DNA of 64,000 nucleotides, taken from an uncultured Candidatus Binatia bacterium (GTDB taxonomy: Bacteria; Desulfobacterota; Binatia; UBA9968; JAJDTQ01). Under the pieces are notes generated by a model, which was given only the letters and a program-made list of their open reading frames with translations, had not been told where the DNA came from and did not search any database. The first letter of the stretch is position 1; the number at the start of each line of letters is the position of its first letter. Location: contig OZ219754.1 of assembly GCA_964291295.2 (NCBI GenBank), forward strand, positions 3,168,001 to 3,232,000, written 5' to 3'. The position numbers and the translations under genes were made by a program. Positions 1 to 64,000 of this stretch are shown piece after piece.

Positions 1-272
1 GCTGGCAACCAGAGACTCCGGTGCGATCAAGTCCTTCTTCAATCCGGCCGTTGTCGGCGTACCGCGCAACTCTCCACAACGCGGCCCGTCCGACAAGAAC
101 CCGGACGACCCCTCAAGGGGTGGGGGCGACCCGGGCTCCAAACTCCACGGGCGCACCCGCTTGCCGCTTGATTGGAACTCGTTTCGTGCTCATCCGTCGA
201 GTACCCGCCGCCACCCCCGATCGCGGCCATCCTGCGGGTCGTCCCAAGTCATGGCACCTGAAATCCTGGTCG

Positions 273-866
273 TCACCCTTGTCGCCGGTACCGGTCATCG
301 TACCGATCATCGTCATCGTACCGGTCATCATCGTACCGGTCATCATCGTAACAGTCGTCATCGTAACGGTCGTCGTCGTCGTACCGATCATCATCGTAAC
401 AGTCGTCATCGTAACGGTCGTCGCGCACCCGCACGTTGAAGACCTGATCGGTCGAGAGGCCGCCCGGATCGCGGGCCGTTACACGTATCGAAGCCGCCCC
501 TTCGTCAAGCGCCCGGATGGTCAGCCTGCTTCCGGAAACCGTGACTCTTGCCACACCAGCCTGAGACGTCCGGGCGCTGTATGCCAGGGTCTCGCCGTCC
601 GGATCGGAAAAATGGCGGGACAGATCGACGTCCACGCTGCGCCCCTCGCTCACGGTCTGTTGAAGTACCCGCCGCACAACCTGCGGCGCTTGTCCATCCT
701 GACGTGCCGGTTCGTCCGGGCGCGGTTGGAGTGGAGTAATCACCATCTGGTCCTTCAGGCGTCGTGCCTCACCGCCGCCGTCACCACCACCGCCACACGA
801 CGACAGGCCGGCGCACAGGATGGCCATCTGGAGAACGAACACGATCCCGATAGTTCGAGAAAACAT
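273..866 (-). CDS. Putative lipoprotein with cadherin/Ig-like domain and C-terminal Asp-rich (DDRYD/DDCYD) repeat tail
   Basis: Hydrophobic N-terminus ending in lipobox-like LSSC followed by GGGG; 'VDLSRHFSDPDGETLAYSA...VTARDPGGLS' is cadherin-like; tail of D-D-R/C-Y-D units. Confidence 0.75.
   Translation of the reverse strand: MFSRTIGIVFVLQMAILCAGLSSCGGGGDGGGEARRLKDQMVITPLQPRPDEPARQDGQAPQVVRRVLQQTVSEGRSVDVDLSRHFSDPDGETLAYSARTSQAGVARVTVSGSRLTIRALDEGAASIRVTARDPGGLSTDQVFNVRVRDDRYDDDCYDDDRYDDDDRYDDDCYDDDRYDDDRYDDDDRYDDRYRRQG
288..423. repeat. Coding tandem repeat of 12-18 bp units (gtaccggtcatcatc / gtaacagtcgtcatc variants)
   Basis: About nine imperfect units read directly from the sequence; encode the DDRYD tail on the minus strand. 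Confidence 0.9.
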
Positions 867-902
867 GACAACCTCCTCATTTCGGCCGGCGTTTCCATCC
901 GG

Positions 903-2276
903 CTACGCCGCGATCGACACCGTGGCACCCAGACTCCGATTCCGCGTCATGCGGTGGTTTCGCAGAAGGGGGACCGATACCGTACTGCGGGTCGAACCCT
1001 GCCGGATCGTCGTTTCCACGGGCTGGTCCACGAAGTCTTCGCCCGGGACCGCGGGATTCTCGCCGCTTCCCGGCACGAGCCGCACCACAATCCTCATGTC
1101 TTGTGGTGCGGCAGCCGCAAGCGTCACTTCCAGCCGGACCGTGTCGCCGCTGCGTGCCGTGTTCTGCAGGAAACGGACCCGTGCTTGCCTCGCCAGGTCA
1201 GCGACGGCGTCACGCCGGGCCACCCGGATGGGACCGATGTCGCCCGCCGGGCGCCACAGGTCTTCGGGGCCAGGAGGAGAGGGGTCGGCAGCAACGCCCA
1301 GACCCTGCCAGGCGGGCCTCGACCGGGCACCGAGGGGCAACTTCAGGGCGACATGAAAGATCGCGTTGCTCGTGCCCCGGCCGAAGCCGTCGTAACCCGC
1401 GGCGAACTTGAGCCACGGATGCGGCTGCCAGCCGAAGTCCATGCGCGCGCCCGTATCCCAACGACGGGAACCGTCCTCCGCCCTCCAGCGATAGCCGGTC
1501 GCGTCCAGACGAAGCGTCGTCGTCAGGTCGAAGCGCATCCCGACCTCAAGACCCGCCAGGGCGCGTTCCTGCCGGCCCGAACCGCCCGGACGCCAACCGG
1601 TGGTGGGCAGATGATATCTCAGGGAGCCCACACCCCAGCGTCCGGCATAGTCCAACCCGGACATCACCACCCTGTGTCCACGTTCGGTGTTCAGGAGGTG
1701 AAACACCGAGACTCCGAACATTCCGGCGGTCGAAGTCCGAAAACGCCGAACCACGCCATGCCGCAGGTCGTTCCGGAACAGGCCGGAGCCGTTCTCGTCC
1801 CAGGAGCGGGTCAGACCTTGCTGAAAGAAGAGCGCGGACCCCTCCTGGCCACCGGAAGGCTGGCGGCCGGAAGGAACTCCCGCGCCGGCGAAGGGAAGTA
1901 CCATGTCGACGTCGCCGTAAAGCGCCACCCCATCCGAGAACGGCGCCGGGTTCCACCGACCCACGGCCTGGAAATGTCGTCCGAACGCCGTCTTTCCGTA
2001 CGCGTCCGCGACGCGCAGGCCCTCCTGCAACATCAGCCCGAGACCGTTGGCCCACAGGCACCGGGCACCCTCCGGGGCCGAACCTTCCAGCGGCGCCTCG
2101 CAACCCGCCGCATGGGTCCTGTACCGCTCCCACAGCCCCCTTTCGGACTCCGCCCATGCGGTGGTGAAGAGCAGCAGCACCACGATCATCGGCGCCACCG
2201 CCGGCACGATGCGGAAACGGGCACGGAAAGGCACGTGGTTGCGTCCAGCCGGGGCATTCCGTCTGATCTGTTCCAT
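903..2276 (-). CDS. Inverse-autotransporter (intimin/invasin-type) beta-domain protein with C-terminal Calx-beta-like domain
   Basis: Signal-like segment; 'FGVSVF...GHRVVMSGLDY...YHLPTTGW...ERALAGLEV' resembles the invasin beta-barrel; 'AVPGEDF...TIRQGSTRSTVSVPLL' resembles Calx-beta. Confidence 0.6.
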   Translation of the reverse strand: MEQIRRNAPAGRNHVPFRARFRIVPAVAPMIVVLLLFTTAWAESERGLWERYRTHAAGCEAPLEGSAPEGARCLWANGLGLMLQEGLRVADAYGKTAFGRHFQAVGRWNPAPFSDGVALYGDVDMVLPFAGAGVPSGRQPSGGQEGSALFFQQGLTRSWDENGSGLFRNDLRHGVVRRFRTSTAGMFGVSVFHLLNTERGHRVVMSGLDYAGRWGVGSLRYHLPTTGWRPGGSGRQERALAGLEVGMRFDLTTTLRLDATGYRWRAEDGSRRWDTGARMDFGWQPHPWLKFAAGYDGFGRGTSNAIFHVALKLPLGARSRPAWQGLGVAADPSPPGPEDLWRPAGDIGPIRVARRDAVADLARQARVRFLQNTARSGDTVRLEVTLAAAAPQDMRIVVRLVPGSGENPAVPGEDFVDQPVETTIRQGSTRSTVSVPLLRNHRMTRNRSLGATVSIAA

Positions 2277-2419
2277 AAGCTTCCCTCCTCTGAATTTTGT
2301 CGTACCACTCGCGGCACCGCATGGTTGGCGCAGGCGCCGTTCGATTCACCGTCGATTCTGGGCCCTTCCGTCACGGCTGACCAGATGTGGTTCGTTGAAG
2401 AAACAAGGGCCTGGAACGA

Positions 2420-2448
2420 TTGACATAAGCGGTTTACGAGTGTGATAT
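2420..2448 (+). promoter_or_regulatory. Candidate sigma70 promoter upstream of the LuxR gene
   Basis: TTGACA, 17 bp spacer, weak -10 TGATAT. Confidence 0.3.
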
Positions 2449-2652
2449 CCGTCTGGAGCGGTGCGCCGCGGCAACGCCCCGGCGGCCGGACGCACCTTCA
2501 CGGATTGCCAATGGGACGCGACGCATGCCCTTTGAAACCGCACGCGATGTAGTGGCAGGGTGAGTCGAGACGGGCCAAACGGCTCAAGCGGTTCCACCAG
2601 CCAGGCGAGACCACTGTTGACCAACCCGTTCAAGGAAATCCCGACGAGGCGG

Positions 2653-3264
2653 ATGCTGGCGCTGACGATGCTGGCATTGACGGTGGCGTTCTTCGCCTAC
2701 GACCTCGTCGTCGATGCCCTCTTCGAGAACGAATTCGGCTCATGGCATTTCATCATCGAAGCTGTCGTCTTTGTTGCCGTTTCGTGGACGCTCGTCGTCA
2801 ATCTGAAGGATCTTGCCGGTTTGCGCACACGTCTGGAGGAGGAGCGGAGCCGGAACAGGGTGCTCGCGGGGAAGCTGGCCGATGGCATCAATGCACAGTT
2901 GGACGACTGGCGCCTCACCCGCAGCGAAAAGGAAGTCGCGTGGCTGATCATCAAGGGTTTCCGCTTTGCCGAAATCGCCGGTCTGCGAGGCGTCAAGGAG
3001 AACACCACCCGGCTGCAGGCGAGCGGTCTTTACACGAAGGCCGGGGTAAGCGGGCGAGCGGAGTTTGTCGCCGAGGTCGTCCACCAGTTGCTCATGCCCG
3101 TTACGGAAGAGACGTCGTTCTCCGGCAATGCCGCCCCGCCTGACGCCAGCGCCTCGGGAACGGACGCCGCGCCGATAGCGGCGGCGGCATCACCTGTTGG
3201 CGGCCTCAAGATGGATCGACCGGAAGAAGGCGCAAGAGCCGTGCGCAAGACAACACGTCACTGA
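2653..3264 (+). CDS. LuxR-family HTH regulator with two N-terminal transmembrane segments
   Basis: 'LTRSEKEVAWLIIKGFRFAEIAGLRGVKENTTRLQASGLYTKAGVSGR' HTH; hydrophobic N-terminus; start uncertain (ORF opens at 2560). Confidence 0.85.
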   Translation: MLALTMLALTVAFFAYDLVVDALFENEFGSWHFIIEAVVFVAVSWTLVVNLKDLAGLRTRLEEERSRNRVLAGKLADGINAQLDDWRLTRSEKEVAWLIIKGFRFAEIAGLRGVKENTTRLQASGLYTKAGVSGRAEFVAEVVHQLLMPVTEETSFSGNAAPPDASASGTDAAPIAAAASPVGGLKMDRPEEGARAVRKTTRH

Positions 3265-3953
3265 CCGCCGGGGTGCCGACCGGGCGCATCTGCCGTCACC
3301 TCGACCTCGATGAGCTTCCCGGCGGCGGAGTAGCCTTCCACGAAAGAGCACGCGGTGTATTCGGCGGGCACCTGTGCGGCGGCGTGAAACGCCCGCCTCA
3401 ACGCCGCCATGTCCGCCTCGTGATGCAGGAAGAACGACACTTTCACCACCTGCTCCCATGAGGTGCCGGCGTGCTCCAGGGAAGCGCCGATGAGGCCGCA
3501 TATCTCGCGTGTCTGCTGCGGCAGGTCCCCGGTGGTGGCGGTGACCCCCGAGAGGAAGATCCGTCCCTCCAGGTCGAGATAGCGCAACGGCACGAGGGGC
3601 GGATCGTATTCCACCCGCTTCTTCGCCGCGCCGGAGCGCATGGCGAGCAGGTCCAGCGCCACCCGGGCATCGGAGTCGAGGTGCGCCGGATGGATATAGC
3701 TGGAGCTGGCTGAACGCGCCCCGCCGCTCATGCGCCGGGAGCGCGCCCGGCTCCCGAGGTTGCGGCTTTCGCGATCCCGCGCCCAAAGGCGCGTCCGCAC
3801 CGTGTTGTCCAGGGAAAAGCCGAGTCTGCCGATGGCGGCCGCGACGCGGTCAAGGATTCCGTCCACTCCCGCGTCGCCTGCGACCCCGGCGGCGCCCTCG
3901 CAGGAGACCGCGACGCATTCGCGGCCGAGCCACTCGAAGGACTTCACGCGCAT
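3258..3953 (-). CDS. RidA/YjgF/UK114-family protein, two tandem domains
   Basis: 'LEHAGTSWEQVVKVSFFL...KLIEVEVTA' and an N-terminal copy 'GFSLDNTVRTRLW'; ATG at 3953 within the longer 3258..5132 ORF. Confidence 0.75.
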   Translation of the reverse strand: MRVKSFEWLGRECVAVSCEGAAGVAGDAGVDGILDRVAAAIGRLGFSLDNTVRTRLWARDRESRNLGSRARSRRMSGGARSASSSYIHPAHLDSDARVALDLLAMRSGAAKKRVEYDPPLVPLRYLDLEGRIFLSGVTATTGDLPQQTREICGLIGASLEHAGTSWEQVVKVSFFLHHEADMAALRRAFHAAAQVPAEYTACSFVEGYSAAGKLIEVEVTADAPGRHPGGQ

Positions 3954-3973
3954 GGCGTCACGCGGGCCGCCGG

Positions 3974-4825
3974 TCAGGATGCCGGGGCACCGAAGAAAGC
4001 CAGCGTGCGCACCTCGATGCTCTCCCGCGCCGGCGCGTCCGGCGGCGCCGTGGGATCGTCGAAGGACGTATGGGCGGTAAAGCGCGCACGCCCGTCCTTC
4101 TCCGAGTCGAACACCTTGAAGACCATCGCCTCGTTGCGGGCCATGGCGGGAAAGTAGAACCAGCGGTGCTCCGGGCTGTACTTGATCTGATAGGTCTCGC
4201 CGATGCGCCCCGGGTAGCTGCGCTGGGACGGGATCAATTCCTCGGTGCGCAGACTGCGGGCGTCGGCGATGGCCAGCGGATTGGTGCGCACCGGATTGCG
4301 CGTGGGGCGCCACACCTGGATGATGGCGAAGCGTCCCTGAAGCAGCCTCTCGGCTTCGTCCTCGGGCAGAAGATCCCGCACCCGCTTGGGCGCCGACCAC
4401 TCGGTGTAATCGTTGTGCACCGAGCGATTGGGCTCCCGCACCTTGCGTGCGGCGCGGATGCCGTCGTCCTGTGCCCGGAGCGTGTGGTCGAAGATGACCA
4501 CCCGGGAAGCGCCGCTCTCGCGCTTCACCAGCGCGTCGACCTCCGGATAGTAGACGGAGCGGACCTGCGCCTCGTCGTAGAAATCCGCCACCCCGGTGTC
4601 GTGCCTCACCAGGACGAACCCTTCGCGCTCCAGCGAGAATCCGCCGGCCGCGGAGCGCCCGTTGTAAATCGTGGTCCGGCGCGGCTCCTGCTTGCCGGTG
4701 CGCAGCACCGGCGTGCTGCCGGGCTCGGCCGTGTGGGTGATGGGCTTCGTTCCCGTGTCCACCGCGTAGTTGAGGACCGCTTCCACCGAATCCGGACGGG
4801 ATTCGACCGCCTCCGTCCGACTCAT
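3974..4825 (-). CDS. CmcJ/NvfI-family oxidoreductase
   Basis: 'FSLEREGF', 'VIFDHTLR', 'VHNDYT', 'QVWRP', 'HTSF', 'RESIEVR' motifs. Confidence 0.8.
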   Translation of the reverse strand: MSRTEAVESRPDSVEAVLNYAVDTGTKPITHTAEPGSTPVLRTGKQEPRRTTIYNGRSAAGGFSLEREGFVLVRHDTGVADFYDEAQVRSVYYPEVDALVKRESGASRVVIFDHTLRAQDDGIRAARKVREPNRSVHNDYTEWSAPKRVRDLLPEDEAERLLQGRFAIIQVWRPTRNPVRTNPLAIADARSLRTEELIPSQRSYPGRIGETYQIKYSPEHRWFYFPAMARNEAMVFKVFDSEKDGRARFTAHTSFDDPTAPPDAPARESIEVRTLAFFGAPAS

Positions 4826-5594
4826 CGCGCACCTCCCTTTCGCGCACATGCTCGTCCCGACCTCGTCCCGGCACGGAATCTGCGGCGGAGGGTATCAGCC
4901 CGGTGCATCTTCGACAACCGGGGCGGCGGGGGCGTGCCGGACAATCCCGCGCTGTGGAATTGCAGATGAACCAAACGGGGTGTTGACAGGAGACTTCGAT
5001 GGTCGTTGGGGCTGACCGAGCGACAACGGCGCGAGAGTGTGCAGGTGAGTGGGGTGTGAAAACCGACGCGCCGAAAGGCGTTCCAATCGCGTTTTCTGAC
5101 TGCTCAACCGTCGGGCGATGTGCCATCGGCATTCAGCCCGAGCGGCGCTTGAGCGACTGCGCACTTGCGGAGACCGTCCCCGAACGAAAGCGCGGCTTCC
5201 GAACCGGATTATAGGAAGCACGAGGGAACAATTCAATGCGCGAAGTCCCGTTCAGCGGCAGCGTCATTCGCTTGGCCCGTACCGTTGGCGGCGGCGCGGG
5301 TTCGACCGGTCCAACCGGCATACGGTCGCCGTTACATGGCCGCCGTCAGCGGCGAACCGTGTCGTGCGCATGTCGCTGCACGGTCACTTCGATGCGGCGG
5401 GCACGACGATGCAGGCTGGAGCGCAGACTCGACAGCGGCCCGACCCGCGTGAACTACCGGGCCGCCAGCAATCAAGGCCGGGACCTGCCGCATTCGCGTC
5501 CGCAGCCGGCGGGTGTGCTATGCCGGCCGCGTGAGCGGCATCTCATTGTCGGTAGTGGTCGCATGTCGCTCCGTCGTCGGCGACAACAGACAGC

Positions 5595-8500
5595 ATGGCA
5601 GAAACAAACAAGAAACTGACGGCGGCAACGGAAACATGCTTCGCTGATCTCGGTCGGGTGTACGCCTCGGGCGGCGCAACCGGGGAGCGGTCGAGCCATG
5701 GCCCGCTCGCCAACTTGATCAATGCCGTCGGCGCTACCCTCAAGCCGAAGGTGTTCTGCGTCGGCGAGCTTGCCGACCAAGGCGCGGGCCATCCGGACTT
5801 CGGCCTTTATGCGGCGAAACAGGTACAGCGGGGCCGGCCTCGCGAAGGCCAGATACCGGAGTGCGGCGTCGTCGAGGTGAAACCGCTCGCAGACGATGCG
5901 TGGCTCAGGGCGGCGGGAGATCAGGTCAGCCGCTACTGGGAGCGCTATCGGCTGGTGCTCGTGACCAACACGCGCGATTTCGTGCTGGTGGGCGAGGACG
6001 CGGCGGGCCGCCCGACGAAGCTCGAAACCTTCCGGCTTGCGGACAGCGCGGACGACTTCCGGCATCAACTGAAAAAGCCCCGCGCATTTGCCCGCGTGGC
6101 CGGTGCGGGCGTCGGCGAATATCTCGCCCGCACATTGTCACACCGGGCGGAGCCGAAGGATCTTGCGTGGCTGCTCGCCTCATATGCCCGCGATGGGCTG
6201 GCGCGGGTCGAGGCGGCGGGCGATGCGCCGTCGCTTGCAACGGTGCGGTGCGCGCTGGAAGACGCCTTGGGCGTGCGCTTCGAGGGCGCGCGCGGCGCGC
6301 GCTTCTTCCATTCGACGCTTGTGCAGACGCTGTTCTACGGCGTCTTCTCCGCGTGGGTCCTGTGGGCGCGGCAGATCCCGCCGCCGTCGGGAAACTTCGA
6401 TTGGCGCACCGCTGTCTGGCACCTGCGGGTGCCCGTACTCGCGGCGCTGTTTCAGCAGCTATCGCAGCCGGGACGGCTGCAACCGCTCGGACTCGTCGAA
6501 GTGCTCGACTGGACGGTCGCCGCGCTCGACCGGGTTGATCGGGAGACGTTCTTCTCGCGGTTCAACGAAGGCGAGGCGGTTCCCTATTTCTACGAGCCGT
6601 TTCTGGAAGCCTTCGATCCCGGACTGCGCAAACAGCTCGGGGTCTGGTACACGCCGGCGGAAGTGGTCCGCTACATAACAGGCGGCGACCGAACGGGTCT
6701 TCGGCTTCGAGATCATGCCCGCGCCTTTTGTCGTCGCGCATCTCCAGGTCGGTTTGACGATGCAGGAGCTCGACGCGCCGCTCGCCGAGGACGAGAGCGA
6801 GCGGGCGCAAGTATTCCTGACCAATGCGCTGACGGGGTGGGAGCCGACGGACAGGGAGAAGCAAGTGGTTGCTTTCCCGGAACTGGAGGAAGAGCGCGAC
6901 CGGGCGGAGCGCGTGAAGCGCGATACGCCGATCCTCGTCATCCTCGGCAATCCGCCCTATAACGCTTATGCTGGCGTGGCGATCGACGAAGAACGCGAGC
7001 TTTTCGAGGCCTATCGCAAGACACGTAAGGTGCAGCTTCACGAAAGCAAGGGGTTGGTCGATCTCTACGTCCGTTTCTTTCGGATGGCTGAGCGGCGCAT
7101 CACGGAGAAGACCGGGCAAGGCGTCGTTTGCTTCATTTCCAACTATTCCTGGCTTGACGGGTTGTCCTTTGCAGGCATGCGCGAGCGATCCCTTGAGGCA
7201 TTTGACGCTATCCGGATCGACTGTCTGAACGGCGACAAGTACAGGACCGGCAAGGTCGCGCCGGACGGCACGCCCGACCCCAGCATTTTCTCGACCGAGG
7301 GCGATCCGGTCGGCATCCAGGTAGGGACCGCCATCGCGACGCTGGTGCGCAAGGTAGAGCATGCACCGGCGGAGGCGGTCGAATTCCGGCATTTGTGGGG
7401 ACAGGCGAAACCGGCCGAGCTGATCGAGACGGCGGAGGCGGCGCCGAATGCGCTTTATGAAGGGATCGAGCCCATCCTGCCGCTCGGACTGCCCTTCGTG
7501 CGGACCGCGGTGAGCGAAGACTGGTTTAACTGGCCAACGCTTCGCGATCTTTTCCCAGTTTCGTTTCCAGGAGCAAAGACTAACCGGGATTCGTTTCTAG
7601 TCGACATCGACCTTGATCGCCTGAGAAAACGTATAGCCGAATACTTCGACAAGAATATAAGTCATGACGATCTTGAGCGCCGTTATCCAGTGATAATGAA
7701 GACGGCAAAACATTTCGATGGCATCTCAATCAGGGAATTTCTTCTTGAGCGAGGCGGACCAGATGAAGAGGGCTTTATTCGCTTCGCATATCGCCCGTTT
7801 GACAACCGCTGGCTCTACTGGGAAGCGGAAACCAAGCTACTCAACGACCGACGTGCTGAGTACAGACCACACGTATTCGACGGCAACATGTGGCTATCCG
7901 CAGCGCAACATCTTCGAAAAAGTGCCGAAGAGCCGCAAGCATGTCTGGCACGGCATCTGGCTTGTCTCCATCTGATCGAGCGGACGGCCCTTGTGTTCCC
8001 CGCTTGGCTCCGCGATGACGGCATTCAGGATGACGGCCTACTTGGGCGCCGCGCCAACCTGACCGCCGCCGCGCAACGCTACCTCGACCGTCTCGGCCTT
8101 GGCGTCGAGGACCTGTTTCACCACGTCCTCGCCACGCTGCACGATCCGGCCTACCGTGAGGCCAACGCTGGGGCATTGCGCATGGAGTGGCCGCGCCTCC
8201 CGCTGCCGGGCTGGCCGGACGGCGGGGACGCGGCGGAGGAACTCGCCCGGTCCGCGGCGCGGGGGCGCGAGTTGGCCGCGTTGCTTGATCCCGACACCCC
8301 GGTTCCTGGCGTGACCCGGGCACCGCTGAGGCCCGGGATCGCCGCCATCGCTGCCCCGCCACCGCCGGCGGGCGCAATATGGCAGGCGATGACTTCGCGG
8401 TGTCCGCTGGCTGGGGCCATTCCGGCCAGGGCGACGCCGTGATGCCGGGCCAGGGCCGCGCCATCGAACGCGCCTTCACCCCTACCGAACGCGCCGTCAT

Positions 8501-8774
8501 GGGCGGCGCCCTGCCCACCCTCGGCGACACGACCTTCAACATCTACCTTAACGGCGAGGCGTTCTGGCGCAACGTCCCCGCCGCCGTGTGGACCTACCGC
8601 CTGGGCGGCTACCAAGTGATCAAGAAATGGCTGTCTTACCGCGAATGCCCCGTCCTCGGCCGCCCCCTGTTGCCCGGGGAAGTGCAGCACTTTGCCGATA
8701 CCGCGCGGCGGATCGCTTCGATCCTGCTGCTTGCAGGGGCCGGCCGCGGGCAATCCGACCCCGGCGAACCGTGA
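5595..8774 (+). pseudogene. Type IIG/ISP-like restriction-modification enzyme (nuclease, N6-adenine MTase, type ISP-like specificity region), disrupted
   Basis: PD..EVK nuclease motif, 'YFYEPFL...GVWYTP', 'GNPPY'; frame break near 6680 with no motif I (DPxxGTG) present before 'VFGFEIMP'; second frameshift at C-run 8354-8357; three ORF pieces 5595..6962, 6715..8442, 8379..8774. Confidence 0.85.
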
Positions 8775-8784
8775 GCCCATCGCG

Positions 8785-9279
8785 ATGCGACCCACAACGT
8801 ATATCGAGACATCGGTCGTGAGCTACCTGATCGCACGACCGTCGCGGGATATGGTCATCGCGGCATATCAGGAGATCACCAGGGAGGGGTGGCGCGACGC
8901 TCCTGACCGGTTCGACCTTGTTGCGTCAGCCCTTGTCGTCGCGGAAGCCGGAGCGGGCGACCCTGAGGCTGCGCGCAGCCGGCTGGAGGCGCTCGAATCT
9001 GTCGTGTTTCTCGATGCGGCACCGGAGGCGGAGAATCTCGCGCATTCCCTTGTCGAAGCCGGCGCTGTTCCACGGCAGGCCGCGGACGATGCGGCACATA
9101 TCGCCATCGCTGCTGCCAATGGCATCGATTTTCTGGTGACATGGAACTTCCGGCATATTGCCAATGCCGCAATGCGCGCCAGGATCGAACAGGTTTGCCG
9201 GGGGGCAAGTTGCGAACCGCCGGTGATCTGCACGCCGAACGAACTGATGGAGACAAACCATGAGAAAGACCCCGACTGA
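8785..9279 (+). CDS. PIN-domain (VapC-like) toxin
   Basis: 'YIETSVVSYL', 'DAAHIAIA', 'FLVTWNFRHIAN', 'ICTPNEL'. Confidence 0.85.
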   Translation: MRPTTYIETSVVSYLIARPSRDMVIAAYQEITREGWRDAPDRFDLVASALVVAEAGAGDPEAARSRLEALESVVFLDAAPEAENLAHSLVEAGAVPRQAADDAAHIAIAAANGIDFLVTWNFRHIANAAMRARIEQVCRGASCEPPVICTPNELMETNHEKDPD

Positions 9280-9475
9280 TCCGATCATTTCCGAAGTGTG
9301 GGCGATACGGGATGCGCATGCGGCCCGCTTCGACCATGATGTGGCGGCCATCTTTCAGGACATCTGGACAATGCAGAAAAAGTCCGGCCGGGAGTATGTC
9401 CGCCTTCCTGCGCGTCCGGTTGTTGCCTCAGGCACCGGGCATGATCCGGGCAGCGAGATGATTGGCCCGCGTTGA
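9260..9475 (+). CDS. Small protein, probable partner/antitoxin of the PIN toxin
   Basis: Overlaps toxin stop; 'DPIISEVWAIRDAHAARFDHDVAAIF' is typical of small genes downstream of this PIN subfamily. Confidence 0.6.
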   Translation: MRKTPTDPIISEVWAIRDAHAARFDHDVAAIFQDIWTMQKKSGREYVRLPARPVVASGTGHDPGSEMIGPR

Positions 9476-9601
9476 ACGGGTGGGGATTTCCAGAACTCCG
9501 GTGCGTCGCGCGCAAGGCGCTGGCACGGGTTATCGGCGATGAGGTGCTTTGGCGCCATTTTGGCAACAGGAAAGCGCTGAAAGAATTCCGGGAATTGCAG
9601 G

Positions 9602-10792
9602 TCAACGAGCAGCAGGAAATTTGGGGCGATCCTTTTGATCCGTTGTGACCATCGCCTGTGCGATGATGTTCCCCGACCCTCTCCGCCGCTTCGACGAGAT
9701 GGGTATCGTCGAGGTGGGCGTAGCCTGCCGTCGTACGATGACGTCGGTGGCCGAGCAACCTGCCGACCAGGGGCAAGGCCTCGCCGGACATGACGGCGTG
9801 GCTCGCCGCGGTGTGCCGAAGGTCATGCAGGCGGAGCCTGCCGAGCTTCGCATCCGCTCAGACCATTCGCCAACAGGTCGTGAGAATCCAGACACCCCGG
9901 CCTTCGGCATGGCGCGGGAACAGGCACGCGTCCGGGTCGCGGGGGCCGGGCAGCGCCTCGATGAGCGCACGCGCGGCTTCGCCGAGCGGCACGGCGCGCG
10001 GGCCGGTCTTGGAATCATCAAGGTTCAGGGCGTCCGCGCCAATGTTGCGCCAGCGCAGGTTGAGCACCTCGCTGCGGCGGCAGCCGGTGAGGGCGAGCAG
10101 ACGAACCGCGGCGACGGTCTCGGGCCATGGGGCTTCGTTGGCGTCGAGTGCGCGCCCGAGCCGGGCCAGCTCTTCCGCGTCGAGGAACCGGGCAATGTTG
10201 CGCCCTGGGTTCCTGCGGATACCGAGACAAGGGTTGGCGTCGCGCTCGCGCAATCCCCATTCCTCAGCCCGGAACATCATCGCACGCAGGATTTCGAGTG
10301 CACGGTTGGCCGCGCCGGGCCTATCCCTGCTCGCCGCGTCGAACCACGCGGCGACATCCTCGGGTCCGACACGGTCCACCGGCATCCTGCCGAAGGCGGG
10401 CAGGATGCCGGCCTTGAGGTAGATGCGCACGGTCTTGCGCCCGGTGGGCTTCCAGTACGGTTCGCAGCGCCGCAGATACTCGTCCGCGAACGCGCGCAGG
10501 GTCGGGGGCTCCTTCTCCCTGCGGATGTCGTCGGCGGGGTCCTCGCCTGCGCGGATGCGCGCGAGGTGGTCGCGGGCGCGGCGGCGGGCCTCGGCAAGCT
10601 CCATCTCGCCGTGCCGGGCGATGACGATGCCGCGGCTCCGTCCCTCGATGCGCGTCTGGATGATCCAGACCTTGCGGCCCGTCGGATGGATGCGCAGCCC
10701 GAAACCGGGCAGCGACCTGTCGAACAGGAACGTGTCCCTGGCCTGGGGCTTGCTCTGGCGGGCCAGGCGCGGGGTGAGGTGAGTGAGGTCAA
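9602..10792 (-). pseudogene. Tyrosine recombinase/integrase, frameshifted
   Basis: Arm-binding N-terminus, 'LLALTGCRRSEVLNLRW', 'DSKTG', 'LLGHRRHRTTAGYAH' distributed over three frames. Confidence 0.85.
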
Positions 10793-10945
10793 CGGTGGGC
10801 GGGACGGTGATGTACGTCAGCGCCGACGATCTTGTGGATGATGAGCGCGATGGCGATGTTCTTGCACCGCGCGTTGTTCTCGGGGGCGAAGCCTTTGCGC
10901 ACGAGGCAGTGGTCTTCTCGGTAGCTCATGCCTCCAAGACCATCC
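10783..10945 (-). mobile_element. ISAs1-family transposase C-terminal remnant
   Basis: Minus-strand translation 'SYREDHCLVRKGFAPENNARCKNIAIAL' matches the ISAs1 C-terminal pattern REDxxRxRxGxAPEN. Confidence 0.55.
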
Positions 10946-11073
10946 GACGCTGCGGAGAAAAGCCGGCCAGAATCACCGCCCGAATCGTCAAACAGATCAG
11001 CATCGGATGACCCCGTCTACGGCAATCCAGGAACACGGGCACCCGAACCGATACCGCGGTTACCGATAGACGA

Positions 11074-14000
11074 TCACGGAGACCGTTGTATGACGGACGT
11101 ATCGAATTGGAAGCGCACAGAGCCGCGGCCGACCTGCTTGAACTGGTTGCGTGATCCTTCTCCCATGGGATTCGGCAGTTCCAGCACCATCCAGCGGTCT
11201 GGCAAAAACACGAACGGAACATAGAGAATCCGGTACTGTCGGCGTCCCCGCGCCGATACGCTGGCGGCAACGCCCATTTCGTTTGGAGTCAGTTCGAACT
11301 CGCCGGCGTCCGCCAACGACGACTTGACCTCGTAGAGCCACTCCGTCTGCGGGGTCTTGACGCAGAAGTCGTACCCTGCGGAATCGTCGCCCTCATCGCC
11401 GCCGAAAAACCGCGCGCGATTTCGCGACACCCAACACGTCTCGTCAACGGCTTCAGGGTAACGGCGACGAAGGTACTGGAACACCAGCCATTCGCTCACA
11501 AGTCCCATAGCCTGCCGCTGATCTTCGGACAGATGTTTCCCCCTGCGCCCATTTCCACCGCCAGCCCCACCGCCGGGCGGTCGGGCACCCCCGTCCATTT
11601 CGTCAAACTCGGCCAATCGCGGCCGGCAGCTTCGCTCAAACCAACCCTGATCGACGGCGATACTCTGTTCCGCCAACTGCTGGAAGTCCGCCGCGAACGA
11701 TGGATGACCCGGGTCGAGTTTGGTTCCAGCGAAGTCGATGCTTCTCTCTTCGATGATTTCCCGTTCACGTTCCCTGTGACGACGCTTCGCTTCTGCTTCA
11801 ACCGTGGCTGCATCAAGTCCCAAGGCTCCGGTTTCCAGGGTTTGTGCCATTCCCTCTGGCCAACAACCGGCACGATGGCACAGCGCGGGTATACGTTGCT
11901 CCACCACGGGATCGAAATCGAGCAGCCCCGAGTTTTCGAGACGGCGTGTCACGGCCTGCGAGTCCTGATTTCGCCACAGGTCCGGGACTGCAATACCGTT
12001 GCTGCGACACCAAGCCCCGACGACCGGGATCGCGCGAATCGCAAATTCGCGGATTGACTTGCGGTTCTTTTCGAGAAGCCCGCGAGAGGATGGCAGGTCG
12101 ATTTCCTCGTCTTGACCGAGTGTTTCGTCCAGCAACTTGGCGACATGCGCTTCGACGACTTCGTAGTCCAACGTTTCCCTCGTCAAAATCCACCTGTGGT
12201 CGAACTCAAGGAAATCCAGCGACTTGCGGCCGACGTAGACCGCGAGATCGTACCCTTCCCTGAAATCGATCGCGTGGCGCCGCCGCAGCCGTTCAAGGAT
12301 CCCTGGGCTCATCTGATTGAGGCAAGCTTTGTACACGGACCGCAGATCGTCCTCGTTGGACAGCGGGGCTTGGCCCAACTCCAGGAGCACACGGTTGAAC
12401 TGCTCGTAGTCCAGGCCCAACTTTCTGCGCAACGCAGCGCGGCTCAACTCCTGCTCACAGGCCGCGATCAGATCAGCTGGAGCGGGTACTGTCCCCGACG
12501 ACGGAACCCACGATCCCATCCACGCGGGTATGTCAAATTGCTCCCGGCCGCGCTCTGCATCCTTTTCCAACCGCCGGGCAAGCTCGACATCTGCGAAATA
12601 GGCGACCACCGGCGTCAGCAGGCTCAGCACATGCCTGAGGTCCGTTCGCAGTGCGGCCCGATGTTCCTGCAATGTGGCCGCATCACACCTCAGTGCCTCA
12701 GCAAGAGCCTCATCGCTCGGTGGACACAACGAGTCGCGGTCCTGCTGACTCTGGCAAAGCCGCAAGAGTAGCGGCTCGAGAAACCGAAACCGGGGTCCAA
12801 CAGTCGCTGAACCGTTTGGGAAAGGTCTCTGCTCAGCGTCAGCCACGAAAGCGGCACATCCTCGGACAGGATAAGCGTCGGCAATTCGGCATGTTCGAAG
12901 CCGTAACAATTCATGCCGCCCCGTGGCGGCACCTCTTTCTCGTCAACAATCAGCGAGATCGACCGGCAGCGCCTCACCCTGATCGCTCGAACGCGCCTCT
13001 CGACTGTCGCGCGTTGAACGCCCCGCTCAAGTCTCTCCGCCAGAATTTCGTGACCCAGCAGCACCACCTCCGGGAGCCATTCCAATGAGAGAGAGGACAG
13101 CTGCGGATCGCTCGAACGGGGGACGAAAGGCTCACCGTCGACCAGAAGCCGCACCCCCTTGCCGTCGATCCCGCGGGGAGTCAATGCGCCGGTCGCCGCC
13201 AACCGTTCAGCGACGCTTTCGGTCGAGGCTTCGCCGACGTCGAGCAGCGCGTGGCCGGCGGCCGACAAGATTCTGGCGGTAGACTCCTGAGCATTCTGCG
13301 TAACGATCACCCCGGGTGCTGTCTCAGGATCTCCGGCGAGGACCTCCAGCCGATCATCACGAATCACCGCCAGATCCAACTCTTGAGGCAGCGGAGTGTC
13401 AGTGCCCGAGACTTCGAGCCAAGCGCGTCGGTATTCCCTGCGGAAATCCGCGCGGTCATGCATCCGTAGAGAGGGGACGACCACCGCCAGCATTTGCAGA
13501 CGCTCTAACGCGGTATCCTTGGAGTGCCAGTCCCGCAGCCCCAGCGCGTCGCCGAAGACCAACTCCACGAATTCTTCGCTGGCTTGCATCAGTTCCAAGA
13601 CCACATCGGAAATGCGCTCCACGAATCGCGGCGGCCGGTCTCTCTTTGTCCGGGCCGCCCAACACTCCCTCGCCTTGCGGAATTGCGCTTCCTCATCGGA
13701 ACTGACGACAATCCAGGCTTTGGATCTCAGGAAGGTCGCGAGCGGCGTCGGGAGCGTTTTTTTGTCCTGGATGCCAGGTGCGCGGTCAAATCGGCCGACA
13801 TTGAAGGTGAAGTACCGGGCACCGCATGCCTCAAGATGTCTGAAGACAAGTTCGTGGAAGAGATCCTTTACACTTTCCGAAAGTTCTGCGTGCTCGATCT
13901 GCCCCGGCAGCCTCCACGCTTCTCCGCTTCTTCGATAGTCCGTGTACGGATATCTGTATGTGAAGCGCGACGCTTCCCGGCACCAATCATCATCCAGTCC

Positions 14001-16415
14001 TTGCTTCGAGTCGCCATGGCGCACCAAACTGTTCCAGTGCCGTCCCTCGTCGTTTGCCCGCACCGCCGCCGCAACCGGTTGCAATCCATTGACGACGCCC
14101 AACACCTTGAGGAAATCGACCCACTGGCGTTTGGCGTCGCCTGGGACAGATGGCCAGTTCGCGAAGTCCGCAAGAAGTGCGTCCCGTGCCCGCCGGCAGT
14201 CGGGGGACGTGTCCGCCGCTTTCACCAGGAAGTTCTCGAGTGTCTGACCCGCTGGTGTCCATGACGACGAAAACGCCGCCTGTGTCGCGGGCTTCCAGCC
14301 GCCCAGTGTCGGAACCTGCAATTGGGCGCTCCGCAGGGCTTCTTCGATCCTCGTGCCGGCAGAACGAAATAGGTCGAATGCCCATTTCAGGGCTTCCCGA
14401 CGGCGATCGTCGTTGGCCCCTTTGCCCAACGCGGCGCCGAGCCCGGCAAGCGCCTCCACCGGATCGTATTGGCGCACGAGCCCGGCATCAATGAACGCGT
14501 TCAGCGTATCCCGCCCAAACGAGATCGTCTCTTCGACGAAACGGTAGCGCCGCGTGAGCGTCGCCGGTGGCAGCGGGACTCCGCCTTTGGCGCGCAGTCC
14601 TCTCGTGCTTTCGTCGCGGACGAAGAGTCTGGCTACCGACGCATCGTCGTACCCACCTGCCGGCCGCAATTTTCTTGACCGATCGAGGAAGATCTTCTTG
14701 CCAGCCAACGCGTTGAGTTTCTCGCCAGTCGCCTCGAAAACACGCTTCAAGTCCTCATAGAAGCGCGACCATGTTCGTGGCGCTGCTCGCCAGTCGGAAA
14801 GGGAGTGTGCGAAGCGCTCCGACCACTTGGCAAGCAGCCCGCCTGAAGGCGCAAGGTCACCGTATGTCCGATCCGCCATGTCTTCGAGACGACGAAGCCG
14901 TTCATCATTGATTTCGGGCGACACAAGCCGGGCGCCGGTTCGCTTGGTGACCTCCGGCGCCTTCATCAAGGAAAACGCCCCCTCGGGCCAGAGCCTGGCC
15001 TCGTTCAGACTTGCCCAGCGGACTCCGTCAGCCGCGACCACCGGGACGATAGACGCCTCCTCGAGTGAACTCTCCATTTCGTCGAGTGCGGCGTCCAGCT
15101 TCCCGGCATGTTTGCCGGTCCAGGCAACCAAATCAAAGATCGGAAGTTGGGGAACCTTCATCACCGCCGGCCCGGTGAGGTATAGCGCGGCGTGAGCACA
15201 GGCTTCCGCCGCAGCCGTCATCAGTGTCGTATTCAACGGAAGGTCGAAGTCCGCATTGCGACGGTCGATGTCCGCGAAAAATGGCGCGTCCAGATGGCCG
15301 AGCAGCGGAGCGACGGCTGCATCTCCCATCGGTAGAAAGTTGTAAAGGCGTCCCGCGGCCAAAGCGTCGGGGGACAGGCCAACCGCGACCGAAACCGTCG
15401 GCTGGCCCTCCCACTCGAGCCAGCGTTTGATCTGCGGCGCTCTGGGGATACTTTGTTTGACCGCGGCGAGCACCCGCTCCTTGTCGACTTTATGCTGCAC
15501 CACCAGGAAACGTCGATCCTTGCCAACCCGAACCTCGTGCAGACGACAGTCCGCGATACCGGGGACAGTGCCAAGGGGTTTCTGGCGGCGACTCAGATGA
15601 CGCTGTTGCACTGACCCGTCTGGAGACCGCTCCTCGATACGAAAATCAGCGATCCGGTCGAGAAAGAGCAGCAGCGGCACATCAAGGTCAACGAGCCTTT
15701 CAACCTGCTCTCTCGCCAACTCTATCGACTCCGCCGTGCGGAGTGGCAGGACGATGACGCTCGCATAGCCTCGATGTGCGTACGAGATTACCTCATCAGG
15801 CTGTTCGTCAAGCGGACGGGGTACGAGATAACGCGGCACCGTTCGGGCGACACGGCGGGCGGTAGCCGAATCCACACCAATGGTGTGGAGCACCTCCTCC
15901 ATCTCGCCCACTTGGGCAAACCGGAAGCAATAGCCGTCGAAGCGCTTTGAATCTTCTCTGCCTCTCCGAGAGAATATTCGGACATCGTCGGTGAGCGCTT
16001 CGACACTTCGAAAGCCCAGACCCTTGTTGCCGATACCCTCACCGATTTCCTTGGCCGTGGTCGCGAGATTCATGATCGCCTCCACGTCCTTCCAGCGAAA
16101 GCCGTCGCCACCGTTTGCGACGTAAAGGGTGCCTTCACTCTCCGAGCGAATGGTAAGGTTTACCGCGATTCCCCCGCGGTCTCCGGAGCGGTGCGCATCG
16201 TGCGCGTTCTGTATCAATTCGCAAAGAACGCGGTCGCCATACTCGGTGCCGACCACTTCGTTCAGATTCCGCAGGCTCTCGTATACCTTGAGGTTCTTTC
16301 GGTGCCCGTAGACGGCATGCTTCAGCACGGCGCGAACCTGTCGTTGCAGTTGTTCGGTCGGAAGCAAATCCGACGGTTGACTATCCCGTTCTGCCCGGCC
16401 GGACATGGACATCAT
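11074..16415 (-). CDS. Large sacsin-like GHKL ATPase with C-terminal DUF3883/NOV-C nuclease-like domain, split by one frameshift at about 12792-12795
   Basis: 'ELIQNAHDA', 'VANGGDGF', 'IGNKGLGFRSV' GHKL motifs; C-terminal 'DDSAGYDF...YEVKSS...FELTPNE'; ORFs 12690..16949 and 11074..12909 join as LLDP|RFRFLEP with one added base. Confidence 0.8.
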
Positions 16416-16418
16416 CAA

Positions 16419-16900
16419 CCCGACTTTACCACTCGGAATCACGATTGCGCAGCACCAGGCTGATTTCGCCGATTTTCGCACGCAACTCATGTCGTCGGGC
16501 AGGCTGACATAGTGCGGTAAAGCGGTTTCGTGTATCATGAGGGTGATGCGCCAAGCCATGGTCCTTCCATGTCCATCCGACGCTCCCGTATTCGCAGCAG
16601 CAACGAGCACTATTACACCCACCGCCTCGTGCGCTCCGAACGCGCCGGCTCGAAGGTGCGACAGCGCACCCTGCTCAATCTTGGACGACACTTCGATGTC
16701 GCCCCACAGAACTGGCCGATGCTGTGCCGGCACATCAAGGAGATGCTTGCCGGCCAACCCTCCCTGTCCCCGGACCGCCCCCGGCGTTGGCTCAGCGAAT
16801 ACAGGGCCTTGGGCGAAGAGACTGCGCGGATGGTGGCAAAGTTGAGCCGGTGGAAGCCGAGAACGGCCGCAGCGCCGCGTAGAGGCACGGATGCCGGCGG
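16419..16900 (+). mobile_element. IS1634-family left end and transposase N-terminal fragment
   Basis: End cccgactttaccactcggaatc resembles the terminus of the IS at 20413 (cccaagtttaccacctggagtc on minus); 'YYTHRLVRSERAGSKVRQRTLLNLG' IS1634 N-terminal motif. Confidence 0.7.
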
Positions 16901-16909
16901 GGGCGGCCT

Positions 16910-18184
16910 GTGCCGGGCCGCCTGCGCACGCCTGAACCTCCAACACCACCCGCCAACACGCAGGGCACGGAGATCAAGAGACTGAAGCCATCCCGCGGCG
17001 CCTGGGTCCATCGTGGCTTCCGCCTGCTGTGGTCGGCCATCCTTGCCACCTCCTTCGGCTTCCACATCCAGCGCACTCTCGAATTGTGGCTCATCTATGA
17101 GATGACGGGCTCGGCCTTGCACCTGGGGCTCACCGGTCTGGCCCGCGGGGTTCCGGTCTTCGTCCTTTCTCTCTGGGGCGGCGTCCTGGCCGACCGCATC
17201 GACCGGCGCCGGTTCGTAATGCGGGTGCAGGCCTGCAACGCCGTCCTGAACCTGGCCCTCGCGTTGCTTGCCGTCACGGGCCTCATCGAGGCATGGCACA
17301 TTTACGTCTCGGCCTTCATGAGCGCTTCTTTCAACGCCGTGGGCGCCCCCTCCCGCAACGCCATGGTGCCGGGGCTGGTACCGCGCGCCGCGCTCCTGAA
17401 CGCGCTGTCGCTCACGGCCATGAGCCGGAAGCTGTCGCAACTTTTCGGGCCGGTGCTCACCGGCTTTCTCATCGCCTGGGCCGGCTCCGGCATCACGTAC
17501 GCCCTGAATGGCGCCGTCTACCTGTCGGCGGTCTTCCTGGTGGGAGCCATCGCGTACACGTCGGACCGGTCCAAGGCACCGGGATCGCCGTTCCGGAGCC
17601 TGATGGAGGGCATCGCGTTCGTTCGCAACGAAACTGCCATCTGGATGTTTCTCGGCATGGAACTCGTCACCGTCTACTTCGGCAGCCACCGGGCGCTGCT
17701 GCCCATCTTCGTGGCCGGCTTCGGCGCCGGCGCCGAAGCCTTCGGTGTGCTGCTCTCCGCCTCGGCCGGGGGCGCGATTGTCGGCGTCGCCGGAATGCTG
17801 TCGTTGGGCGACGTGCGCTACAAGGGGCTCTGGGTCACCTTCGGAGTCCTCGCCTACGCCGCCTGCCTCGGGATCCTGGGACTGTCCGGCTGGTTCCTCC
17901 TGTCGGCAGCCGCGGTGTTCCTGCTGGGCCTGTTCGAAGCCGTTCAGATGCTGCTCTGCAACGTGATCGTCCAGACCACCACCCCGGATCACCTGAGGGG
18001 ACGCATCCTGAGCTTCCAGCGCATGCTCGGCGTGGGCGGCCCCAGCCTCGGCGAGGCGCAATCGGGTTTCGTCGCCGCATTCATCGGCGCCCCCCTGACG
18101 CTGCTCGCCGGCGCCGCCGTCTGCGCCGGAACCGCCCTTGGGCTGATGACCTTCAGAAAGGAAATCCGCCGGGCGAACCTGTGA
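16910..18184 (+). CDS. MFS transporter
   Basis: About 12 hydrophobic segments; 'GGVLADRIDRRR' motif A; 'TPDHLRGRI'; start uncertain. Confidence 0.9.
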   Translation: MPGRLRTPEPPTPPANTQGTEIKRLKPSRGAWVHRGFRLLWSAILATSFGFHIQRTLELWLIYEMTGSALHLGLTGLARGVPVFVLSLWGGVLADRIDRRRFVMRVQACNAVLNLALALLAVTGLIEAWHIYVSAFMSASFNAVGAPSRNAMVPGLVPRAALLNALSLTAMSRKLSQLFGPVLTGFLIAWAGSGITYALNGAVYLSAVFLVGAIAYTSDRSKAPGSPFRSLMEGIAFVRNETAIWMFLGMELVTVYFGSHRALLPIFVAGFGAGAEAFGVLLSASAGGAIVGVAGMLSLGDVRYKGLWVTFGVLAYAACLGILGLSGWFLLSAAAVFLLGLFEAVQMLLCNVIVQTTTPDHLRGRILSFQRMLGVGGPSLGEAQSGFVAAFIGAPLTLLAGAAVCAGTALGLMTFRKEIRRANL

Positions 18185-18582
18185 CGATCCATTTCGTCGG
18201 AGACCCGGCGACCGCCGCGGAATGGCGGCGAAAGAACGACCCTGTCCGTCCTGGACAAGGAGACATGTCCCTGCGATGACGGCGACCGCCTGCTCCCGGT
18301 CCGTTCAGATGGACAACTCGCGTGTCACGGGGTGGCAGGTCGTCGACCATCCGGGAAACGACGAGTGCGCACTTTCGCCATCCGGCACCGTCACGATGCC
18401 AGCGGCGCCGGAACACGACACGTGCACGCGGGCACCAACCCCTCCACCGGCAAACCCAATGCAACGCCTTCCATGTCCCGGGGACGGACCCTCTCACTCC
18501 CACCTCACCTGTACCCGCACACGGGCTACCATCAGCCGCGGCGAGGCTGTAGACTGGGAGGTGCCGGGTTACATACACGCCC

Positions 18583-18861
18583 ATGATTCTCGGTTTTTGC
18601 CACCGGGGCCTTGAGCGCCTTTTCGAGAAGGGCGATCGGCGGCGGGTTTTACCCAGCCACGTTGCCCGGATCGAGCGCATTCTTGCGCGTCTCGATCAGG
18701 CTGCGGCACCGGGAGACATGAACCTGCCGGGGTTCGGACTTCACTCCCTGAAGGGCGACCTTGCGGGACACTGGGCGGTTCGCGTTTCCAGCAATTGGCG
18801 TATCGTCTTCCGATTCGATGGCGGCGACGTCAGGGACGTGGATCTGACTGACTATCATTAG
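18583..18861 (+). CDS. higB: HigB (RelE/ParE-family) toxin
   Basis: 'HRGLERLFEKG', 'LHSLKGDLAGHWAVRVSSNWRIVFRF', ends 'DYH'. Confidence 0.9.
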   Translation: MILGFCHRGLERLFEKGDRRRVLPSHVARIERILARLDQAAAPGDMNLPGFGLHSLKGDLAGHWAVRVSSNWRIVFRFDGGDVRDVDLTDYH

Positions 18862-20413
18862 CCCAAGTTTACCACCCTCCAAAAGATCTCATTACATATC
18901 ATACAGTTACGATGACCAGAAGTGGCGAGTGGCTCTACAGGTGGGTGTTTGAAGGTCTGTTACACGAGGGTTTTGCGGGTTCCTCCGGGAGCGGGATCAA
19001 TGCCCAAGGCTTTGTAGATGGCCAGCTGGGTTGGTTCGGCGCGGGTCGCTTTGCGCACGTGCAAGGTGCGCCCTTCAGCACGGCGGAAGGTAGTGGTGAC
19101 GCGCTGCTGTCCCTGGAGGACGCGGCGTAGCGTGGTCCAACTGGCGTTCTCCTCGGCTTGACGCAGGCGGGTACGGATGACCTAGACGAGTTGGTAGGCG
19201 AGCACGGTGATGAACAGATGGCCTTCGGAGCGGAGCGGCTTGTGGTGGTAGACGGGTCGCAGGCCGAGTTCGGATTTGAGGGAGCGGAAGACGGCTTCGA
19301 TGTCGGTGAGCCTGAAGTAAGTACGCCACAGGGTTTCTTCCTTCCAGTGGGTTTCGCTGCTGCGCAGGCAGTAGACGCCGGGATGGGTCATCATCGAGCC
19401 GGGGAGAGGGCGGCGGGTGAAGCGCACGGCGGTAGCACGTTGACCGGACTCATCGGTGTCGAGTGCGATGTCGTAGTGCTGGGCGATGCCGCGGGTGCTC
19501 TCCTTGAGCCGCCCGATGCGTTGCCAGACCTGCTCCACCCGTTTTTGGGTACGGGGTCGGGAGAGACCTTCGGAGAGCTTGTTCAGGGCGTTCTCGAAGC
19601 GCCGGGCGAAGCGCTCGACGATGCCGCGTTCCTTGGCGGCCCGTTGTTCGGAGAAGCAGTACAGGCGCACCTCCCGACCGTCTGGGGACAGGGCCTTGTG
19701 CAATTGTATGCCATGCTTGGAAGCGGTCTCCATGCGCTGTGCCGCTTGGGGGTCGAAGTGCCGGTTGCGTTGGCGGCTGACCACCAGGTAGCGGTAGCCC
19801 TGCTCACGCAGCCACTGCAGGCGCTCTTCGGTAGCGAGGCCCCGGTCCATCACCACCAGGGCGGCGCGCGGGGCCTTGAGCGCATCCAGCATCCGGGCCA
19901 GAGTGTGGTGCTCGCGCACGTTGCCGGCGAAGACCTGGGAGCGGCGCACGAAGCCGCTGGAGTCGAGCACGAGCCCCAGGGTGAGCAGCGGGCAATCGGT
20001 GCGCTTGTCCTTGGAGTGGCCGCGCAGGGCCTTCGGTTGGAGGGGCGCCACGCCCTCGAAGTAGGTGTTGGTCAGATCGTAGAGCGTCACGGTGGGTTCG
20101 ATCTCGAACAGGTCCATGGCCCGGTCGAACAGATGCTTTTCAATGACGTCGCGGTGGGCCATCAGGGCATCGGAGGCGCGATACAGCCGCATGGGTCCCA
20201 TGGTGGCGAATCCACCCCGAGCAGTTCACCCAGGGCGCTGCGTTCGCTGAGCCAGCGCCGGGTGGCACGCTCTGCGCCATGCGCGCGATGATCGAGCCGA
20301 TGGCGGCCGCGCGCATCGACGCGCCAAGGCCGAGTATCAATGACTTGCGTGCCAAGTTCGACAAAATCAGCCCTGATTCCTGCCCTCCCACGACTCCAGG
20401 TGGTAAACTTGGG
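18862..20413 (-). mobile_element. IS1634-family element with degenerate transposase
   Basis: 15 bp perfect terminal inverted repeats cccaagtttaccacc / ggtggtaaacttggg; 'LYDLTNTYFEG', 'GHSKDKRTD', 'VMDRG', 'IEAVFRSLKS', 'GLRPVYH'; N-terminus deleted and premature TAG at 19182. Confidence 0.9.
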
Positions 20414-20429
20414 TCAGGAGGACCGGAGC

Positions 20430-20720
20430 ATGCCGATGAAGACCCCCCCCCATCCCGGACTGTCGGTGCGTCGAGACTGCCTGGAGCCTCTCGGACTCAG
20501 CGTCACCGAAGCCGCGCGCAAGCTTGGGGTCAGCCGCAAGCAGCTGTCGGACATCGTCAACTGCCGTTCGGGGATCTCCCCGGAGATGGCGATTCGGCTC
20601 GACAAGGCGTTCGGTGGCGGCGCCGACACATGGTATCGACTCCAGGCCGCCTGGGAGCTTGCCCAAGCGAAGAAACGGGCGCACCGCATCAGGGTCGAAC
20701 GCCTGGTGCCCGCGGTCTGA
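20430..20720 (+). CDS. higA: HigA antitoxin
   Basis: 'PPHPG', '[22 protein letters not shown]', 'ISPEMAIRL', '[10 protein letters not shown]'; AGGAGG RBS upstream. Confidence 0.9.
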
Positions 20721-20937
20721 CCCGGCCGAGCTTACCTTTCAAGGATTGCGCATCATGGATCATGCCGTCGGGGTTCCGTTCCACATGCCTCCGGTTCCGG
20801 CAGAACCGGAAGGGCGGGGGAACGGGAGGGCTTCGCATGGAGTGAAACGGGCGAAGCCCACGGACGTATTCAAATGCAACAGGCGTTGGACACCGCTTGA
20901 AACAGCAACATCGCCGCGCACGGAAGCGATCAGGAAG

Positions 20938-23928
20938 TCAGCGCCGCCTGCGCTGTCGGAGCTTCGCGTTGCCTGATTCCATCCCGGGCTTTGTTCGCCG
21001 CTTGCGCCGCTCTCGTGTGTAGTTGCAATCCGGCCAGTTCGAGCAGCCGAGAAAGCGGCCGTACTTCCCCATGCGGGTCTCCAGCCAGCCGTCACAGACC
21101 GGGCAAGCCTCGATTGCCGCGCCGCAGTCGCGGCAATGGCAGGCCTCGTCGGACCTCACGGGAAGGCCGTTCCCGCAGTGCGGACAAGGGCGTGCGGTTT
21201 GCGCACAAAGCGGAAAGTTCGAGCAGCCGCAGAAGACACGGCCGGCGTGTTCCCTGCGCTCCAGCCGCCCGCCGGCGCATCGCGGACAGGATACGTCGCC
21301 TTCCGGCGGACGGCCGAACACCTCGACATCATAACCCCCGTCGATCAATTCGGTAACGAATTCGGACGGAGGGCCGCCGTCGGCAAGCAGGAAGACCTGC
21401 CGCCTCGCCCGAGTGATGGCGACGTAGAGCAGGCGCCGCTCCTCGGCATTCGGATGGGCTTCAGGCGCCGCCAGCACCAGATCGAGCAGCGGATCGTCGG
21501 CCCGGCCGGCGGGGAATCCGTACTTTCCCGAACACAGGCCCAGGACCACCACATAGTCGGCCTCAAGGCCCTTCGAGCGGTGCACGGTCATCCAGGTAAA
21601 GCGAAGGTCCGGATACTGCTTCGGAAGCACGCCCAGATTGCGGGGGCGCAGATGCCGGTAGCGGCCCAGCAGCAGCACCTCCGACGTTCCGTGGTGTCGC
21701 CGGGCATCCTCGGCGATGCGGTCGAGGGCCTCCTTCAGAAGCGAACGATCCTGCCCGTCGGGAAGTCCCACATATACCGCGGGGCGGTCGGTCTTGCGCG
21801 TGGAGTGGACCGTCTTGCGGATTTGCGCCGGGTTGCGCAGCACGAACTCGGTGGCAACCGCCGTGATGCGGTCGGCGCAACGGAACGTGGTTGCGAGATC
21901 GAGCCGCTCGAATACACCGAAACGGTCCCCAAACTCCCGCATGACCGCAATGTCCGAGCCGCCAAACCGGTAGATCGCCTGCCAGTCGTCGCCCACCGCG
22001 AACAGTTGAGAACCCGGTGAGCTGTCGAGCAGCGCCTTCAGCAAACGCGCGCGTGATGGCGAGATGTCCTGGAACTCGTCGACCAGAATGTATCGGAACG
22101 GGCTGCGGCAACGTCCGGCCTCCAGAAGGTCGGTGGCCCGGTTGATCATGTCATGGAAGTCGATCTCCCCGGAGCGGGCAAGGGCGTCCTGGTAGCGCTC
22201 GAATATTGGCCGGAACACCGCAAGGAACGCGTGGGCACGCAGCTTGTCCCAATGATTGCCGGCGCGTTCGGCTATGTCGGCAAACGACAGCCGATTGCCC
22301 TTGAAGTGCTGCAGAAAGGTACTTGTCAGCTGTGTGAACGGGTCGATGCGGCCCTGTCGGTTGAGCGTGGCGAACACCTGCTCGCGGGGGATCGGCGAGA
22401 GGACCACACCGCGGGCCGCGAGCTTTTCCGTCAGGTTGCGGAGCAGCCTTCCCTCGGCCTGTTCGTAACTGAAGGTTTCGATCAGGACGGTGCCGTGGGC
22501 GGCATGGACGCCGCGCTTCCACTCCATCTCCTGCCGATACTGTTCCGTGTCGATGAAGGGCGCCGTCTTGCCGGCGGCGTTGATCCCGAAATGCTCGATA
22601 TAGATGCCATGTTCGGGCAAATGGAAGTCGGGCTTGTACTGGCGCTTCTCCGCTGTGGCGAGGTCATGTTCATAGGACGACTCGTACTCGTAGGGGACAC
22701 CGTTGAGATAGAGAAAATTCGCGATCTCGCACTCCTCGAAGCTGCGGACGGCGTCACCCTTGAGCGAGCGGATGTCGAACTTGCGGATGTAGTCATGGTA
22801 TTCGTCCCAGTTCTTGAACTCGTGCTCGCTCCGATACGGCGCAAACTTCTCCGAGAACCATTGCCACAGCGTGGCCGAGAGTTCGTGGTCCACGAGCAGT
22901 TTCGCCACGATATCCTTGAGCAGATCGAACAACCTTCGGTCGTCCTGTGCTGTCGCGGAGAGCGCCGGGCGCTTCCCCTCGGCCTGCCCGATGATCGCCA
23001 GGCCGAGGCTGTGAAAGGTGCGTACCGTCACATCCTGTGCGATGGCGGTGCCGAGACGCTTGTCCATCCGCACTTCCATCTCCTTGCGGGCGTCGCGCGC
23101 GAAGGCCAACAGCAACAGATCGGAGGGCCTGCGATACCCCTTCTGGATGAGCCACCCTGTCTTGGCCGCGATGACCGACGTCTTGCCGCTTCCCGCCGCG
23201 GCCACCACAAGGTTCCGGTGCTCGTCGGTGACCACCGCCCGGCGCTGCTCTTCCGTGAGCGGACGGGCCTCGATCTGGTCGAAGAACTCGCGCGAGCGGA
23301 CCAGCTCGTTGACGACGAACGCCTTGTTGGCATTCGTCCGGGCATCGCCCGGCGCTTCCAGAAACCCCAGGATGGCCCGCAGCATGCGGATCTCCGGAGC
23401 ATCGGCAAGCGCGGCCGGCCAGCGCACCGCAAACCCGTCGGCGGCCGTTCGGGCATCCGTCTCAAGGTCACCGAATGCATCGGCCGCAAGATACTTCGGC
23501 GGGTCGGCCAATGCCGCCAACCGTTCATGTACGGCGCCGAAGGTTTCACCTTTCGATGCAAGCGTCCGGCGCCACCATTCGCATCGCGCCGTCTCGAGTG
23601 CCGCGGCCAGCGTACCGGCGACCGTTCGGGTCAAGCCCGAAACATGCGTGTTGCCCGCGGCATGGCGGATCCGAACGCTGGAACGGAAGAGGCCTCTCGC
23701 CGCGTCGACCGTTTCCACATCGCCGAGCGATATGTCGATGCTACGCCAACCGAACCGCAGCCGGACCGCTTCGGCGGTCACCCGTGCCGCCTTGGCATGT
23801 CGTGGATGCAGGATCGCGAACAGCATGCGGGACAGTCCGATTCGTCGGGCCTCGCACAGAATGCCCGACGCCGAATTCCATCGATGCCGGGATCGCCCGG
23901 CGTGTGACGAATTGTCGAGGTTGCTCAT
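20938..23928 (-). CDS. helD: UvrD-family DNA helicase IV-like protein with inserted nuclease-like domain and C-terminal topoisomerase-type zinc ribbons
   Basis: 'AAAGSGKT', 'LVDEFQD', 'VGDDWQAIYRF', 'TVHRSKGLE', 'EERRLLYVAITRAR'; insert 'YKPDF...IYIEHFG'; 'FLGCSNWPDC'; start uncertain. Confidence 0.8.
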   Translation of the reverse strand: MSNLDNSSHAGRSRHRWNSASGILCEARRIGLSRMLFAILHPRHAKAARVTAEAVRLRFGWRSIDISLGDVETVDAARGLFRSSVRIRHAAGNTHVSGLTRTVAGTLAAALETARCEWWRRTLASKGETFGAVHERLAALADPPKYLAADAFGDLETDARTAADGFAVRWPAALADAPEIRMLRAILGFLEAPGDARTNANKAFVVNELVRSREFFDQIEARPLTEEQRRAVVTDEHRNLVVAAAGSGKTSVIAAKTGWLIQKGYRRPSDLLLLAFARDARKEMEVRMDKRLGTAIAQDVTVRTFHSLGLAIIGQAEGKRPALSATAQDDRRLFDLLKDIVAKLLVDHELSATLWQWFSEKFAPYRSEHEFKNWDEYHDYIRKFDIRSLKGDAVRSFEECEIANFLYLNGVPYEYESSYEHDLATAEKRQYKPDFHLPEHGIYIEHFGINAAGKTAPFIDTEQYRQEMEWKRGVHAAHGTVLIETFSYEQAEGRLLRNLTEKLAARGVVLSPIPREQVFATLNRQGRIDPFTQLTSTFLQHFKGNRLSFADIAERAGNHWDKLRAHAFLAVFRPIFERYQDALARSGEIDFHDMINRATDLLEAGRCRSPFRYILVDEFQDISPSRARLLKALLDSSPGSQLFAVGDDWQAIYRFGGSDIAVMREFGDRFGVFERLDLATTFRCADRITAVATEFVLRNPAQIRKTVHSTRKTDRPAVYVGLPDGQDRSLLKEALDRIAEDARRHHGTSEVLLLGRYRHLRPRNLGVLPKQYPDLRFTWMTVHRSKGLEADYVVVLGLCSGKYGFPAGRADDPLLDLVLAAPEAHPNAEERRLLYVAITRARRQVFLLADGGPPSEFVTELIDGGYDVEVFGRPPEGDVSCPRCAGGRLERREHAGRVFCGCSNFPLCAQTARPCPHCGNGLPVRSDEACHCRDCGAAIEACPVCDGWLETRMGKYGRFLGCSNWPDCNYTRERRKRRTKPGMESGNAKLRQRRRR

Positions 23929-24293
23929 CCTTGAGAAGCGCGTTCGATGGGGGGGCTGAAATGAATGGACTGCTTGTCCGTACCTTCGTTTGAAGTGGAT
24001 CGTGTCATCGAACCGCTCCTTCAAAGGGGTCACCCGGCGTGTGACGAAGCTCGTATACATCGGCGTGAGAATGCCGTCAGCGCAGCCTCGTGCGGCCAAG
24101 GACATCCCGCTGACAGCCCCCGGGGCGGCCGGGTCGTGTCCCGGCCACCCCGCACGATACGCCCCCCTACCCCGCCAGGTGTTGCCTGAACAATCCCATG
24201 ACAGGTGGCCGGCAAGTTTGACCTGTCGTTACAATATGGAATGGATCGCCGGCTCAACCGGAGGGCGGCGGAGCCGGCGCGGCCGGTGGCGCC

Positions 24294-25613
24294 TCATTCG
24301 GCCGGAGGCCCTTGCGGGGTGAGCTCCCGCACGGTCCGGTTCGCTGCCGCGGTGATTCCGACGATCGCCAGCATGGCCGCCCCGCCGAGGATCACGGCCG
24401 AAGGGGCGCCGGCCAGCCGGCCGAGAACCGCGGACAGGTGGTGGCGCGACAGGCCGGCGACGGCGCCCATCTGCAGTTGTCCCAGGGGCAGGACCACGCT
24501 GTAATTCATGCCCCAGATGGCCATGACCCGCCCGCGGTAATCATCGGGTACACGTGTCTGCACCGAAGTCTGAGTGCTTACCATGAAGACGGAAAGACCG
24601 ACGCCGGCAACGAGAAGAAAGCACAGCGCGAGCGGGAACCCGTTTGAAAACCCGAAAAGGGTCAGGAAGCACGCCTGTATGCCGGCCCCCAGGAGGATCA
24701 GCCCGCCACGCCTCGGATAGTGGCCGAGGTTGGCGGCCACCAGGGCACCGAACAGACTGCCGATACCGCTGATCATGTACAGGGAGCCCAAGGTCGAACC
24801 GTCGCCCTGGAACACCACGTCCGCAAACACCGGCAGGAGCGCGGTATGGGAGGCCAGAAAGAATATGTCCGCGTAGTTCATTGCGATCAGGGAGCGGAAG
24901 AGCTTCCGGGTCCAGACGAACGAAAGTCCACCCAGGATGGTACGAATGAAACTGCCGCCGCGCGTGCGCTCGATGACCGGCATCCGCACCGGAAGAAGCA
25001 GCAGACCGAACGCCAGATATGTCGCCGCCGCCACGTAGAAGGCGGCCCCGGCACCGGACAAGGGGGCGCCGGTGGAGCTTGCCACGTAGTCGATGATGAA
25101 ACCCGCCAAGGCGGGGCCGAAGATGCGCGTCCCCGGCCAGATCATGGAGTTCAGGCTCACGGCGTTCATCAGATGCGAACGCTCCAGCAGGTGCGGGAAG
25201 AGTGCCTGACGGGCCGGGTGGTCGAACGCCTGTATACCGCCGTGGATGAAGGCTACCGCGAACACGTGCCAGACCTGTACCCGTTCCGTGACCACCAGCG
25301 TCGCGATGGTGCACAGCAGCAGCGCGGTGACGAACTGGAGCAGCATGAGGAGGCGTCGAAGTTCGACCTTGTCCGCGGTGGCACCCCCAAAGAGCGCCAA
25401 CGCCACCGCCGGCGTGGCAGCCACCAACCCCAGCGCGCCCAGAATGTACTCGGAACGCGTCAACTCCCACGCGAGCCACCCCTGTGCCAGGATCACCATC
25501 TGGTGGCCCGCCACCGCGGTGAGATGGCCGCTCCAGTACATGCGGAAGTCACGGTACCGGAGTACACGGAAAACGTGCAGCTTGTGGCCGAGTGCGGCGA
25601 GGGGCTGTTTCAT
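24294..25613 (-). CDS. MFS transporter
   Basis: Multiple TM segments; 'GGATADKVELRR'; 'VPDDYRGRVM'. Confidence 0.9.
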   Translation of the reverse strand: MKQPLAALGHKLHVFRVLRYRDFRMYWSGHLTAVAGHQMVILAQGWLAWELTRSEYILGALGLVAATPAVALALFGGATADKVELRRLLMLLQFVTALLLCTIATLVVTERVQVWHVFAVAFIHGGIQAFDHPARQALFPHLLERSHLMNAVSLNSMIWPGTRIFGPALAGFIIDYVASSTGAPLSGAGAAFYVAAATYLAFGLLLLPVRMPVIERTRGGSFIRTILGGLSFVWTRKLFRSLIAMNYADIFFLASHTALLPVFADVVFQGDGSTLGSLYMISGIGSLFGALVAANLGHYPRRGGLILLGAGIQACFLTLFGFSNGFPLALCFLLVAGVGLSVFMVSTQTSVQTRVPDDYRGRVMAIWGMNYSVVLPLGQLQMGAVAGLSRHHLSAVLGRLAGAPSAVILGGAAMLAIVGITAAANRTVRELTPQGPPAE

Positions 25614-25634
25614 TGCGTGTGGAATGGAGCGGAC

Positions 25635-25671
25635 AAAAAGAAAGGCCCCGCACCTGCATGGGGGGCCTTTC
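25635..25671 (-). terminator. Intrinsic terminator after the substrate-binding protein gene
   Basis: Minus strand gaaaggcccc...ggggcctttc hairpin followed by TTTTT. Confidence 0.65.
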
Positions 25672-25695
25672 CCGCTATCGAACTTCCGGTCGAAG

Positions 25696-26565
25696 TTACA
25701 ACTTCACCAAGTCCGAGTAGCTGGCACCGGAATCGGGCCTGAGTCCGTAACCCGCCATCCACTTGCGCGCCCGGTTGAACTCCTCTTCGGTGTAGTCCTC
25801 CGGGTAGACGTAGTCCAGGCGGTGCAGGTTCAGATCCCCGGCCTTGAAATCGCCAATCAGGTCGCCGGGAATATCCCGCAGCAGAAGCGCCGCGTATTTC
25901 CCGAGGTCCGAGTTGATCTCGTCCACGGAACGCCGGAGCGCCCGGAAAATGGCCTCCCGCGTATCCTCGGCATCGTCGCTGTTGACGAAGAGGAGCCCCC
26001 AGTACCTCGATTCCGCCAGCACGCGACAGCCGCGTTTCTCGGCCAGACTCACGAACGGCTCCATCAGGGTGGCCGCCTCCACCGCGCCGTTCAACAGCAG
26101 GCGCGTGCGGATGGCCGGACCGCCGTCATGGCGCAACTGCACCCGCTCCTTGTTACAGTGGCCTTCCAGCATCTTGAGGGTCATGTAATGGGAGCCGGTC
26201 TGATCCTGGATGGAGATGAGAACGTCCGAGAGGTCGTCGAGGCGGTGATACGGCGAGTCGCCGCGCACGAGGATGGCCATGGTGGCCACGCTCTCGCGGC
26301 GCCCCAGGATCCAGCCGTCGCGCTCGCCGTCCGCCGCGCGCTTGATGACGCCCCACTCGCACTTGTTGTAGCCCTCCAAGTCGCCGCACTCGTAGTCCGA
26401 GGCAATGGGGCGCTCGAACACGTCCGCGGGCTGAAGCTGCGAGTCCGGCGTCACCACCTCCGCATCGATGCCCTCCGCCGCCATGAAGCCCTTCTCCACG
26501 CCCACGTCCCAAGGGAGCGTCCACACGGTTCCTTCGCTGGTGACTCTGATCTTGCGAGACATCAT
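25696..26565 (-). CDS. ABC-type (NMT1/THI5/SsuA-like) substrate-binding protein
   Basis: 'EKGFMAAEGIDAE', 'GSHYMTLKMLE', 'GAVEAATLMEP'; no evident signal peptide. Confidence 0.7.
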   Translation of the reverse strand: MMSRKIRVTSEGTVWTLPWDVGVEKGFMAAEGIDAEVVTPDSQLQPADVFERPIASDYECGDLEGYNKCEWGVIKRAADGERDGWILGRRESVATMAILVRGDSPYHRLDDLSDVLISIQDQTGSHYMTLKMLEGHCNKERVQLRHDGGPAIRTRLLLNGAVEAATLMEPFVSLAEKRGCRVLAESRYWGLLFVNSDDAEDTREAIFRALRRSVDEINSDLGKYAALLLRDIPGDLIGDFKAGDLNLHRLDYVYPEDYTEEEFNRARKWMAGYGLRPDSGASYSDLVKL

Positions 26566-26732
26566 GACGAGACCTCCTGAGGTGGTTGGTAACGCCGGCA
26601 GACTAGCATACCGGCCCGGATGATGGAACAATTCCACCTTGGGCGAACTCAGGGAATCAGGGAAAGCCTTTCGTTCTTCCGGGGGAACCCAATCCCTCTC
26701 CGACGTTGTAACCGGGTCAAGGAGACTTGTAC

Positions 26733-27761
26733 ATGCATGCCTGTGCCATCGACATTCACCACCACTACATGCCGCCGGGCCTGATCGAGGAGTTGAAGGC
26801 GCACGGCAAGGCCGTGGGCACCGTGGTGGGGCGAACCCCGGAAGGCCTCCACACCCTCACCATCGGCAGCGGGCCGGGCTTCGTGGTGCCGCCGCCGCTC
26901 ATGGACGTGGAAAAGCGGCTGGAGCACATGGACAAGGGCAGGATCGCCCTGGCGACCCTCGAGCCCCACACCGCCTGCCTCGGCTACCGCCTGAACCCGG
27001 AGCAGGGGGAAACGTGGTGCAACCTCTACAACGCGGGCCTCATGGAACTCCGGACGCGGCACCCGGACCGCTTTACCGCTCTTGCGGCGGTGCCGCTGCA
27101 GGACCCCGGGCGGGCCGCCCGGGTGTTGGAGCGCGGCATCCTCGAGCACAAGCTCGCCGGTGCCTACATCGGCACCAATGTGAACGGCGAATACTACCGG
27201 AACCGGGCATTCGACGCCTTCTGGGGCAAGGCGCAGGAACTGGACGCGCTCATCGTCATGCACCCCGAGGATATCGCCGGGCTGGAGCGCATGGGCACCT
27301 ACGGCCTGTTCCTGATCTGCGGCAACCCCGCGGATACCGCCCTCTCGCTGGGGTTCATGTCCTACAGCGGCGTGTTCGACCGCTTCCCCGACCTCAAGCT
27401 CTGCACACTCCACGGCGGCGGCTTCTTCCCCTACCACCTGGGACGCTTCGACCAGGGTTTCGGAGTGCGGCCGGGAGCCGCCGACGCCGAGGCCCGGTAC
27501 AGACCCAGCGCCTACCTGAAGAACCTCTACTCCGACGCGCTGGTGTACCGCGTGGACACGCTGGCGTACCTCAAGAACCTGCTGGGATGGGAGCATCTGA
27601 TGGTCGGCACCGACTACCCCTACCCCCTGGGCGACTGGAACGCGGTGGAAAAGGTGGAGGCGCTGGACTGCCCGGACGAGCAGAAGCTGGCAATCCTGGA
27701 AGGGAATGCCAGAAGGTTGTTGAAACTTCAGGGAGGGGATGCGTCAGGGACGGATGAGTAA
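26733..27761 (+). CDS. Amidohydrolase_2 family protein (ACMSD/decarboxylase-like)
   Basis: 'IDIHHH', 'VMHP', 'HGGGFFPY', 'GTDYPY'. Confidence 0.85.
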   Translation: MHACAIDIHHHYMPPGLIEELKAHGKAVGTVVGRTPEGLHTLTIGSGPGFVVPPPLMDVEKRLEHMDKGRIALATLEPHTACLGYRLNPEQGETWCNLYNAGLMELRTRHPDRFTALAAVPLQDPGRAARVLERGILEHKLAGAYIGTNVNGEYYRNRAFDAFWGKAQELDALIVMHPEDIAGLERMGTYGLFLICGNPADTALSLGFMSYSGVFDRFPDLKLCTLHGGGFFPYHLGRFDQGFGVRPGAADAEARYRPSAYLKNLYSDALVYRVDTLAYLKNLLGWEHLMVGTDYPYPLGDWNAVEKVEALDCPDEQKLAILEGNARRLLKLQGGDASGTDE

Positions 27762-27871
27762 AGCAGGTCTGTTGCAGAGGCCGATCCACGCCCGATGACG
27801 GGGCGGTGGGTCGCCGGACACGGGTCAGGATGACACGGAACGGAGGCCTCGTCGCATCGGACTGCATGTCG

Positions 27872-29332
27872 TCATTTTCGGCTCACCGCCTCGAAACGGC
27901 TCAACGCCGAGCGAAGGTTCTCAATGATCTCGGCCACGAGCACATCCGGCTCCGGCAGGTTGTCGAGATCGGCCATGGATGCATCCTTGAGCCAGAACAC
28001 ATCAAGGCTCGCCTTGTCGCGTTGAAGAAGCTCGTCACGCTCGTAGGCGCGCCATCGGCCGTCCGGCGTTTTGTCGCTCCAGGTTGCCTCCCGGACATAG
28101 CGGTTCTCCGGGTTGTAGCAGGCAACGAAATCCTCGAGGTGGGCATAGGTCAGCGGCTTCTGCTTGAGCGTGTGATGCACGTTGGTGCGGTAGTCGTAGT
28201 ACCAGACCTTCGATGTTTGCGGATCGGGGCTCGCCGGACGGTTGTCGAAGAAGATGACATTGGCCTTGACGCCTTGGGCGTAGAAGATGCCCGTCGGCAG
28301 CCGCAGGATGGTGTGCAGATCGGCGGTGTGCAGCAGCTTGCGCCGGATCGTTTCGCCGGCACCGCCCTCGAACAACACATTATCGGGCACCACGACGGCT
28401 GCGCGTCCGGTGGTCTTCAGCAGAGTCCGGATATGCTGGACGAAGTTCAACTGCTTGTTCGATGTTGTCGCCCAGAAATCCTGCCGGTTGTAGGTCAGAT
28501 CATCGGTCTCCTGCTCGCCTTGAGCGTTGGTGAAGCTCATCGAACTCTTCTTGCCGAAAGGCGGGTTGGCAAGAACATAGTCGTACGTCTCCGAAGGCGG
28601 GGAAACCAGCGCGTCAGCCGGCGAGACCGCCGTCTCGCCCGTCATCTCTCCAATTCCGTGCAGCAACATGTTCATCAGGCAGAGCCTGCGCGTGCCCGCC
28701 ACGATCTCGTTGCCGCGGAACGTCGCGTGTTTCAGAAATTCCTTCTGCTCCCTGTCGAGCGCCCGGTTCCGGGGACCGGTGAGGAAGTCGTGGGCAGCAA
28801 GGAAGAACCCGCCGGTTCCGCAGGCCGGATCAGCGATGGTCTTGCCCGGCTCCGGGCGCACGCACGCCACCATCGCTCGGATCAGGGCTCGTGGCGTGAA
28901 GTACTGGCCCGCGCCGGATCTGGTGTCTTCGGCGTTCCGCTCCAGCAGCCCCTCGTAGATGTCTCCCTTCACATCCGCCCCGAGCACCACCCAATCCGTG
29001 CCGTTCACCATGTCGATCAGGCGGAATAACTTGGCTGGATCGGCGATCTTGTTCTGGGCCTTGGAGAAGACTTGGCCCAACATGCCTCGTTGTTCGCCGA
29101 GCTTGCGGAGAAGCGCGACGTAATGCGCTTCGAGGTCCGCGCCACTACGAGTGGTCAGACTCGTCCAGTCATGGCCCTCGGGAATGCCGACATCGCGAGC
29201 GAGTTGCGCAAAAGGGCGAAGTCTCGTGGGACGCTCGAAATGATCCGTCGCAAGCAAGGGATGGAGCAAAGAGGGGCGAACACTGTCAGCGTGACCTCCG
29301 AGATCAACCTGCCAAGCGAGTGGCGGCGTCAA
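27872..29332 (-). pseudogene. hsdM: Type I R-M methyltransferase subunit, apparently 5'-truncated and orphan
   Basis: 'GAGQYFTPR', 'DPACGTGGF', 'ANPPF'; recognisable similarity begins only at about 29197 (RDVGIPEG); no hsdS/hsdR adjacent. Confidence 0.75.
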
Positions 29333-29508
29333 TGGGAAAGCCCCTCAAGCATCAAAAGTCAGGATGCCGTATTTGCGTTATTCGGACCTTCCCTTATGAT
29401 TGAAGGCGCACAGAGTGATGCCGAAACGGCGGCGTTGCCTTTTCGGGTCTTGTTGCCGGGAAACTCAGGTAACTGGAAGCACCCCCGACATGCTGATTCA
29501 GCGGTGCC

Positions 29509-30683
29509 ATGGAGCCGATGACACGCCCACTCTTCGCGTTGTACGTAATATGGCATCCCTTGTATTCGGGGGGCCGCGAGATCGCGGATCGGCTACGTAC
29601 GCACTTTGGCCGCGATCTCCACTCGGCCATCGACGATTGGCGCCGCGTCAGCGTCCTCGAACGCAGCGCACCCGCTCCGGGCGCACGCACGCCCTTGCCG
29701 ATCGACTGGGACGATGCGGAACTCACCGCTGTCGTCGTGCTGACGGAGGCGGCGCTTGTTGATGATCGGGACTGGGGCAGCTACGTGCGTGACACCGCGC
29801 AGGCTGCACAGGAGAGGGGGCTCCCTGCCGGATTCTTCCCGGTGACGATGGAGCGTCCGGGTCTCACATTGGGAGTCGAACAGCAAACGCTGCGTTGGGA
29901 CCACTGGGACGTCCCCGATGCAGACCGGATTCAACGCCTCATGTCGGACCTCACTCACGAGTTCTGCCGCATGCTGCGACATCGCATCGACATGCTCCGG
30001 AGTGTCGGCGGCGGGGAAGCCGCGTTCGGACGTTACCTGGAAAAATCCAGGTCTTCATCAGCCACTCGAAACATGACAAGGGCGGCCCGTCGGTGGGCCG
30101 CGGCATTCGCGACTGGATCCATGCGCACAGCCCGCTCGACAGCTTCTTCGACGTCCACGACATCCCGCCAGGTTTGTCTTTCGAACAGGTTCTGCTGCAC
30201 CAGCTCGACGCCGGGGCGGTCGTGGCGGTGCATACCGATTCGTACTCGTCGCGTGAGTGGTGTCGGCGCGAAGTCATTGAAGCGAAGCGACGTTTGGTGC
30301 CGATGGTCGTCGTCGATTGTGTGCGGGATGTCGACCCGCGTGGAATGGCCTACCTCGGCAATGTGCCGGTCGTTCGCATGGAGCCCGACCGGAGGGACCG
30401 GATGGCCATCGTTGCGGGCTGCCTACTGGACGAAGTCTTCCGCACATGGCTGTGGCTCTGTCGGGTGGGGCACCATCTGGCGGATTCGCCAGGGGTCCTG
30501 TTCACGGCACGGCCCCCCGAACTGATCGCCTTGGCGGCGCTGCCTCCTCATGACGAAGAATCGGTTCCGACAATCGTCTATCCTGAACCCGTTCTGAGCG
30601 CTGACGAAGAACGGCTGTTCCGGGAGATCACGCCGGGAGTCCGTGTGCAGACGTTGACGGACTGGCTGGAGAAACGCCCATGA
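29509..30683 (+). CDS. TIR-domain protein with uncharacterised N-terminal domain; frameshift at A-run 30041-30045
   Basis: 'VFISHSKHD', 'SFFDVHDIPPG', 'YSSREWCRREV' in 29895..30683; N-terminal half in 29509..30525; joins as RYLEK|IQVFISH with one added A. Confidence 0.8.
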
Positions 30684-31519
30684 CCACACACAACGCCGAG
30701 GGATCGACCGCCATCGGTGTCTATGTTTCGGAGAGCCCGGACTTGTGGACCCTGGGGCTTGGCGACGGGCATCTACGTGACGCGATGGCCGAAATCGCCC
30801 TCCAGGTGCTCGCGTCGGGAAGGAGCCTGGCCTACGGTGGAGACTTGCGGCAACACGGATTCACGGAACTTCTGGCCGAGTTGGTGGGGCGTTATCGGAA
30901 TCATCCCCGGCACCGCGAGACCATCGTCGTGACCGACTATCTGGCCTGGCCGGTGCATATCCGGATGACGTCGGACGAGATTGTTGCGTTCTGCGCCGAA
31001 CACGAGCCCGGCGCCCGTCTCGTCTTCCTTGCGCTTGACGGTGTGCGCCTCGCGCGAGAGCAACGGCTGAGGCTGTGCGCGCATGAGCCGGACGAAGGGG
31101 AATGGACGGTAGGACTGACGGCGATGCGAACGGCCATGCGCGGGGATATTCGAGCGCGGATCGTTCTCGGCGGCAGGGTCGAGGGCTACAGGGGAGCGAT
31201 GCCGGGCATCGCCGAAGAGGCCTGCCTTTCTCTGGAAGCAGGGCAGCCCCTGTTCCTCGCAGGCGGATTCGGCGGATGCACGCGCGACATCGCGGAAACG
31301 GTCGGTCTCGCCGCACGCTGGGCCGGTTCGCGTGATGGATGGGCCGGCCGGGAGCGCTTCCTCAAGTACTCGCCGGACGACCTGCACAACGGTCTCTCCC
31401 GCGACGAGAACGCCATCCTGGCCCGCACACCGCATATCCAGGAGGCGGTTACCCTCATCTCGCGGGGTCTGCGCCGCATTCTCGGTGACGGGAATCATGA
31501 TACACAAGGTATTCATTAG
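30680..31519 (+). CDS. SLOG-domain protein (SLOG cluster 2-like)
   Basis: 'LAYGGDLR', 'LTAMR', 'RIVLGG...YRGAMPGIAEEA', 'LFLAGGFGGCT'; ATGA overlap with upstream gene. Confidence 0.75.
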   Translation: MTTHNAEGSTAIGVYVSESPDLWTLGLGDGHLRDAMAEIALQVLASGRSLAYGGDLRQHGFTELLAELVGRYRNHPRHRETIVVTDYLAWPVHIRMTSDEIVAFCAEHEPGARLVFLALDGVRLAREQRLRLCAHEPDEGEWTVGLTAMRTAMRGDIRARIVLGGRVEGYRGAMPGIAEEACLSLEAGQPLFLAGGFGGCTRDIAETVGLAARWAGSRDGWAGRERFLKYSPDDLHNGLSRDENAILARTPHIQEAVTLISRGLRRILGDGNHDTQGIH

Positions 31520-32098
31520 CTACCATCATCACGAAGACCAGGGATATAAGGAAGCACTGGTCAAATTCGGCGAGGAGTGGTCGATTTTCCTGGATCGATC
31601 CGTCGACACCGGCGACATCCCGGACGGCTGGGACGATGAGCGGATCCGTCGTGCCATCAGAGACGAGTATCTCAGGGCTCGACAGTGACCCTCGTGCTGG
31701 TCGGCAGAGAGACCAGACGCCGAAAGCATGTCGATTGGGAGATTTACTCGAGCATGTACGACGGCCCGGTGAACAAGAAATCAGGGATAGTCGTCATCAA
31801 TCTCCCGGGAATCTCAGACTTCGTCACCGCGTCCCACGGGGAAGAAGAGAAGAGTTTGCTGTACCCGGAGATTACATCATGGATGCATGTCGAGGAACGG
31901 AAGGAATATGAACGTCGATATCCCTACATGCCCGATCGGATCATCGACAACCTGATGGCACGGGACGTCAAGATTTCGGTCGCTCCATGGGACAAGATAA
32001 ACGGAGGGACACTCAAGTTTCTGATTGACATCGCCTTTCGTGACCGCGCCAACTGCGCATACGATCTGCGCAGGCCCATGAGGCGGGCAAATTCGTAA
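31497..32098 (+). CDS. ThsB-like (MTH538/DUF1863) TIR protein; frameshift at about 31675-31677
   Basis: 'HKVFISYHH', 'IRDEYLR' then 'TVTLVLVGRETRRRKHVDWEIYSS' in next frame. Confidence 0.8.
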
Positions 32099-32359
32099 GT
32101 GACCCCCTCGTGCCGAACACTGAATCGCTGCAATCTCGCCACGCACAAGTCATTATCTCGCAAGGTATCGCCCGCGAACCCGGGACTGTTGAAGAGTCAG
32201 GTGGAATGGTGAGAAGATGACGGGTGAGGATCGCGTGTCCGTGTCGAGCTTGCAATCAGCAGGGCAACAACTCCGGTGCCTCCGAGGCACATTCCCTTTC
32301 CGAACCCCCCGACCCGCTACTCCCCTGCACCTTCCCGCAACTCCCACTCCCGGTCGTGT

Positions 32360-33481
32360 CTACTCCCGCGGATAAAGCGCGTCGACCATCCGGCGCTTGT
32401 GGTAGTCCGGGGTGCCGAGATACTGGTAAAGCGTGTGCGCCAGCACGCTGTGCGCCATCAGCGGATGGAGGTAATCGGTGCCCGGTCCGGCGTGCACCAT
32501 GTGCGCGTAGCTGCACGCCTGGTGGTAACCCTCGCTGGCCAGGGCCTTGGACTCGTGGATGCCGGCTTCGGCCGGCATTCCCTGGTCAAGCTTCCACAGG
32601 GTCTCGTAGGTGGCCATGCGCGCCGCGTCCAGATGGACCGACAGTTCCACGCAGTGGTCCTGCACCCGCTGGAAACGGCCGATGAGCTGGCCGAAGGCGC
32701 GGCGTTCGTTGGTATAGCGGACGGTGAAATCGTAGATTTCCTGGCAGGCTCCGACCTTGTACGCGCACAGGATCGGGATGGCCTTCTCCGCGGCCTTGTC
32801 CAGAAGCTCCCAGCCCTGGCCCGCCGCGCCGATCCGATCTGCGGACGGAACCTCGACACCGTCGAAGGCAACCTCGCTCACCGACACCATGTATCCATTG
32901 TGCGGCGTCACCGTGACCCCCGGCGCATCCCGGTCCACCCGCACCACCGCGACCCCGCCATCGCTGGTGCGGGACGCGCACAGGAACGCCGTGGCGCCTT
33001 CGGCGTCGTACACGTGGCGCTTGTTGCCCTGGAGGGTCAGCGTACCGCCGGACTGCGTGCAGGTAGTGGTGACGGTTTCCGGCCCCCAGTGGGCACCGTG
33101 GTCGCCGATGGCCGGAACCACGATGGCGCTGCCGTCGCAAATGCCGGGCAGCAGCGCTTCCTTCTGTGCGTCGGAGCCGCCGTCGTGGATGATCTGGGCG
33201 GCCAGCACGCCGGATGCGAATACCGGCCCGGGCACGGGTGCGCGCCCCAACTCCTCGAACACCACGCCGCAATCCAGATGGGACAACCCCGCACCGCCGT
33301 ACTGCTCGGGCATGAGCATGCCGAGCCAGCCCAGCCCGGCGACCTTGGCGTAGAGATCCGGCAGGAATGTCTCCTTCTTGAGAAACTGCCGGGTCAGCCG
33401 GGTGACGGGTGCCTCCGCCTGAACAAAGTCCGCCGCCACCTTTCTGAACATCTCCTGCTCTTCACCGAGTCGCAAATCCAT
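32360..33481 (-). CDS. Acyl-CoA dehydrogenase family protein (probable non-catalytic subunit of a heteromeric pair)
   Basis: 'LGWLGMLMPEQYGGAG', 'RRAFGQLIGRFQ'. Confidence 0.85.
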   Translation of the reverse strand: MDLRLGEEQEMFRKVAADFVQAEAPVTRLTRQFLKKETFLPDLYAKVAGLGWLGMLMPEQYGGAGLSHLDCGVVFEELGRAPVPGPVFASGVLAAQIIHDGGSDAQKEALLPGICDGSAIVVPAIGDHGAHWGPETVTTTCTQSGGTLTLQGNKRHVYDAEGATAFLCASRTSDGGVAVVRVDRDAPGVTVTPHNGYMVSVSEVAFDGVEVPSADRIGAAGQGWELLDKAAEKAIPILCAYKVGACQEIYDFTVRYTNERRAFGQLIGRFQRVQDHCVELSVHLDAARMATYETLWKLDQGMPAEAGIHESKALASEGYHQACSYAHMVHAGPGTDYLHPLMAHSVLAHTLYQYLGTPDYHKRRMVDALYPRE

Positions 33482-33613
33482 GATCACTCCGAGTCTGCCG
33501 AACCGATTCGTTCCCGTGTTCGGATGTCCAGACGGTTGGCGACAGAACCTGATCCATCACCCCATGGCTCCATCTCCGGCCCCATACAGTATCGGCCTCG
33601 TGCCGTATCGGCC

Positions 33614-34828
33614 CTACACCGTATCCGGCGCCTTCTCCCCGGTCTCGCGGCCGATGCCGGCGCGGCGGGCGAAGATCAGCCGGTCCGTATCCAGGGTGCC
33701 GCCGCCGTGGAGCTGGCCGGGACCGCTCCGCACCACGTACTCGAAGTCCACCACCTCGTGCACGCCGTGGTCCGGGATCAGCGCGTCCGCGCCCATGATC
33801 TTCTGCAGCCGCTCGCCGTTCCGCAGCCTTGCCATGCGCTGGTAGTAGCGGAACTGGGCGCCGCCGTAGGCATGGGGCTGCTTGACGAAACGATGCCAGA
33901 AGATGCGCCGGGCCATGCGGTTCACCGTATTGATCTCCAGGATCATGTCGGCGATGGTGTCGCGCACGCGGAGGTCTTCGATCAGCGGCGTGCCGCCCAC
34001 GTCGTGGTTCCGGCAGTACTCCACCACGCGCTCCACCACCGGGTCGGTGCCCACCCGGCCGTCGCCGCCGTGCTCAAGCTCCAGGTGGGTGTGGGCCACC
34101 TTCCAGCCGTTGTTCTCGCCGCCGATGAGATACTTGGCGGGCACCCGCACGCCGTCGAAGAACACCGCGTTCTTGATGCCCATCATCAGGTGCATGTGCT
34201 GTATGGTGATGCCCGGAAGGTTGGCGGGGATGTGCAGCCAGCTCAGGTTTTCGTGCCGCTTGCCGTCGGGGTCGGTGCACACCAGCGTCCACAGCACGTC
34301 CGGCGGCAGGTGGTGCCCCACCATGACCTTCTGGCCGGTGACGATATAGTCGTCGCCGTCGCGGATGGCCCGGGTCTGGCAGTTGGCCACGTCGCTGCCG
34401 CTCTGGGGCTCGGTCAGCACCTGCCACACCACCACCTCCCCCCGGGTGATGGGCGGCAGCAACTCGTGCTTCTGTTCCTCGGTGCCCCAGTGAAGCGCCA
34501 CCGGCCCCACGATGCGCGCCAGCGTGTAGAACACGTGCGTCAGGTTGAGACCGTAGCGGGCCAACTCCGTCTCCAGCACGAACTGATGGTCGAGGGTAAG
34601 GCCCGCGCCGCCGTACTCCACCGGAAACATCGGGAACAGCCAACCCTTCCGCCCCAGCTTCCGCCCCAGCCCGCGGCGAAAACCGTACTCCTCTTCATTC
34701 TCCCGGGTGGACCATGACGCCGACCAGCGCAGATGCTCCGAGCCTTTCATGTTCTCTTCCAGCCAGGCCCGGACTTCCTTGCGGAACTCGATCATCTCCG
34801 CGGAGTCTTCCTGCAGGTTGAAATCCAT
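33614..34828 (-). CDS. Acyl-CoA dehydrogenase family protein
   Basis: 'LTEPQSGSD', 'YIVTGQK', 'LIGGENNGW', 'HGGGT'. Confidence 0.9.
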   Translation of the reverse strand: MDFNLQEDSAEMIEFRKEVRAWLEENMKGSEHLRWSASWSTRENEEEYGFRRGLGRKLGRKGWLFPMFPVEYGGAGLTLDHQFVLETELARYGLNLTHVFYTLARIVGPVALHWGTEEQKHELLPPITRGEVVVWQVLTEPQSGSDVANCQTRAIRDGDDYIVTGQKVMVGHHLPPDVLWTLVCTDPDGKRHENLSWLHIPANLPGITIQHMHLMMGIKNAVFFDGVRVPAKYLIGGENNGWKVAHTHLELEHGGDGRVGTDPVVERVVEYCRNHDVGGTPLIEDLRVRDTIADMILEINTVNRMARRIFWHRFVKQPHAYGGAQFRYYQRMARLRNGERLQKIMGADALIPDHGVHEVVDFEYVVRSGPGQLHGGGTLDTDRLIFARRAGIGRETGEKAPDTV

Positions 34829-34946
34829 GACCCCTCCTTTGTCGCCCTTCCTGTGTCGCCGGTGCCGTATCGCCAGTCCGCCATTTCCCCAAGTCCGCTG
34901 TCATTCCCGCGAACGGGGTACCGAAGACGGCCGGCGGCGCCCCGTC

Positions 34947-36038
34947 TCAGGCCGTGCGTATCGGTTTCGTCACCGCCAGCGTGTTCCGTCCCGTCCACAT
35001 GGGCAGCAGTACGCAGTGCCGGTGTCTGCCGCCGGTGACCATCACCATGATGTCGTCGGGCCGGGTGGCCAGGTGCACGGTCCCGTCGGGAGTGACGTTG
35101 GGAGACTCCCGCAGGAGTTCCTCGTCGCTCTTGTTCCGCTTGCGCCGGTCCGGGATGCTGGCGAAGGTGATGGTGGAATGCTCCCAGAGATACTCACGGA
35201 CGTCCGCCCGGGAGATGCCGTCCCGCGCCATGATCTCGGCGTCCTCGGTGCACAGGGCCACCAGCGGGGTTCCGCCGCCAAAGCTGCCGACATCCAGGTG
35301 GCTGCCGCCGCGATGCATGGCGATGACCTCGGCCAGCGACGACAGCGCCTCCCGCCCCGTGCTCCCGGCGGTGTGCATGGGGATGAAGCCGTTGATGCCG
35401 CACACGGTCACCGTGCTCTGCCCGGGCTTGTAGCCCCGGCTGACGTGGTAGGGCTCCCAGGGGCTTTTCTCCTCGTTCTCGCCGAAGCAGAAGCTGTACT
35501 TGCCGGGCCAGCCGAAGGTGGCGCGGTCGGTGTCCCCCGGGTAGCCGCCGCCGATGGTGATGAGGATCAATCGGATGGCGCGGCCGATGGTGGCGTTGGC
35601 GCGGTGACCGGGGCCGAACGCACCGGCGTCGCAGTTGATGCCGAGAACGTTGCGGATCGGGCCGTTGACCAGCAGCGCCGGACCCGCGTACCCGGTGGTG
35701 GCCTGGACCCCGTAGAGATTGAAGCGGGGCTCCATGATACCCTCCACCGCGGCCAGGACCACCGGCAGGTACTCCGGCAGGCAGCCCGCCATCACGCAGT
35801 TCACGGCGACCTTCTCCACGGTGGCGGGCGCCCACTTGGGCGGCACCTGCCCGAGGAGATCCCGGGAGTCGCGGGGCGTACCCGCGAGCATGCGTTCCAC
35901 GCGCTCGCGGGTGGGCGGCACGATGGGCAGGCCGTCGCTGAGCCGGTGCTCCAGGAACCAGTTGTTGGCCGCCTCGAGCGAGTCCTCCACCTCGATGACT
36001 TCGGAAACCAGCGTCACCTGTGATGCATCGGTGGTCAT
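34947..36038 (-). CDS. Conserved hypothetical protein, partner of the UGSC selenoprotein
   Basis: 'SDGLPIVPPT', 'ATVEKVAVNCVMAGC', 'RANATIGRA', 'FGENEE..PW' family normally linked to UGSC proteins. Confidence 0.75.
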   Translation of the reverse strand: MTTDASQVTLVSEVIEVEDSLEAANNWFLEHRLSDGLPIVPPTRERVERMLAGTPRDSRDLLGQVPPKWAPATVEKVAVNCVMAGCLPEYLPVVLAAVEGIMEPRFNLYGVQATTGYAGPALLVNGPIRNVLGINCDAGAFGPGHRANATIGRAIRLILITIGGGYPGDTDRATFGWPGKYSFCFGENEEKSPWEPYHVSRGYKPGQSTVTVCGINGFIPMHTAGSTGREALSSLAEVIAMHRGGSHLDVGSFGGGTPLVALCTEDAEIMARDGISRADVREYLWEHSTITFASIPDRRKRNKSDEELLRESPNVTPDGTVHLATRPDDIMVMVTGGRHRHCVLLPMWTGRNTLAVTKPIRTA

Positions 36039-36087
36039 GCGTGAGGGGTCCGTGGAACCAACGGGCGCGGCAGTCCCGGGCGGAGCG

Positions 36088-36672
36088 CTATTCCGCGGCC
36101 CGCGCCTCCGCCTCCGCGGCACCGGCCGCCGCCCGCTCGCCGGCCGCAGTCAGGGTGTCGCGCACCGGACCGATGGCGACCCGGGCATCCTCGGCGTGCT
36201 CGCCGGCCCGCGCGCCACCGCTCGGATGATGCGGCACCGGCACCAGCGGCAGCTTCGGCATGCCGAAGAACGTCGCCTCCTTCCGGCCCAGCTCCATGAA
36301 GAGGGTCTGGCACAGGGTCACCGTAGGCGTACCGCGCTTCTGTATCTCGATGGCGTCGTGGACACTCCACGACGTGCACGACCCTCAGGCCCCGAGGCCG
36401 GTGATGACCGCGTCACACCGGCGCTGCATCTCGTCGATCAGCTCCTCCGGCGCCCCCTGCATGTGGCTCGGCTTCTTCCGCAACAGCACTTCGGCCGCAT
36501 CCGTCCGTTCCTTGATGAGCCGCGCCAGCTCCTGGAACATCGGGCTCGAGTTGGCCTGGCCGTTGTCGATGATCCCCACCACCTTCCCGGCCAGCACATC
36601 CAGCCCCGGCACCGGCGGATGGTTCTCCAGCAGAACGTCCGCCCTCGGATCGAGCATCAAGAGCTTTCCCAT
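36088..36672 (-). CDS. UGSC-family selenoprotein (in-frame TGA = Sec at 36385-36387)
   Basis: ORFs 36385..36822 and 36088..36321 are in the same frame; read-through gives ...VITGLGA-U-GSCTSWSVHDAIEIQKRGTPTVT... Confidence 0.85.
36354..36374 (-). promoter_or_regulatory. Candidate bacterial SECIS hairpin
   Basis: CGUCGUGGA-GUG-UCCACGACG, perfect 9 bp stem starting 11 nt after the UGA, G in the apical loop. Confidence 0.7.
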
Positions 36673-36858
36673 CGGATCCTCCGTTACCTCGTCCCGTGAC
36701 ACCCCTGTCCCGTGGCGGCGCGACCTTACCGAAGGCGGTCTCTCGTTGTCAACGGCGGCCGGGCGCCGGAACCCGTGCGCACCCGTTGCCCGCCGGACCT
36801 GTCCCGCCCGTTGACCGGCCACCGCGCCCGCGCCGCGCGTTCTCCTGCACCGCCCCTT

Positions 36859-38028
36859 TCACCGCCACAGCCGCTCGCTCGCCAGGCGCGCTCCTTCCGC
36901 CATGGCCTGGAGCTTGGCCCAGACGATGGTGGGGTGGATTTCAGGGACCTCCAGGGCCTGGGTGCCGAAGCCGCAGTCGCTGCCGGCGATGACGTTCTCG
37001 CGCCCCACCAGGCCGGCAAAGCGTTCGAGCCGCTGGGCCACGAGTTCCGGGTGCTCCACCAGCACCGACGACTGGGTGATGACGCCGGGAATGAGGAGCT
37101 TGCCCTCGGGCAGTCTGACGTCCTCCCAGATGCGCCACTCGTGCTCGTGGCGCGGGTTGGAGGCCTCGAAGGAGAAAGCGCCGGCGCGAATCTTGAGCAC
37201 GATGTCGATGTAGTCCTTCATCTGCATGTCGTGGACACGCGGCCCCATGTTGATGCCGTAGCAGGTGTGGTAGCGCACGCGGTCCTCCGGGATGTCCCGC
37301 AGGGCGTGGTTGATGGCTTCGATCTGGCCTTCGGCCCAGGCCCGGCACTGCGCCACGCTCAGATCCGGGTTCTTGACGTAGTAGTCGATGAGCAGGGGGT
37401 CGTCGATCTGAAGCAGAAATCCGGCATCGACGATGGCCTGGTATTCGACCCGCAGCGCGTCCGCGATGGCGAACAGGAACTCCTCGCCGCTCCGGTAATA
37501 GTCGTTCTCCTGGTTGCCCGCCACGTCGCAGGGGGAGATGGCGGGCACGAAGGCTTCGACCGCTCCGGCCGCGGCGGTCGCGGCCTTGAGGTTTTCCAGG
37601 TCCCTGGCCAGCCGTTCCCGAGCCTTGTAGGCGATGGGGCCGGTGCAGACCATCTGCATGTTGCTCGGATTGGGCTCGCCGGCCGGGGCCGCGCCGGGGG
37701 CGCCGTAGAACTCCGGGAAGGCCCGGGATTCCCGGGAGTCGGCCCAGGGCGGGACCCGCACCCGGCCGGTGGGCGTGAGACCGTCGAGGCGCTGGTGCGC
37801 GTAGACCGCGAAGCCGCGCTTGCTGAATTCGCCGTCGTCCACGATGTCGACCCCCAGCTCCCGCTGCCGGCGCACGATGTCGTGGACCGCGCGCCGGAGC
37901 CTGGCCTCGTAGTCCCCAGGCTCCACCGCCCGGCCCTGGTTCTCCGCAAGCATCACGTCGATGAGCTCCCGCGGGCGCGGCAGGCTGCCGGTATGGGTGA
38001 CAAGAATGTGTTCGGTGCTGTGCAACAT
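36859..38028 (-). CDS. Cobalamin-independent methionine synthase II (MetE C-terminal-like) family protein
   Basis: 'THTGSLPRP', 'LQIDDP', 'HTCYG', 'SDCGF'. Confidence 0.9.
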   Translation of the reverse strand: MLHSTEHILVTHTGSLPRPRELIDVMLAENQGRAVEPGDYEARLRRAVHDIVRRQRELGVDIVDDGEFSKRGFAVYAHQRLDGLTPTGRVRVPPWADSRESRAFPEFYGAPGAAPAGEPNPSNMQMVCTGPIAYKARERLARDLENLKAATAAAGAVEAFVPAISPCDVAGNQENDYYRSGEEFLFAIADALRVEYQAIVDAGFLLQIDDPLLIDYYVKNPDLSVAQCRAWAEGQIEAINHALRDIPEDRVRYHTCYGINMGPRVHDMQMKDYIDIVLKIRAGAFSFEASNPRHEHEWRIWEDVRLPEGKLLIPGVITQSSVLVEHPELVAQRLERFAGLVGRENVIAGSDCGFGTQALEVPEIHPTIVWAKLQAMAEGARLASERLWR

Positions 38029-38110
38029 GATGATTTTCCGTGAGCAGCCGGGCACGGGCGCGGGCTTCGACAGCCGCATTCGCCGCATCCACGGTCCGGC
38101 GCGTCGGTCT

Positions 38111-38527
38111 TCAATCCGCGTTCGCGGGTTGGAACTTGTACAGGGTGCGATCCCCGGTGATGTCCTCGAACACCACCTCCACGGGCATGTCGCAGCGCAG
38201 TTCCCCGGGCTCGCAACCCACCACGTTGGTGACCAGGCGCGGACCCTCGTCCAGCTCCACCACCACCAGGGCATAGGGCAAATCGTCCGCGAACCCCTTG
38301 TGATAAGCCCTGTGATAGACCCCGAAGGAGTAGATTTTCCCCCGGCCGCTCACCCGGGTCCAGGTCCAGTCCGTGCTCCAGCACCCGGGACAGGTGACGG
38401 TGGGAGGGAACCAGTGGTTCGAGCAGGCGTCGCAGCGGGGCACCCGCAACTCGTGGCGCCGGCAGCCTTCCCAGAAGGGCTCCGACTCCACCGACGGCGG
38501 CGGCAGCGGCTTGAGGTACGCGCTCAT
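38111..38527 (-). CDS. DUF35 Zn-ribbon/OB-fold protein
   Basis: 'CDAC...CPGC', 'GRGKIYSF', 'VVELDEGPR'. Confidence 0.9.
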   Translation of the reverse strand: MSAYLKPLPPPSVESEPFWEGCRRHELRVPRCDACSNHWFPPTVTCPGCWSTDWTWTRVSGRGKIYSFGVYHRAYHKGFADDLPYALVVVELDEGPRLVTNVVGCEPGELRCDMPVEVVFEDITGDRTLYKFQPANAD

Positions 38528-39696
38528 CCCGCCTCCCTTCCCAGGATCAGCGCCGACTGGCAGACCGTGTTGCCGCCGTGGCCGCTGACCAGGGCGATGT
38601 CGCAGTCCTTCACCTGCCGGTGGGGGGCGTGTGCGCGGCGCACCTGGCGGACGCCTTCCAGCACCTGGAGCATGCCCTCGATGTGCCCCTCGGACAGTTG
38701 CCCGCCGGAGGTGTTGGTGGGCAGCGCACCGCCGGCCTCCAGCGCTCCCGACGCGGCGAATGGCCCGCCCTCGCCCTTGGCGCAGAAGCCGTAGTCCTCA
38801 AGTTGCAGCAGCACCATGTGGGTGAAGCAGTCGTAGAGCTGAGCCGTGTCCACGTCCTCGGGGCCGATGCCGGCCATGCGGTAGGCCGCCTCCCCGGCCT
38901 CCCGAGCTCCCGTCGTGATCATGTTGTCGCCCGCATACCATCCGCTCAGGCGGTTGCCGAAGCCAAAGCCCAGCACGTACGCCGGCGGCTGCCGGAGATT
39001 CCGGGCACGGTCCGCGCCAGTCACCACCACCGCGCCGGCGCCGTCGATGAAAACGCTGCAATCGTACAGGCACAGCGGATCCACGATGAGCCGGGCGCCA
39101 AGGTACGCCTCCAGCGTCAGCGGCTTTTGCATGAACGCGTGAGGGTTCCTGCGGGCGTGGTTGCGGAACGCCACCGCGATGGCGCCCAACTGCGCCTTGG
39201 TGGTGCCGAAGCGCTCCATGTGGCGCCGCGCCGCGACGGCGTAGTTCACCGGGGCACCGAACTGGCCGAACTCCGAACCGAACTCCGAGTAAGTGCGCGG
39301 GCGCGACGCCACCGCCTGCCTGGCCTCGGCGTCGCGGTGGGTGCGGGACCAGGTATCGCGGCCGTAGCCTGCCACTACGGTGTTGCAGACGCCGGCCTCG
39401 ATGGCCATGCACGCCATCGCCACCGCCATGGTCTGGCTCGCACCGCCGTTGGCGGTGGAAGTGCTGTAGGTGACGTCGAGACCCAGCGCCTCGCCCACCC
39501 GCTGGTGGTGGCAGTAGACGTCATCCGGCCCGCGGGTGATGAGGCCGTCCACGTCCTCCTTTTTCAGGCCGGCGTCCTCGATGGCATTCTTCGCCGCCAC
39601 CGCGAAGAGCCCGATGGGGCCCATCTCCGGCACCTTCCCCAAGGGACTCTGTCCCACGCCGACGATGGCATACTTGCCGCTCAGGTTCGTGCTCAT
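38524..39696 (-). CDS. Thiolase-like (SCPx/Ltp2-type) protein
   Basis: 'LYDCF', 'NTSGGQLSEGH'; coupled to DUF35 gene. Confidence 0.9.
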   Translation of the reverse strand: MSTNLSGKYAIVGVGQSPLGKVPEMGPIGLFAVAAKNAIEDAGLKKEDVDGLITRGPDDVYCHHQRVGEALGLDVTYSTSTANGGASQTMAVAMACMAIEAGVCNTVVAGYGRDTWSRTHRDAEARQAVASRPRTYSEFGSEFGQFGAPVNYAVAARRHMERFGTTKAQLGAIAVAFRNHARRNPHAFMQKPLTLEAYLGARLIVDPLCLYDCSVFIDGAGAVVVTGADRARNLRQPPAYVLGFGFGNRLSGWYAGDNMITTGAREAGEAAYRMAGIGPEDVDTAQLYDCFTHMVLLQLEDYGFCAKGEGGPFAASGALEAGGALPTNTSGGQLSEGHIEGMLQVLEGVRQVRRAHAPHRQVKDCDIALVSGHGGNTVCQSALILGREAG

Positions 39697-39776
39697 GTTT
39701 TCTCCCGTGTGTTCCTCTCGTGTGCCCGCTCTCGCCGCCCGGATGGGGCCGCGCTCGCCGGAACGCGGAGGCCGCC

Positions 39777-40577
39777 CTACCGGGCCTTCCAGACGGGCGG
39801 GCGCTTCTCCGCGAAGGCGCGGGAGCCTTCCTTCTGGTCCTCGGTGGTGGAGAGCGCCAGCCCCAGGTCGCTCTCAAGCTTCAGACCCTGCTCCAGGGGG
39901 AGCTGGATTCCCTTGGTAAGGGCCTCCTTGATGGCGATCACCGACAACGGCGCGCCCAGACATATCCTGGCGGCCATCTCCCGGGCCACGTCCATGTAGC
40001 GATCCACCGGGGCCACCTTGTTCACGAGGCCGATGCGAAGCGCCTCCCGGGCGTCCACGGCCTCGCCGGTGAGACACAGCTCCAGCGCCCGGGCCACGCC
40101 GATGAGCCGCGGCAGGCGCTGGGTGCCACCGCCACCCCCCAGCCGCCCGCGCCGGACCTCGAACATGCCGAGCCTGGCGTCCTCCGCGGCCACGCGAAGG
40201 TCACAGGCCAGCGCCAGTTCCAGGCCGCCGCCCACCGCGTAGCCCCGGATCGCCGCGATGGTGGGCTTTTCCATGGTGGCCACCGCCAGATTCTGGCCAC
40301 GGGTGCCGGAGCGGTTGCGCGTCCGGCGCTTCTCGAAGAAGGAGGCATCGTCCATCTCCCGCGCCCGCTCCTTGAGATCGATCCCGGTGGAGAAGGCCCG
40401 CTCCCCCGCGCCGGTGATGATGCACACCCACACGTCCGGATCGGCGGACACCCGACCGCAGGCATCGTGCAGCTCGTCCCGTGCCTTGTAGCTGATGGCG
40501 TTCATCACCTCCGGGCGGTTGAGGGTGAGGGTGGCCACATGGTCCGTCACTTCGTAGAGGATGTGCTCATATGTCAT
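39777..40577 (-). CDS. Enoyl-CoA hydratase/isomerase
   Basis: '[10 protein letters not shown]', 'AFSTGIDL', '[11 protein letters not shown]', '[10 protein letters not shown]'. Confidence 0.92.
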
Positions 40578-41059
40578 CGAAGCTCCTGAATCGTAATAGG
40601 CGCGGCCGCCGCCCAGCCCGCCTGTTCCCGTCCGGGAAGCCTTGGGCGACCACCGTGCCCGAAGGGACTCCGGCGGACACCGACTCCCCCGGCATCCCCT
40701 TCGGGGATGCGCCGGCAACGGCCACCGGCCTTGGCCGCGGCAACGCCTGAAGGTTCGCTCTCCGACTCATTGTCCTTTGAGAATCGGTGATTTAGCGGTG
40801 ACCCGGTTCGAGCCGCGCGGAACGGGGTATTTCCGGAGACCCGAGGGTTGTTGGCCCGCAAATCCGCAACTGACCGGTTTTCATGGAGAATTCCGTGCGC
40901 ATAAATTGTGCAATCCGCTGAATCCCGGTTGAATAGTGTCTTTTTCCACGCGCTCCGGCGATATACACAGGGTTTTCCACAGCCCCTGTTACCACGTTGA
41001 CACACCCTCGTAACATTGACACCCGCGCGAACGCTCTCCTGTCCGTCCCTGCCCGACGG

Positions 41060-41370
41060 CGGGCACGTCCGGGGCGCCCGTTTCATGGCCGTCGTGGGCA
41101 CGAACGTGGTCGTACTGCCGCGCGAACCAGCGCATGTACGCGCTACCGGTCGTGGATTCGTACCGGGACGGGTGTCCGATCCTTGGCACATGGGCAGAGA
41201 CGCCCTCGGAGAGTCGTGTGCCGCGTCGAAGAAGAACGGCAGGGCACAGTGGTGACGGCTGCGGTTCATCACCCGATGCGGGATGAACAGGAACCGGTGG
41301 CTGGTCCACCGGCTGCCCGAACCGACCGGAAAGGTGCCGGATGCCACCCGCGCATCGCTCCACTTTCCTG
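41060..41370 (-). pseudogene. Remnant of isopenicillin N synthase-family 2OG-Fe(II) oxygenase C-terminus
   Basis: 'RWTSHRFLFIPHRVMNRS...LPFFFD' then, in another frame, 'PSRYESTT...YMRWFARQY'. Confidence 0.55.
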
Positions 41371-41538
41371 GTCGCAGGCGGGTGGCCGGGGCGGGCCGCC
41401 CCGACCGCGTGAGGAAGCTTGAAACCGCATGCGGCGCGCGGGCGCCGCCCTGCTCCGCTGGAGGGCAGCGTGACATCCGCAGGACGGTCTCGACCGCGGC
41501 GTCGAACTCGGGCTCAAGGGACGTCATCGACAAGGTGG

Positions 41539-42093
41539 TCACCCGGTGGGAAGGACCGGCATGCCCTCGGGGGCGCTGATGTCGAACGCATTGAGGGAAC
41601 AGGCAAGACCCACGTACCCGCCGATGATGCCGGTGAGCTCCGCCAGCCGGTGGTCCCCGAGGCGCGCCCGCAGTGCCCGGAAGGTCGCCTCGGTGATGCG
41701 GTGCGGAGGCCGCAACAGCTCCTGCACATAGCGGACGAACGGCGCTTCGTCGTCGTTGAGGCCCTCGGGCGCCCGGCCCTCGCCAATGGCCGCCACCACC
41801 TCCTCCCGCACCCCGGCGTCGAGGGCGTGGCCCGAGTGAGCGGCCCACTCGTACACGCAGTCCATCTCCCGGGCCACCGTGCAGATCACCAGTTCCTTTT
41901 CCTTGAGGGGAAAGTCCGAGGCGAACAGCGAATAGCCCACCAGGTGCGCCGTGCGCGCGGCCAAGTCCGGACAGTGGAGCAGATTGGCGTAGGGTGCGCC
42001 GATGCGCTTGCGGCTGGCCATGATGGCGTCATAGTGCCGCCGCTGCTCCTCCGGTACGTCCTCTCTTTTGGTGACCTCCGGTATTCGGGGCAT
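41539..42093 (-). CDS. Carboxymuconolactone decarboxylase/AhpD-like protein
   Basis: 'GAPYANLLHCP', 'KELVICTVARE..CVYEWAAH', 'ELTGIIGGY'. Confidence 0.8.
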   Translation of the reverse strand: MPRIPEVTKREDVPEEQRRHYDAIMASRKRIGAPYANLLHCPDLAARTAHLVGYSLFASDFPLKEKELVICTVAREMDCVYEWAAHSGHALDAGVREEVVAAIGEGRAPEGLNDDEAPFVRYVQELLRPPHRITEATFRALRARLGDHRLAELTGIIGGYVGLACSLNAFDISAPEGMPVLPTG

Positions 42094-42104
42094 CTCTTCC
42101 CTTC

Positions 42105-43580
42105 TCACAGCTCCGGCGTGGCGGCCGGCGGCCGCCGGTGGTGCGTGGCCTGCTCATAGGCGTAGGCGAACCGGATCATGCGGCCGTCGTCGTAGGGCCG
42201 TCCGAGAAAGGTAATCCCGGCCGGAAGACCCTGCCGGGTGAAGCCCCCGGGCACCACCACCGACGAGACGAAGACCAGAAAGGTGTTGATGTGGGGGACC
42301 CCCCTCATGTTGACCCATGGCGGCTTGACGCCTTCGGCGATGAGAGTGGGCTGGTGCTCCACCGACTTGTGCACGATGGCGTCCAGCCGATGGTCGGCCA
42401 TGACCTTCAGCAGATTACCCATGAGCCGCTCGCGCGCCAGCAGATACGCGTAGTGCCGGTCGGCGTCGAGGGGCGCCGTCCAGCGGTTCCGGGCGTTGTG
42501 ATGGACCTTGGCGAAGTCCGGCGACGCCATGGCCGCCTGGCGGGACTCGAACGGCCGCCGGGCACTCCTGCCGTAGTACCGCATGAAGGCCTCGTCGGCA
42601 CTCTTGGGGTTCCACGAGCGCCTGGCCAGCAACTCGTTGAGTTCCGGAATCACCACCGGATCCACCACCTCGGCGCCAGCGGCCCGGAGGTCCGCCACCG
42701 CCTTGTCGAACACCTCGGTGACCTGCCTGAAATCGTCGGTGTCGGGCTCCGCCATATACCCCATGGGCTCCCGCAGGATCCCGAGACGCGCGCCGGCGAG
42801 GCCGCCGGCGTCCAGGAAGTCGGTGTAGCTTGGGGGTATGTGGCCGACGCCATAGGCGGTGGCCGGATCATCGGGATCATAGCCCACCATGCCGTCCAAC
42901 AGCCGCGCCATGTCCCCCACCGTGCGGGCCATGGGGCCCAGCGAGCCGGTCAGGTCGGGCCAGCCGTCGTACACCCCGCCCCGGCTCACCAGCCCGGGCG
43001 TGGGGCGCATGCCGGCCACGCAGTTCCAGGTGGAGGGGCGGCGGATGGAGGCGTAGCCTTCCTGGCCCACCGCCAAGGTGGCGAAGTTCGCGGCCACGGC
43101 CGCGCCGGAACCGCCGGAGGAACCGCCCACGGTCCGCTCTATGTCGTAGGGGTTGCGGCTGGACCCGAACAGCGAGCCGTGGGTATCGCCCCCGCCCAGC
43201 TCCCCCAAGGTCGCCTTCGCCAGGATGATGGCCCCGGCCTGCCGGAGCCGTTCCACCACGAAGCAGTCGCGGTCGGGGTAGTAGTCCCGGAACAGCACGC
43301 TGCCCAGGGTGGTGGGCATCCCCCTGGCATCGCCCTGGTCCTTGAACACGATGGGAATGCCGTGGAGCGGGCCGGCCGGCGGCCCGGCCCCGAGCCGGTC
43401 GGCCTCCTCCAGGGCGCCAGGATTGACCGTGATGATGCAGTTGAGGGCAGGGCCGTTCCTGTCATAGGCCTCGATCCGGTCGAGGTAGGCCTGCACCAGA
43501 TCGCGCGGGGTCCATTGCCCCGACCGGTAGGCCTCGTGGACGGCCTCAATGGTGGTTTCCACTACGCGGACGGTGCTCAT
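42105..43580 (-). CDS. Amidase signature family enzyme
   Basis: 'LHGIPIVFKD', 'GGSSGGSGAAVAA', 'SIRRPS'. Confidence 0.9.
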   Translation of the reverse strand: MSTVRVVETTIEAVHEAYRSGQWTPRDLVQAYLDRIEAYDRNGPALNCIITVNPGALEEADRLGAGPPAGPLHGIPIVFKDQGDARGMPTTLGSVLFRDYYPDRDCFVVERLRQAGAIILAKATLGELGGGDTHGSLFGSSRNPYDIERTVGGSSGGSGAAVAANFATLAVGQEGYASIRRPSTWNCVAGMRPTPGLVSRGGVYDGWPDLTGSLGPMARTVGDMARLLDGMVGYDPDDPATAYGVGHIPPSYTDFLDAGGLAGARLGILREPMGYMAEPDTDDFRQVTEVFDKAVADLRAAGAEVVDPVVIPELNELLARRSWNPKSADEAFMRYYGRSARRPFESRQAAMASPDFAKVHHNARNRWTAPLDADRHYAYLLARERLMGNLLKVMADHRLDAIVHKSVEHQPTLIAEGVKPPWVNMRGVPHINTFLVFVSSVVVPGGFTRQGLPAGITFLGRPYDDGRMIRFAYAYEQATHHRRPPAATPEL

Positions 43581-43592
43581 GGGTGGCTCCTG

Positions 43593-43990
43593 GCGGTGTG
43601 TCTCATGAATGGCCTTGCATTTCGAGATTTTGAGGAAGATGGATTGACGGAAGTGGTCCGGACGAAAGGCTTGGGATTGGCATTGTGGCAAACCAGGGAG
43701 TGCTTGATGGCCGCAATCCGTTCCGGGACGCTGCGAAAGACACTGCGGCGCAGACGTTGGTGAGTCAGCTTTGCGAACCCACTTTCGACGAGATTGAGCC
43801 AGGAGGTACGGGTGGGCGTGAAATGGAGTCGGAATCGCGGGTGACCAGCCAGCCAAAGGCGCAGCGCTTCATGCTTGTGAGTTCCGTAGTTGTCCAGCAT
43901 GATGTGCCGAGTCCGGTCGCGCGGGAAGGCACGGTGGAGGCGCCGCAGGAAGTTCAGGAACTCCTGATGCCGATGGCACCCGTGGCACGG
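43593..43990 (-). pseudogene. IS630-family transposase C-terminal fragment
   Basis: 'HRHQEFL', 'LDNYGTHKH', 'RFRLHFTPTRTSWLNLVE..F'. Confidence 0.85.
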
Positions 43991-44062
43991 ACCGATGAAG
44001 ACGCTTCGTTCAGGTACGACCGACCCCGACCGTGCAGCGGCCTGCCGCTGGCGGCTACGGTC

Positions 44063-45052
44063 TCAACGCCCGGGCTTGGCGGCCAGCACCTCGTCGAGGC
44101 TCGCCGCCACCAGCACGGCCTCCGCCCAAGCCTCCAGTTCGGAGGCCGACGCACGGCGAACCCGCTCGCCGACCGCATCCGGCACATCACCGAAACGCAA
44201 CGCCAGTTGACGAAGAAGAAGTTCCGCCAAGGCCTGTATCCGGCCTCGTTCGATTCCCTCTGCTCTTCCCTGTTCGATTCCCTTCTCGATTCCCTGTTCG
44301 ATCCAGGCTTGCGCGACTGTGCCCATCAGCGCCTCCCAACGGTCCGGCTTTGTCCGGCGCAGCGACGCCTCCAGCAATGGCGGCGTCAGGTTCATGCACT
44401 CGGCCATGTAACGCACAATATGACGCTCGAACGCGCTCCCCGCAACCGGCCCGCCCGTCATCTGGTCCAGAAGATCCGTCGGTATGTCCTCGGCATATAC
44501 CACCTTGAGCGCCAGAAGCCCGGCCCGCACTTCGGGCGAGACCGACAACCGCCCTGGCGCAATCTCGCCAAGGTCATGCAGCACATAGGCGAACTCCCTG
44601 ACGAAAGGCTCCAACTCCCCGGGCGCGTCGATCATCCCCGGCACCGAGCGCGCCGCGGTCCAGCGGCCCCGACCGTGGTAGAAAACCAGCGGAATGATCG
44701 CCGGCAGCCGGTCCCCGCCAGCGCCATTCTCGACCTCGCGGCGCCAGATGTTGACCATGTATTTCAGGAGTTGGAGCGGCGTGTCCGCGTCGACGCGGCT
44801 CTTGTGTTCGAGCAGCACATAGAGCCGCGCATCGTGGCCGCTCCTCAGTCTCACCCGGAACAGCGCATCGCACTGGGTCCGCGCGGCGTCCTCGTCCACG
44901 AAGTGGCCCTCCACCGCCTCGGGCGGGGCCTCGGGGTCGAGGAGAGCGGCGACTTCTTGCGGCAGGTATTGCGCCAGCAGCGCGGCGGCGCGGGCCGGCT
45001 CGGAGACCAGTGCCCGGAACAGCGCATCGTGGGGCGTCGTCGGAAGGCTCAC
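44063..45052 (-). CDS. Rpn/YhgA-like (Transposase_31) PD-(D/E)XK nuclease
   Basis: 'PHDALFR', 'CDALFRV...LLEHKS', 'PAIIPLVFYHG', EQG/EKG repeats, DUF4351-like tail. Confidence 0.9.
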   Translation of the reverse strand: MSLPTTPHDALFRALVSEPARAAALLAQYLPQEVAALLDPEAPPEAVEGHFVDEDAARTQCDALFRVRLRSGHDARLYVLLEHKSRVDADTPLQLLKYMVNIWRREVENGAGGDRLPAIIPLVFYHGRGRWTAARSVPGMIDAPGELEPFVREFAYVLHDLGEIAPGRLSVSPEVRAGLLALKVVYAEDIPTDLLDQMTGGPVAGSAFERHIVRYMAECMNLTPPLLEASLRRTKPDRWEALMGTVAQAWIEQGIEKGIEQGRAEGIERGRIQALAELLLRQLALRFGDVPDAVGERVRRASASELEAWAEAVLVAASLDEVLAAKPGR

Positions 45053-45233
45053 CGGGCGGGTTCCCCGGCGTCTTTCGCAGCGTCCCGAAACGGATTGCCG
45101 CCATCAAGTACTCCCTGGCTTGACACAATGCCAATCCCAAGCCTTTCGTCTGGAACACATCCGTCCACTCCATCCTGCGCAAAACCATCCTGCGCGAAAT
45201 CGCGGACTGCAAGGCCATTCATGAGACACACCG

Positions 45234-46061
45234 CTAGAAAAAGGCCAGGGTACGCATCTCGATGCTCTCCCGGGCCGGGGCGTCGGACGGCGTGCCGGGG
45301 TCGTCGAAGGCGCAGTGCAGGGTCCAGCGCGCGCGCCCGTCGCGCTCGGACTCGAAGGTCTTGAACACCACGGCCTCGTGGCGCTCCATGTGCGGGAAGT
45401 AGTACCAGCGATGCCTGGGGTTGAAGGTGTAGTGCAGCGTCTCGCCGCGGCGGTCCGGGTAGATGCGCGCCGTGGGGACAGCCCCTTCCATGTCCGTGCT
45501 GCGGGCGTCGGCGATGGCCAGCGGCTCACGTATCACCGGGCGGTTGATGGGCCGCCAGGTCTGCACCACGGCGAACCGTCCCTTGAGCAGTTCCTCGGCC
45601 TCGTCCGGCAGGAGGTCGCGGACCCGCTGGGGTCCCGACCAGTCCGTGTAGTCGTTGTGGGCGCTGCGTACCGGCCCGCCCACCTGCTTCGCCTCGCGCG
45701 TGGCCTCGTCGCCGGAACGAAGCGTATGGTCGAACACCACCACGCGTCTGGCCCCGGCCGTCTTCCTGACGAGTTCCTCGGTCTCCTTGTAGTAGACCGC
45801 ACGCACCTCTTCCTCGTCATAGAAATCCGTCATCCGGGTGTCGTGGCGCACCAGCACGAACCCCTCCCGCTCCAGCGACAGCGTGTCCGCCACGAGCCGG
45901 GCGTTCCGGATGGTCATCGTGTGACCCTCGTACCTGCCCCGGCGCCTGCGGTCCGCCTCCTTCTGGCTCAGGCCGCCGTAGCTCGCCGGGGTCTCGCCGC
46001 CCTTGATGAGGTAGTGGAGCACGCCTTCGATGGACTCCGGCGCGGTTTGAGGTCTTGCCAT
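45234..46061 (-). CDS. CmcJ/NvfI-family oxidoreductase (paralog of 3974..4825)
   Basis: 'LSLEREGF', 'VFDHTLR', 'AHNDYT', 'RESIEMR'. Confidence 0.8.
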   Translation of the reverse strand: MARPQTAPESIEGVLHYLIKGGETPASYGGLSQKEADRRRRGRYEGHTMTIRNARLVADTLSLEREGFVLVRHDTRMTDFYDEEEVRAVYYKETEELVRKTAGARRVVVFDHTLRSGDEATREAKQVGGPVRSAHNDYTDWSGPQRVRDLLPDEAEELLKGRFAVVQTWRPINRPVIREPLAIADARSTDMEGAVPTARIYPDRRGETLHYTFNPRHRWYYFPHMERHEAVVFKTFESERDGRARWTLHCAFDDPGTPSDAPARESIEMRTLAFF

Positions 46062-46288
46062 GGCACCCTCCGCGGGACCGATTGTTCTGCTGCGGGGTCG
46101 CGTGGCGGGGCCGCGAACCCCGGGGGCGCCATGATATGCATGCCGCCGTCGAATGCCCTGATGCCGTTGCCGGCCATCCGCCTGCCCGGTTCCGCGCCAT
46201 CCTCCGCAGGCCGTGTCGTCCCGCCCGCACCCCGCCATGAAAGGAAGGCCGCCCGCGCGAAGGCCGCCCGTTCCGGGCAACCTTCGCG

Positions 46289-47350
46289 CTACTGGACGGG
46301 ATCGGGAATATCGAGCTGGTAGAGATTCTTGACGTTGGTATAGACCAGCTTCTTCCGTACGTCCGCCGGCAGGTGGCCGAGGTCACGCTCGATGTAACGT
46401 TTCGATTCCGGCCACGTGGAGTTGGCGTGCGGATAGTCGTTGGACCACATGCAGTTGTCCTGCCCCCACCACTCGAAGCTGTGCCCGGCAACGGTGTCGC
46501 GGAAGAACGTGCCGAAGAACTGGTTGTTGAAGTACTCGCTGGGGTTCTTGGTGATGGAGATGGGGTTCTCCCCCTTGAACCGGTTCCAGTAATAGTCCCA
46601 TTGCTGCAACATGAACGGCATCCAGCCGATCTCGTTCTCGACGCACACGAACCGGAGGCGGGGATGGCGCTCCATGATGCCGTAGAAAATGAAGTCGAAG
46701 ACCGCGTTGATGATCTCCTGGAGCTTCAGATTGACGCTGCCGCGGTAGGGCTCGACACCGATGCGCTTGTTACCGAACACGGTCTGCTTGTGGTAGCCGT
46801 GGCCGGTGAGGATATGCAGGTGTACGGGAAGCTGGAGATCCTCGGACGCCGACCAGAACTTCTCGTAGTGGTCGGAGTGGAACGGCAGGTCCGCGTGCGG
46901 CGCCTGCCAGATCAGAGAACCCTTGAGGCCTTGTCTGGCGCAGCGTTCCAGTTCCTTGACCGCCTCGTCGATGTCGTACATGGAGATGGCCGCCACCCCC
47001 ACGAGCCGGTTGGGTGCCACCGAGCAGTAGTCCACGACCCAGTCGTTGTAGGCGCGGAACGAGACCTCCTGCAGTTTGGCGTCGTCCATGGCAAAGTGCG
47101 GCAGGAGATAGGTCGGGAAGAGGACCTCGGCGCTCACGCCGTCGGTCTCCATCTCGGCAATGCGCCTGGACGGATCGGACCCGCCCGGCTGGGTCTGGAA
47201 ACTGGTTCCCACCTCCAGCTTGGGGAAGCGCGGAACCCGGTCCCTGAAGGCCTGGGGCGCCCTTTCCACCAGCGTTTCCGACGGCTCCATGACGTGGGAG
47301 TCGGACGAGATAATGACTTCACAGCCGGCCAGCGTTCCGTTGTCTGCCAT
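46289..47350 (-). CDS. Amidohydrolase_2 family protein
   Basis: 'ISSDSHVMEP', 'VHLHI', 'WSNDYPH'. Confidence 0.85.
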   Translation of the reverse strand: MADNGTLAGCEVIISSDSHVMEPSETLVERAPQAFRDRVPRFPKLEVGTSFQTQPGGSDPSRRIAEMETDGVSAEVLFPTYLLPHFAMDDAKLQEVSFRAYNDWVVDYCSVAPNRLVGVAAISMYDIDEAVKELERCARQGLKGSLIWQAPHADLPFHSDHYEKFWSASEDLQLPVHLHILTGHGYHKQTVFGNKRIGVEPYRGSVNLKLQEIINAVFDFIFYGIMERHPRLRFVCVENEIGWMPFMLQQWDYYWNRFKGENPISITKNPSEYFNNQFFGTFFRDTVAGHSFEWWGQDNCMWSNDYPHANSTWPESKRYIERDLGHLPADVRKKLVYTNVKNLYQLDIPDPVQ

Positions 47351-47567
47351 TGAATTACCCCCTCAAGAACATTTCGGAAATGTGTCGTACTTCACTTTAG
47401 CCTCTAGCATCACCTGTCCCGGGCCGTCAAGAATTCGGACGCGGCGCCAATCAAGCCGTCATGACCGCACTATTCCTTCCTCTGCCTCGAACCGCACCAG
47501 CCCGGGCATCCGGCAGGCCCCCGCCCGGGGCGCCTACCGCTCCCGAATCCGGGGCCGCGCGCCGATT

Positions 47568-48785
47568 TCAAACCGCTCCGTTTCCTTTCTTGCCGTCCTT
47601 CCCGCCCCGGGTCACGCCGCTCTCCCGCAGATCTGCCAGCGCCTCCTCGTCATAGCCCAGCCCGCGCAGGATCTCTTCGGTGTTCTCGCCCAGCAGCGGT
47701 GCGGCGCGGTGAAACCGCGCAGGTGTGCCGGACAGGCGCACGGCGTTGCCGATGAGATTGCTCGCTCCCATCTTCGGATGCCGGATCTCCTGCGGCAGGC
47801 CCATCCGTTTCACGTGCGGGTCCTCGAGAACCTCGTTGATCCTGTATATGGGCGCGTTGGGCACCTCCACGGCGTCGAGAACCTCAAGCCAATAGGCCCT
47901 GGGCCTCTTTTCGAACTCCGCCTGCAGGATGGGGACGACGTCGTAGTGATGCTCCCAGCGATCCTTGCGGGTGGCGAAACGCGGATCGTCCAGCAGATCC
48001 CGTCGTCCCACCGCCGTGACCAGCCCCTCCCAGGCTTTCTGATGCCCGGAAAGGTGAAGCACAAGAGGCTCCCGGTCGCTGGGGATGAAGCAGTAGATAC
48101 GCCCCCGGGGGAAATTCTCCCGCGTGATGGCCTCGCCTCCGTTGAGGTAGTCGGCCATGTGGGACTCGATGAATGCCAAGCTGACGCGCAGCAGCGAGGC
48201 GTCCACGAACTGGCCGCGGCCGGTCTGATGGCGCGCCAGCAGAGCCGCCAGGATGCCGTAGGCGGCGAACACGCCGGTGGAATGGTCGGTGACCGAAACC
48301 CCCGCCACCTTGGGCCGGTCGAAGTCGGTCATCAGGCTCAGCATGCCGCTCAAGGCCTGTCCGATGGTATCGAAACCAGGCTTGTCGCGGTAGGGGCCTT
48401 CCTGGCCGTAGCCCGTTATGGAACAGTGAATCAGCCCCGGATTCAGCCGGGAAAGACGCGCGTAGTCGAGGCCCAGCCTCGTGCGCGTCGCCGGACGGAA
48501 GTTCTCCAGCAGGATGTCGGCCTTGTCCAGCAACTGGAGAAGAATGTCCCTGCCCCGAGGCTTGCGCAGATCCAGGGTCAGGCTCCGCTTGTTGCGGTTG
48601 AGCGCCCGGAAACTCGGCCCGTAACCCTGATACAGGGGATTCCGCCCGCGGTGCGTGTCGCCCCCGTCCGGCAACTCCACCTTGATGACGTCGCAGCCAA
48701 GGTCGCCCAGCAGACTCCCGCAAAAAGGCCCGGCCACATGGCCGCTGAGATCCAGCGCCATGGTCCCCTGCAGTGCCGCATTCAT
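47568..48785 (-). CDS. CaiB/BaiF family III CoA-transferase
   Basis: 'AGPFC', 'VIKVE', 'NRNKRS', 'ENFRP', 'GFD', 'APLLGENT'. Confidence 0.92.
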   Translation of the reverse strand: MNAALQGTMALDLSGHVAGPFCGSLLGDLGCDVIKVELPDGGDTHRGRNPLYQGYGPSFRALNRNKRSLTLDLRKPRGRDILLQLLDKADILLENFRPATRTRLGLDYARLSRLNPGLIHCSITGYGQEGPYRDKPGFDTIGQALSGMLSLMTDFDRPKVAGVSVTDHSTGVFAAYGILAALLARHQTGRGQFVDASLLRVSLAFIESHMADYLNGGEAITRENFPRGRIYCFIPSDREPLVLHLSGHQKAWEGLVTAVGRRDLLDDPRFATRKDRWEHHYDVVPILQAEFEKRPRAYWLEVLDAVEVPNAPIYRINEVLEDPHVKRMGLPQEIRHPKMGASNLIGNAVRLSGTPARFHRAAPLLGENTEEILRGLGYDEEALADLRESGVTRGGKDGKKGNGAV

Positions 48786-49518
48786 GATCTCCCCCAAGAC
48801 GTGAACCTCACGGACGCCGATGCCGGAGGGGCGGCACCGGGGTGGATGGGGACCGGGACGAGACCGACGCCGCCCCTGGTGCTGCGGGTGTGTGCGACTC
48901 CGTTGGGGCGTCCGGTGCCGTGACACAAGCGGCGAACCCGCCGCTGGACCGGCCGAAAGAACGGCACAAGAACCGCACGATACGGAACCCCGCGATGCCT
49001 TGAATATGGAACCCCTGAATATGAAACCGCACGATATCCCGAGTCTGCCGAAAACACCAGCGCACACCAGCGGCAGGCCATTCCGCAAGGTTCCGGATGA
49101 CTTCCTGGCACGCCGGCCCCGGCCGGGGGAGGTGCAGCGGCCCGCGCCAAGCGGCGAAACCCGCCCTCGACCCGGATTTTCCGTTGACGCCGCGCCGGAC
49201 CGCCCGTAGGATGCAGCACCGGTGCCTGTTGCGCGGGCGGACCGGTTGCCCGGGCCGACTCAAGGCCATGCGGGGCAGCCTGCCGGTCGCGGTCCACAAG
49301 ACAGACTCCGCAAGGGGGTGGCACGATGGATCGTGGACACCCGACGACCGCGAAAGAGCAAACCGGCTGAGCAGGGACGGAGCCGGGAGCGTGCTGCTCG
49401 AACCCCGGAAAACCATCCGGAGAATTTTCATGACGAACTCGTGCTCGACACCCGAAAACCGGCCCCTTGATCCCGGCGGGCAAACCGTGCGCTTCCGGCG
49501 CATTCGAGAGGACGCCGC

Positions 49519-49800
49519 ATGAAGACCCGGCGCGCATTCCGGCGGTTCTTCGCCCTGGGCTTCGTTCTCGTGGTGCTCGACGCACAGTTCCTGCTGGGCA
49601 GCGTGCCCGCCGCCCACGCCGTTCTGTCGCTTCTGAACACCCCCGGCGCGGTGGTCACCCTGCCGCTTCACAACGTCGTTCCCGGCGGTGGATGGGGCGT
49701 GATCGGATTGGTCGCGGTGGCAAACGGCCTCCTCTACGGACTCCTGGCGCGTCTGGTTGCCCGGACGCGCGGGCGCCGGCTGTCGGCCGGAACGGAGTGA
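49519..49800 (+). CDS. Small membrane protein
   Basis: GAGGA RBS; 93 aa with hydrophobic segments; GC3-rich codons. Confidence 0.55.
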   Translation: MKTRRAFRRFFALGFVLVVLDAQFLLGSVPAAHAVLSLLNTPGAVVTLPLHNVVPGGGWGVIGLVAVANGLLYGLLARLVARTRGRRLSAGTE

Positions 49801-50026
49801 GCACTTGCACCGATTCACAGGATCGGCGGGGACGTGCCGCCATGGCGGCCGGCGCACAGGGCTGGCAAAGGCTTCGGGGGCCGCAAGGTATCTGGGAGGC
49901 GTCATGAAGCGTACGCCATGAAGACCGGACCGCGGGGTCCGCACACATCCTCCGGGTGATCCGCCGGGTGCCGCGGCTCCAAACGCCGCGGCTGGAACCG
50001 TGCCTGGCGAAACCCCGTCCGGGTAT

Positions 50027-50833
50027 TCAGGCCTTGCGCGCCGGCGCCAGCACCGATGTAACTCCGCGGCCGGCGTCGGTGTGAATGACTTCGCCGGTCA
50101 TGATGCGGGACTGGGACGAGGCCAGCAGGACGTAGGCGGCCGCGTGGTCCTCCGGCACCACCGTGACCTGGAGAAGGTTTCCGCTCATTCCCGCGGCCGG
50201 CCGGGGAGCACCGAAGACGTCGTCCCCGCCCGCTCCCGGAGCCAGCGACGGCGCCGCGCGCAGACCGGTGACGGTGCCGGACGGCGCCACGCCGTTGACT
50301 CGGACCGTGGGCGCCAACTCGTTGGCCAACTGGCGCACCATGCCCAGCGCCGCGTGCTTGGAGGCGACGTACAGGGTCCCGCCGCTCACGTAGTAGGACG
50401 ACGTGGACAGCGTGAAGACCATGTTGCCGCGGCTCTTCATCAGTTCGCGGATGGCGGCCTTGGCACCCAGAAGACAGCCCTTGACATTGACCCCGAAGAC
50501 CTCGTCGTAACCCCGCTCCAACTCTTCGTCCGAGAGCTCCGCCAGGGGCCGTCTGGCGTCGTGGATCCCGGCGTTGCCCACGAACACGCTCAGACGGCCG
50601 AACGCCGACACCGCGGCCGACACCGCCCGGCGGTTGTCCTCCAGGCTCCGCACGTCGCCGGACACCACCGCCACGGGGTCGCCCATCTCCTCCTTCAGCG
50701 CGGCCAGCCGCTCCCCGGAACGGTCGAAGGCCACCACCTTCGCGCCTTCCTGTATGAAACGCGCCACCACCGCCCTGCCGATTCCCGATCCGGCCCCGGT
50801 CACGACGGCCACCTCGTTCTCCAGCCATTGCAT
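50027..50833 (-). CDS. SDR oxidoreductase, cis-dihydrodiol dehydrogenase (BphB/HcaB)-like
   Basis: 'TGAGSGIG', 'GNAGIHD', 'YVASKHA', 'RVNGVAP'. Confidence 0.85.
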   Translation of the reverse strand: MQWLENEVAVVTGAGSGIGRAVVARFIQEGAKVVAFDRSGERLAALKEEMGDPVAVVSGDVRSLEDNRRAVSAAVSAFGRLSVFVGNAGIHDARRPLAELSDEELERGYDEVFGVNVKGCLLGAKAAIRELMKSRGNMVFTLSTSSYYVSGGTLYVASKHAALGMVRQLANELAPTVRVNGVAPSGTVTGLRAAPSLAPGAGGDDVFGAPRPAAGMSGNLLQVTVVPEDHAAAYVLLASSQSRIMTGEVIHTDAGRGVTSVLAPARKA

Positions 50834-50936
50834 GGACGTCACCTCCTCGCGGCGATGGATGCGGGTGTTCGATCCCGGCAACCCTTTGTAGGGCAGGGCG
50901 CGGCGGAAAGCCAGCGCCGCGGGCCGCCGGGCAAAC

Positions 50937-50966
50937 TTGACACCGGCGAGGGCGCGGGCATAGATT
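50937..50966 (+). promoter_or_regulatory. Candidate sigma70 promoter of the TauD-family gene
   Basis: TTGACA, 18 bp spacer, TAGATT. Confidence 0.4.
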
Positions 50967-51013
50967 CGCGCTCGTGTGCGCGGGAACATCGCTACCTCCG
51001 GGAGGCAATATCC

Positions 51014-51871
51014 ATGAGTCTGACCACAAGACCGCTTTCCCCCGCCCTGGGCGTGGAGATCCTGGGACTGGACGTGAGCGCGCCGCTGGACGCAACCGTC
51101 CGGGACGAGATCCTCGCCGAGTTCTATCGTCACGTGGCACTGCTCTTCCGCGGTCAGAACCTGACCGTGGAGCAGCAGAACCGCTTCACCACCACCTTCG
51201 GCGACATCGGCAAGCGCACGGTGGGCCCGCGGCTGCGAAAGTCCGCCGGCGACATCTACACGACGCCGGTGATGGTGGTGAGCAACATCAGGGAGAACGG
51301 CAAGCCGCTGGAAGGGGCCTCGGCCAACGGCGACAAGGAGATGGGCTTCCACCAGGACACCGCCTTTCACGAGGTGCCCGACCATGTCACCATCCTCTAC
51401 GGCATCGAGGTGTCGGCCCACGGCGGCCATACCATCGTGTCCAACCAGTACGCCGCCTACGACCACGTCCCGGCGAACCTCCGGACCAGGCTGGAAGGCT
51501 GCAAGGTGCTGCAGGTCTACGACTACCAGCGCCACACCGTGGATGCCGGCGTGGATCTGAGCGGCGCCCGCTACCACGTGCAGCCCATCTTCATCACGCA
51601 CCCGGTGACGGGCCGGCGGGCGCTCTACGTGAACCGGATGATGTCGGTCCGCATCGAGGGCATGGAGCGGGCGGAGAGCGACGCCATTCTTGACGAACTC
51701 TTCGAAATCGCCGAGGATCCGGCCTTCCGATACGAGCACACCTGGGAGGCGGGAGACCTGCTGATGTGGGACAACTTCTGCTCCATCCACGCCCGCACCT
51801 TCTATCCGGAGAACGAGCGCCGGCTGCTGCGGCGCACCACCGTGGCGGGCACCGGACGGCTGCAGGCGTGA
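51014..51871 (+). CDS. TauD/TfdA-family dioxygenase
   Basis: 'FHQD', 'HPVTGRRALY', 'WDNFCSIHAR'; GGAGG RBS. Confidence 0.9.
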   Translation: MSLTTRPLSPALGVEILGLDVSAPLDATVRDEILAEFYRHVALLFRGQNLTVEQQNRFTTTFGDIGKRTVGPRLRKSAGDIYTTPVMVVSNIRENGKPLEGASANGDKEMGFHQDTAFHEVPDHVTILYGIEVSAHGGHTIVSNQYAAYDHVPANLRTRLEGCKVLQVYDYQRHTVDAGVDLSGARYHVQPIFITHPVTGRRALYVNRMMSVRIEGMERAESDAILDELFEIAEDPAFRYEHTWEAGDLLMWDNFCSIHARTFYPENERRLLRRTTVAGTGRLQA

Positions 51872-51880
51872 CGGAACCGG

Positions 51881-52279
51881 TCAGATCCCTCCCGTCTTGA
51901 CCTCGATCCGGTTGCCGTCGGGATCGAGGACATACTGTGAGTCGCTGCGTCCGGTGGCGCCGGTGCGGGGTACCACGCCGCCTTCGAGCCTGACATCCAT
52001 GGCCTTCATGCGGTGGAGGATGGCCCGAAACTCGGGGTCCGTGAAGGTCAGGCAGAAATGATCCACGCCGCCGTGCTCTTCCGCGCCATGGGCCTGGAAC
52101 GAAGCCGCGTGCAACAGGAAGAGGATGCTCCCGCCCACCTGCATGGCGGCCGCCTCCACATTGCTCTTGCCAAGCATGCGGCGGTCCACCATCTCGAAGC
52201 CGAAGAGGTCGCCGTAGAACCGGATGGAACGGTCAAGGTCGGTGACCTTGATCCCGACGTGGTCGAGCAGCGGCATCAC
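51881..52279 (-). CDS. VOC/glyoxalase family protein
   Basis: '[18 protein letters not shown]', 'DPDGNRIE'. Confidence 0.9.
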
Positions 52280-52427
52280 GCACCTCCTTTTCGAATACCT
52301 CCTCTATACCCTGAACGAGGGGCGCAGGGTATACGGCTTCATGAGACGCGCGGGATCAGGTAGACTGGCCGGGAATCCTTGGACATCCCGGAATACCTGG
52401 AAATCCCGGTTCGACCCCTTCGACTTC

Positions 52428-54773
52428 ATGAGCAGGACGGAAAAGACCGACGGCACCGGCGGGGGCGAGCCCGCACTCGACTTCATCCGCACCATCGTAC
52501 GGGACGACCTGGCGAGCGGGAAGCACCCTGGCGGGGTGGTGACGCGCTTTCCGCCGGAACCCAACGGTTTTCTCCACATCGGCCACGCCAAGTCCATCTG
52601 CCTCAACTTCGGCATCGCCCGGGAGTTCGGCGGACGCTGCAACCTGCGCTTCGACGACACCGACCCGGCCAAGGAGGACACGCGCTTCGTCGAGGCCATC
52701 AAGGACAACATCCGCTGGCTGGGCTTCGACTGGGGCGAGGGGTTGTACAACGCATCCGACTATTTCGATGAGCTGTACCGCTTCGCCGTCCAGCTCATCG
52801 AACGCGGCCGCGCCTACGTGTGCAGCCTCAGCGAGGCGGAGATCCGCGCCACCCGGGGCACGTTGACGGAGGCGGGGCGCGAGAGCCCCCACCGGGACCG
52901 CGGGGTGGACGAGAATCTCGAACTCTTCACCCGCATGCGCCAGGGCGAGTTCCCGGACGGCGCCCACGTGCTGCGCGCCCGGATCGACATGGCCGCGCCG
53001 AACATGAAGATGCGCGATCCGGTGATCTACCGCATACGCCATGTCACCCACCACCACACCGGCGACAGCTGGCCCATCTATCCCATGTACGACTTCGCCC
53101 ATCCCCTGTCGGACGCGCTGGAAGGGGTCACCCACTCCCTCTGCACCCTGGAGTTCGAGAACAACCGCGAGTTCTACGACTGGGTTCTCGCACAGGTGGA
53201 CGCCCCCTCCACCCCGCGGCAGATCGAGTTCGCCCGGCTGAATCTCGACTACACCGTGATGAGCAAGCGCCGGCTGCTGGAACTGGTGGAGGAGAGGCGC
53301 GTGGCGGGTTGGGACGACCCGCGCATGCCCACCCTGGCCGGGCTGAGGCGGCGCGGCTGCACGCCCGAGGCCGTCCGCAACTTCTGCCACAGCGTGGGCA
53401 TCGCCAGGAACGACAACACGGTGTCGATGGGCCAGCTCGAACACTTCATCCGCGACGATCTCAACCGGAAGGCGCCCCGGGTGCTGGCAGTGGAGCGGCC
53501 GCTCAAGGTGGTCCTCACCAACTACCCGGAGGATCGAGTCGAGGAACTGGAGGCGCCCTGCTACCCCCACGACGTGGCCAGGGAAGGATCCCGCACCCTT
53601 CCCTTCTCCCGCGAACTTTACATCGACCGGAACGACTTTCTCGAAGCGCCTCCCGAGGGCTGGCACCGGCTGGCACCGGGTCGCGAGGTGCGGCTGCGCT
53701 ACGCCTACGTCATCCGCTGCGGCGAGGTGGTGAAAGATCCGGCCACCGGCGCGGTGCAAGAGTTGCGCTGCTCCCATGACCCGGAGACGCGGAGCGGTTC
53801 GGGCAAAGGCGGCAGGAAGGTCCCGGGGACCATCCAGTGGGTTTCCACCGGCCACGCCCTGAAGGCCGAACTCCGTCTCTACGACCGGCTCTTCTCCGTG
53901 CCCGATCCCCAGGGCGACCCGGGCCGCGACTACCGGGAGTTCCTGAACCCCGCGTCCCTGGAAACCGTCCAGGGTCTGGTGGAGCCGAGCCTCGGCACCG
54001 CCCGGCCGGGCGACCGCTACCAGTTCGAGCGGCTGGGCTACTTCTGCGTGGATCCGGACACGGCCGCGAATGCGCCGGTGTTCAACCGCATCGTGACGCT
54101 CCGGGACTCATGGCTCAAGATCGTGCGGCGGGGCGACCACGGCGGCGGCCGAACCCGGCGTTCACGGAAGGCACCGGCCGACCCGGGGAGCGCGTCCAGG
54201 GCTCCACGCGAAAACCCGGTGCCGGTGGAGACCGAACTGACGGAGGCCGGGCGCTCGCGCATGACGCGTTACCGCGAGCTCGGACTGCCGGCCGGCGACG
54301 CGTGGTTGCTGGCCGCGGAGGACGGCCCGGCCGCGTTCTTCGAAGAGGCCCTTCGCGTCCATCCCAACCCCAGGGCCGTGGCCAACTGGATCATCCACGA
54401 ATTGCGCCCGGTGCTGAAGGACCGACCGCCGCGGTTGACCCCGGCGGCCCTCGCCGAACTGGTGGCGCTCATCGACGACCAGACCCTTTCCGGAAAGGGC
54501 GCCAAACAGGTCTTCGCCGCACTGCTGAAAGAGGGCGGAAGCCCGGCCGCCCTGGTGGAGCGGCTGGGGCTACGGCAGGTGGTGGATGCGGGGCAACTCG
54601 AACCGGTCGTCGACGCCGTCCTCGCCGCCAACCCGGACAACGTCGCCCGCTATCGCGGCGGCAAGACCAATCTGCTCGGGTTCTTCGTCGGTCAGGTGAT
54701 GCAGTCCACTGGAGGCAAGGCCAGCCCGCGGCTCGTCAACGAGATGCTGCGGGCGAAACTGGGGAATGGCTGA
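52428..54773 (+). CDS. glnS: Glutamine--tRNA ligase with C-terminal YqeY domain
   Basis: '[15 protein letters not shown]', 'HSLCTLEF', 'MSKR', 'QFERLGYF'; tail '[17 protein letters not shown]'. Confidence 0.95.
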
Positions 54774-54896
54774 AGGTTGCGAGCCGATCCCTGTCGTGTC
54801 ATCGCCTTGTCCGGACCTTCCCTGGCATGATCGCCAACAACGGCGCCGGCGGCGAGCATGGCAAAGGTTGCCGGAAGGCACGCGACAGGCAGGGGG

Positions 54897-55439
54897 CTAC
54901 CCGCTCTTGCCCAGCGTCACCAGCAGGCTCGCCAGATCGTCGGCGTGCTCCTCTTCCATCTTGAGGATGTCCTCGATGATCCGGCGGGTGGTGGGGTCGT
55001 CGTTGGCGAGCCAGCGGATGATCTCGGAATAGGTCTCGATGGCCACGCGCTCGGCCACCAGGTCTTCCTCGATCATCGCCTCCAGGGTGTCGCCTTCACG
55101 GTAGTCGGCGTGGGACCGGGTCGCCAGCCCCTCGGGACTGAAATTCGGCGAGCCGCCGAGTTGGGTGATGCGCTGGGCCACCCAGTCCGCGTGCATCTGC
55201 TCCTCGTTGGCATGCTGGAGAAACTCGGCCGCCACCGGCCCGGCGTTGATGCCGCTGGCCATGAAGTAGTGGTTCCGGTAGCGCAGGATGCACACGATCT
55301 CGGTGGCCAGCACCTCGTTCAGCACCGATAGCACCTGCTCCCGGTCGGCCAGATAGGCGCCGGTGATGGCACCCTGTGCCATCTTCTCGCGAGCCCGTTT
55401 CCGGATCGCCTCAAGGTCCGTCCTGAAGGGTTCTTTCAT
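54897..55439 (-). CDS. Bacterioferritin/ferritin-like protein
   Basis: Di-iron motifs 'EEQMH', 'ERVAI', 'EEEHADDL'. Confidence 0.85.
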   Translation of the reverse strand: MKEPFRTDLEAIRKRAREKMAQGAITGAYLADREQVLSVLNEVLATEIVCILRYRNHYFMASGINAGPVAAEFLQHANEEQMHADWVAQRITQLGGSPNFSPEGLATRSHADYREGDTLEAMIEEDLVAERVAIETYSEIIRWLANDDPTTRRIIEDILKMEEEHADDLASLLVTLGKSG

Positions 55440-55460
55440 GGTTCGATCCTCCTGCCACCC

Positions 55461-55491
55461 TTATCACGTCAGGGAGTTATCACGTCAGGGA
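55461..55491. repeat. Perfect 15 bp direct repeat upstream of the ferritin-like gene
   Basis: ttatcacgtcaggga at 55461-55475 and 55477-55491. Confidence 0.85.
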
Positions 55492-55620
55492 ACGTTGTCA
55501 AGCAATACGACCGGGAACAACTTTCTTGCGGCGCCCGGCGGCGGGCGGCCGTGCCGTCCCGTCGGCGCCTCCGTGAGGCCGGCGACGGATGGGCGTCACG
55601 CATCGGGGCATGCCCGACGC

Positions 55621-56205
55621 TCAGGCCGCGGTCCATCCCAGCCGCTCATCGCGGCGGCGCAGCCAGGCGATGAAGGGCAGGGCAAGCACCACCATCCAGG
55701 CCTTTCCGAGGACCTGTCCCAGCAGGAAATCGAGGCTCCCGAACGCCAGATGGAGGAACAGGATGCTGTCGACGACGAGGCCGACGATGCTGCTGGCGAA
55801 GACCGCCAGCACCAGGCCCCGCCGCTGCAAAGGCGTGTAGACGGCCAGATCCGCGCTTTCCGAGAACAGGTAGGCCGCGCCGGACGCCACCACCAGGGCC
55901 GGCGGCGCGAAGAATGCGGACAACCCCGCGCCGGCCACCACCGCAGCCGCCGCCCACCGGACGCCGATGCGGCGCTGTACCAGGTCGCGCAGGACGAAGG
56001 CCAGACCGATGGTCACCACCCCGCTCGGCGCCGCCACCCCCGGGGCCACCGGGATCAGGCACGGCGCGGCCGGCGGGCACACCGTGCCCACATTGCCGAT
56101 GAGCCAATTGGAGGCCGGGATGCACAAGCCGAACCCGATCAGAAAAGCGATGCCTTCCCGGCGCCTTCGACGTCCACCGCCGCCATCCTTCGTCACGACC
56201 CGCAC
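55621..56205 (-). CDS. VUT family (queuosine-precursor-type) transporter
   Basis: 'GLAFVLRDLVQ', 'AYLFSESADLAVY', 'VDSILFL..AFG', 'GQVLGK'; start uncertain. Confidence 0.8.
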   Translation of the reverse strand: MRVVTKDGGGGRRRRREGIAFLIGFGLCIPASNWLIGNVGTVCPPAAPCLIPVAPGVAAPSGVVTIGLAFVLRDLVQRRIGVRWAAAAVVAGAGLSAFFAPPALVVASGAAYLFSESADLAVYTPLQRRGLVLAVFASSIVGLVVDSILFLHLAFGSLDFLLGQVLGKAWMVVLALPFIAWLRRRDERLGWTAA

Positions 56206-56543
56206 CTCCCGTTTGCACCATCCCGACTGTTTCGTCCCGCCTGCCGCGCCACCCGACCCGCATGGCCGGCGTGCGTTCCGGATCGCTTCAATTTACCCTT
56301 CGCCCACCCTTCAACCCTTCGCCTTGGATTGAAGACCGAAGCTTCCCGAACTTCCCGGGCGGCAGCGTGCTCCCACCCCCGCGCGGCGCCGGGCGGTCGC
56401 CTGTTTCCAGCGACCGCCAGCCATTTCGGCAACTGTCCTCTTGCAGAGCTGCAGGGCTTTCAGCACCTGGGTGCCGGAGCGGTTTCCAGCGACCGCCAAG
56501 CGTCTCGTTCATCCGTCAGCAGTCTTCTGTCAGCAGTCTTCTG

Positions 56544-57740
56544 TCAGCAGCCGCCCTCGCGCCGAGTCTGTTCCGCCAGCCAATCCTTGACGAGCCGGGT
56601 GCGTTGATAGTTCCTGTCCTTGGCCGGATTCTTGGCGCCGCTCTTTTCCTTCCACTGCTTCTCGGCTCTCATCCGGTGTTCAAGCCATCTCGCGGCCTCG
56701 GTTCGCTCGGAGCCGCTCCAGCGTCCCTCGTTGATACTCCGGATGATGGTGGTCACGGCCGGCTCCTTCTTGTCCGGACGCTCTTCGAGAATCTTTTCGA
56801 TCTCACGGTGGACCGGCGGCATCGCCGCCAGCCTTGCCGCTTGCTCCTCTGCCTCCCGCTGTTTCCGGGTTCGCTCCTGTTGCTCGCGTTCCCGGTCTTG
56901 CAGCCGCCGCTTCAGATCGTTGGTCTTTGCGTCATCCCTCTGAAAACGCCCATAGCCCACCGCGGTCTTCGCACCGCTTCCGCACCAGGCGAGTGCCAGG
57001 CAAAGCCACGCCATCACGTCATCCAGATCCTCGCCCGCGACGGCGCCACGCGGAACGATGCCGAAGAGAAGCGCCGTTCCGGAGGCAGTAACCAGGAAGG
57101 GCACCGGTACCGGAGAACGCCAGTCACCGGGCGGCTCCTGCTCGGTCCAGCCGGCATGGTGGGGCGTCATCACATCCGATTCGAGTTGTACCGGCGCGAC
57201 CGGAACGGCATCCAGAAAGCTGATCCCACCCGCACTCCCGGGGCCACCGAGCAGACGCTTGACCACGCCGGAAGGGACCGGTGGATCGGCGTCCCGCTTC
57301 GTCCAGGCCCGCACCATTCCCTTGATCGAACTGCCGGGCAGGCAGGGCGTTCCCAATGTCGGATGCCAGGCAAAGCCGTTCTCGACGGGATGGCTGCGGC
57401 CAAGCCCGGTCACGAAGCGCGACTCCGAGGTGAACACCGCGAACCGGCCCCCGCGCCTTTCGATCAGCGTCACCATGCGCGATGCGAACTCGCCGATCTG
57501 CGGTTCCGCACCGATCCTGCTGTCCGTGACGGTATCGATCCATGCGAGCTTGGGGCTTCTGTTGCGGCCGTCCTCCCTGCGCTTCGAGGGACCTTCGTCG
57601 TGGTCCGTCCTGCTCCCCATGCTCCATGAGGAACCCTGGACGTTCCACTGGTTGCAGAACTTGTCGAACCAAAGCCCGGCATGGCCGCCGGGCGGTCGCT
57701 TTTCGGGCTTGCGCGCAGCGCCGGCGTAGAGCGGTCGCAT
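56544..57740 (-). CDS. cmr6: Type III-B CRISPR RAMP protein Cmr6
   Basis: 'GLGRSHPVENG', 'LPGSSIKG', 'DVMTPH', 'GAKTAVGYG'. Confidence 0.92.
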   Translation of the reverse strand: MRPLYAGAARKPEKRPPGGHAGLWFDKFCNQWNVQGSSWSMGSRTDHDEGPSKRREDGRNRSPKLAWIDTVTDSRIGAEPQIGEFASRMVTLIERRGGRFAVFTSESRFVTGLGRSHPVENGFAWHPTLGTPCLPGSSIKGMVRAWTKRDADPPVPSGVVKRLLGGPGSAGGISFLDAVPVAPVQLESDVMTPHHAGWTEQEPPGDWRSPVPVPFLVTASGTALLFGIVPRGAVAGEDLDDVMAWLCLALAWCGSGAKTAVGYGRFQRDDAKTNDLKRRLQDREREQQERTRKQREAEEQAARLAAMPPVHREIEKILEERPDKKEPAVTTIIRSINEGRWSGSERTEAARWLEHRMRAEKQWKEKSGAKNPAKDRNYQRTRLVKDWLAEQTRREGGC

Positions 57741-58150
57741 CACTCGTCCTCTCCTTCGCCCTTGGGGAAGGACGCCCGGCAGCACTTCTTGTGCCACTCG
57801 AGCCAGGCCAGCGCCTCGATCTGGGCGCGCAGATAGAATGTCTCGTCATGCTCCGCCATGGCACGCAGAAGGTCACCGCCCGACGGATACACGCCTTTCC
57901 CGTCGCGACAGAGCCATTGGTTCAGGCTCTGGTAGAGCTCGTGATGCGCCTTCTCGTCTTCCTTCTTCGGCTTCGCGCCGGCGGCGGCGCGTTCGGTGGC
58001 CAGCGCCTGCCCGAGACCGTTCATGACAATGGCCGGTCCCAGACGGTCCACATAGGCGCGATACCTTGTCTTGAAGCCGGCAGACTCGTTGCCAAGCGCG
58101 TCCACACGTTTCAGAGCGTTCGCGGCCCGGTCCTGCTCGATGGTCCTCAC
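57740..58150 (-). CDS. cmr5: Type III-B small subunit Cmr5
   Basis: 'TIEQDRA', 'IVMNGLGQALA', 'EALAWLEWHK'; GTG start overlapping cmr4 stop. Confidence 0.9.
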   Translation of the reverse strand: MRTIEQDRAANALKRVDALGNESAGFKTRYRAYVDRLGPAIVMNGLGQALATERAAAGAKPKKEDEKAHHELYQSLNQWLCRDGKGVYPSGGDLLRAMAEHDETFYLRAQIEALAWLEWHKKCCRASFPKGEGEDE

Positions 58151-58980
58151 CGCACCGCCTCCGTCTCCGCGTCGGACCTGTGGACGGTGACGGCGAACCA
58201 CCCCTGCCCCACCGTCTCGTTGCCGCCAGCGTGCAGGTATCGATCTTCTTCGGGAAAGAGCACGTCGAGCGAGGCCAGCGCCCGGTCGCCGCGACCCGCC
58301 ACCAGGGCGTACATGAGCGTGTCCGGGGGCAGTGTCTCTTCGTACCAGAGGTTCGTGCTCGTCTTCGTCTTGGCCTCCAGGACGTTGCGCGCCTGGATGG
58401 AGAGGCCGTATCGGGCGAACCAGACAAAATCGTCGTCGTGAAGGACGGCAAGCTGGCCGGGCAGACGATCGCGTGTCTCTTCGTGGAGAAGGAGAGGCTG
58501 CACGGCTTTCACCAGATCGTCCGGCACCTCGCCATCAATGATGAACTGACGTTCTTCCAGGAACAGTTGGTCACCGACGGTGGTGCCGGTGGTCAGCACC
58601 GAACCGCACTTCACTTCCGGGACTTTCGGGCGAAGCGGCAATCCGGCCCTTGCGAGGTCTCGACCCAAGCGCTCGACAAGGTGCGGGCAAGTAGCCCAAC
58701 GGTACGAGCCGGTGAGGCTGCGCACGGGAAGCAGAAGCAGCCGGGCATCCGCCACCAACAGGCCGCCGGCCTTGTCCGGCACTCCGAAAAGGGCTTCCCT
58801 CTCTTCCGCCGGCGCCGTCGCCATCTTGTCCTTGAGCGCGCCCTTCAGGCTCGATCCCACCAGCACCGGGTAGTCCGTGGCCGCCTCGCGCGCCACCGGC
58901 AGATCCACCACCCCCATACCGCGTCCGGTTCCGGGGTGGATCGGGGTCTCGGCCAACAGGCCGAGCATGGCTGTATTCAT
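58147..58980 (-). CDS. cmr4: Type III-B RAMP protein Cmr4
   Basis: 'ETPIHPGTG', 'VDLPVARE', 'GSSLKGAL', 'LWYEETLP', 'GGNETVGQG'. Confidence 0.93.
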   Translation of the reverse strand: MNTAMLGLLAETPIHPGTGRGMGVVDLPVAREAATDYPVLVGSSLKGALKDKMATAPAEEREALFGVPDKAGGLLVADARLLLLPVRSLTGSYRWATCPHLVERLGRDLARAGLPLRPKVPEVKCGSVLTTGTTVGDQLFLEERQFIIDGEVPDDLVKAVQPLLLHEETRDRLPGQLAVLHDDDFVWFARYGLSIQARNVLEAKTKTSTNLWYEETLPPDTLMYALVAGRGDRALASLDVLFPEEDRYLHAGGNETVGQGWFAVTVHRSDAETEAVR

Positions 58981-60167
58981 CGATGGTCCTCCTTTGACAC
59001 CGGCCAGACCCCGGGGGCCACGAGGCCGAAGCCCCACTGCTGGCGCAACCCGATGCGGGCCCGTCCGCCCCTCTTCGACACCACCTCCCTGAAGCGCTCC
59101 GGCTCGCCGAGTTCGCAGAAGAGCGTGCTGCCGGGCAACAGTACCGGGCGAAGCGGCAGCGGGCGCCGCTCCAGCGAATTCCAGCCGCCGACCTGCTGCG
59201 GGCGGTCCAGGCAGGCGGAGACGACACGGGCGTTTCCCAAGGCTTCCAGGGGCTGGTTGCCAACGCGGATGTCCCGGGGAAGATCAACGGGCGACAGTGC
59301 CACCAGCGCCACTCGCCGGGTGTCCCCGATCTCGGCCAACGGCGCCTCAAGTGCCAGTTCGGCGTCCCATTCCCGGCACTCTTGCCATTCCCGGCATTCG
59401 GCAAGCCGGCCTTCGCCGCCCAGCGTCAACGGGCTGCCAAAGGGCGGCGTCCATCCGGCTGGCAGTCCGGCAATCCGGACCCCGAGGGAGACGCCGCGGG
59501 CGGGACGGACGTGGCGGGTGCTGTAAAGCATTCCTTCCCTGGCGGTGCGGGTCTCGCCGTCACGCTCCAGCCCGATGCGCGGTTCGTCCGACCAGAGACA
59601 TTGATCCGGCACCAGATCCCCACGATCCGGAAGACGGCCGGCGAGGACCGCGCCAAGCCCTTTCCGCGTAAGCCAGAAGCCATCGCCGGACTTCAGGGCG
59701 AAAGCCGTCGACGACGGAGCGCTGCGGGTGCCGCCAGTCTTGCCTGCATCCAGCGCAGCATCCACCACCTCCGGAAGCCGGACTTCATCGCCGAGGTCGC
59801 AGGCCACTTTTTCGCCGGGGCAGACGAAAGCGCTCGGCCGCCAGTGCGTTCCGTCGGAGACACCAAGGAGATGTCGGGGCAGACGGAACAGCGGCTGGCG
59901 GTCTCGCAGCAGGAACGGACCATCCAGGTACAGGGCGCCCAGGTTCTCGGGGCCGTCGCCGAGCACCTCGCAGAAATCGGCCGGCCACCTTCCGTGACCG
60001 TTCCAGCCGTTGCTCAAGGCCAATGCCGCCCGAAGCGCTCCGGCCACCGTGGGCGGATGGGGAGGGAACAGGCTGCCGACGTTGTCCTGCGGCGTACTGC
60101 CCATGGTGAACGGGGTTCCATCGCGGAAGAACCATGTGTCCACCGGTTGCAGTCGAACACCGATCAC
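58977..60167 (-). CDS. cmr3: Type III-B protein Cmr3
   Basis: 'PVDTWFFRDGTPF', 'PPHPPTVAGALR', 'LGGEGR', 'GFG'. Confidence 0.92.
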   Translation of the reverse strand: MIGVRLQPVDTWFFRDGTPFTMGSTPQDNVGSLFPPHPPTVAGALRAALALSNGWNGHGRWPADFCEVLGDGPENLGALYLDGPFLLRDRQPLFRLPRHLLGVSDGTHWRPSAFVCPGEKVACDLGDEVRLPEVVDAALDAGKTGGTRSAPSSTAFALKSGDGFWLTRKGLGAVLAGRLPDRGDLVPDQCLWSDEPRIGLERDGETRTAREGMLYSTRHVRPARGVSLGVRIAGLPAGWTPPFGSPLTLGGEGRLAECREWQECREWDAELALEAPLAEIGDTRRVALVALSPVDLPRDIRVGNQPLEALGNARVVSACLDRPQQVGGWNSLERRPLPLRPVLLPGSTLFCELGEPERFREVVSKRGGRARIGLRQQWGFGLVAPGVWPVSKEDHR

Positions 60168-62212
60168 CGTCCGAACTCCTGCTCTTCGGGATCGGCCAGA
60201 AATCGGGCGAGCAGCAATCCATCGACGCCCACCCGCGAGACGCGGAGGCTGCCGCTGCCGGCGGCCGCCGTGGAGGCGCCACCGTCGAGCCGGGGAGCGT
60301 CGGCTCCCGGGGAGGGCGATGCGGTGCCGTCGCGGGCGTTCGCGGCAACGCCCTGCGGATTGCCCGCGGGCGAAAGGAGGTTCCAGACGCCGGCCGTCAA
60401 CTGTTCGGTGCTTTCGGCTCTTGCCGCCGCGCCGTCGTCCATGCGCGTTTCCAGGCTGTGGGCAATCTCCGTACGCAGGAACGCGTGAAGGTCAATGTCC
60501 CCCGGAACATCGCCCCAGCTCCCGGGCCGCCACTGCTCCCAGCCGCAGAGCCGGGCGAACAGATCCCGTATCCGGTAAACCAGCGCCGACGAGAGTCCGG
60601 GCTGGGCTGCATCCGGAGCGACTTCGAGTTGCCGTGACAGCGCTTCGATGAGGCCGACGGCGCAGGCTTCGCCCTCCGGACCGCGGCGGGTCCAGGTGCT
60701 CACCCACTCACAGTACGGACCGCCGGGCTTCAACACGGCCGCCGCCAGCGAATCCCGGCCGTTGCCGTCCTTGGCAACGTCGTCAAGCAGACGGTGCGCC
60801 TCGCCGAGCACATGATTGAGCGGCAATCGAACGTGGGCGAAGACCACTGCGGCGGACAGGGTCGCGGCTGCGCCGGTGTCCCTGCCCGTGCCCGCAAAGG
60901 CCCGCCGGTAGGCGTCCGACAGCGCCGTCGCGCAGGCCAGCGCCGTCCTTGTCGGGAGCATGGCGAGCACATCGTCGCCGCCGGCATAGACGGCCACGCC
61001 ATCGTGGTCGCGGACGATCTCGGGTGTCTTTCTGGTGAATTCGGCCAACGCCTCGCTCACGAACTCGCCCTTGAGATCGGAGACCAGCCTGCCCAGGCGA
61101 TCGCCGTCGGCCAGGAGCAGCGCGTAGAAGAACGGCGGTGACCCCAGCCGGCGTCCCTGCTCATCGGTGGCTTCGTAAATGAGCCGGAGCCGCTTCGCCA
61201 ACTCCCCGCGCACTCCGGATGACGTTTCGGACGTTTGGCCGGGGAGAGGACACCGCAATTCGTCCATCACGAATTCGCTGTGCAGATAATTCGCGTCGAG
61301 CTTCCGGAAATTGCCGTCCGGCTCATGCGAATCAGACCGTGGCCGCCGCATGGGGAAGGCTTCGCTTCCCGCACTCCGCATGACCGCATCCGCGTAATCC
61401 GCCGCCTGCCGTGGCACGGCAGTCTTGACGCGGCACATCCACGGCACGGCACCCACATACACCGTCGACGGCCAGCGCGAGGCATCCACCTCCCAGCCCA
61501 GAGCCTCGGCAGCAACCTTGGGAAACATCCGCTTCACGAACGCGATGGCACCGAGGCGCTCGTTGTCGCGCAGGTCCAGCGGCCCGAGCCTGTTCCGGAT
61601 CCGATCCCAGAATGCATCCTGCTCCATCCGGTCCTGCGCCCGGACGAACCCCGAGAGTTCCTGCAGGGTGTGCATCACCGTGCACTTGTCACCGGGCTCC
61701 TCGGGCGGATGATGGCTGCGCCAGTGCTTGCGACGGGCAAGCAGGCCACCGGCGGCATCGGCATCGCCGGCGGTCCACATGATTTCCCAGAACGAATCGG
61801 TCTGCCGCTTCCAGATATCCCCGGTGCCATTGCCGATGGGACATGCCGGCTCCACGAAACTGCTCCATACGGCATGGCACACCTGCTCCCACGCGGTCCG
61901 CAGCGATCGGATTCCGGCCCGGGCGACCTCGGAACCGTTTCCCTCCACTTCGACGACGCAATGATTCGGAAGCGAACCGATCCGGGGCGGCTCACCGTCA
62001 CGGCAGCCGGTGACCCACTGGTAGAGCCGGTCCTGTTCCACGGCCTCCGCAGCCGGTACGACGAGCCGTCCACCCGCTTCGACGGCGCCGCGCATGGCAT
62101 GTGCGGACAGAAACGCCAAGAGGCAGGAACTGCCCCAGAGATCGCGCGTGCGGCGCGACTGGGAGACGAAACCCTGGACGGGGCCGATGGAGATATCCAC
62201 GCGAGTGGTCAC
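60164..62212 (-). CDS. cas10: Cas10/Cmr2 lacking an HD domain
   Basis: 'SIGPVQGFVSQSRRTRDLWGSS' at the N-terminus, 'ADGDRLG', 'YAGGDD'. Confidence 0.93.
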   Translation of the reverse strand: MTTRVDISIGPVQGFVSQSRRTRDLWGSSCLLAFLSAHAMRGAVEAGGRLVVPAAEAVEQDRLYQWVTGCRDGEPPRIGSLPNHCVVEVEGNGSEVARAGIRSLRTAWEQVCHAVWSSFVEPACPIGNGTGDIWKRQTDSFWEIMWTAGDADAAGGLLARRKHWRSHHPPEEPGDKCTVMHTLQELSGFVRAQDRMEQDAFWDRIRNRLGPLDLRDNERLGAIAFVKRMFPKVAAEALGWEVDASRWPSTVYVGAVPWMCRVKTAVPRQAADYADAVMRSAGSEAFPMRRPRSDSHEPDGNFRKLDANYLHSEFVMDELRCPLPGQTSETSSGVRGELAKRLRLIYEATDEQGRRLGSPPFFYALLLADGDRLGRLVSDLKGEFVSEALAEFTRKTPEIVRDHDGVAVYAGGDDVLAMLPTRTALACATALSDAYRRAFAGTGRDTGAAATLSAAVVFAHVRLPLNHVLGEAHRLLDDVAKDGNGRDSLAAAVLKPGGPYCEWVSTWTRRGPEGEACAVGLIEALSRQLEVAPDAAQPGLSSALVYRIRDLFARLCGWEQWRPGSWGDVPGDIDLHAFLRTEIAHSLETRMDDGAAARAESTEQLTAGVWNLLSPAGNPQGVAANARDGTASPSPGADAPRLDGGASTAAAGSGSLRVSRVGVDGLLLARFLADPEEQEFGR

Positions 62213-63435
62213 CGCGAGACCTCCACGACAGTGCCGAACGGCTCCTTGCGTTTGCCCCGATCAAGAAGCCGGTCCAGGAAACGGTGAATCGGCCGATAGA
62301 GTTCCGTCTCGGGTGTCTGAGGAACCGGGTGTCCACCGACCGAGATGTCCGACCGGCCCTTCGGCAGAAAACGGGCGGGCAGAAACGACAGCACCGCGAC
62401 CGGGGTGTCGCCGCATTCGTGGATATGAATGAATAGCGGACTCGCGCGCCGGTCGAGTTCCTGATCTTGCGGACCGACCTGCGCGTCTCGCCCTTTCCCG
62501 TAGTTGTGAGGAAGTCCGAACACGATTCGCCGGGGATGTTGGTCCCGTTCGTGAGGCTTCCTCTTCATCAGGTCGTGATCGTCCTGGAACTCCTTCTCCG
62601 AGTCGGAGCCGAAAACTTTTCCCCCACGTCCCCAACTCCGATATCGCATGAACTCGCGCCCCACGCGATCCAGCAGTTCCATGGGTCGAGTTTCTTTATT
62701 GTCGCTCGGGACGAGAACATGCCGCGACTGCCCGGACAGCGCGGTGTACTCCGGCAGACCGGCCGCACTGTGATTGCGCAGGAGGTCCGCGAGGGCGTCG
62801 TGCAAATCAGGCAAGGTCTGCGGAGGACTCCATTGCGACTCCCCATCCACACGCAGCGACCGGATGACAAGCGAACCGTAGCCCTTTCGACTCTTGGCGC
62901 CCAGGCCTCCCTGGGTTCCGAGACATGCAAGGGCATCGATCAGCGAGCGCCGGTGTTCGTCCCCGTCCGGCCCATCCTCCCGAATCCGCATACGGACGGT
63001 GAACTCGAACGGCGCCCGAAGGCAGGCGCGGGCAAGTTCACCAGCCCTGGTGCCCTTGTTCCTGCTTTCAAACGCTTCCATGACCCCGTAGCCGAGATAA
63101 CGTGCACCCTCGCCGACCACCGGCCCTGGCCTTGCATCGGCCCGGGATGCGGTAAGTACCTCACCCTTCTTGACGACACTTGGGGGAACGAAATCCGGGG
63201 AAAGACGCATGGACACCCGGGACTGCCTGCCACTCGCGCTGCCAAACAGATTGTCCTCATGTTCCCGGACTCTCCGAAGGTCTCCACCGAACCGTGACCA
63301 TGCCAGCGCTCGCCACCAGAAGCGCAGCACTCCCTTGAAGCTCGCCAAGCGGAGCTCAGCATGTCGCTCGGGGTCGGCGCCGCCGCAGAACATCGGGGTG
63401 ACGACGCGGCAGGTGGCTTCAATCTCGGTCGTCAT
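62209..63435 (-). CDS. cmr1: Type III-B RAMP protein Cmr1
   Basis: 'VTPMFCGGA', 'SFKGVLRFWWRA', 'GGLGAKSRKGYG', 'FGLP', 'RRASPL'. Confidence 0.92.
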   Translation of the reverse strand: MTTEIEATCRVVTPMFCGGADPERHAELRLASFKGVLRFWWRALAWSRFGGDLRRVREHEDNLFGSASGRQSRVSMRLSPDFVPPSVVKKGEVLTASRADARPGPVVGEGARYLGYGVMEAFESRNKGTRAGELARACLRAPFEFTVRMRIREDGPDGDEHRRSLIDALACLGTQGGLGAKSRKGYGSLVIRSLRVDGESQWSPPQTLPDLHDALADLLRNHSAAGLPEYTALSGQSRHVLVPSDNKETRPMELLDRVGREFMRYRSWGRGGKVFGSDSEKEFQDDHDLMKRKPHERDQHPRRIVFGLPHNYGKGRDAQVGPQDQELDRRASPLFIHIHECGDTPVAVLSFLPARFLPKGRSDISVGGHPVPQTPETELYRPIHRFLDRLLDRGKRKEPFGTVVEVSR

Positions 63436-64000
63436 CGCTGCCCTCAAGGGAATCGAGCCAGAACGGCTCACCTGACTGGTATGGATCGACCTCCTGTTGC
63501 TGTGTCGGTCGACGGTCGATCAGACCGAAGCGGTAAACCGGGCAGGCCAGGGAACGCGCCTTGCCAGCCAGCTTTTCGGCGCCGAGACCCATGAGTGTCG
63601 TCCCGCCCGTGACGTTCACGAACACTTCGGCGGGACCGATGAAATGCTCGCGAGCCGCCTTGGCGATCCGCTTGATTTCGGCGACGCCGCCGGCAAAGGC
63701 GTCGTCCAGGACCAGCGGTTTGCAATTGCCCGTGAATCCGGCGCGCCCGAGTGACTCCGCAATCATTCCCCTGGTCTCATGCGAACAGATGACCAAGCAC
63801 AGCGCCGGCTCGCCACGCTGCTCCCGCACGGCCTGCACCGCGCTGAACAGCACGCCGGGGCGCCGGCCGATGGGACTGACCAGCACGCGGCGGCCGAAAG
63901 ACTCGCCCATGGACAGGGAAATGGCGGGGGATGAGCGAAATGTGTATTTCCAGCTTTCCAGTACGCGCTTGCGCGTGGCTTCGACCTTCTTGCCTTGAAC
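63419..64000 (-). CDS. CRISPR-associated protein with C-terminal CARF-like domain (5' end outside the window)
   Basis: Frame is open from 64000; 'LVSPIGRRPG' and 'VNVTGGT' CARF-like motifs; stop overlaps cmr1 start. Confidence 0.7.
   Translation of the reverse strand, partial: VQGKKVEATRKRVLESWKYTFRSSPAISLSMGESFGRRVLVSPIGRRPGVLFSAVQAVREQRGEPALCLVICSHETRGMIAESLGRAGFTGNCKPLVLDDAFAGGVAEIKRIAKAAREHFIGPAEVFVNVTGGTTLMGLGAEKLAGKARSLACPVYRFGLIDRRPTQQQEVDPYQSGEPFWLDSLEGSDDDRD

Follow-up and report, generated by a model that had tools for sequence, protein, structure and literature searches.

A probable UGSC-family selenoprotein gene and its DGLP partner in an uncultured Candidatus Binatia bacterium

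When does a TGA in the middle of a bacterial reading frame mean something other than stop? The question is raised by a locus on the reverse strand of the window, the whole 64-kb stretch of DNA from an uncultured Candidatus Binatia bacterium that was analyzed here. In this locus two open reading frames (ORFs) lie in the same frame and are parted only by a TGA (36385-36387), as the initial annotation had already seen in the sequence; read-through would join them into one protein carrying GLGA-U-GSC. We argue that the locus holds a UGSC-family selenoprotein gene that is read through at this UGA and whose product is paired with the protein encoded next door, a member of the family here called DGLP; taken jointly, these claims are in our judgment quite likely to be correct. 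But what supports the recoding, what do the two proteins do together, and how would the UGA be decoded?

The interrupted frame and its family

The gene (36088..36672, reverse strand) encodes 194 aa followed by a TAG stop, as delimited by translation, the match to Pfam family PF24696, and GC3. It starts at an ATG (36672-36670) with a GGAGG located 5 nt upstream, as read from the sequence, and ends at a TAG (36090-36088); between the two, the frame is broken solely by the TGA at 36387-36385. This is the proposed Sec codon (36385..36387, reverse strand) for residue U96 of a U-G-S-C99 motif, around which the read-through peptide runs ...VITGLGA-U-GSCTSWSVHD.... The coding signal spans the TGA: over the whole ORFs GC3 is 0.85 upstream and 0.88 downstream, and over the 50 codons on each side it is 0.92 and 0.92. 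When all six frames of the 64 kb were searched for TGA codons flanked on both sides by at least 50 open codons with a GC3 of at least 0.8, this one proved unique. Elsewhere in the window TGA is an ordinary stop, terminating 20 of the 30 family-supported ORFs, including the DGLP gene (at 34949-34947); a genome-wide reassignment of TGA (codes 4 and 25) is thereby ruled out, and any recoding is local.

What does the continuous frame encode? The read-through protein matches PF24696 (UGSC) with an E-value of 5.2e-44 and 150.8 bits (cut-off 25), its residues 6-175 aligning to profile positions 2-171 of 172, i.e., over the full length; against the NCBIfam model NF041046, “UGSC family (seleno)protein,” it scores 111.9 bits (E = 2.6e-32), which is under the curated equivalog cut-off of 125. 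Both models are matched by all 35 aligned family members, and a profile search collected 3981 UGSC representatives at E ≤0.001. In proposing a selenoprotein, the initial annotation expected homologs to carry Cys or Sec at the aligned position, and Cys is what the alignment holds: among the best 150 representatives, the motif columns have C in 145 (at U96), G in 146, S in 121, and C in 139 (at C99). The proposal thus withstands the comparison with homologs, which, together with the full-length profile match, argues for a selenoprotein.

The residue at this column changes with distance from the window protein. Among the nearest 39 database proteins, 22 end at ...GLGA, four have W, eight have Cys, and five are unclear; all eight Cys carriers are at most 38% identical to the window protein, whereas the 26 relatives with a stop or W are 55-68% identical to it. 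Cys is therefore found in distant homologs, and a stop or W in the whole close subclade. The locus has an in-frame UGA that aligns with Cys in homologs and is followed by conserved coding sequence, and a TGA so placed in a continuous homologous frame is more than chance. As had been anticipated, standard gene callers split such genes: the majority of the database relatives are truncated at ...GLGA.

The window protein shares with the UGSC family not only the profile match but also the U-G-S-C motif, the alternation of Sec and Cys in a single column, a size of ~175-195 aa, and, near the C-terminus, a conserved motif of the PHP type; its architecture is also that of the GOS Sec forms in the PMC2398784 supplement. 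It differs in having an Ala/Glu-rich C-terminal tail, in reading HHPSGG where most relatives read HPLGG, and in its sub-cut-off NF041046 score; compared with the printed marine forms, it is a high-GC soil-type relative. “Hidden,” the word originally used for this selenoprotein, is not apt, since the family is curated in both Pfam and NCBIfam; the description of the family as one without an established function agrees with the literature. UGSC selenoproteins have been in print since 2007-2008, without a known function (PMC1976440; PMC2398784), rank fifth among families in GOS with 255 Sec forms (PMC2398784, Table 2), and are still listed as functionally uncharacterized in a 2026 review (PMC13188914).

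The DGLP partner and the chemistry of the pair

The next gene (34947..36038, reverse strand, ending in the TGA named above) encodes a protein of 363 aa, which the UGSC protein is predicted to bind. In this protein, a member of the “DGLP” family, the conserved motifs are DGLPxxPPT (35-43), AVMAGC (in which C86 is invariant), NLYGVQATT (107-115), and RANATIGR. The family is very large: of 8000 candidates that were scored, 6535 are relatives, and “hypothetical” is the only kind of name shown in the list of the best 120. The protein has no sequence match in Pfam, NCBIfam, or the PDB, NCBIfam searches with 44 members gave no recurrent family, and neither UGSC nor DGLP has a significant sequence match in the PDB, whether the query was a single protein or a profile. 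The ESM Atlas offers automatic names only and no Pfam family for the DGLP protein, and no usable match for a natural Cys-form UGSC relative (P0029). The AF2 model of DGLP has a pLDDT of 90.2 and a pTM of 0.92, and a Foldseek search of the PDB with it found no fold match at E ≤0.001; its best hits, Toblerone-fold cyclic amide hydrolases and class I fumarate hydratase, are not significant (E ≥2e-3, TM 0.18-0.27) and were rejected. With no significant solved relative, the model identifies no substrate or cofactor site.

How firmly are the two proteins linked? We collected 43 homologous loci, from a few lineages, by a scan of genome contigs with [CW]GSCTSWSV, a pattern that cannot match TGA forms, so that all 43 are Cys forms. 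A DGLP homolog is present in 43 of 43 and adjoins the UGSC gene in 43 of 43, counting a weaker copy in locus L030. The DGLP gene comes first in 16 loci and the UGSC gene in 27; 22 of 42 heuristic ORF pairs have an overlapping start and stop, and seven of the 43 loci contain a second complete pair. The two proteins also occur as one polypeptide: six of the best 150 UGSC representatives are UGSC-DGLP fusions of 485-560 aa, and PF24696 is carried by 12 of 47 longer DGLP relatives. A UGSC protein fused to this domain has been printed as “UGSC/Unknown_1” (PMC2398784, Fig. S1A), and on sequence grounds DGLP is the “Unknown_1” domain of that work (Zhang & Gladyshev 2008): the printed AVNGVMAGCRPEYMP... 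and AINAVMAGCKPEYLP...NGP match the AVNCVMAGCLPEYLP...NGP block of the window's partner protein, and the fusions collected in our searches can be aligned with both proteins of the window. Unlike the printed fusion, the window has one gene for each domain, with 49 nt between them. The passages and supplement of PMC2398784 consulted here report the fusion and a single conserved Cys and make no mention of universal adjacency, of a modeled interface, or of the thioredoxin-reductase fusions described below.

The complex was modeled on a homologous pair, the natural Cys-form proteins of locus L007, which are 35-42% identical to the proteins of the window. The model scored 0.76 (runs 0.79, 0.76, and 0.74), against 0.00 for the best of three controls; 116 of 157 solved complexes attain the pass mark used, as do 2 of 215 mismatched pairs, counts that are only roughly valid here because the alignments were our own. 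At least 90% of contacts agree among the runs, and the pLDDT of the partner is at least 92. On the UGSC side, the modeled interface (L007 numbering) comprises residues 90-92 (C-G-S), 94-96, 99, and 1-10, and DGLP contributes residues 35-38, 73-77, 101-110, and 151-166. The most conserved loops of DGLP (PPT, AVNxVM, and NLYGVQATT) are in this model packed against the U/C-G-S motif and the N-terminus of UGSC, an arrangement which implies that the active site is probably composite. We consider it very probable that UGSC and DGLP form a two-subunit redox enzyme, as the initial annotation had proposed for this protein and its neighbor; the invariable adjacency, the natural fusions, and a predicted complex that outscores its controls all point in this direction.

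Could DGLP instead be merely a client of the UGSC protein, or a co-regulated neighbor, with no enzyme shared between the two? The UxxC motif would suit such an arrangement, as would the Trx-like fold and redox role suggested for UGSC in PMC2398784 and the automatic Atlas cluster names of DGLP relatives (“thiol-disulfide oxidoreductase” and “thioredoxin (fragment)”). The predicted fold of UGSC, however, is a different one: its AF2 model (pLDDT 89.3, pTM 0.82) is b-a-b-a-b-a-b-a-b-a, a five-stranded parallel alpha/beta domain of the flavodoxin-like type. These five parallel b-a units do not fit the mixed sheet of the thioredoxin fold (b-a-b-a-b-b-a), so that the model speaks against that fold for UGSC, and no thioredoxin is present among the listed best PDB matches of the model. 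The best matches are the flavodoxin-like azoreductase (AzoR), WrbA, and lumazine synthase (TM 0.4-0.48), which share its three-layer alpha/beta topology at the fold level only, sequence identity to UGSC being only 10-17%. A client or mere neighbor is also at odds with 43/43 adjacency, with the co-duplication of the pair, with covalent fusions, and with a modeled interface in which invariant loops of the partner cover the buried redox motif. We regard this explanation as unlikely; because a dedicated reductase and its client would likewise make up a two-component redox system, it differs from a shared enzyme mainly in which subunit does the chemistry.

If the two proteins do form a shared enzyme, how would it work? 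In the UGSC model, Sec96 lies at the N-terminus of helix 97-112, right after strand 88-94, with Cys99 one turn off; this predicted geometry suits a redox-active selenolthiol cycling to a selenenylsulfide. A clue to the electron supply comes from the partner: among the 47 longer DGLP relatives, 22 carry a fused Pyr_redox_2 domain, each with exactly one CxxC (CADC, CAVC, CATC, or CGTC), and these flavoproteins are low-Mr thioredoxin-reductase-like, with a CxxC of their own. Such fusions lead us to infer a reductase in which DGLP would bind the substrate and carry out catalysis, with a dithiol or selenolthiol as the source of electrons. In this scheme, UGSC would serve as a dedicated redox or nucleophilic subunit, re-reduced by a cellular disulfide reductase system; purely by analogy with selenoprotein B, the substrate may be attacked by the selenol of UGSC, and the resulting adduct may be resolved by Cys99. 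Both the reductase chemistry and the class of substrate are tentative, and we would rate them somewhat short of an even chance.

The analogy raises the possibility that the pair is itself an enzyme of the glycine/proline-reductase type, in which UGSC is a minimal selenoprotein B and DGLP a pyruvoyl-bearing counterpart of GrdE/PrdA, cleaving C-N or C-X bonds next to a carbonyl. Weak matches to GrdB, GrdF, GrdH, and PrdB at the Sec region do recur: among 35 UGSC members tested against selenoprotein B models, 12 match TIGR01917 (best 6.1e-5), nine GrdF, eight TIGR01918, seven GrdH, and three PrdB. UGSC also shares with these proteins a Sec within a UxxC motif and an obligate second subunit, here one with an invariant Cys (C86), and DGLP has its link to thioredoxin-reductase-like modules; the thioredoxin system serves glycine reductase as well. 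However, the scores lie far under every family cut-off (for the window protein, 14.9 bits against 602.2 for TIGR01917 and 12.3 against 65.45 for TIGR01918), and residues 79-129 alone align, to selenoprotein B profile positions 330-379 of 431; membership of the selenoprotein B families TIGR01917/01918/04483 is rejected. Since the scores are sub-cut-off and the aligned region is known for the window protein alone, they can only suggest a distant homology between UGSC and selenoprotein B. The systems differ, moreover, in size (~190 aa for UGSC, ~430 aa for GrdB, GrdF, GrdH, and PrdB), in context (acyl-CoA catabolism as opposed to Stickland fermentation), and in the partner: DGLP shows no sequence relationship to curated families, those of the glycine-reductase subunits in Pfam and NCBIfam included, and gives no sign of self-cleavage or of a pyruvoyl group. 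No GrdA-like gene was found in the 64-kb window. A true glycine/proline-reductase-type enzyme is decidedly unlikely.

Decoding of UGA-96

Bacterial SECIS elements are stem-loops located shortly 3' of the UGA, with G/U in the apical loop (bSECISearch literature). UGA-96 would be decoded as Sec by SelB and tRNA-Sec, with a hairpin 11 nt downstream acting as the SECIS element. This candidate (36354..36374, reverse strand) lies within the codons for T-S-W-S-V-H-D-A and has a 5' arm CGUCGUGGA (36374-36366), a GUG loop (36365-36363), and a 3' arm UCCACGACG (36362-36354), which form nine perfect pairs; pairing begins at the 11th nt past the UGA, and the apical GUG lies 20-22 nt after it. The 9-bp stem, the loop, and their spacing are thus as first described, but the hairpin is less diagnostic than was then assumed. 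The 21-mer has an energy of -13.5 kcal/mol; the 48 nt from the UGA reach -17.0 kcal/mol, compared with -13.6 +/- 2.6 for shuffled versions (z = -1.3), and among 200 of these, 19 fold equally well or better. Genes that encode Cys form hairpins too: among 41 such loci, the equivalent place has a hairpin of -12 kcal/mol or better in six and of -9 or better in 12, and the window's own hairpin is also present in the Cys-form loci L030, L033, and L034. The conserved peptide TSWSVHD and GC-rich codons largely explain the structure; its stability is not above chance and, taken alone, is weak evidence. Rfam has no relevant match, either in the whole window at the gathering threshold or in 36200-36500 at E up to 10.

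Is selenium needed at all? UGA-96 could be read through without it, by a near-cognate Trp or Cys or as a low-efficiency leak, or the main product could be 95 aa long. The hairpin, which is not specific to Sec forms, would permit this, and the Sec machinery was not found in the 64-kb window: domain scans of 48 further ORFs (19 + 29) revealed no SelA, SelB, or SelD, and the window contains zero tRNA genes, hence no tRNA-Sec (selC). On the other side, a UGA that is conserved subclade-wide at the position of a catalytic Cys is, unlike leaky stops, a signature of Sec; UGSC is a recognized selenoprotein family; and a 95-aa fragment would be deprived of the C-terminal half, which is conserved family-wide. 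Selenium-free read-through is therefore very unlikely, and decoding as Sec is the preferred reading. Weakest of all is a dead or truncated pseudogene, or an assembly error, in which one substitution or sequencing error has turned a Cys TGC or TGT, the codons used by Cys-form homologs here, into TGA: the window is a single sequence, and PMC1976440 cautions that errors creating an in-frame TGA are impossible to exclude for single sequences, but the interruption is common to the 26 independent relatives described above (22 ending at ...GLGA and four with W) and so is an inherited feature and no private lesion, GC3 (0.92) and family homology are intact past the TGA, and UGSC Sec forms outnumber Cys forms by 255 to 21 in the GOS data (PMC2398784, Table 2), all of which makes a broken gene extremely improbable.

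Gene neighborhood and wider meaning

On what would such an enzyme act? The genes around the pair, all on the same reverse strand, have a theme. Downstream are two acyl-CoA dehydrogenase genes (33614-34900 and 32360-33556), whose products most resemble the large and small subunits of pimeloyl-CoA dehydrogenase (PimCD-like); upstream are genes for an SCP-x-type thiolase-like protein (38524-39873) and an enoyl-CoA hydratase (39777-40766). Acyl-CoA dehydrogenase, SCP-x thiolase-like, and enoyl-CoA hydratase genes recur near the pair in other loci, where acyl-CoA ligase, family III CoA-transferase, Amidohydro_2, and P450 genes are also found; the survey used a crude ORF caller that recovered the DGLP gene itself in 29 of 44 sources, so these neighbor frequencies are lower bounds. 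Acyl-CoA catabolic neighbors suggest a CoA-thioester or a related catabolic intermediate as the substrate. Immediately upstream, a co-directional gene (36859..38349) encodes a MetE-like protein, i.e., one resembling cobalamin-independent methionine synthase (PF01717, 2.3e-11), whose residues 111-485 are covered by NCBIfam PRK06233, under its cut-off. A homolog of this protein is found in 0 of the 43 related loci, and we therefore reject it as a third subunit.

To the existence of the UGSC family, which is among the most abundant selenoprotein families of aquatic metagenomes, the window adds nothing. It is instead a clean example of how gene calls are split at the UGA and of a very large partner family without a Pfam or NCBIfam model, and it presents the pair in a defined context, acyl-CoA catabolism, with a clue to the electron supply in the thioredoxin-reductase fusions. 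Together, these features make the function of UGSC proteins experimentally approachable.

A broader reading, which we hold to be possible but doubtful as a whole, is that UGSC and DGLP constitute a widespread, uncharacterized class of selenol/thiol-dependent reductases. The class would be as large as the searches indicate, with 3981 UGSC representatives and 6535 DGLP relatives among the 8000 scored. Structurally, it would be distantly related to the B selenoproteins of glycine and proline reductases and minimal by comparison, with a small flavodoxin-like Sec/Cys-x-x-Cys subunit supplying its catalytic partner with both nucleophile and electrons; certain lineages would have a fused thioredoxin-reductase module in place of UGSC. 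Its role would be to process CoA-linked catabolic intermediates in bacteria that include Frankia, Conexibacter, mycobacteria, and Acidimicrobiia. Finally, the conserved TSWSVHD would be a built-in “pre-SECIS,” which, if true, would explain the ready switching between Cys and Sec in the UGSC family.

An in-frame TGA in the UGSC gene

When both strands are read and translated, the UGSC frame on the minus strand runs from an ATG at 36672, with GGAGG 5 nt ahead of it, to a TAG at 36090-36088, and its sole interruption is a TGA at 36387-36385. Reading this codon as U yields a 194-aa product containing ...CDAVITGLGA-U-GSC-TSWSVHD...; the initial annotation, which described a TGA between same-frame ORFs, the GLGA-U-GSC motif and an adjacent hairpin, was exact in both coordinates and description. 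The coding signal runs on past the TGA: GC3 is 0.85 upstream and 0.88 downstream over whole ORFs, and 0.92 and 0.92 over the 50 codons flanking it. No other TGA flanked on each side by open, coding-like sequence occurs in any of the six frames of the 64-kb window. A variant genetic code is ruled out because TGA is an ordinary stop here, ending 20 of the 30 family-supported ORFs in the window, the next gene (DGLP) included; UGA-96 is thus a local recoding.

The read-through product is an end-to-end match to Pfam PF24696 “UGSC family” (5.2e-44; residues 6-175 aligned with positions 2-171 of the 172-position profile). It also matches NCBIfam NF041046, “UGSC family (seleno)protein”, with E = 2.6e-32 and 111.9 bits, short of the 125 bits set as the curated equivalog cut-off. 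UGSC was presented as a selenoprotein of unknown function in 2007 (PMC1976440), was represented by 255 Sec forms vs 21 Cys forms in the GOS metagenome data (PMC2398784, 2008), and is still grouped by a 2026 review with selenoproteins that have functions which “remain largely uncharacterized” (PMC13188914). A full-text literature search on UGSC-containing selenoproteins found no paper assigning a function to UGSC; judged by titles and abstracts, this literature consists of computational surveys or reviews. The window gene is a further member of an already curated selenoprotein family, and the link to its partner domain has already been printed.

Could the TGA be a private nonsense mutation? Among 5.8 billion clustered proteins, a search returned 39 relatives, 22 of which terminate exactly at ...GLGA, as if a gene caller had halted at the same TGA; four more, full-length and 65-68% identical, carry W at the site, as under a TGA=Trp table. 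Eight carry Cys (all ≤38% identical), and five are unclear or look frameshifted at the site. The alignments indicate that the interruption is an inherited feature of the subclade holding the window gene, which argues against a private mutation. In a profile search over 1.84 billion representatives, 3981 relatives reached E ≤0.001; among the best 150, the U96 column is Cys in 145 and the C99 column, the motif Cys, in 139, so Cys does stand where the initial annotation expected Cys or Sec in homologues. The 64-kb window contains no tRNA gene (ARAGORN), and Pfam scans of 48 further ORFs found no SelA, SelB or SelD, a result uninformative for the genome as a whole.

The hairpin downstream of the UGA

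The candidate SECIS begins ten nt after the UGA, its 5′ arm CGUCGUGGA (36374-36366, minus strand) and 3′ arm UCCACGACG (36362-36354) forming nine perfect pairs around a GUG loop (36365-36363). Does such a hairpin mark a selenoprotein gene, as was initially proposed? Its place and shape fit a SECIS; however, the 48 nt from the UGA fold at -17.0 kcal/mol, where dinucleotide shuffles average -13.6 +/- 2.6 (z = -1.3, with 19 of 200 shuffles folding as well), and some Cys-form genes have the same hairpin. Of 41 homologues that encode Cys, taken from genome contigs and folded over the same 21-nt register, 12 gave a hairpin of -9 kcal/mol or better; among these, an identical -13.5 kcal/mol hairpin is present at three Cys-form loci (L030, L033 and L034), and a -12.6 kcal/mol hairpin at three others (L003, L004 and L014). 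At these six loci, the 8-9 bp hairpin seen in the window lies at the TSWSVHD codons. In GC-rich codons (ACG UCG UGG AGY GUC CAC GAC) T-S-W-S-V-H-D is nearly self-complementary, so the hairpin largely follows from the conserved peptide: the window element matches a SECIS in position and shape, and its presence is largely due to the protein sequence. The hairpin region has no Rfam match.

The DGLP partner and its genomic setting

The gene next after UGSC (36038-34947, minus strand) encodes DGLP (P0002), a 363-aa protein with no Pfam, NCBIfam or PDB sequence match. Of 8000 candidates scored, 6535 are relatives; the source names shown for the best 120 listed are all “hypothetical.” Conservation is strong: across 44 sequences 37 columns are invariant, and the conserved blocks include DGLPxxPPT, AVMAGC (C86) and NLYGVQATT. 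The AF2 model is confident (pLDDT 90.2, pTM 0.92) and has no PDB match at E ≤0.001, the best matches reaching TM 0.18-0.27. The block AVNxVMAGCxPEYxP...NGP corresponds to the “Unknown_1” domain that Fig. S1A of PMC2398784 shows fused to UGSC; the UGSC-DGLP link has therefore been in print, as a fusion, since 2008.

The partnership extends well beyond the window. We gathered 43 loci via the UGSC protein, from Acidimicrobiia, Frankia, Conexibacter, Mycolicibacter, Myxococcota and others; the contig scan pattern, [CW]GSCTSWSV, yields Cys forms only, and all 43 are Cys forms. Every locus has a DGLP homologue, and in all 43 it adjoins UGSC on the same strand, counting a weaker copy beside the L030 gene. 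DGLP comes first in 16 loci and UGSC in 27; of 42 heuristic ORF pairs, 22 show a stop-to-start overlap between the two genes. Seven loci (L002, L009, L012, L013, L025, L032 and L037) hold a second complete pair, so the two genes duplicate together; three more (L007, L028 and L030) have an extra DGLP gene. These paralogous pairs are found no more than 10 kb from the first and are often divergently transcribed. UGSC-DGLP fusions of 485-560 aa make up 6 of the 150 best UGSC representatives, and PF24696 is present in 12 of 47 longer DGLP relatives.

We modelled the complex, with alignments, using the Cys-form pair that occurs naturally at locus L007 of Conexibacter. It scored 0.76 (runs 0.79, 0.76 and 0.74) vs 0.00 for the best of three controls; 116 of 157 solved complexes reach the pass mark, as do 2 of 215 mismatched pairs, counts that hold only roughly here because custom alignments were used. 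The runs share ≥90% of contacts, and partner pLDDT is ≥92. To the interface, UGSC contributes residues 90-92 (C-G-S of CGSC), 94-96, 99 and the N-terminal 1-10, and DGLP contributes 35-38, 73-77, 101-110 and 151-166. Transferred by alignment (offset +6), the window interface would place U96-S98 against P41-R44, V79-M83, N107-G116 and L157-D172; of the partner's loops, the mapped ones are the most conserved. Binding of UGSC to DGLP is supported by the model. Together, the Cys at the U96 column, the adjacency, the fusions and the modelled Cys-form complex support the original proposal of a selenoprotein in a two-subunit pair, with Sec insertion in the window gene itself predicted.

The pair sits within a co-directional block comprising an enoyl-CoA hydratase (39777-40766), an SCP-x-type thiolase (38524-39873), a MetE-like protein (36859-38349) and two acyl-CoA dehydrogenases most like PimC and PimD (33614-34900 and 32360-33556). 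Recurrent neighbours at other loci are acyl-CoA dehydrogenases, thiolase-like proteins with ChsH2-type OB-fold partners, enoyl-CoA hydratases, AMP-forming ligases, family III CoA-transferases, Amidohydro_2, P450 and nitroreductase; a MetE-like gene is near the pair in none of the 43. The ORF caller was crude and picked up even DGLP in only 29 of 44 sources, so the neighbour frequencies are lower bounds. Such a setting suggests that the pair serves the catabolism of CoA-activated compounds, no substrate being named.

Known selenoprotein families also include AhpD-like ones; the carboxymuconolactone-decarboxylase/AhpD-like gene at 41539-42153 (minus strand) has no in-frame TGA, and a CmcJ/NvfI-family oxidoreductase (45237-46382, minus strand) lies near it. 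Inside the catabolic cluster, a YhgA-like transposase (44066-45103) stands beside a short plus-strand segment (45063-45234) that copies residues 41-92, from the N-terminal part, of the amidase gene (42108-43868) at 60-74% identity, and the stretch 44066-45234 looks like a rearrangement scar. Elsewhere, a lower-GC stretch (~6600-31500; 0.61-0.62 in places) carries mobile and defence genes: a Type ISP restriction-modification enzyme (6679-8439), an integrase (9861-10925), a DDE transposase (19185-20225), a 1096-aa UvrD-type helicase with a topoisomerase zinc ribbon (20941-24228), an N6 DNA methylase (27875-29344) and a SLOG cluster2 protein (30605-31516). Type III-B CRISPR-Cas genes occupy 56547-63519 on the minus strand (RAMP proteins at 56547-57845 and 62212-63519; Cas10/Cmr2 at 60167-62260). 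An 851-aa class Ic Glu/Gln-tRNA synthetase (52218-54770, plus strand) has a C-terminal GatB/YqeY domain, an architecture known from Deinococcus GlnRS that may be of use in placing the organism.

Fold and possible chemistry

In the AF2 model of UGSC (pLDDT 89.3, pTM 0.82), five strand-helix units run in parallel and Sec96 marks where helix 97-112 begins; flavodoxin-like proteins head its PDB matches (TM 0.4-0.48), with no thioredoxin among the matches listed. The model thus does not bear out the thioredoxin-like fold guessed in PMC2398784 (2008). Of 35 UGSC family members, 12 weakly match the model for selenoprotein B of glycine reductase (best 6.1e-5), 9 match GrdF, 8 TIGR01918, 7 GrdH and 3 PrdB; in the window protein, residues 79-129, around the Sec, align to profile positions 330-379 of 431. 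Every score is far under the cut-off and does not place UGSC in the selenoprotein B family; distant homology between the two is a lead suggested by these profile matches.

DGLP has other associations. Among its 47 longer relatives, 11 are tandem DGLP-DGLP proteins and 22 (in P0317-P0348) are fused to a Pyr_redox_2 flavoprotein of thioredoxin-reductase type, with the DGLP domain N-terminal in 19 and C-terminal in three; each of the 22 has exactly one CxxC (CADC, CAVC, CATC or CGTC). The flavoprotein fusions suggest a dithiol-fed reductase, in which DGLP would be the catalytic, substrate-binding part, UGSC would supply the dithiol/selenolthiol in split and UGSC-fused forms, and the flavoprotein CxxC would do so in the remaining DGLP forms.

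As far as the literature searched shows, several features are new: the universal partnership and co-duplicated pair; the redox motif, placed by modelling at the subunit interface; the predicted flavodoxin-like, not thioredoxin-like, fold; the alternative fusion of the partner domain to thioredoxin-reductase modules; and a hairpin encoded by the family's conserved peptide itself. This conserved TSWSVHD peptide may predispose the UGSC family to switching between Cys and Sec.
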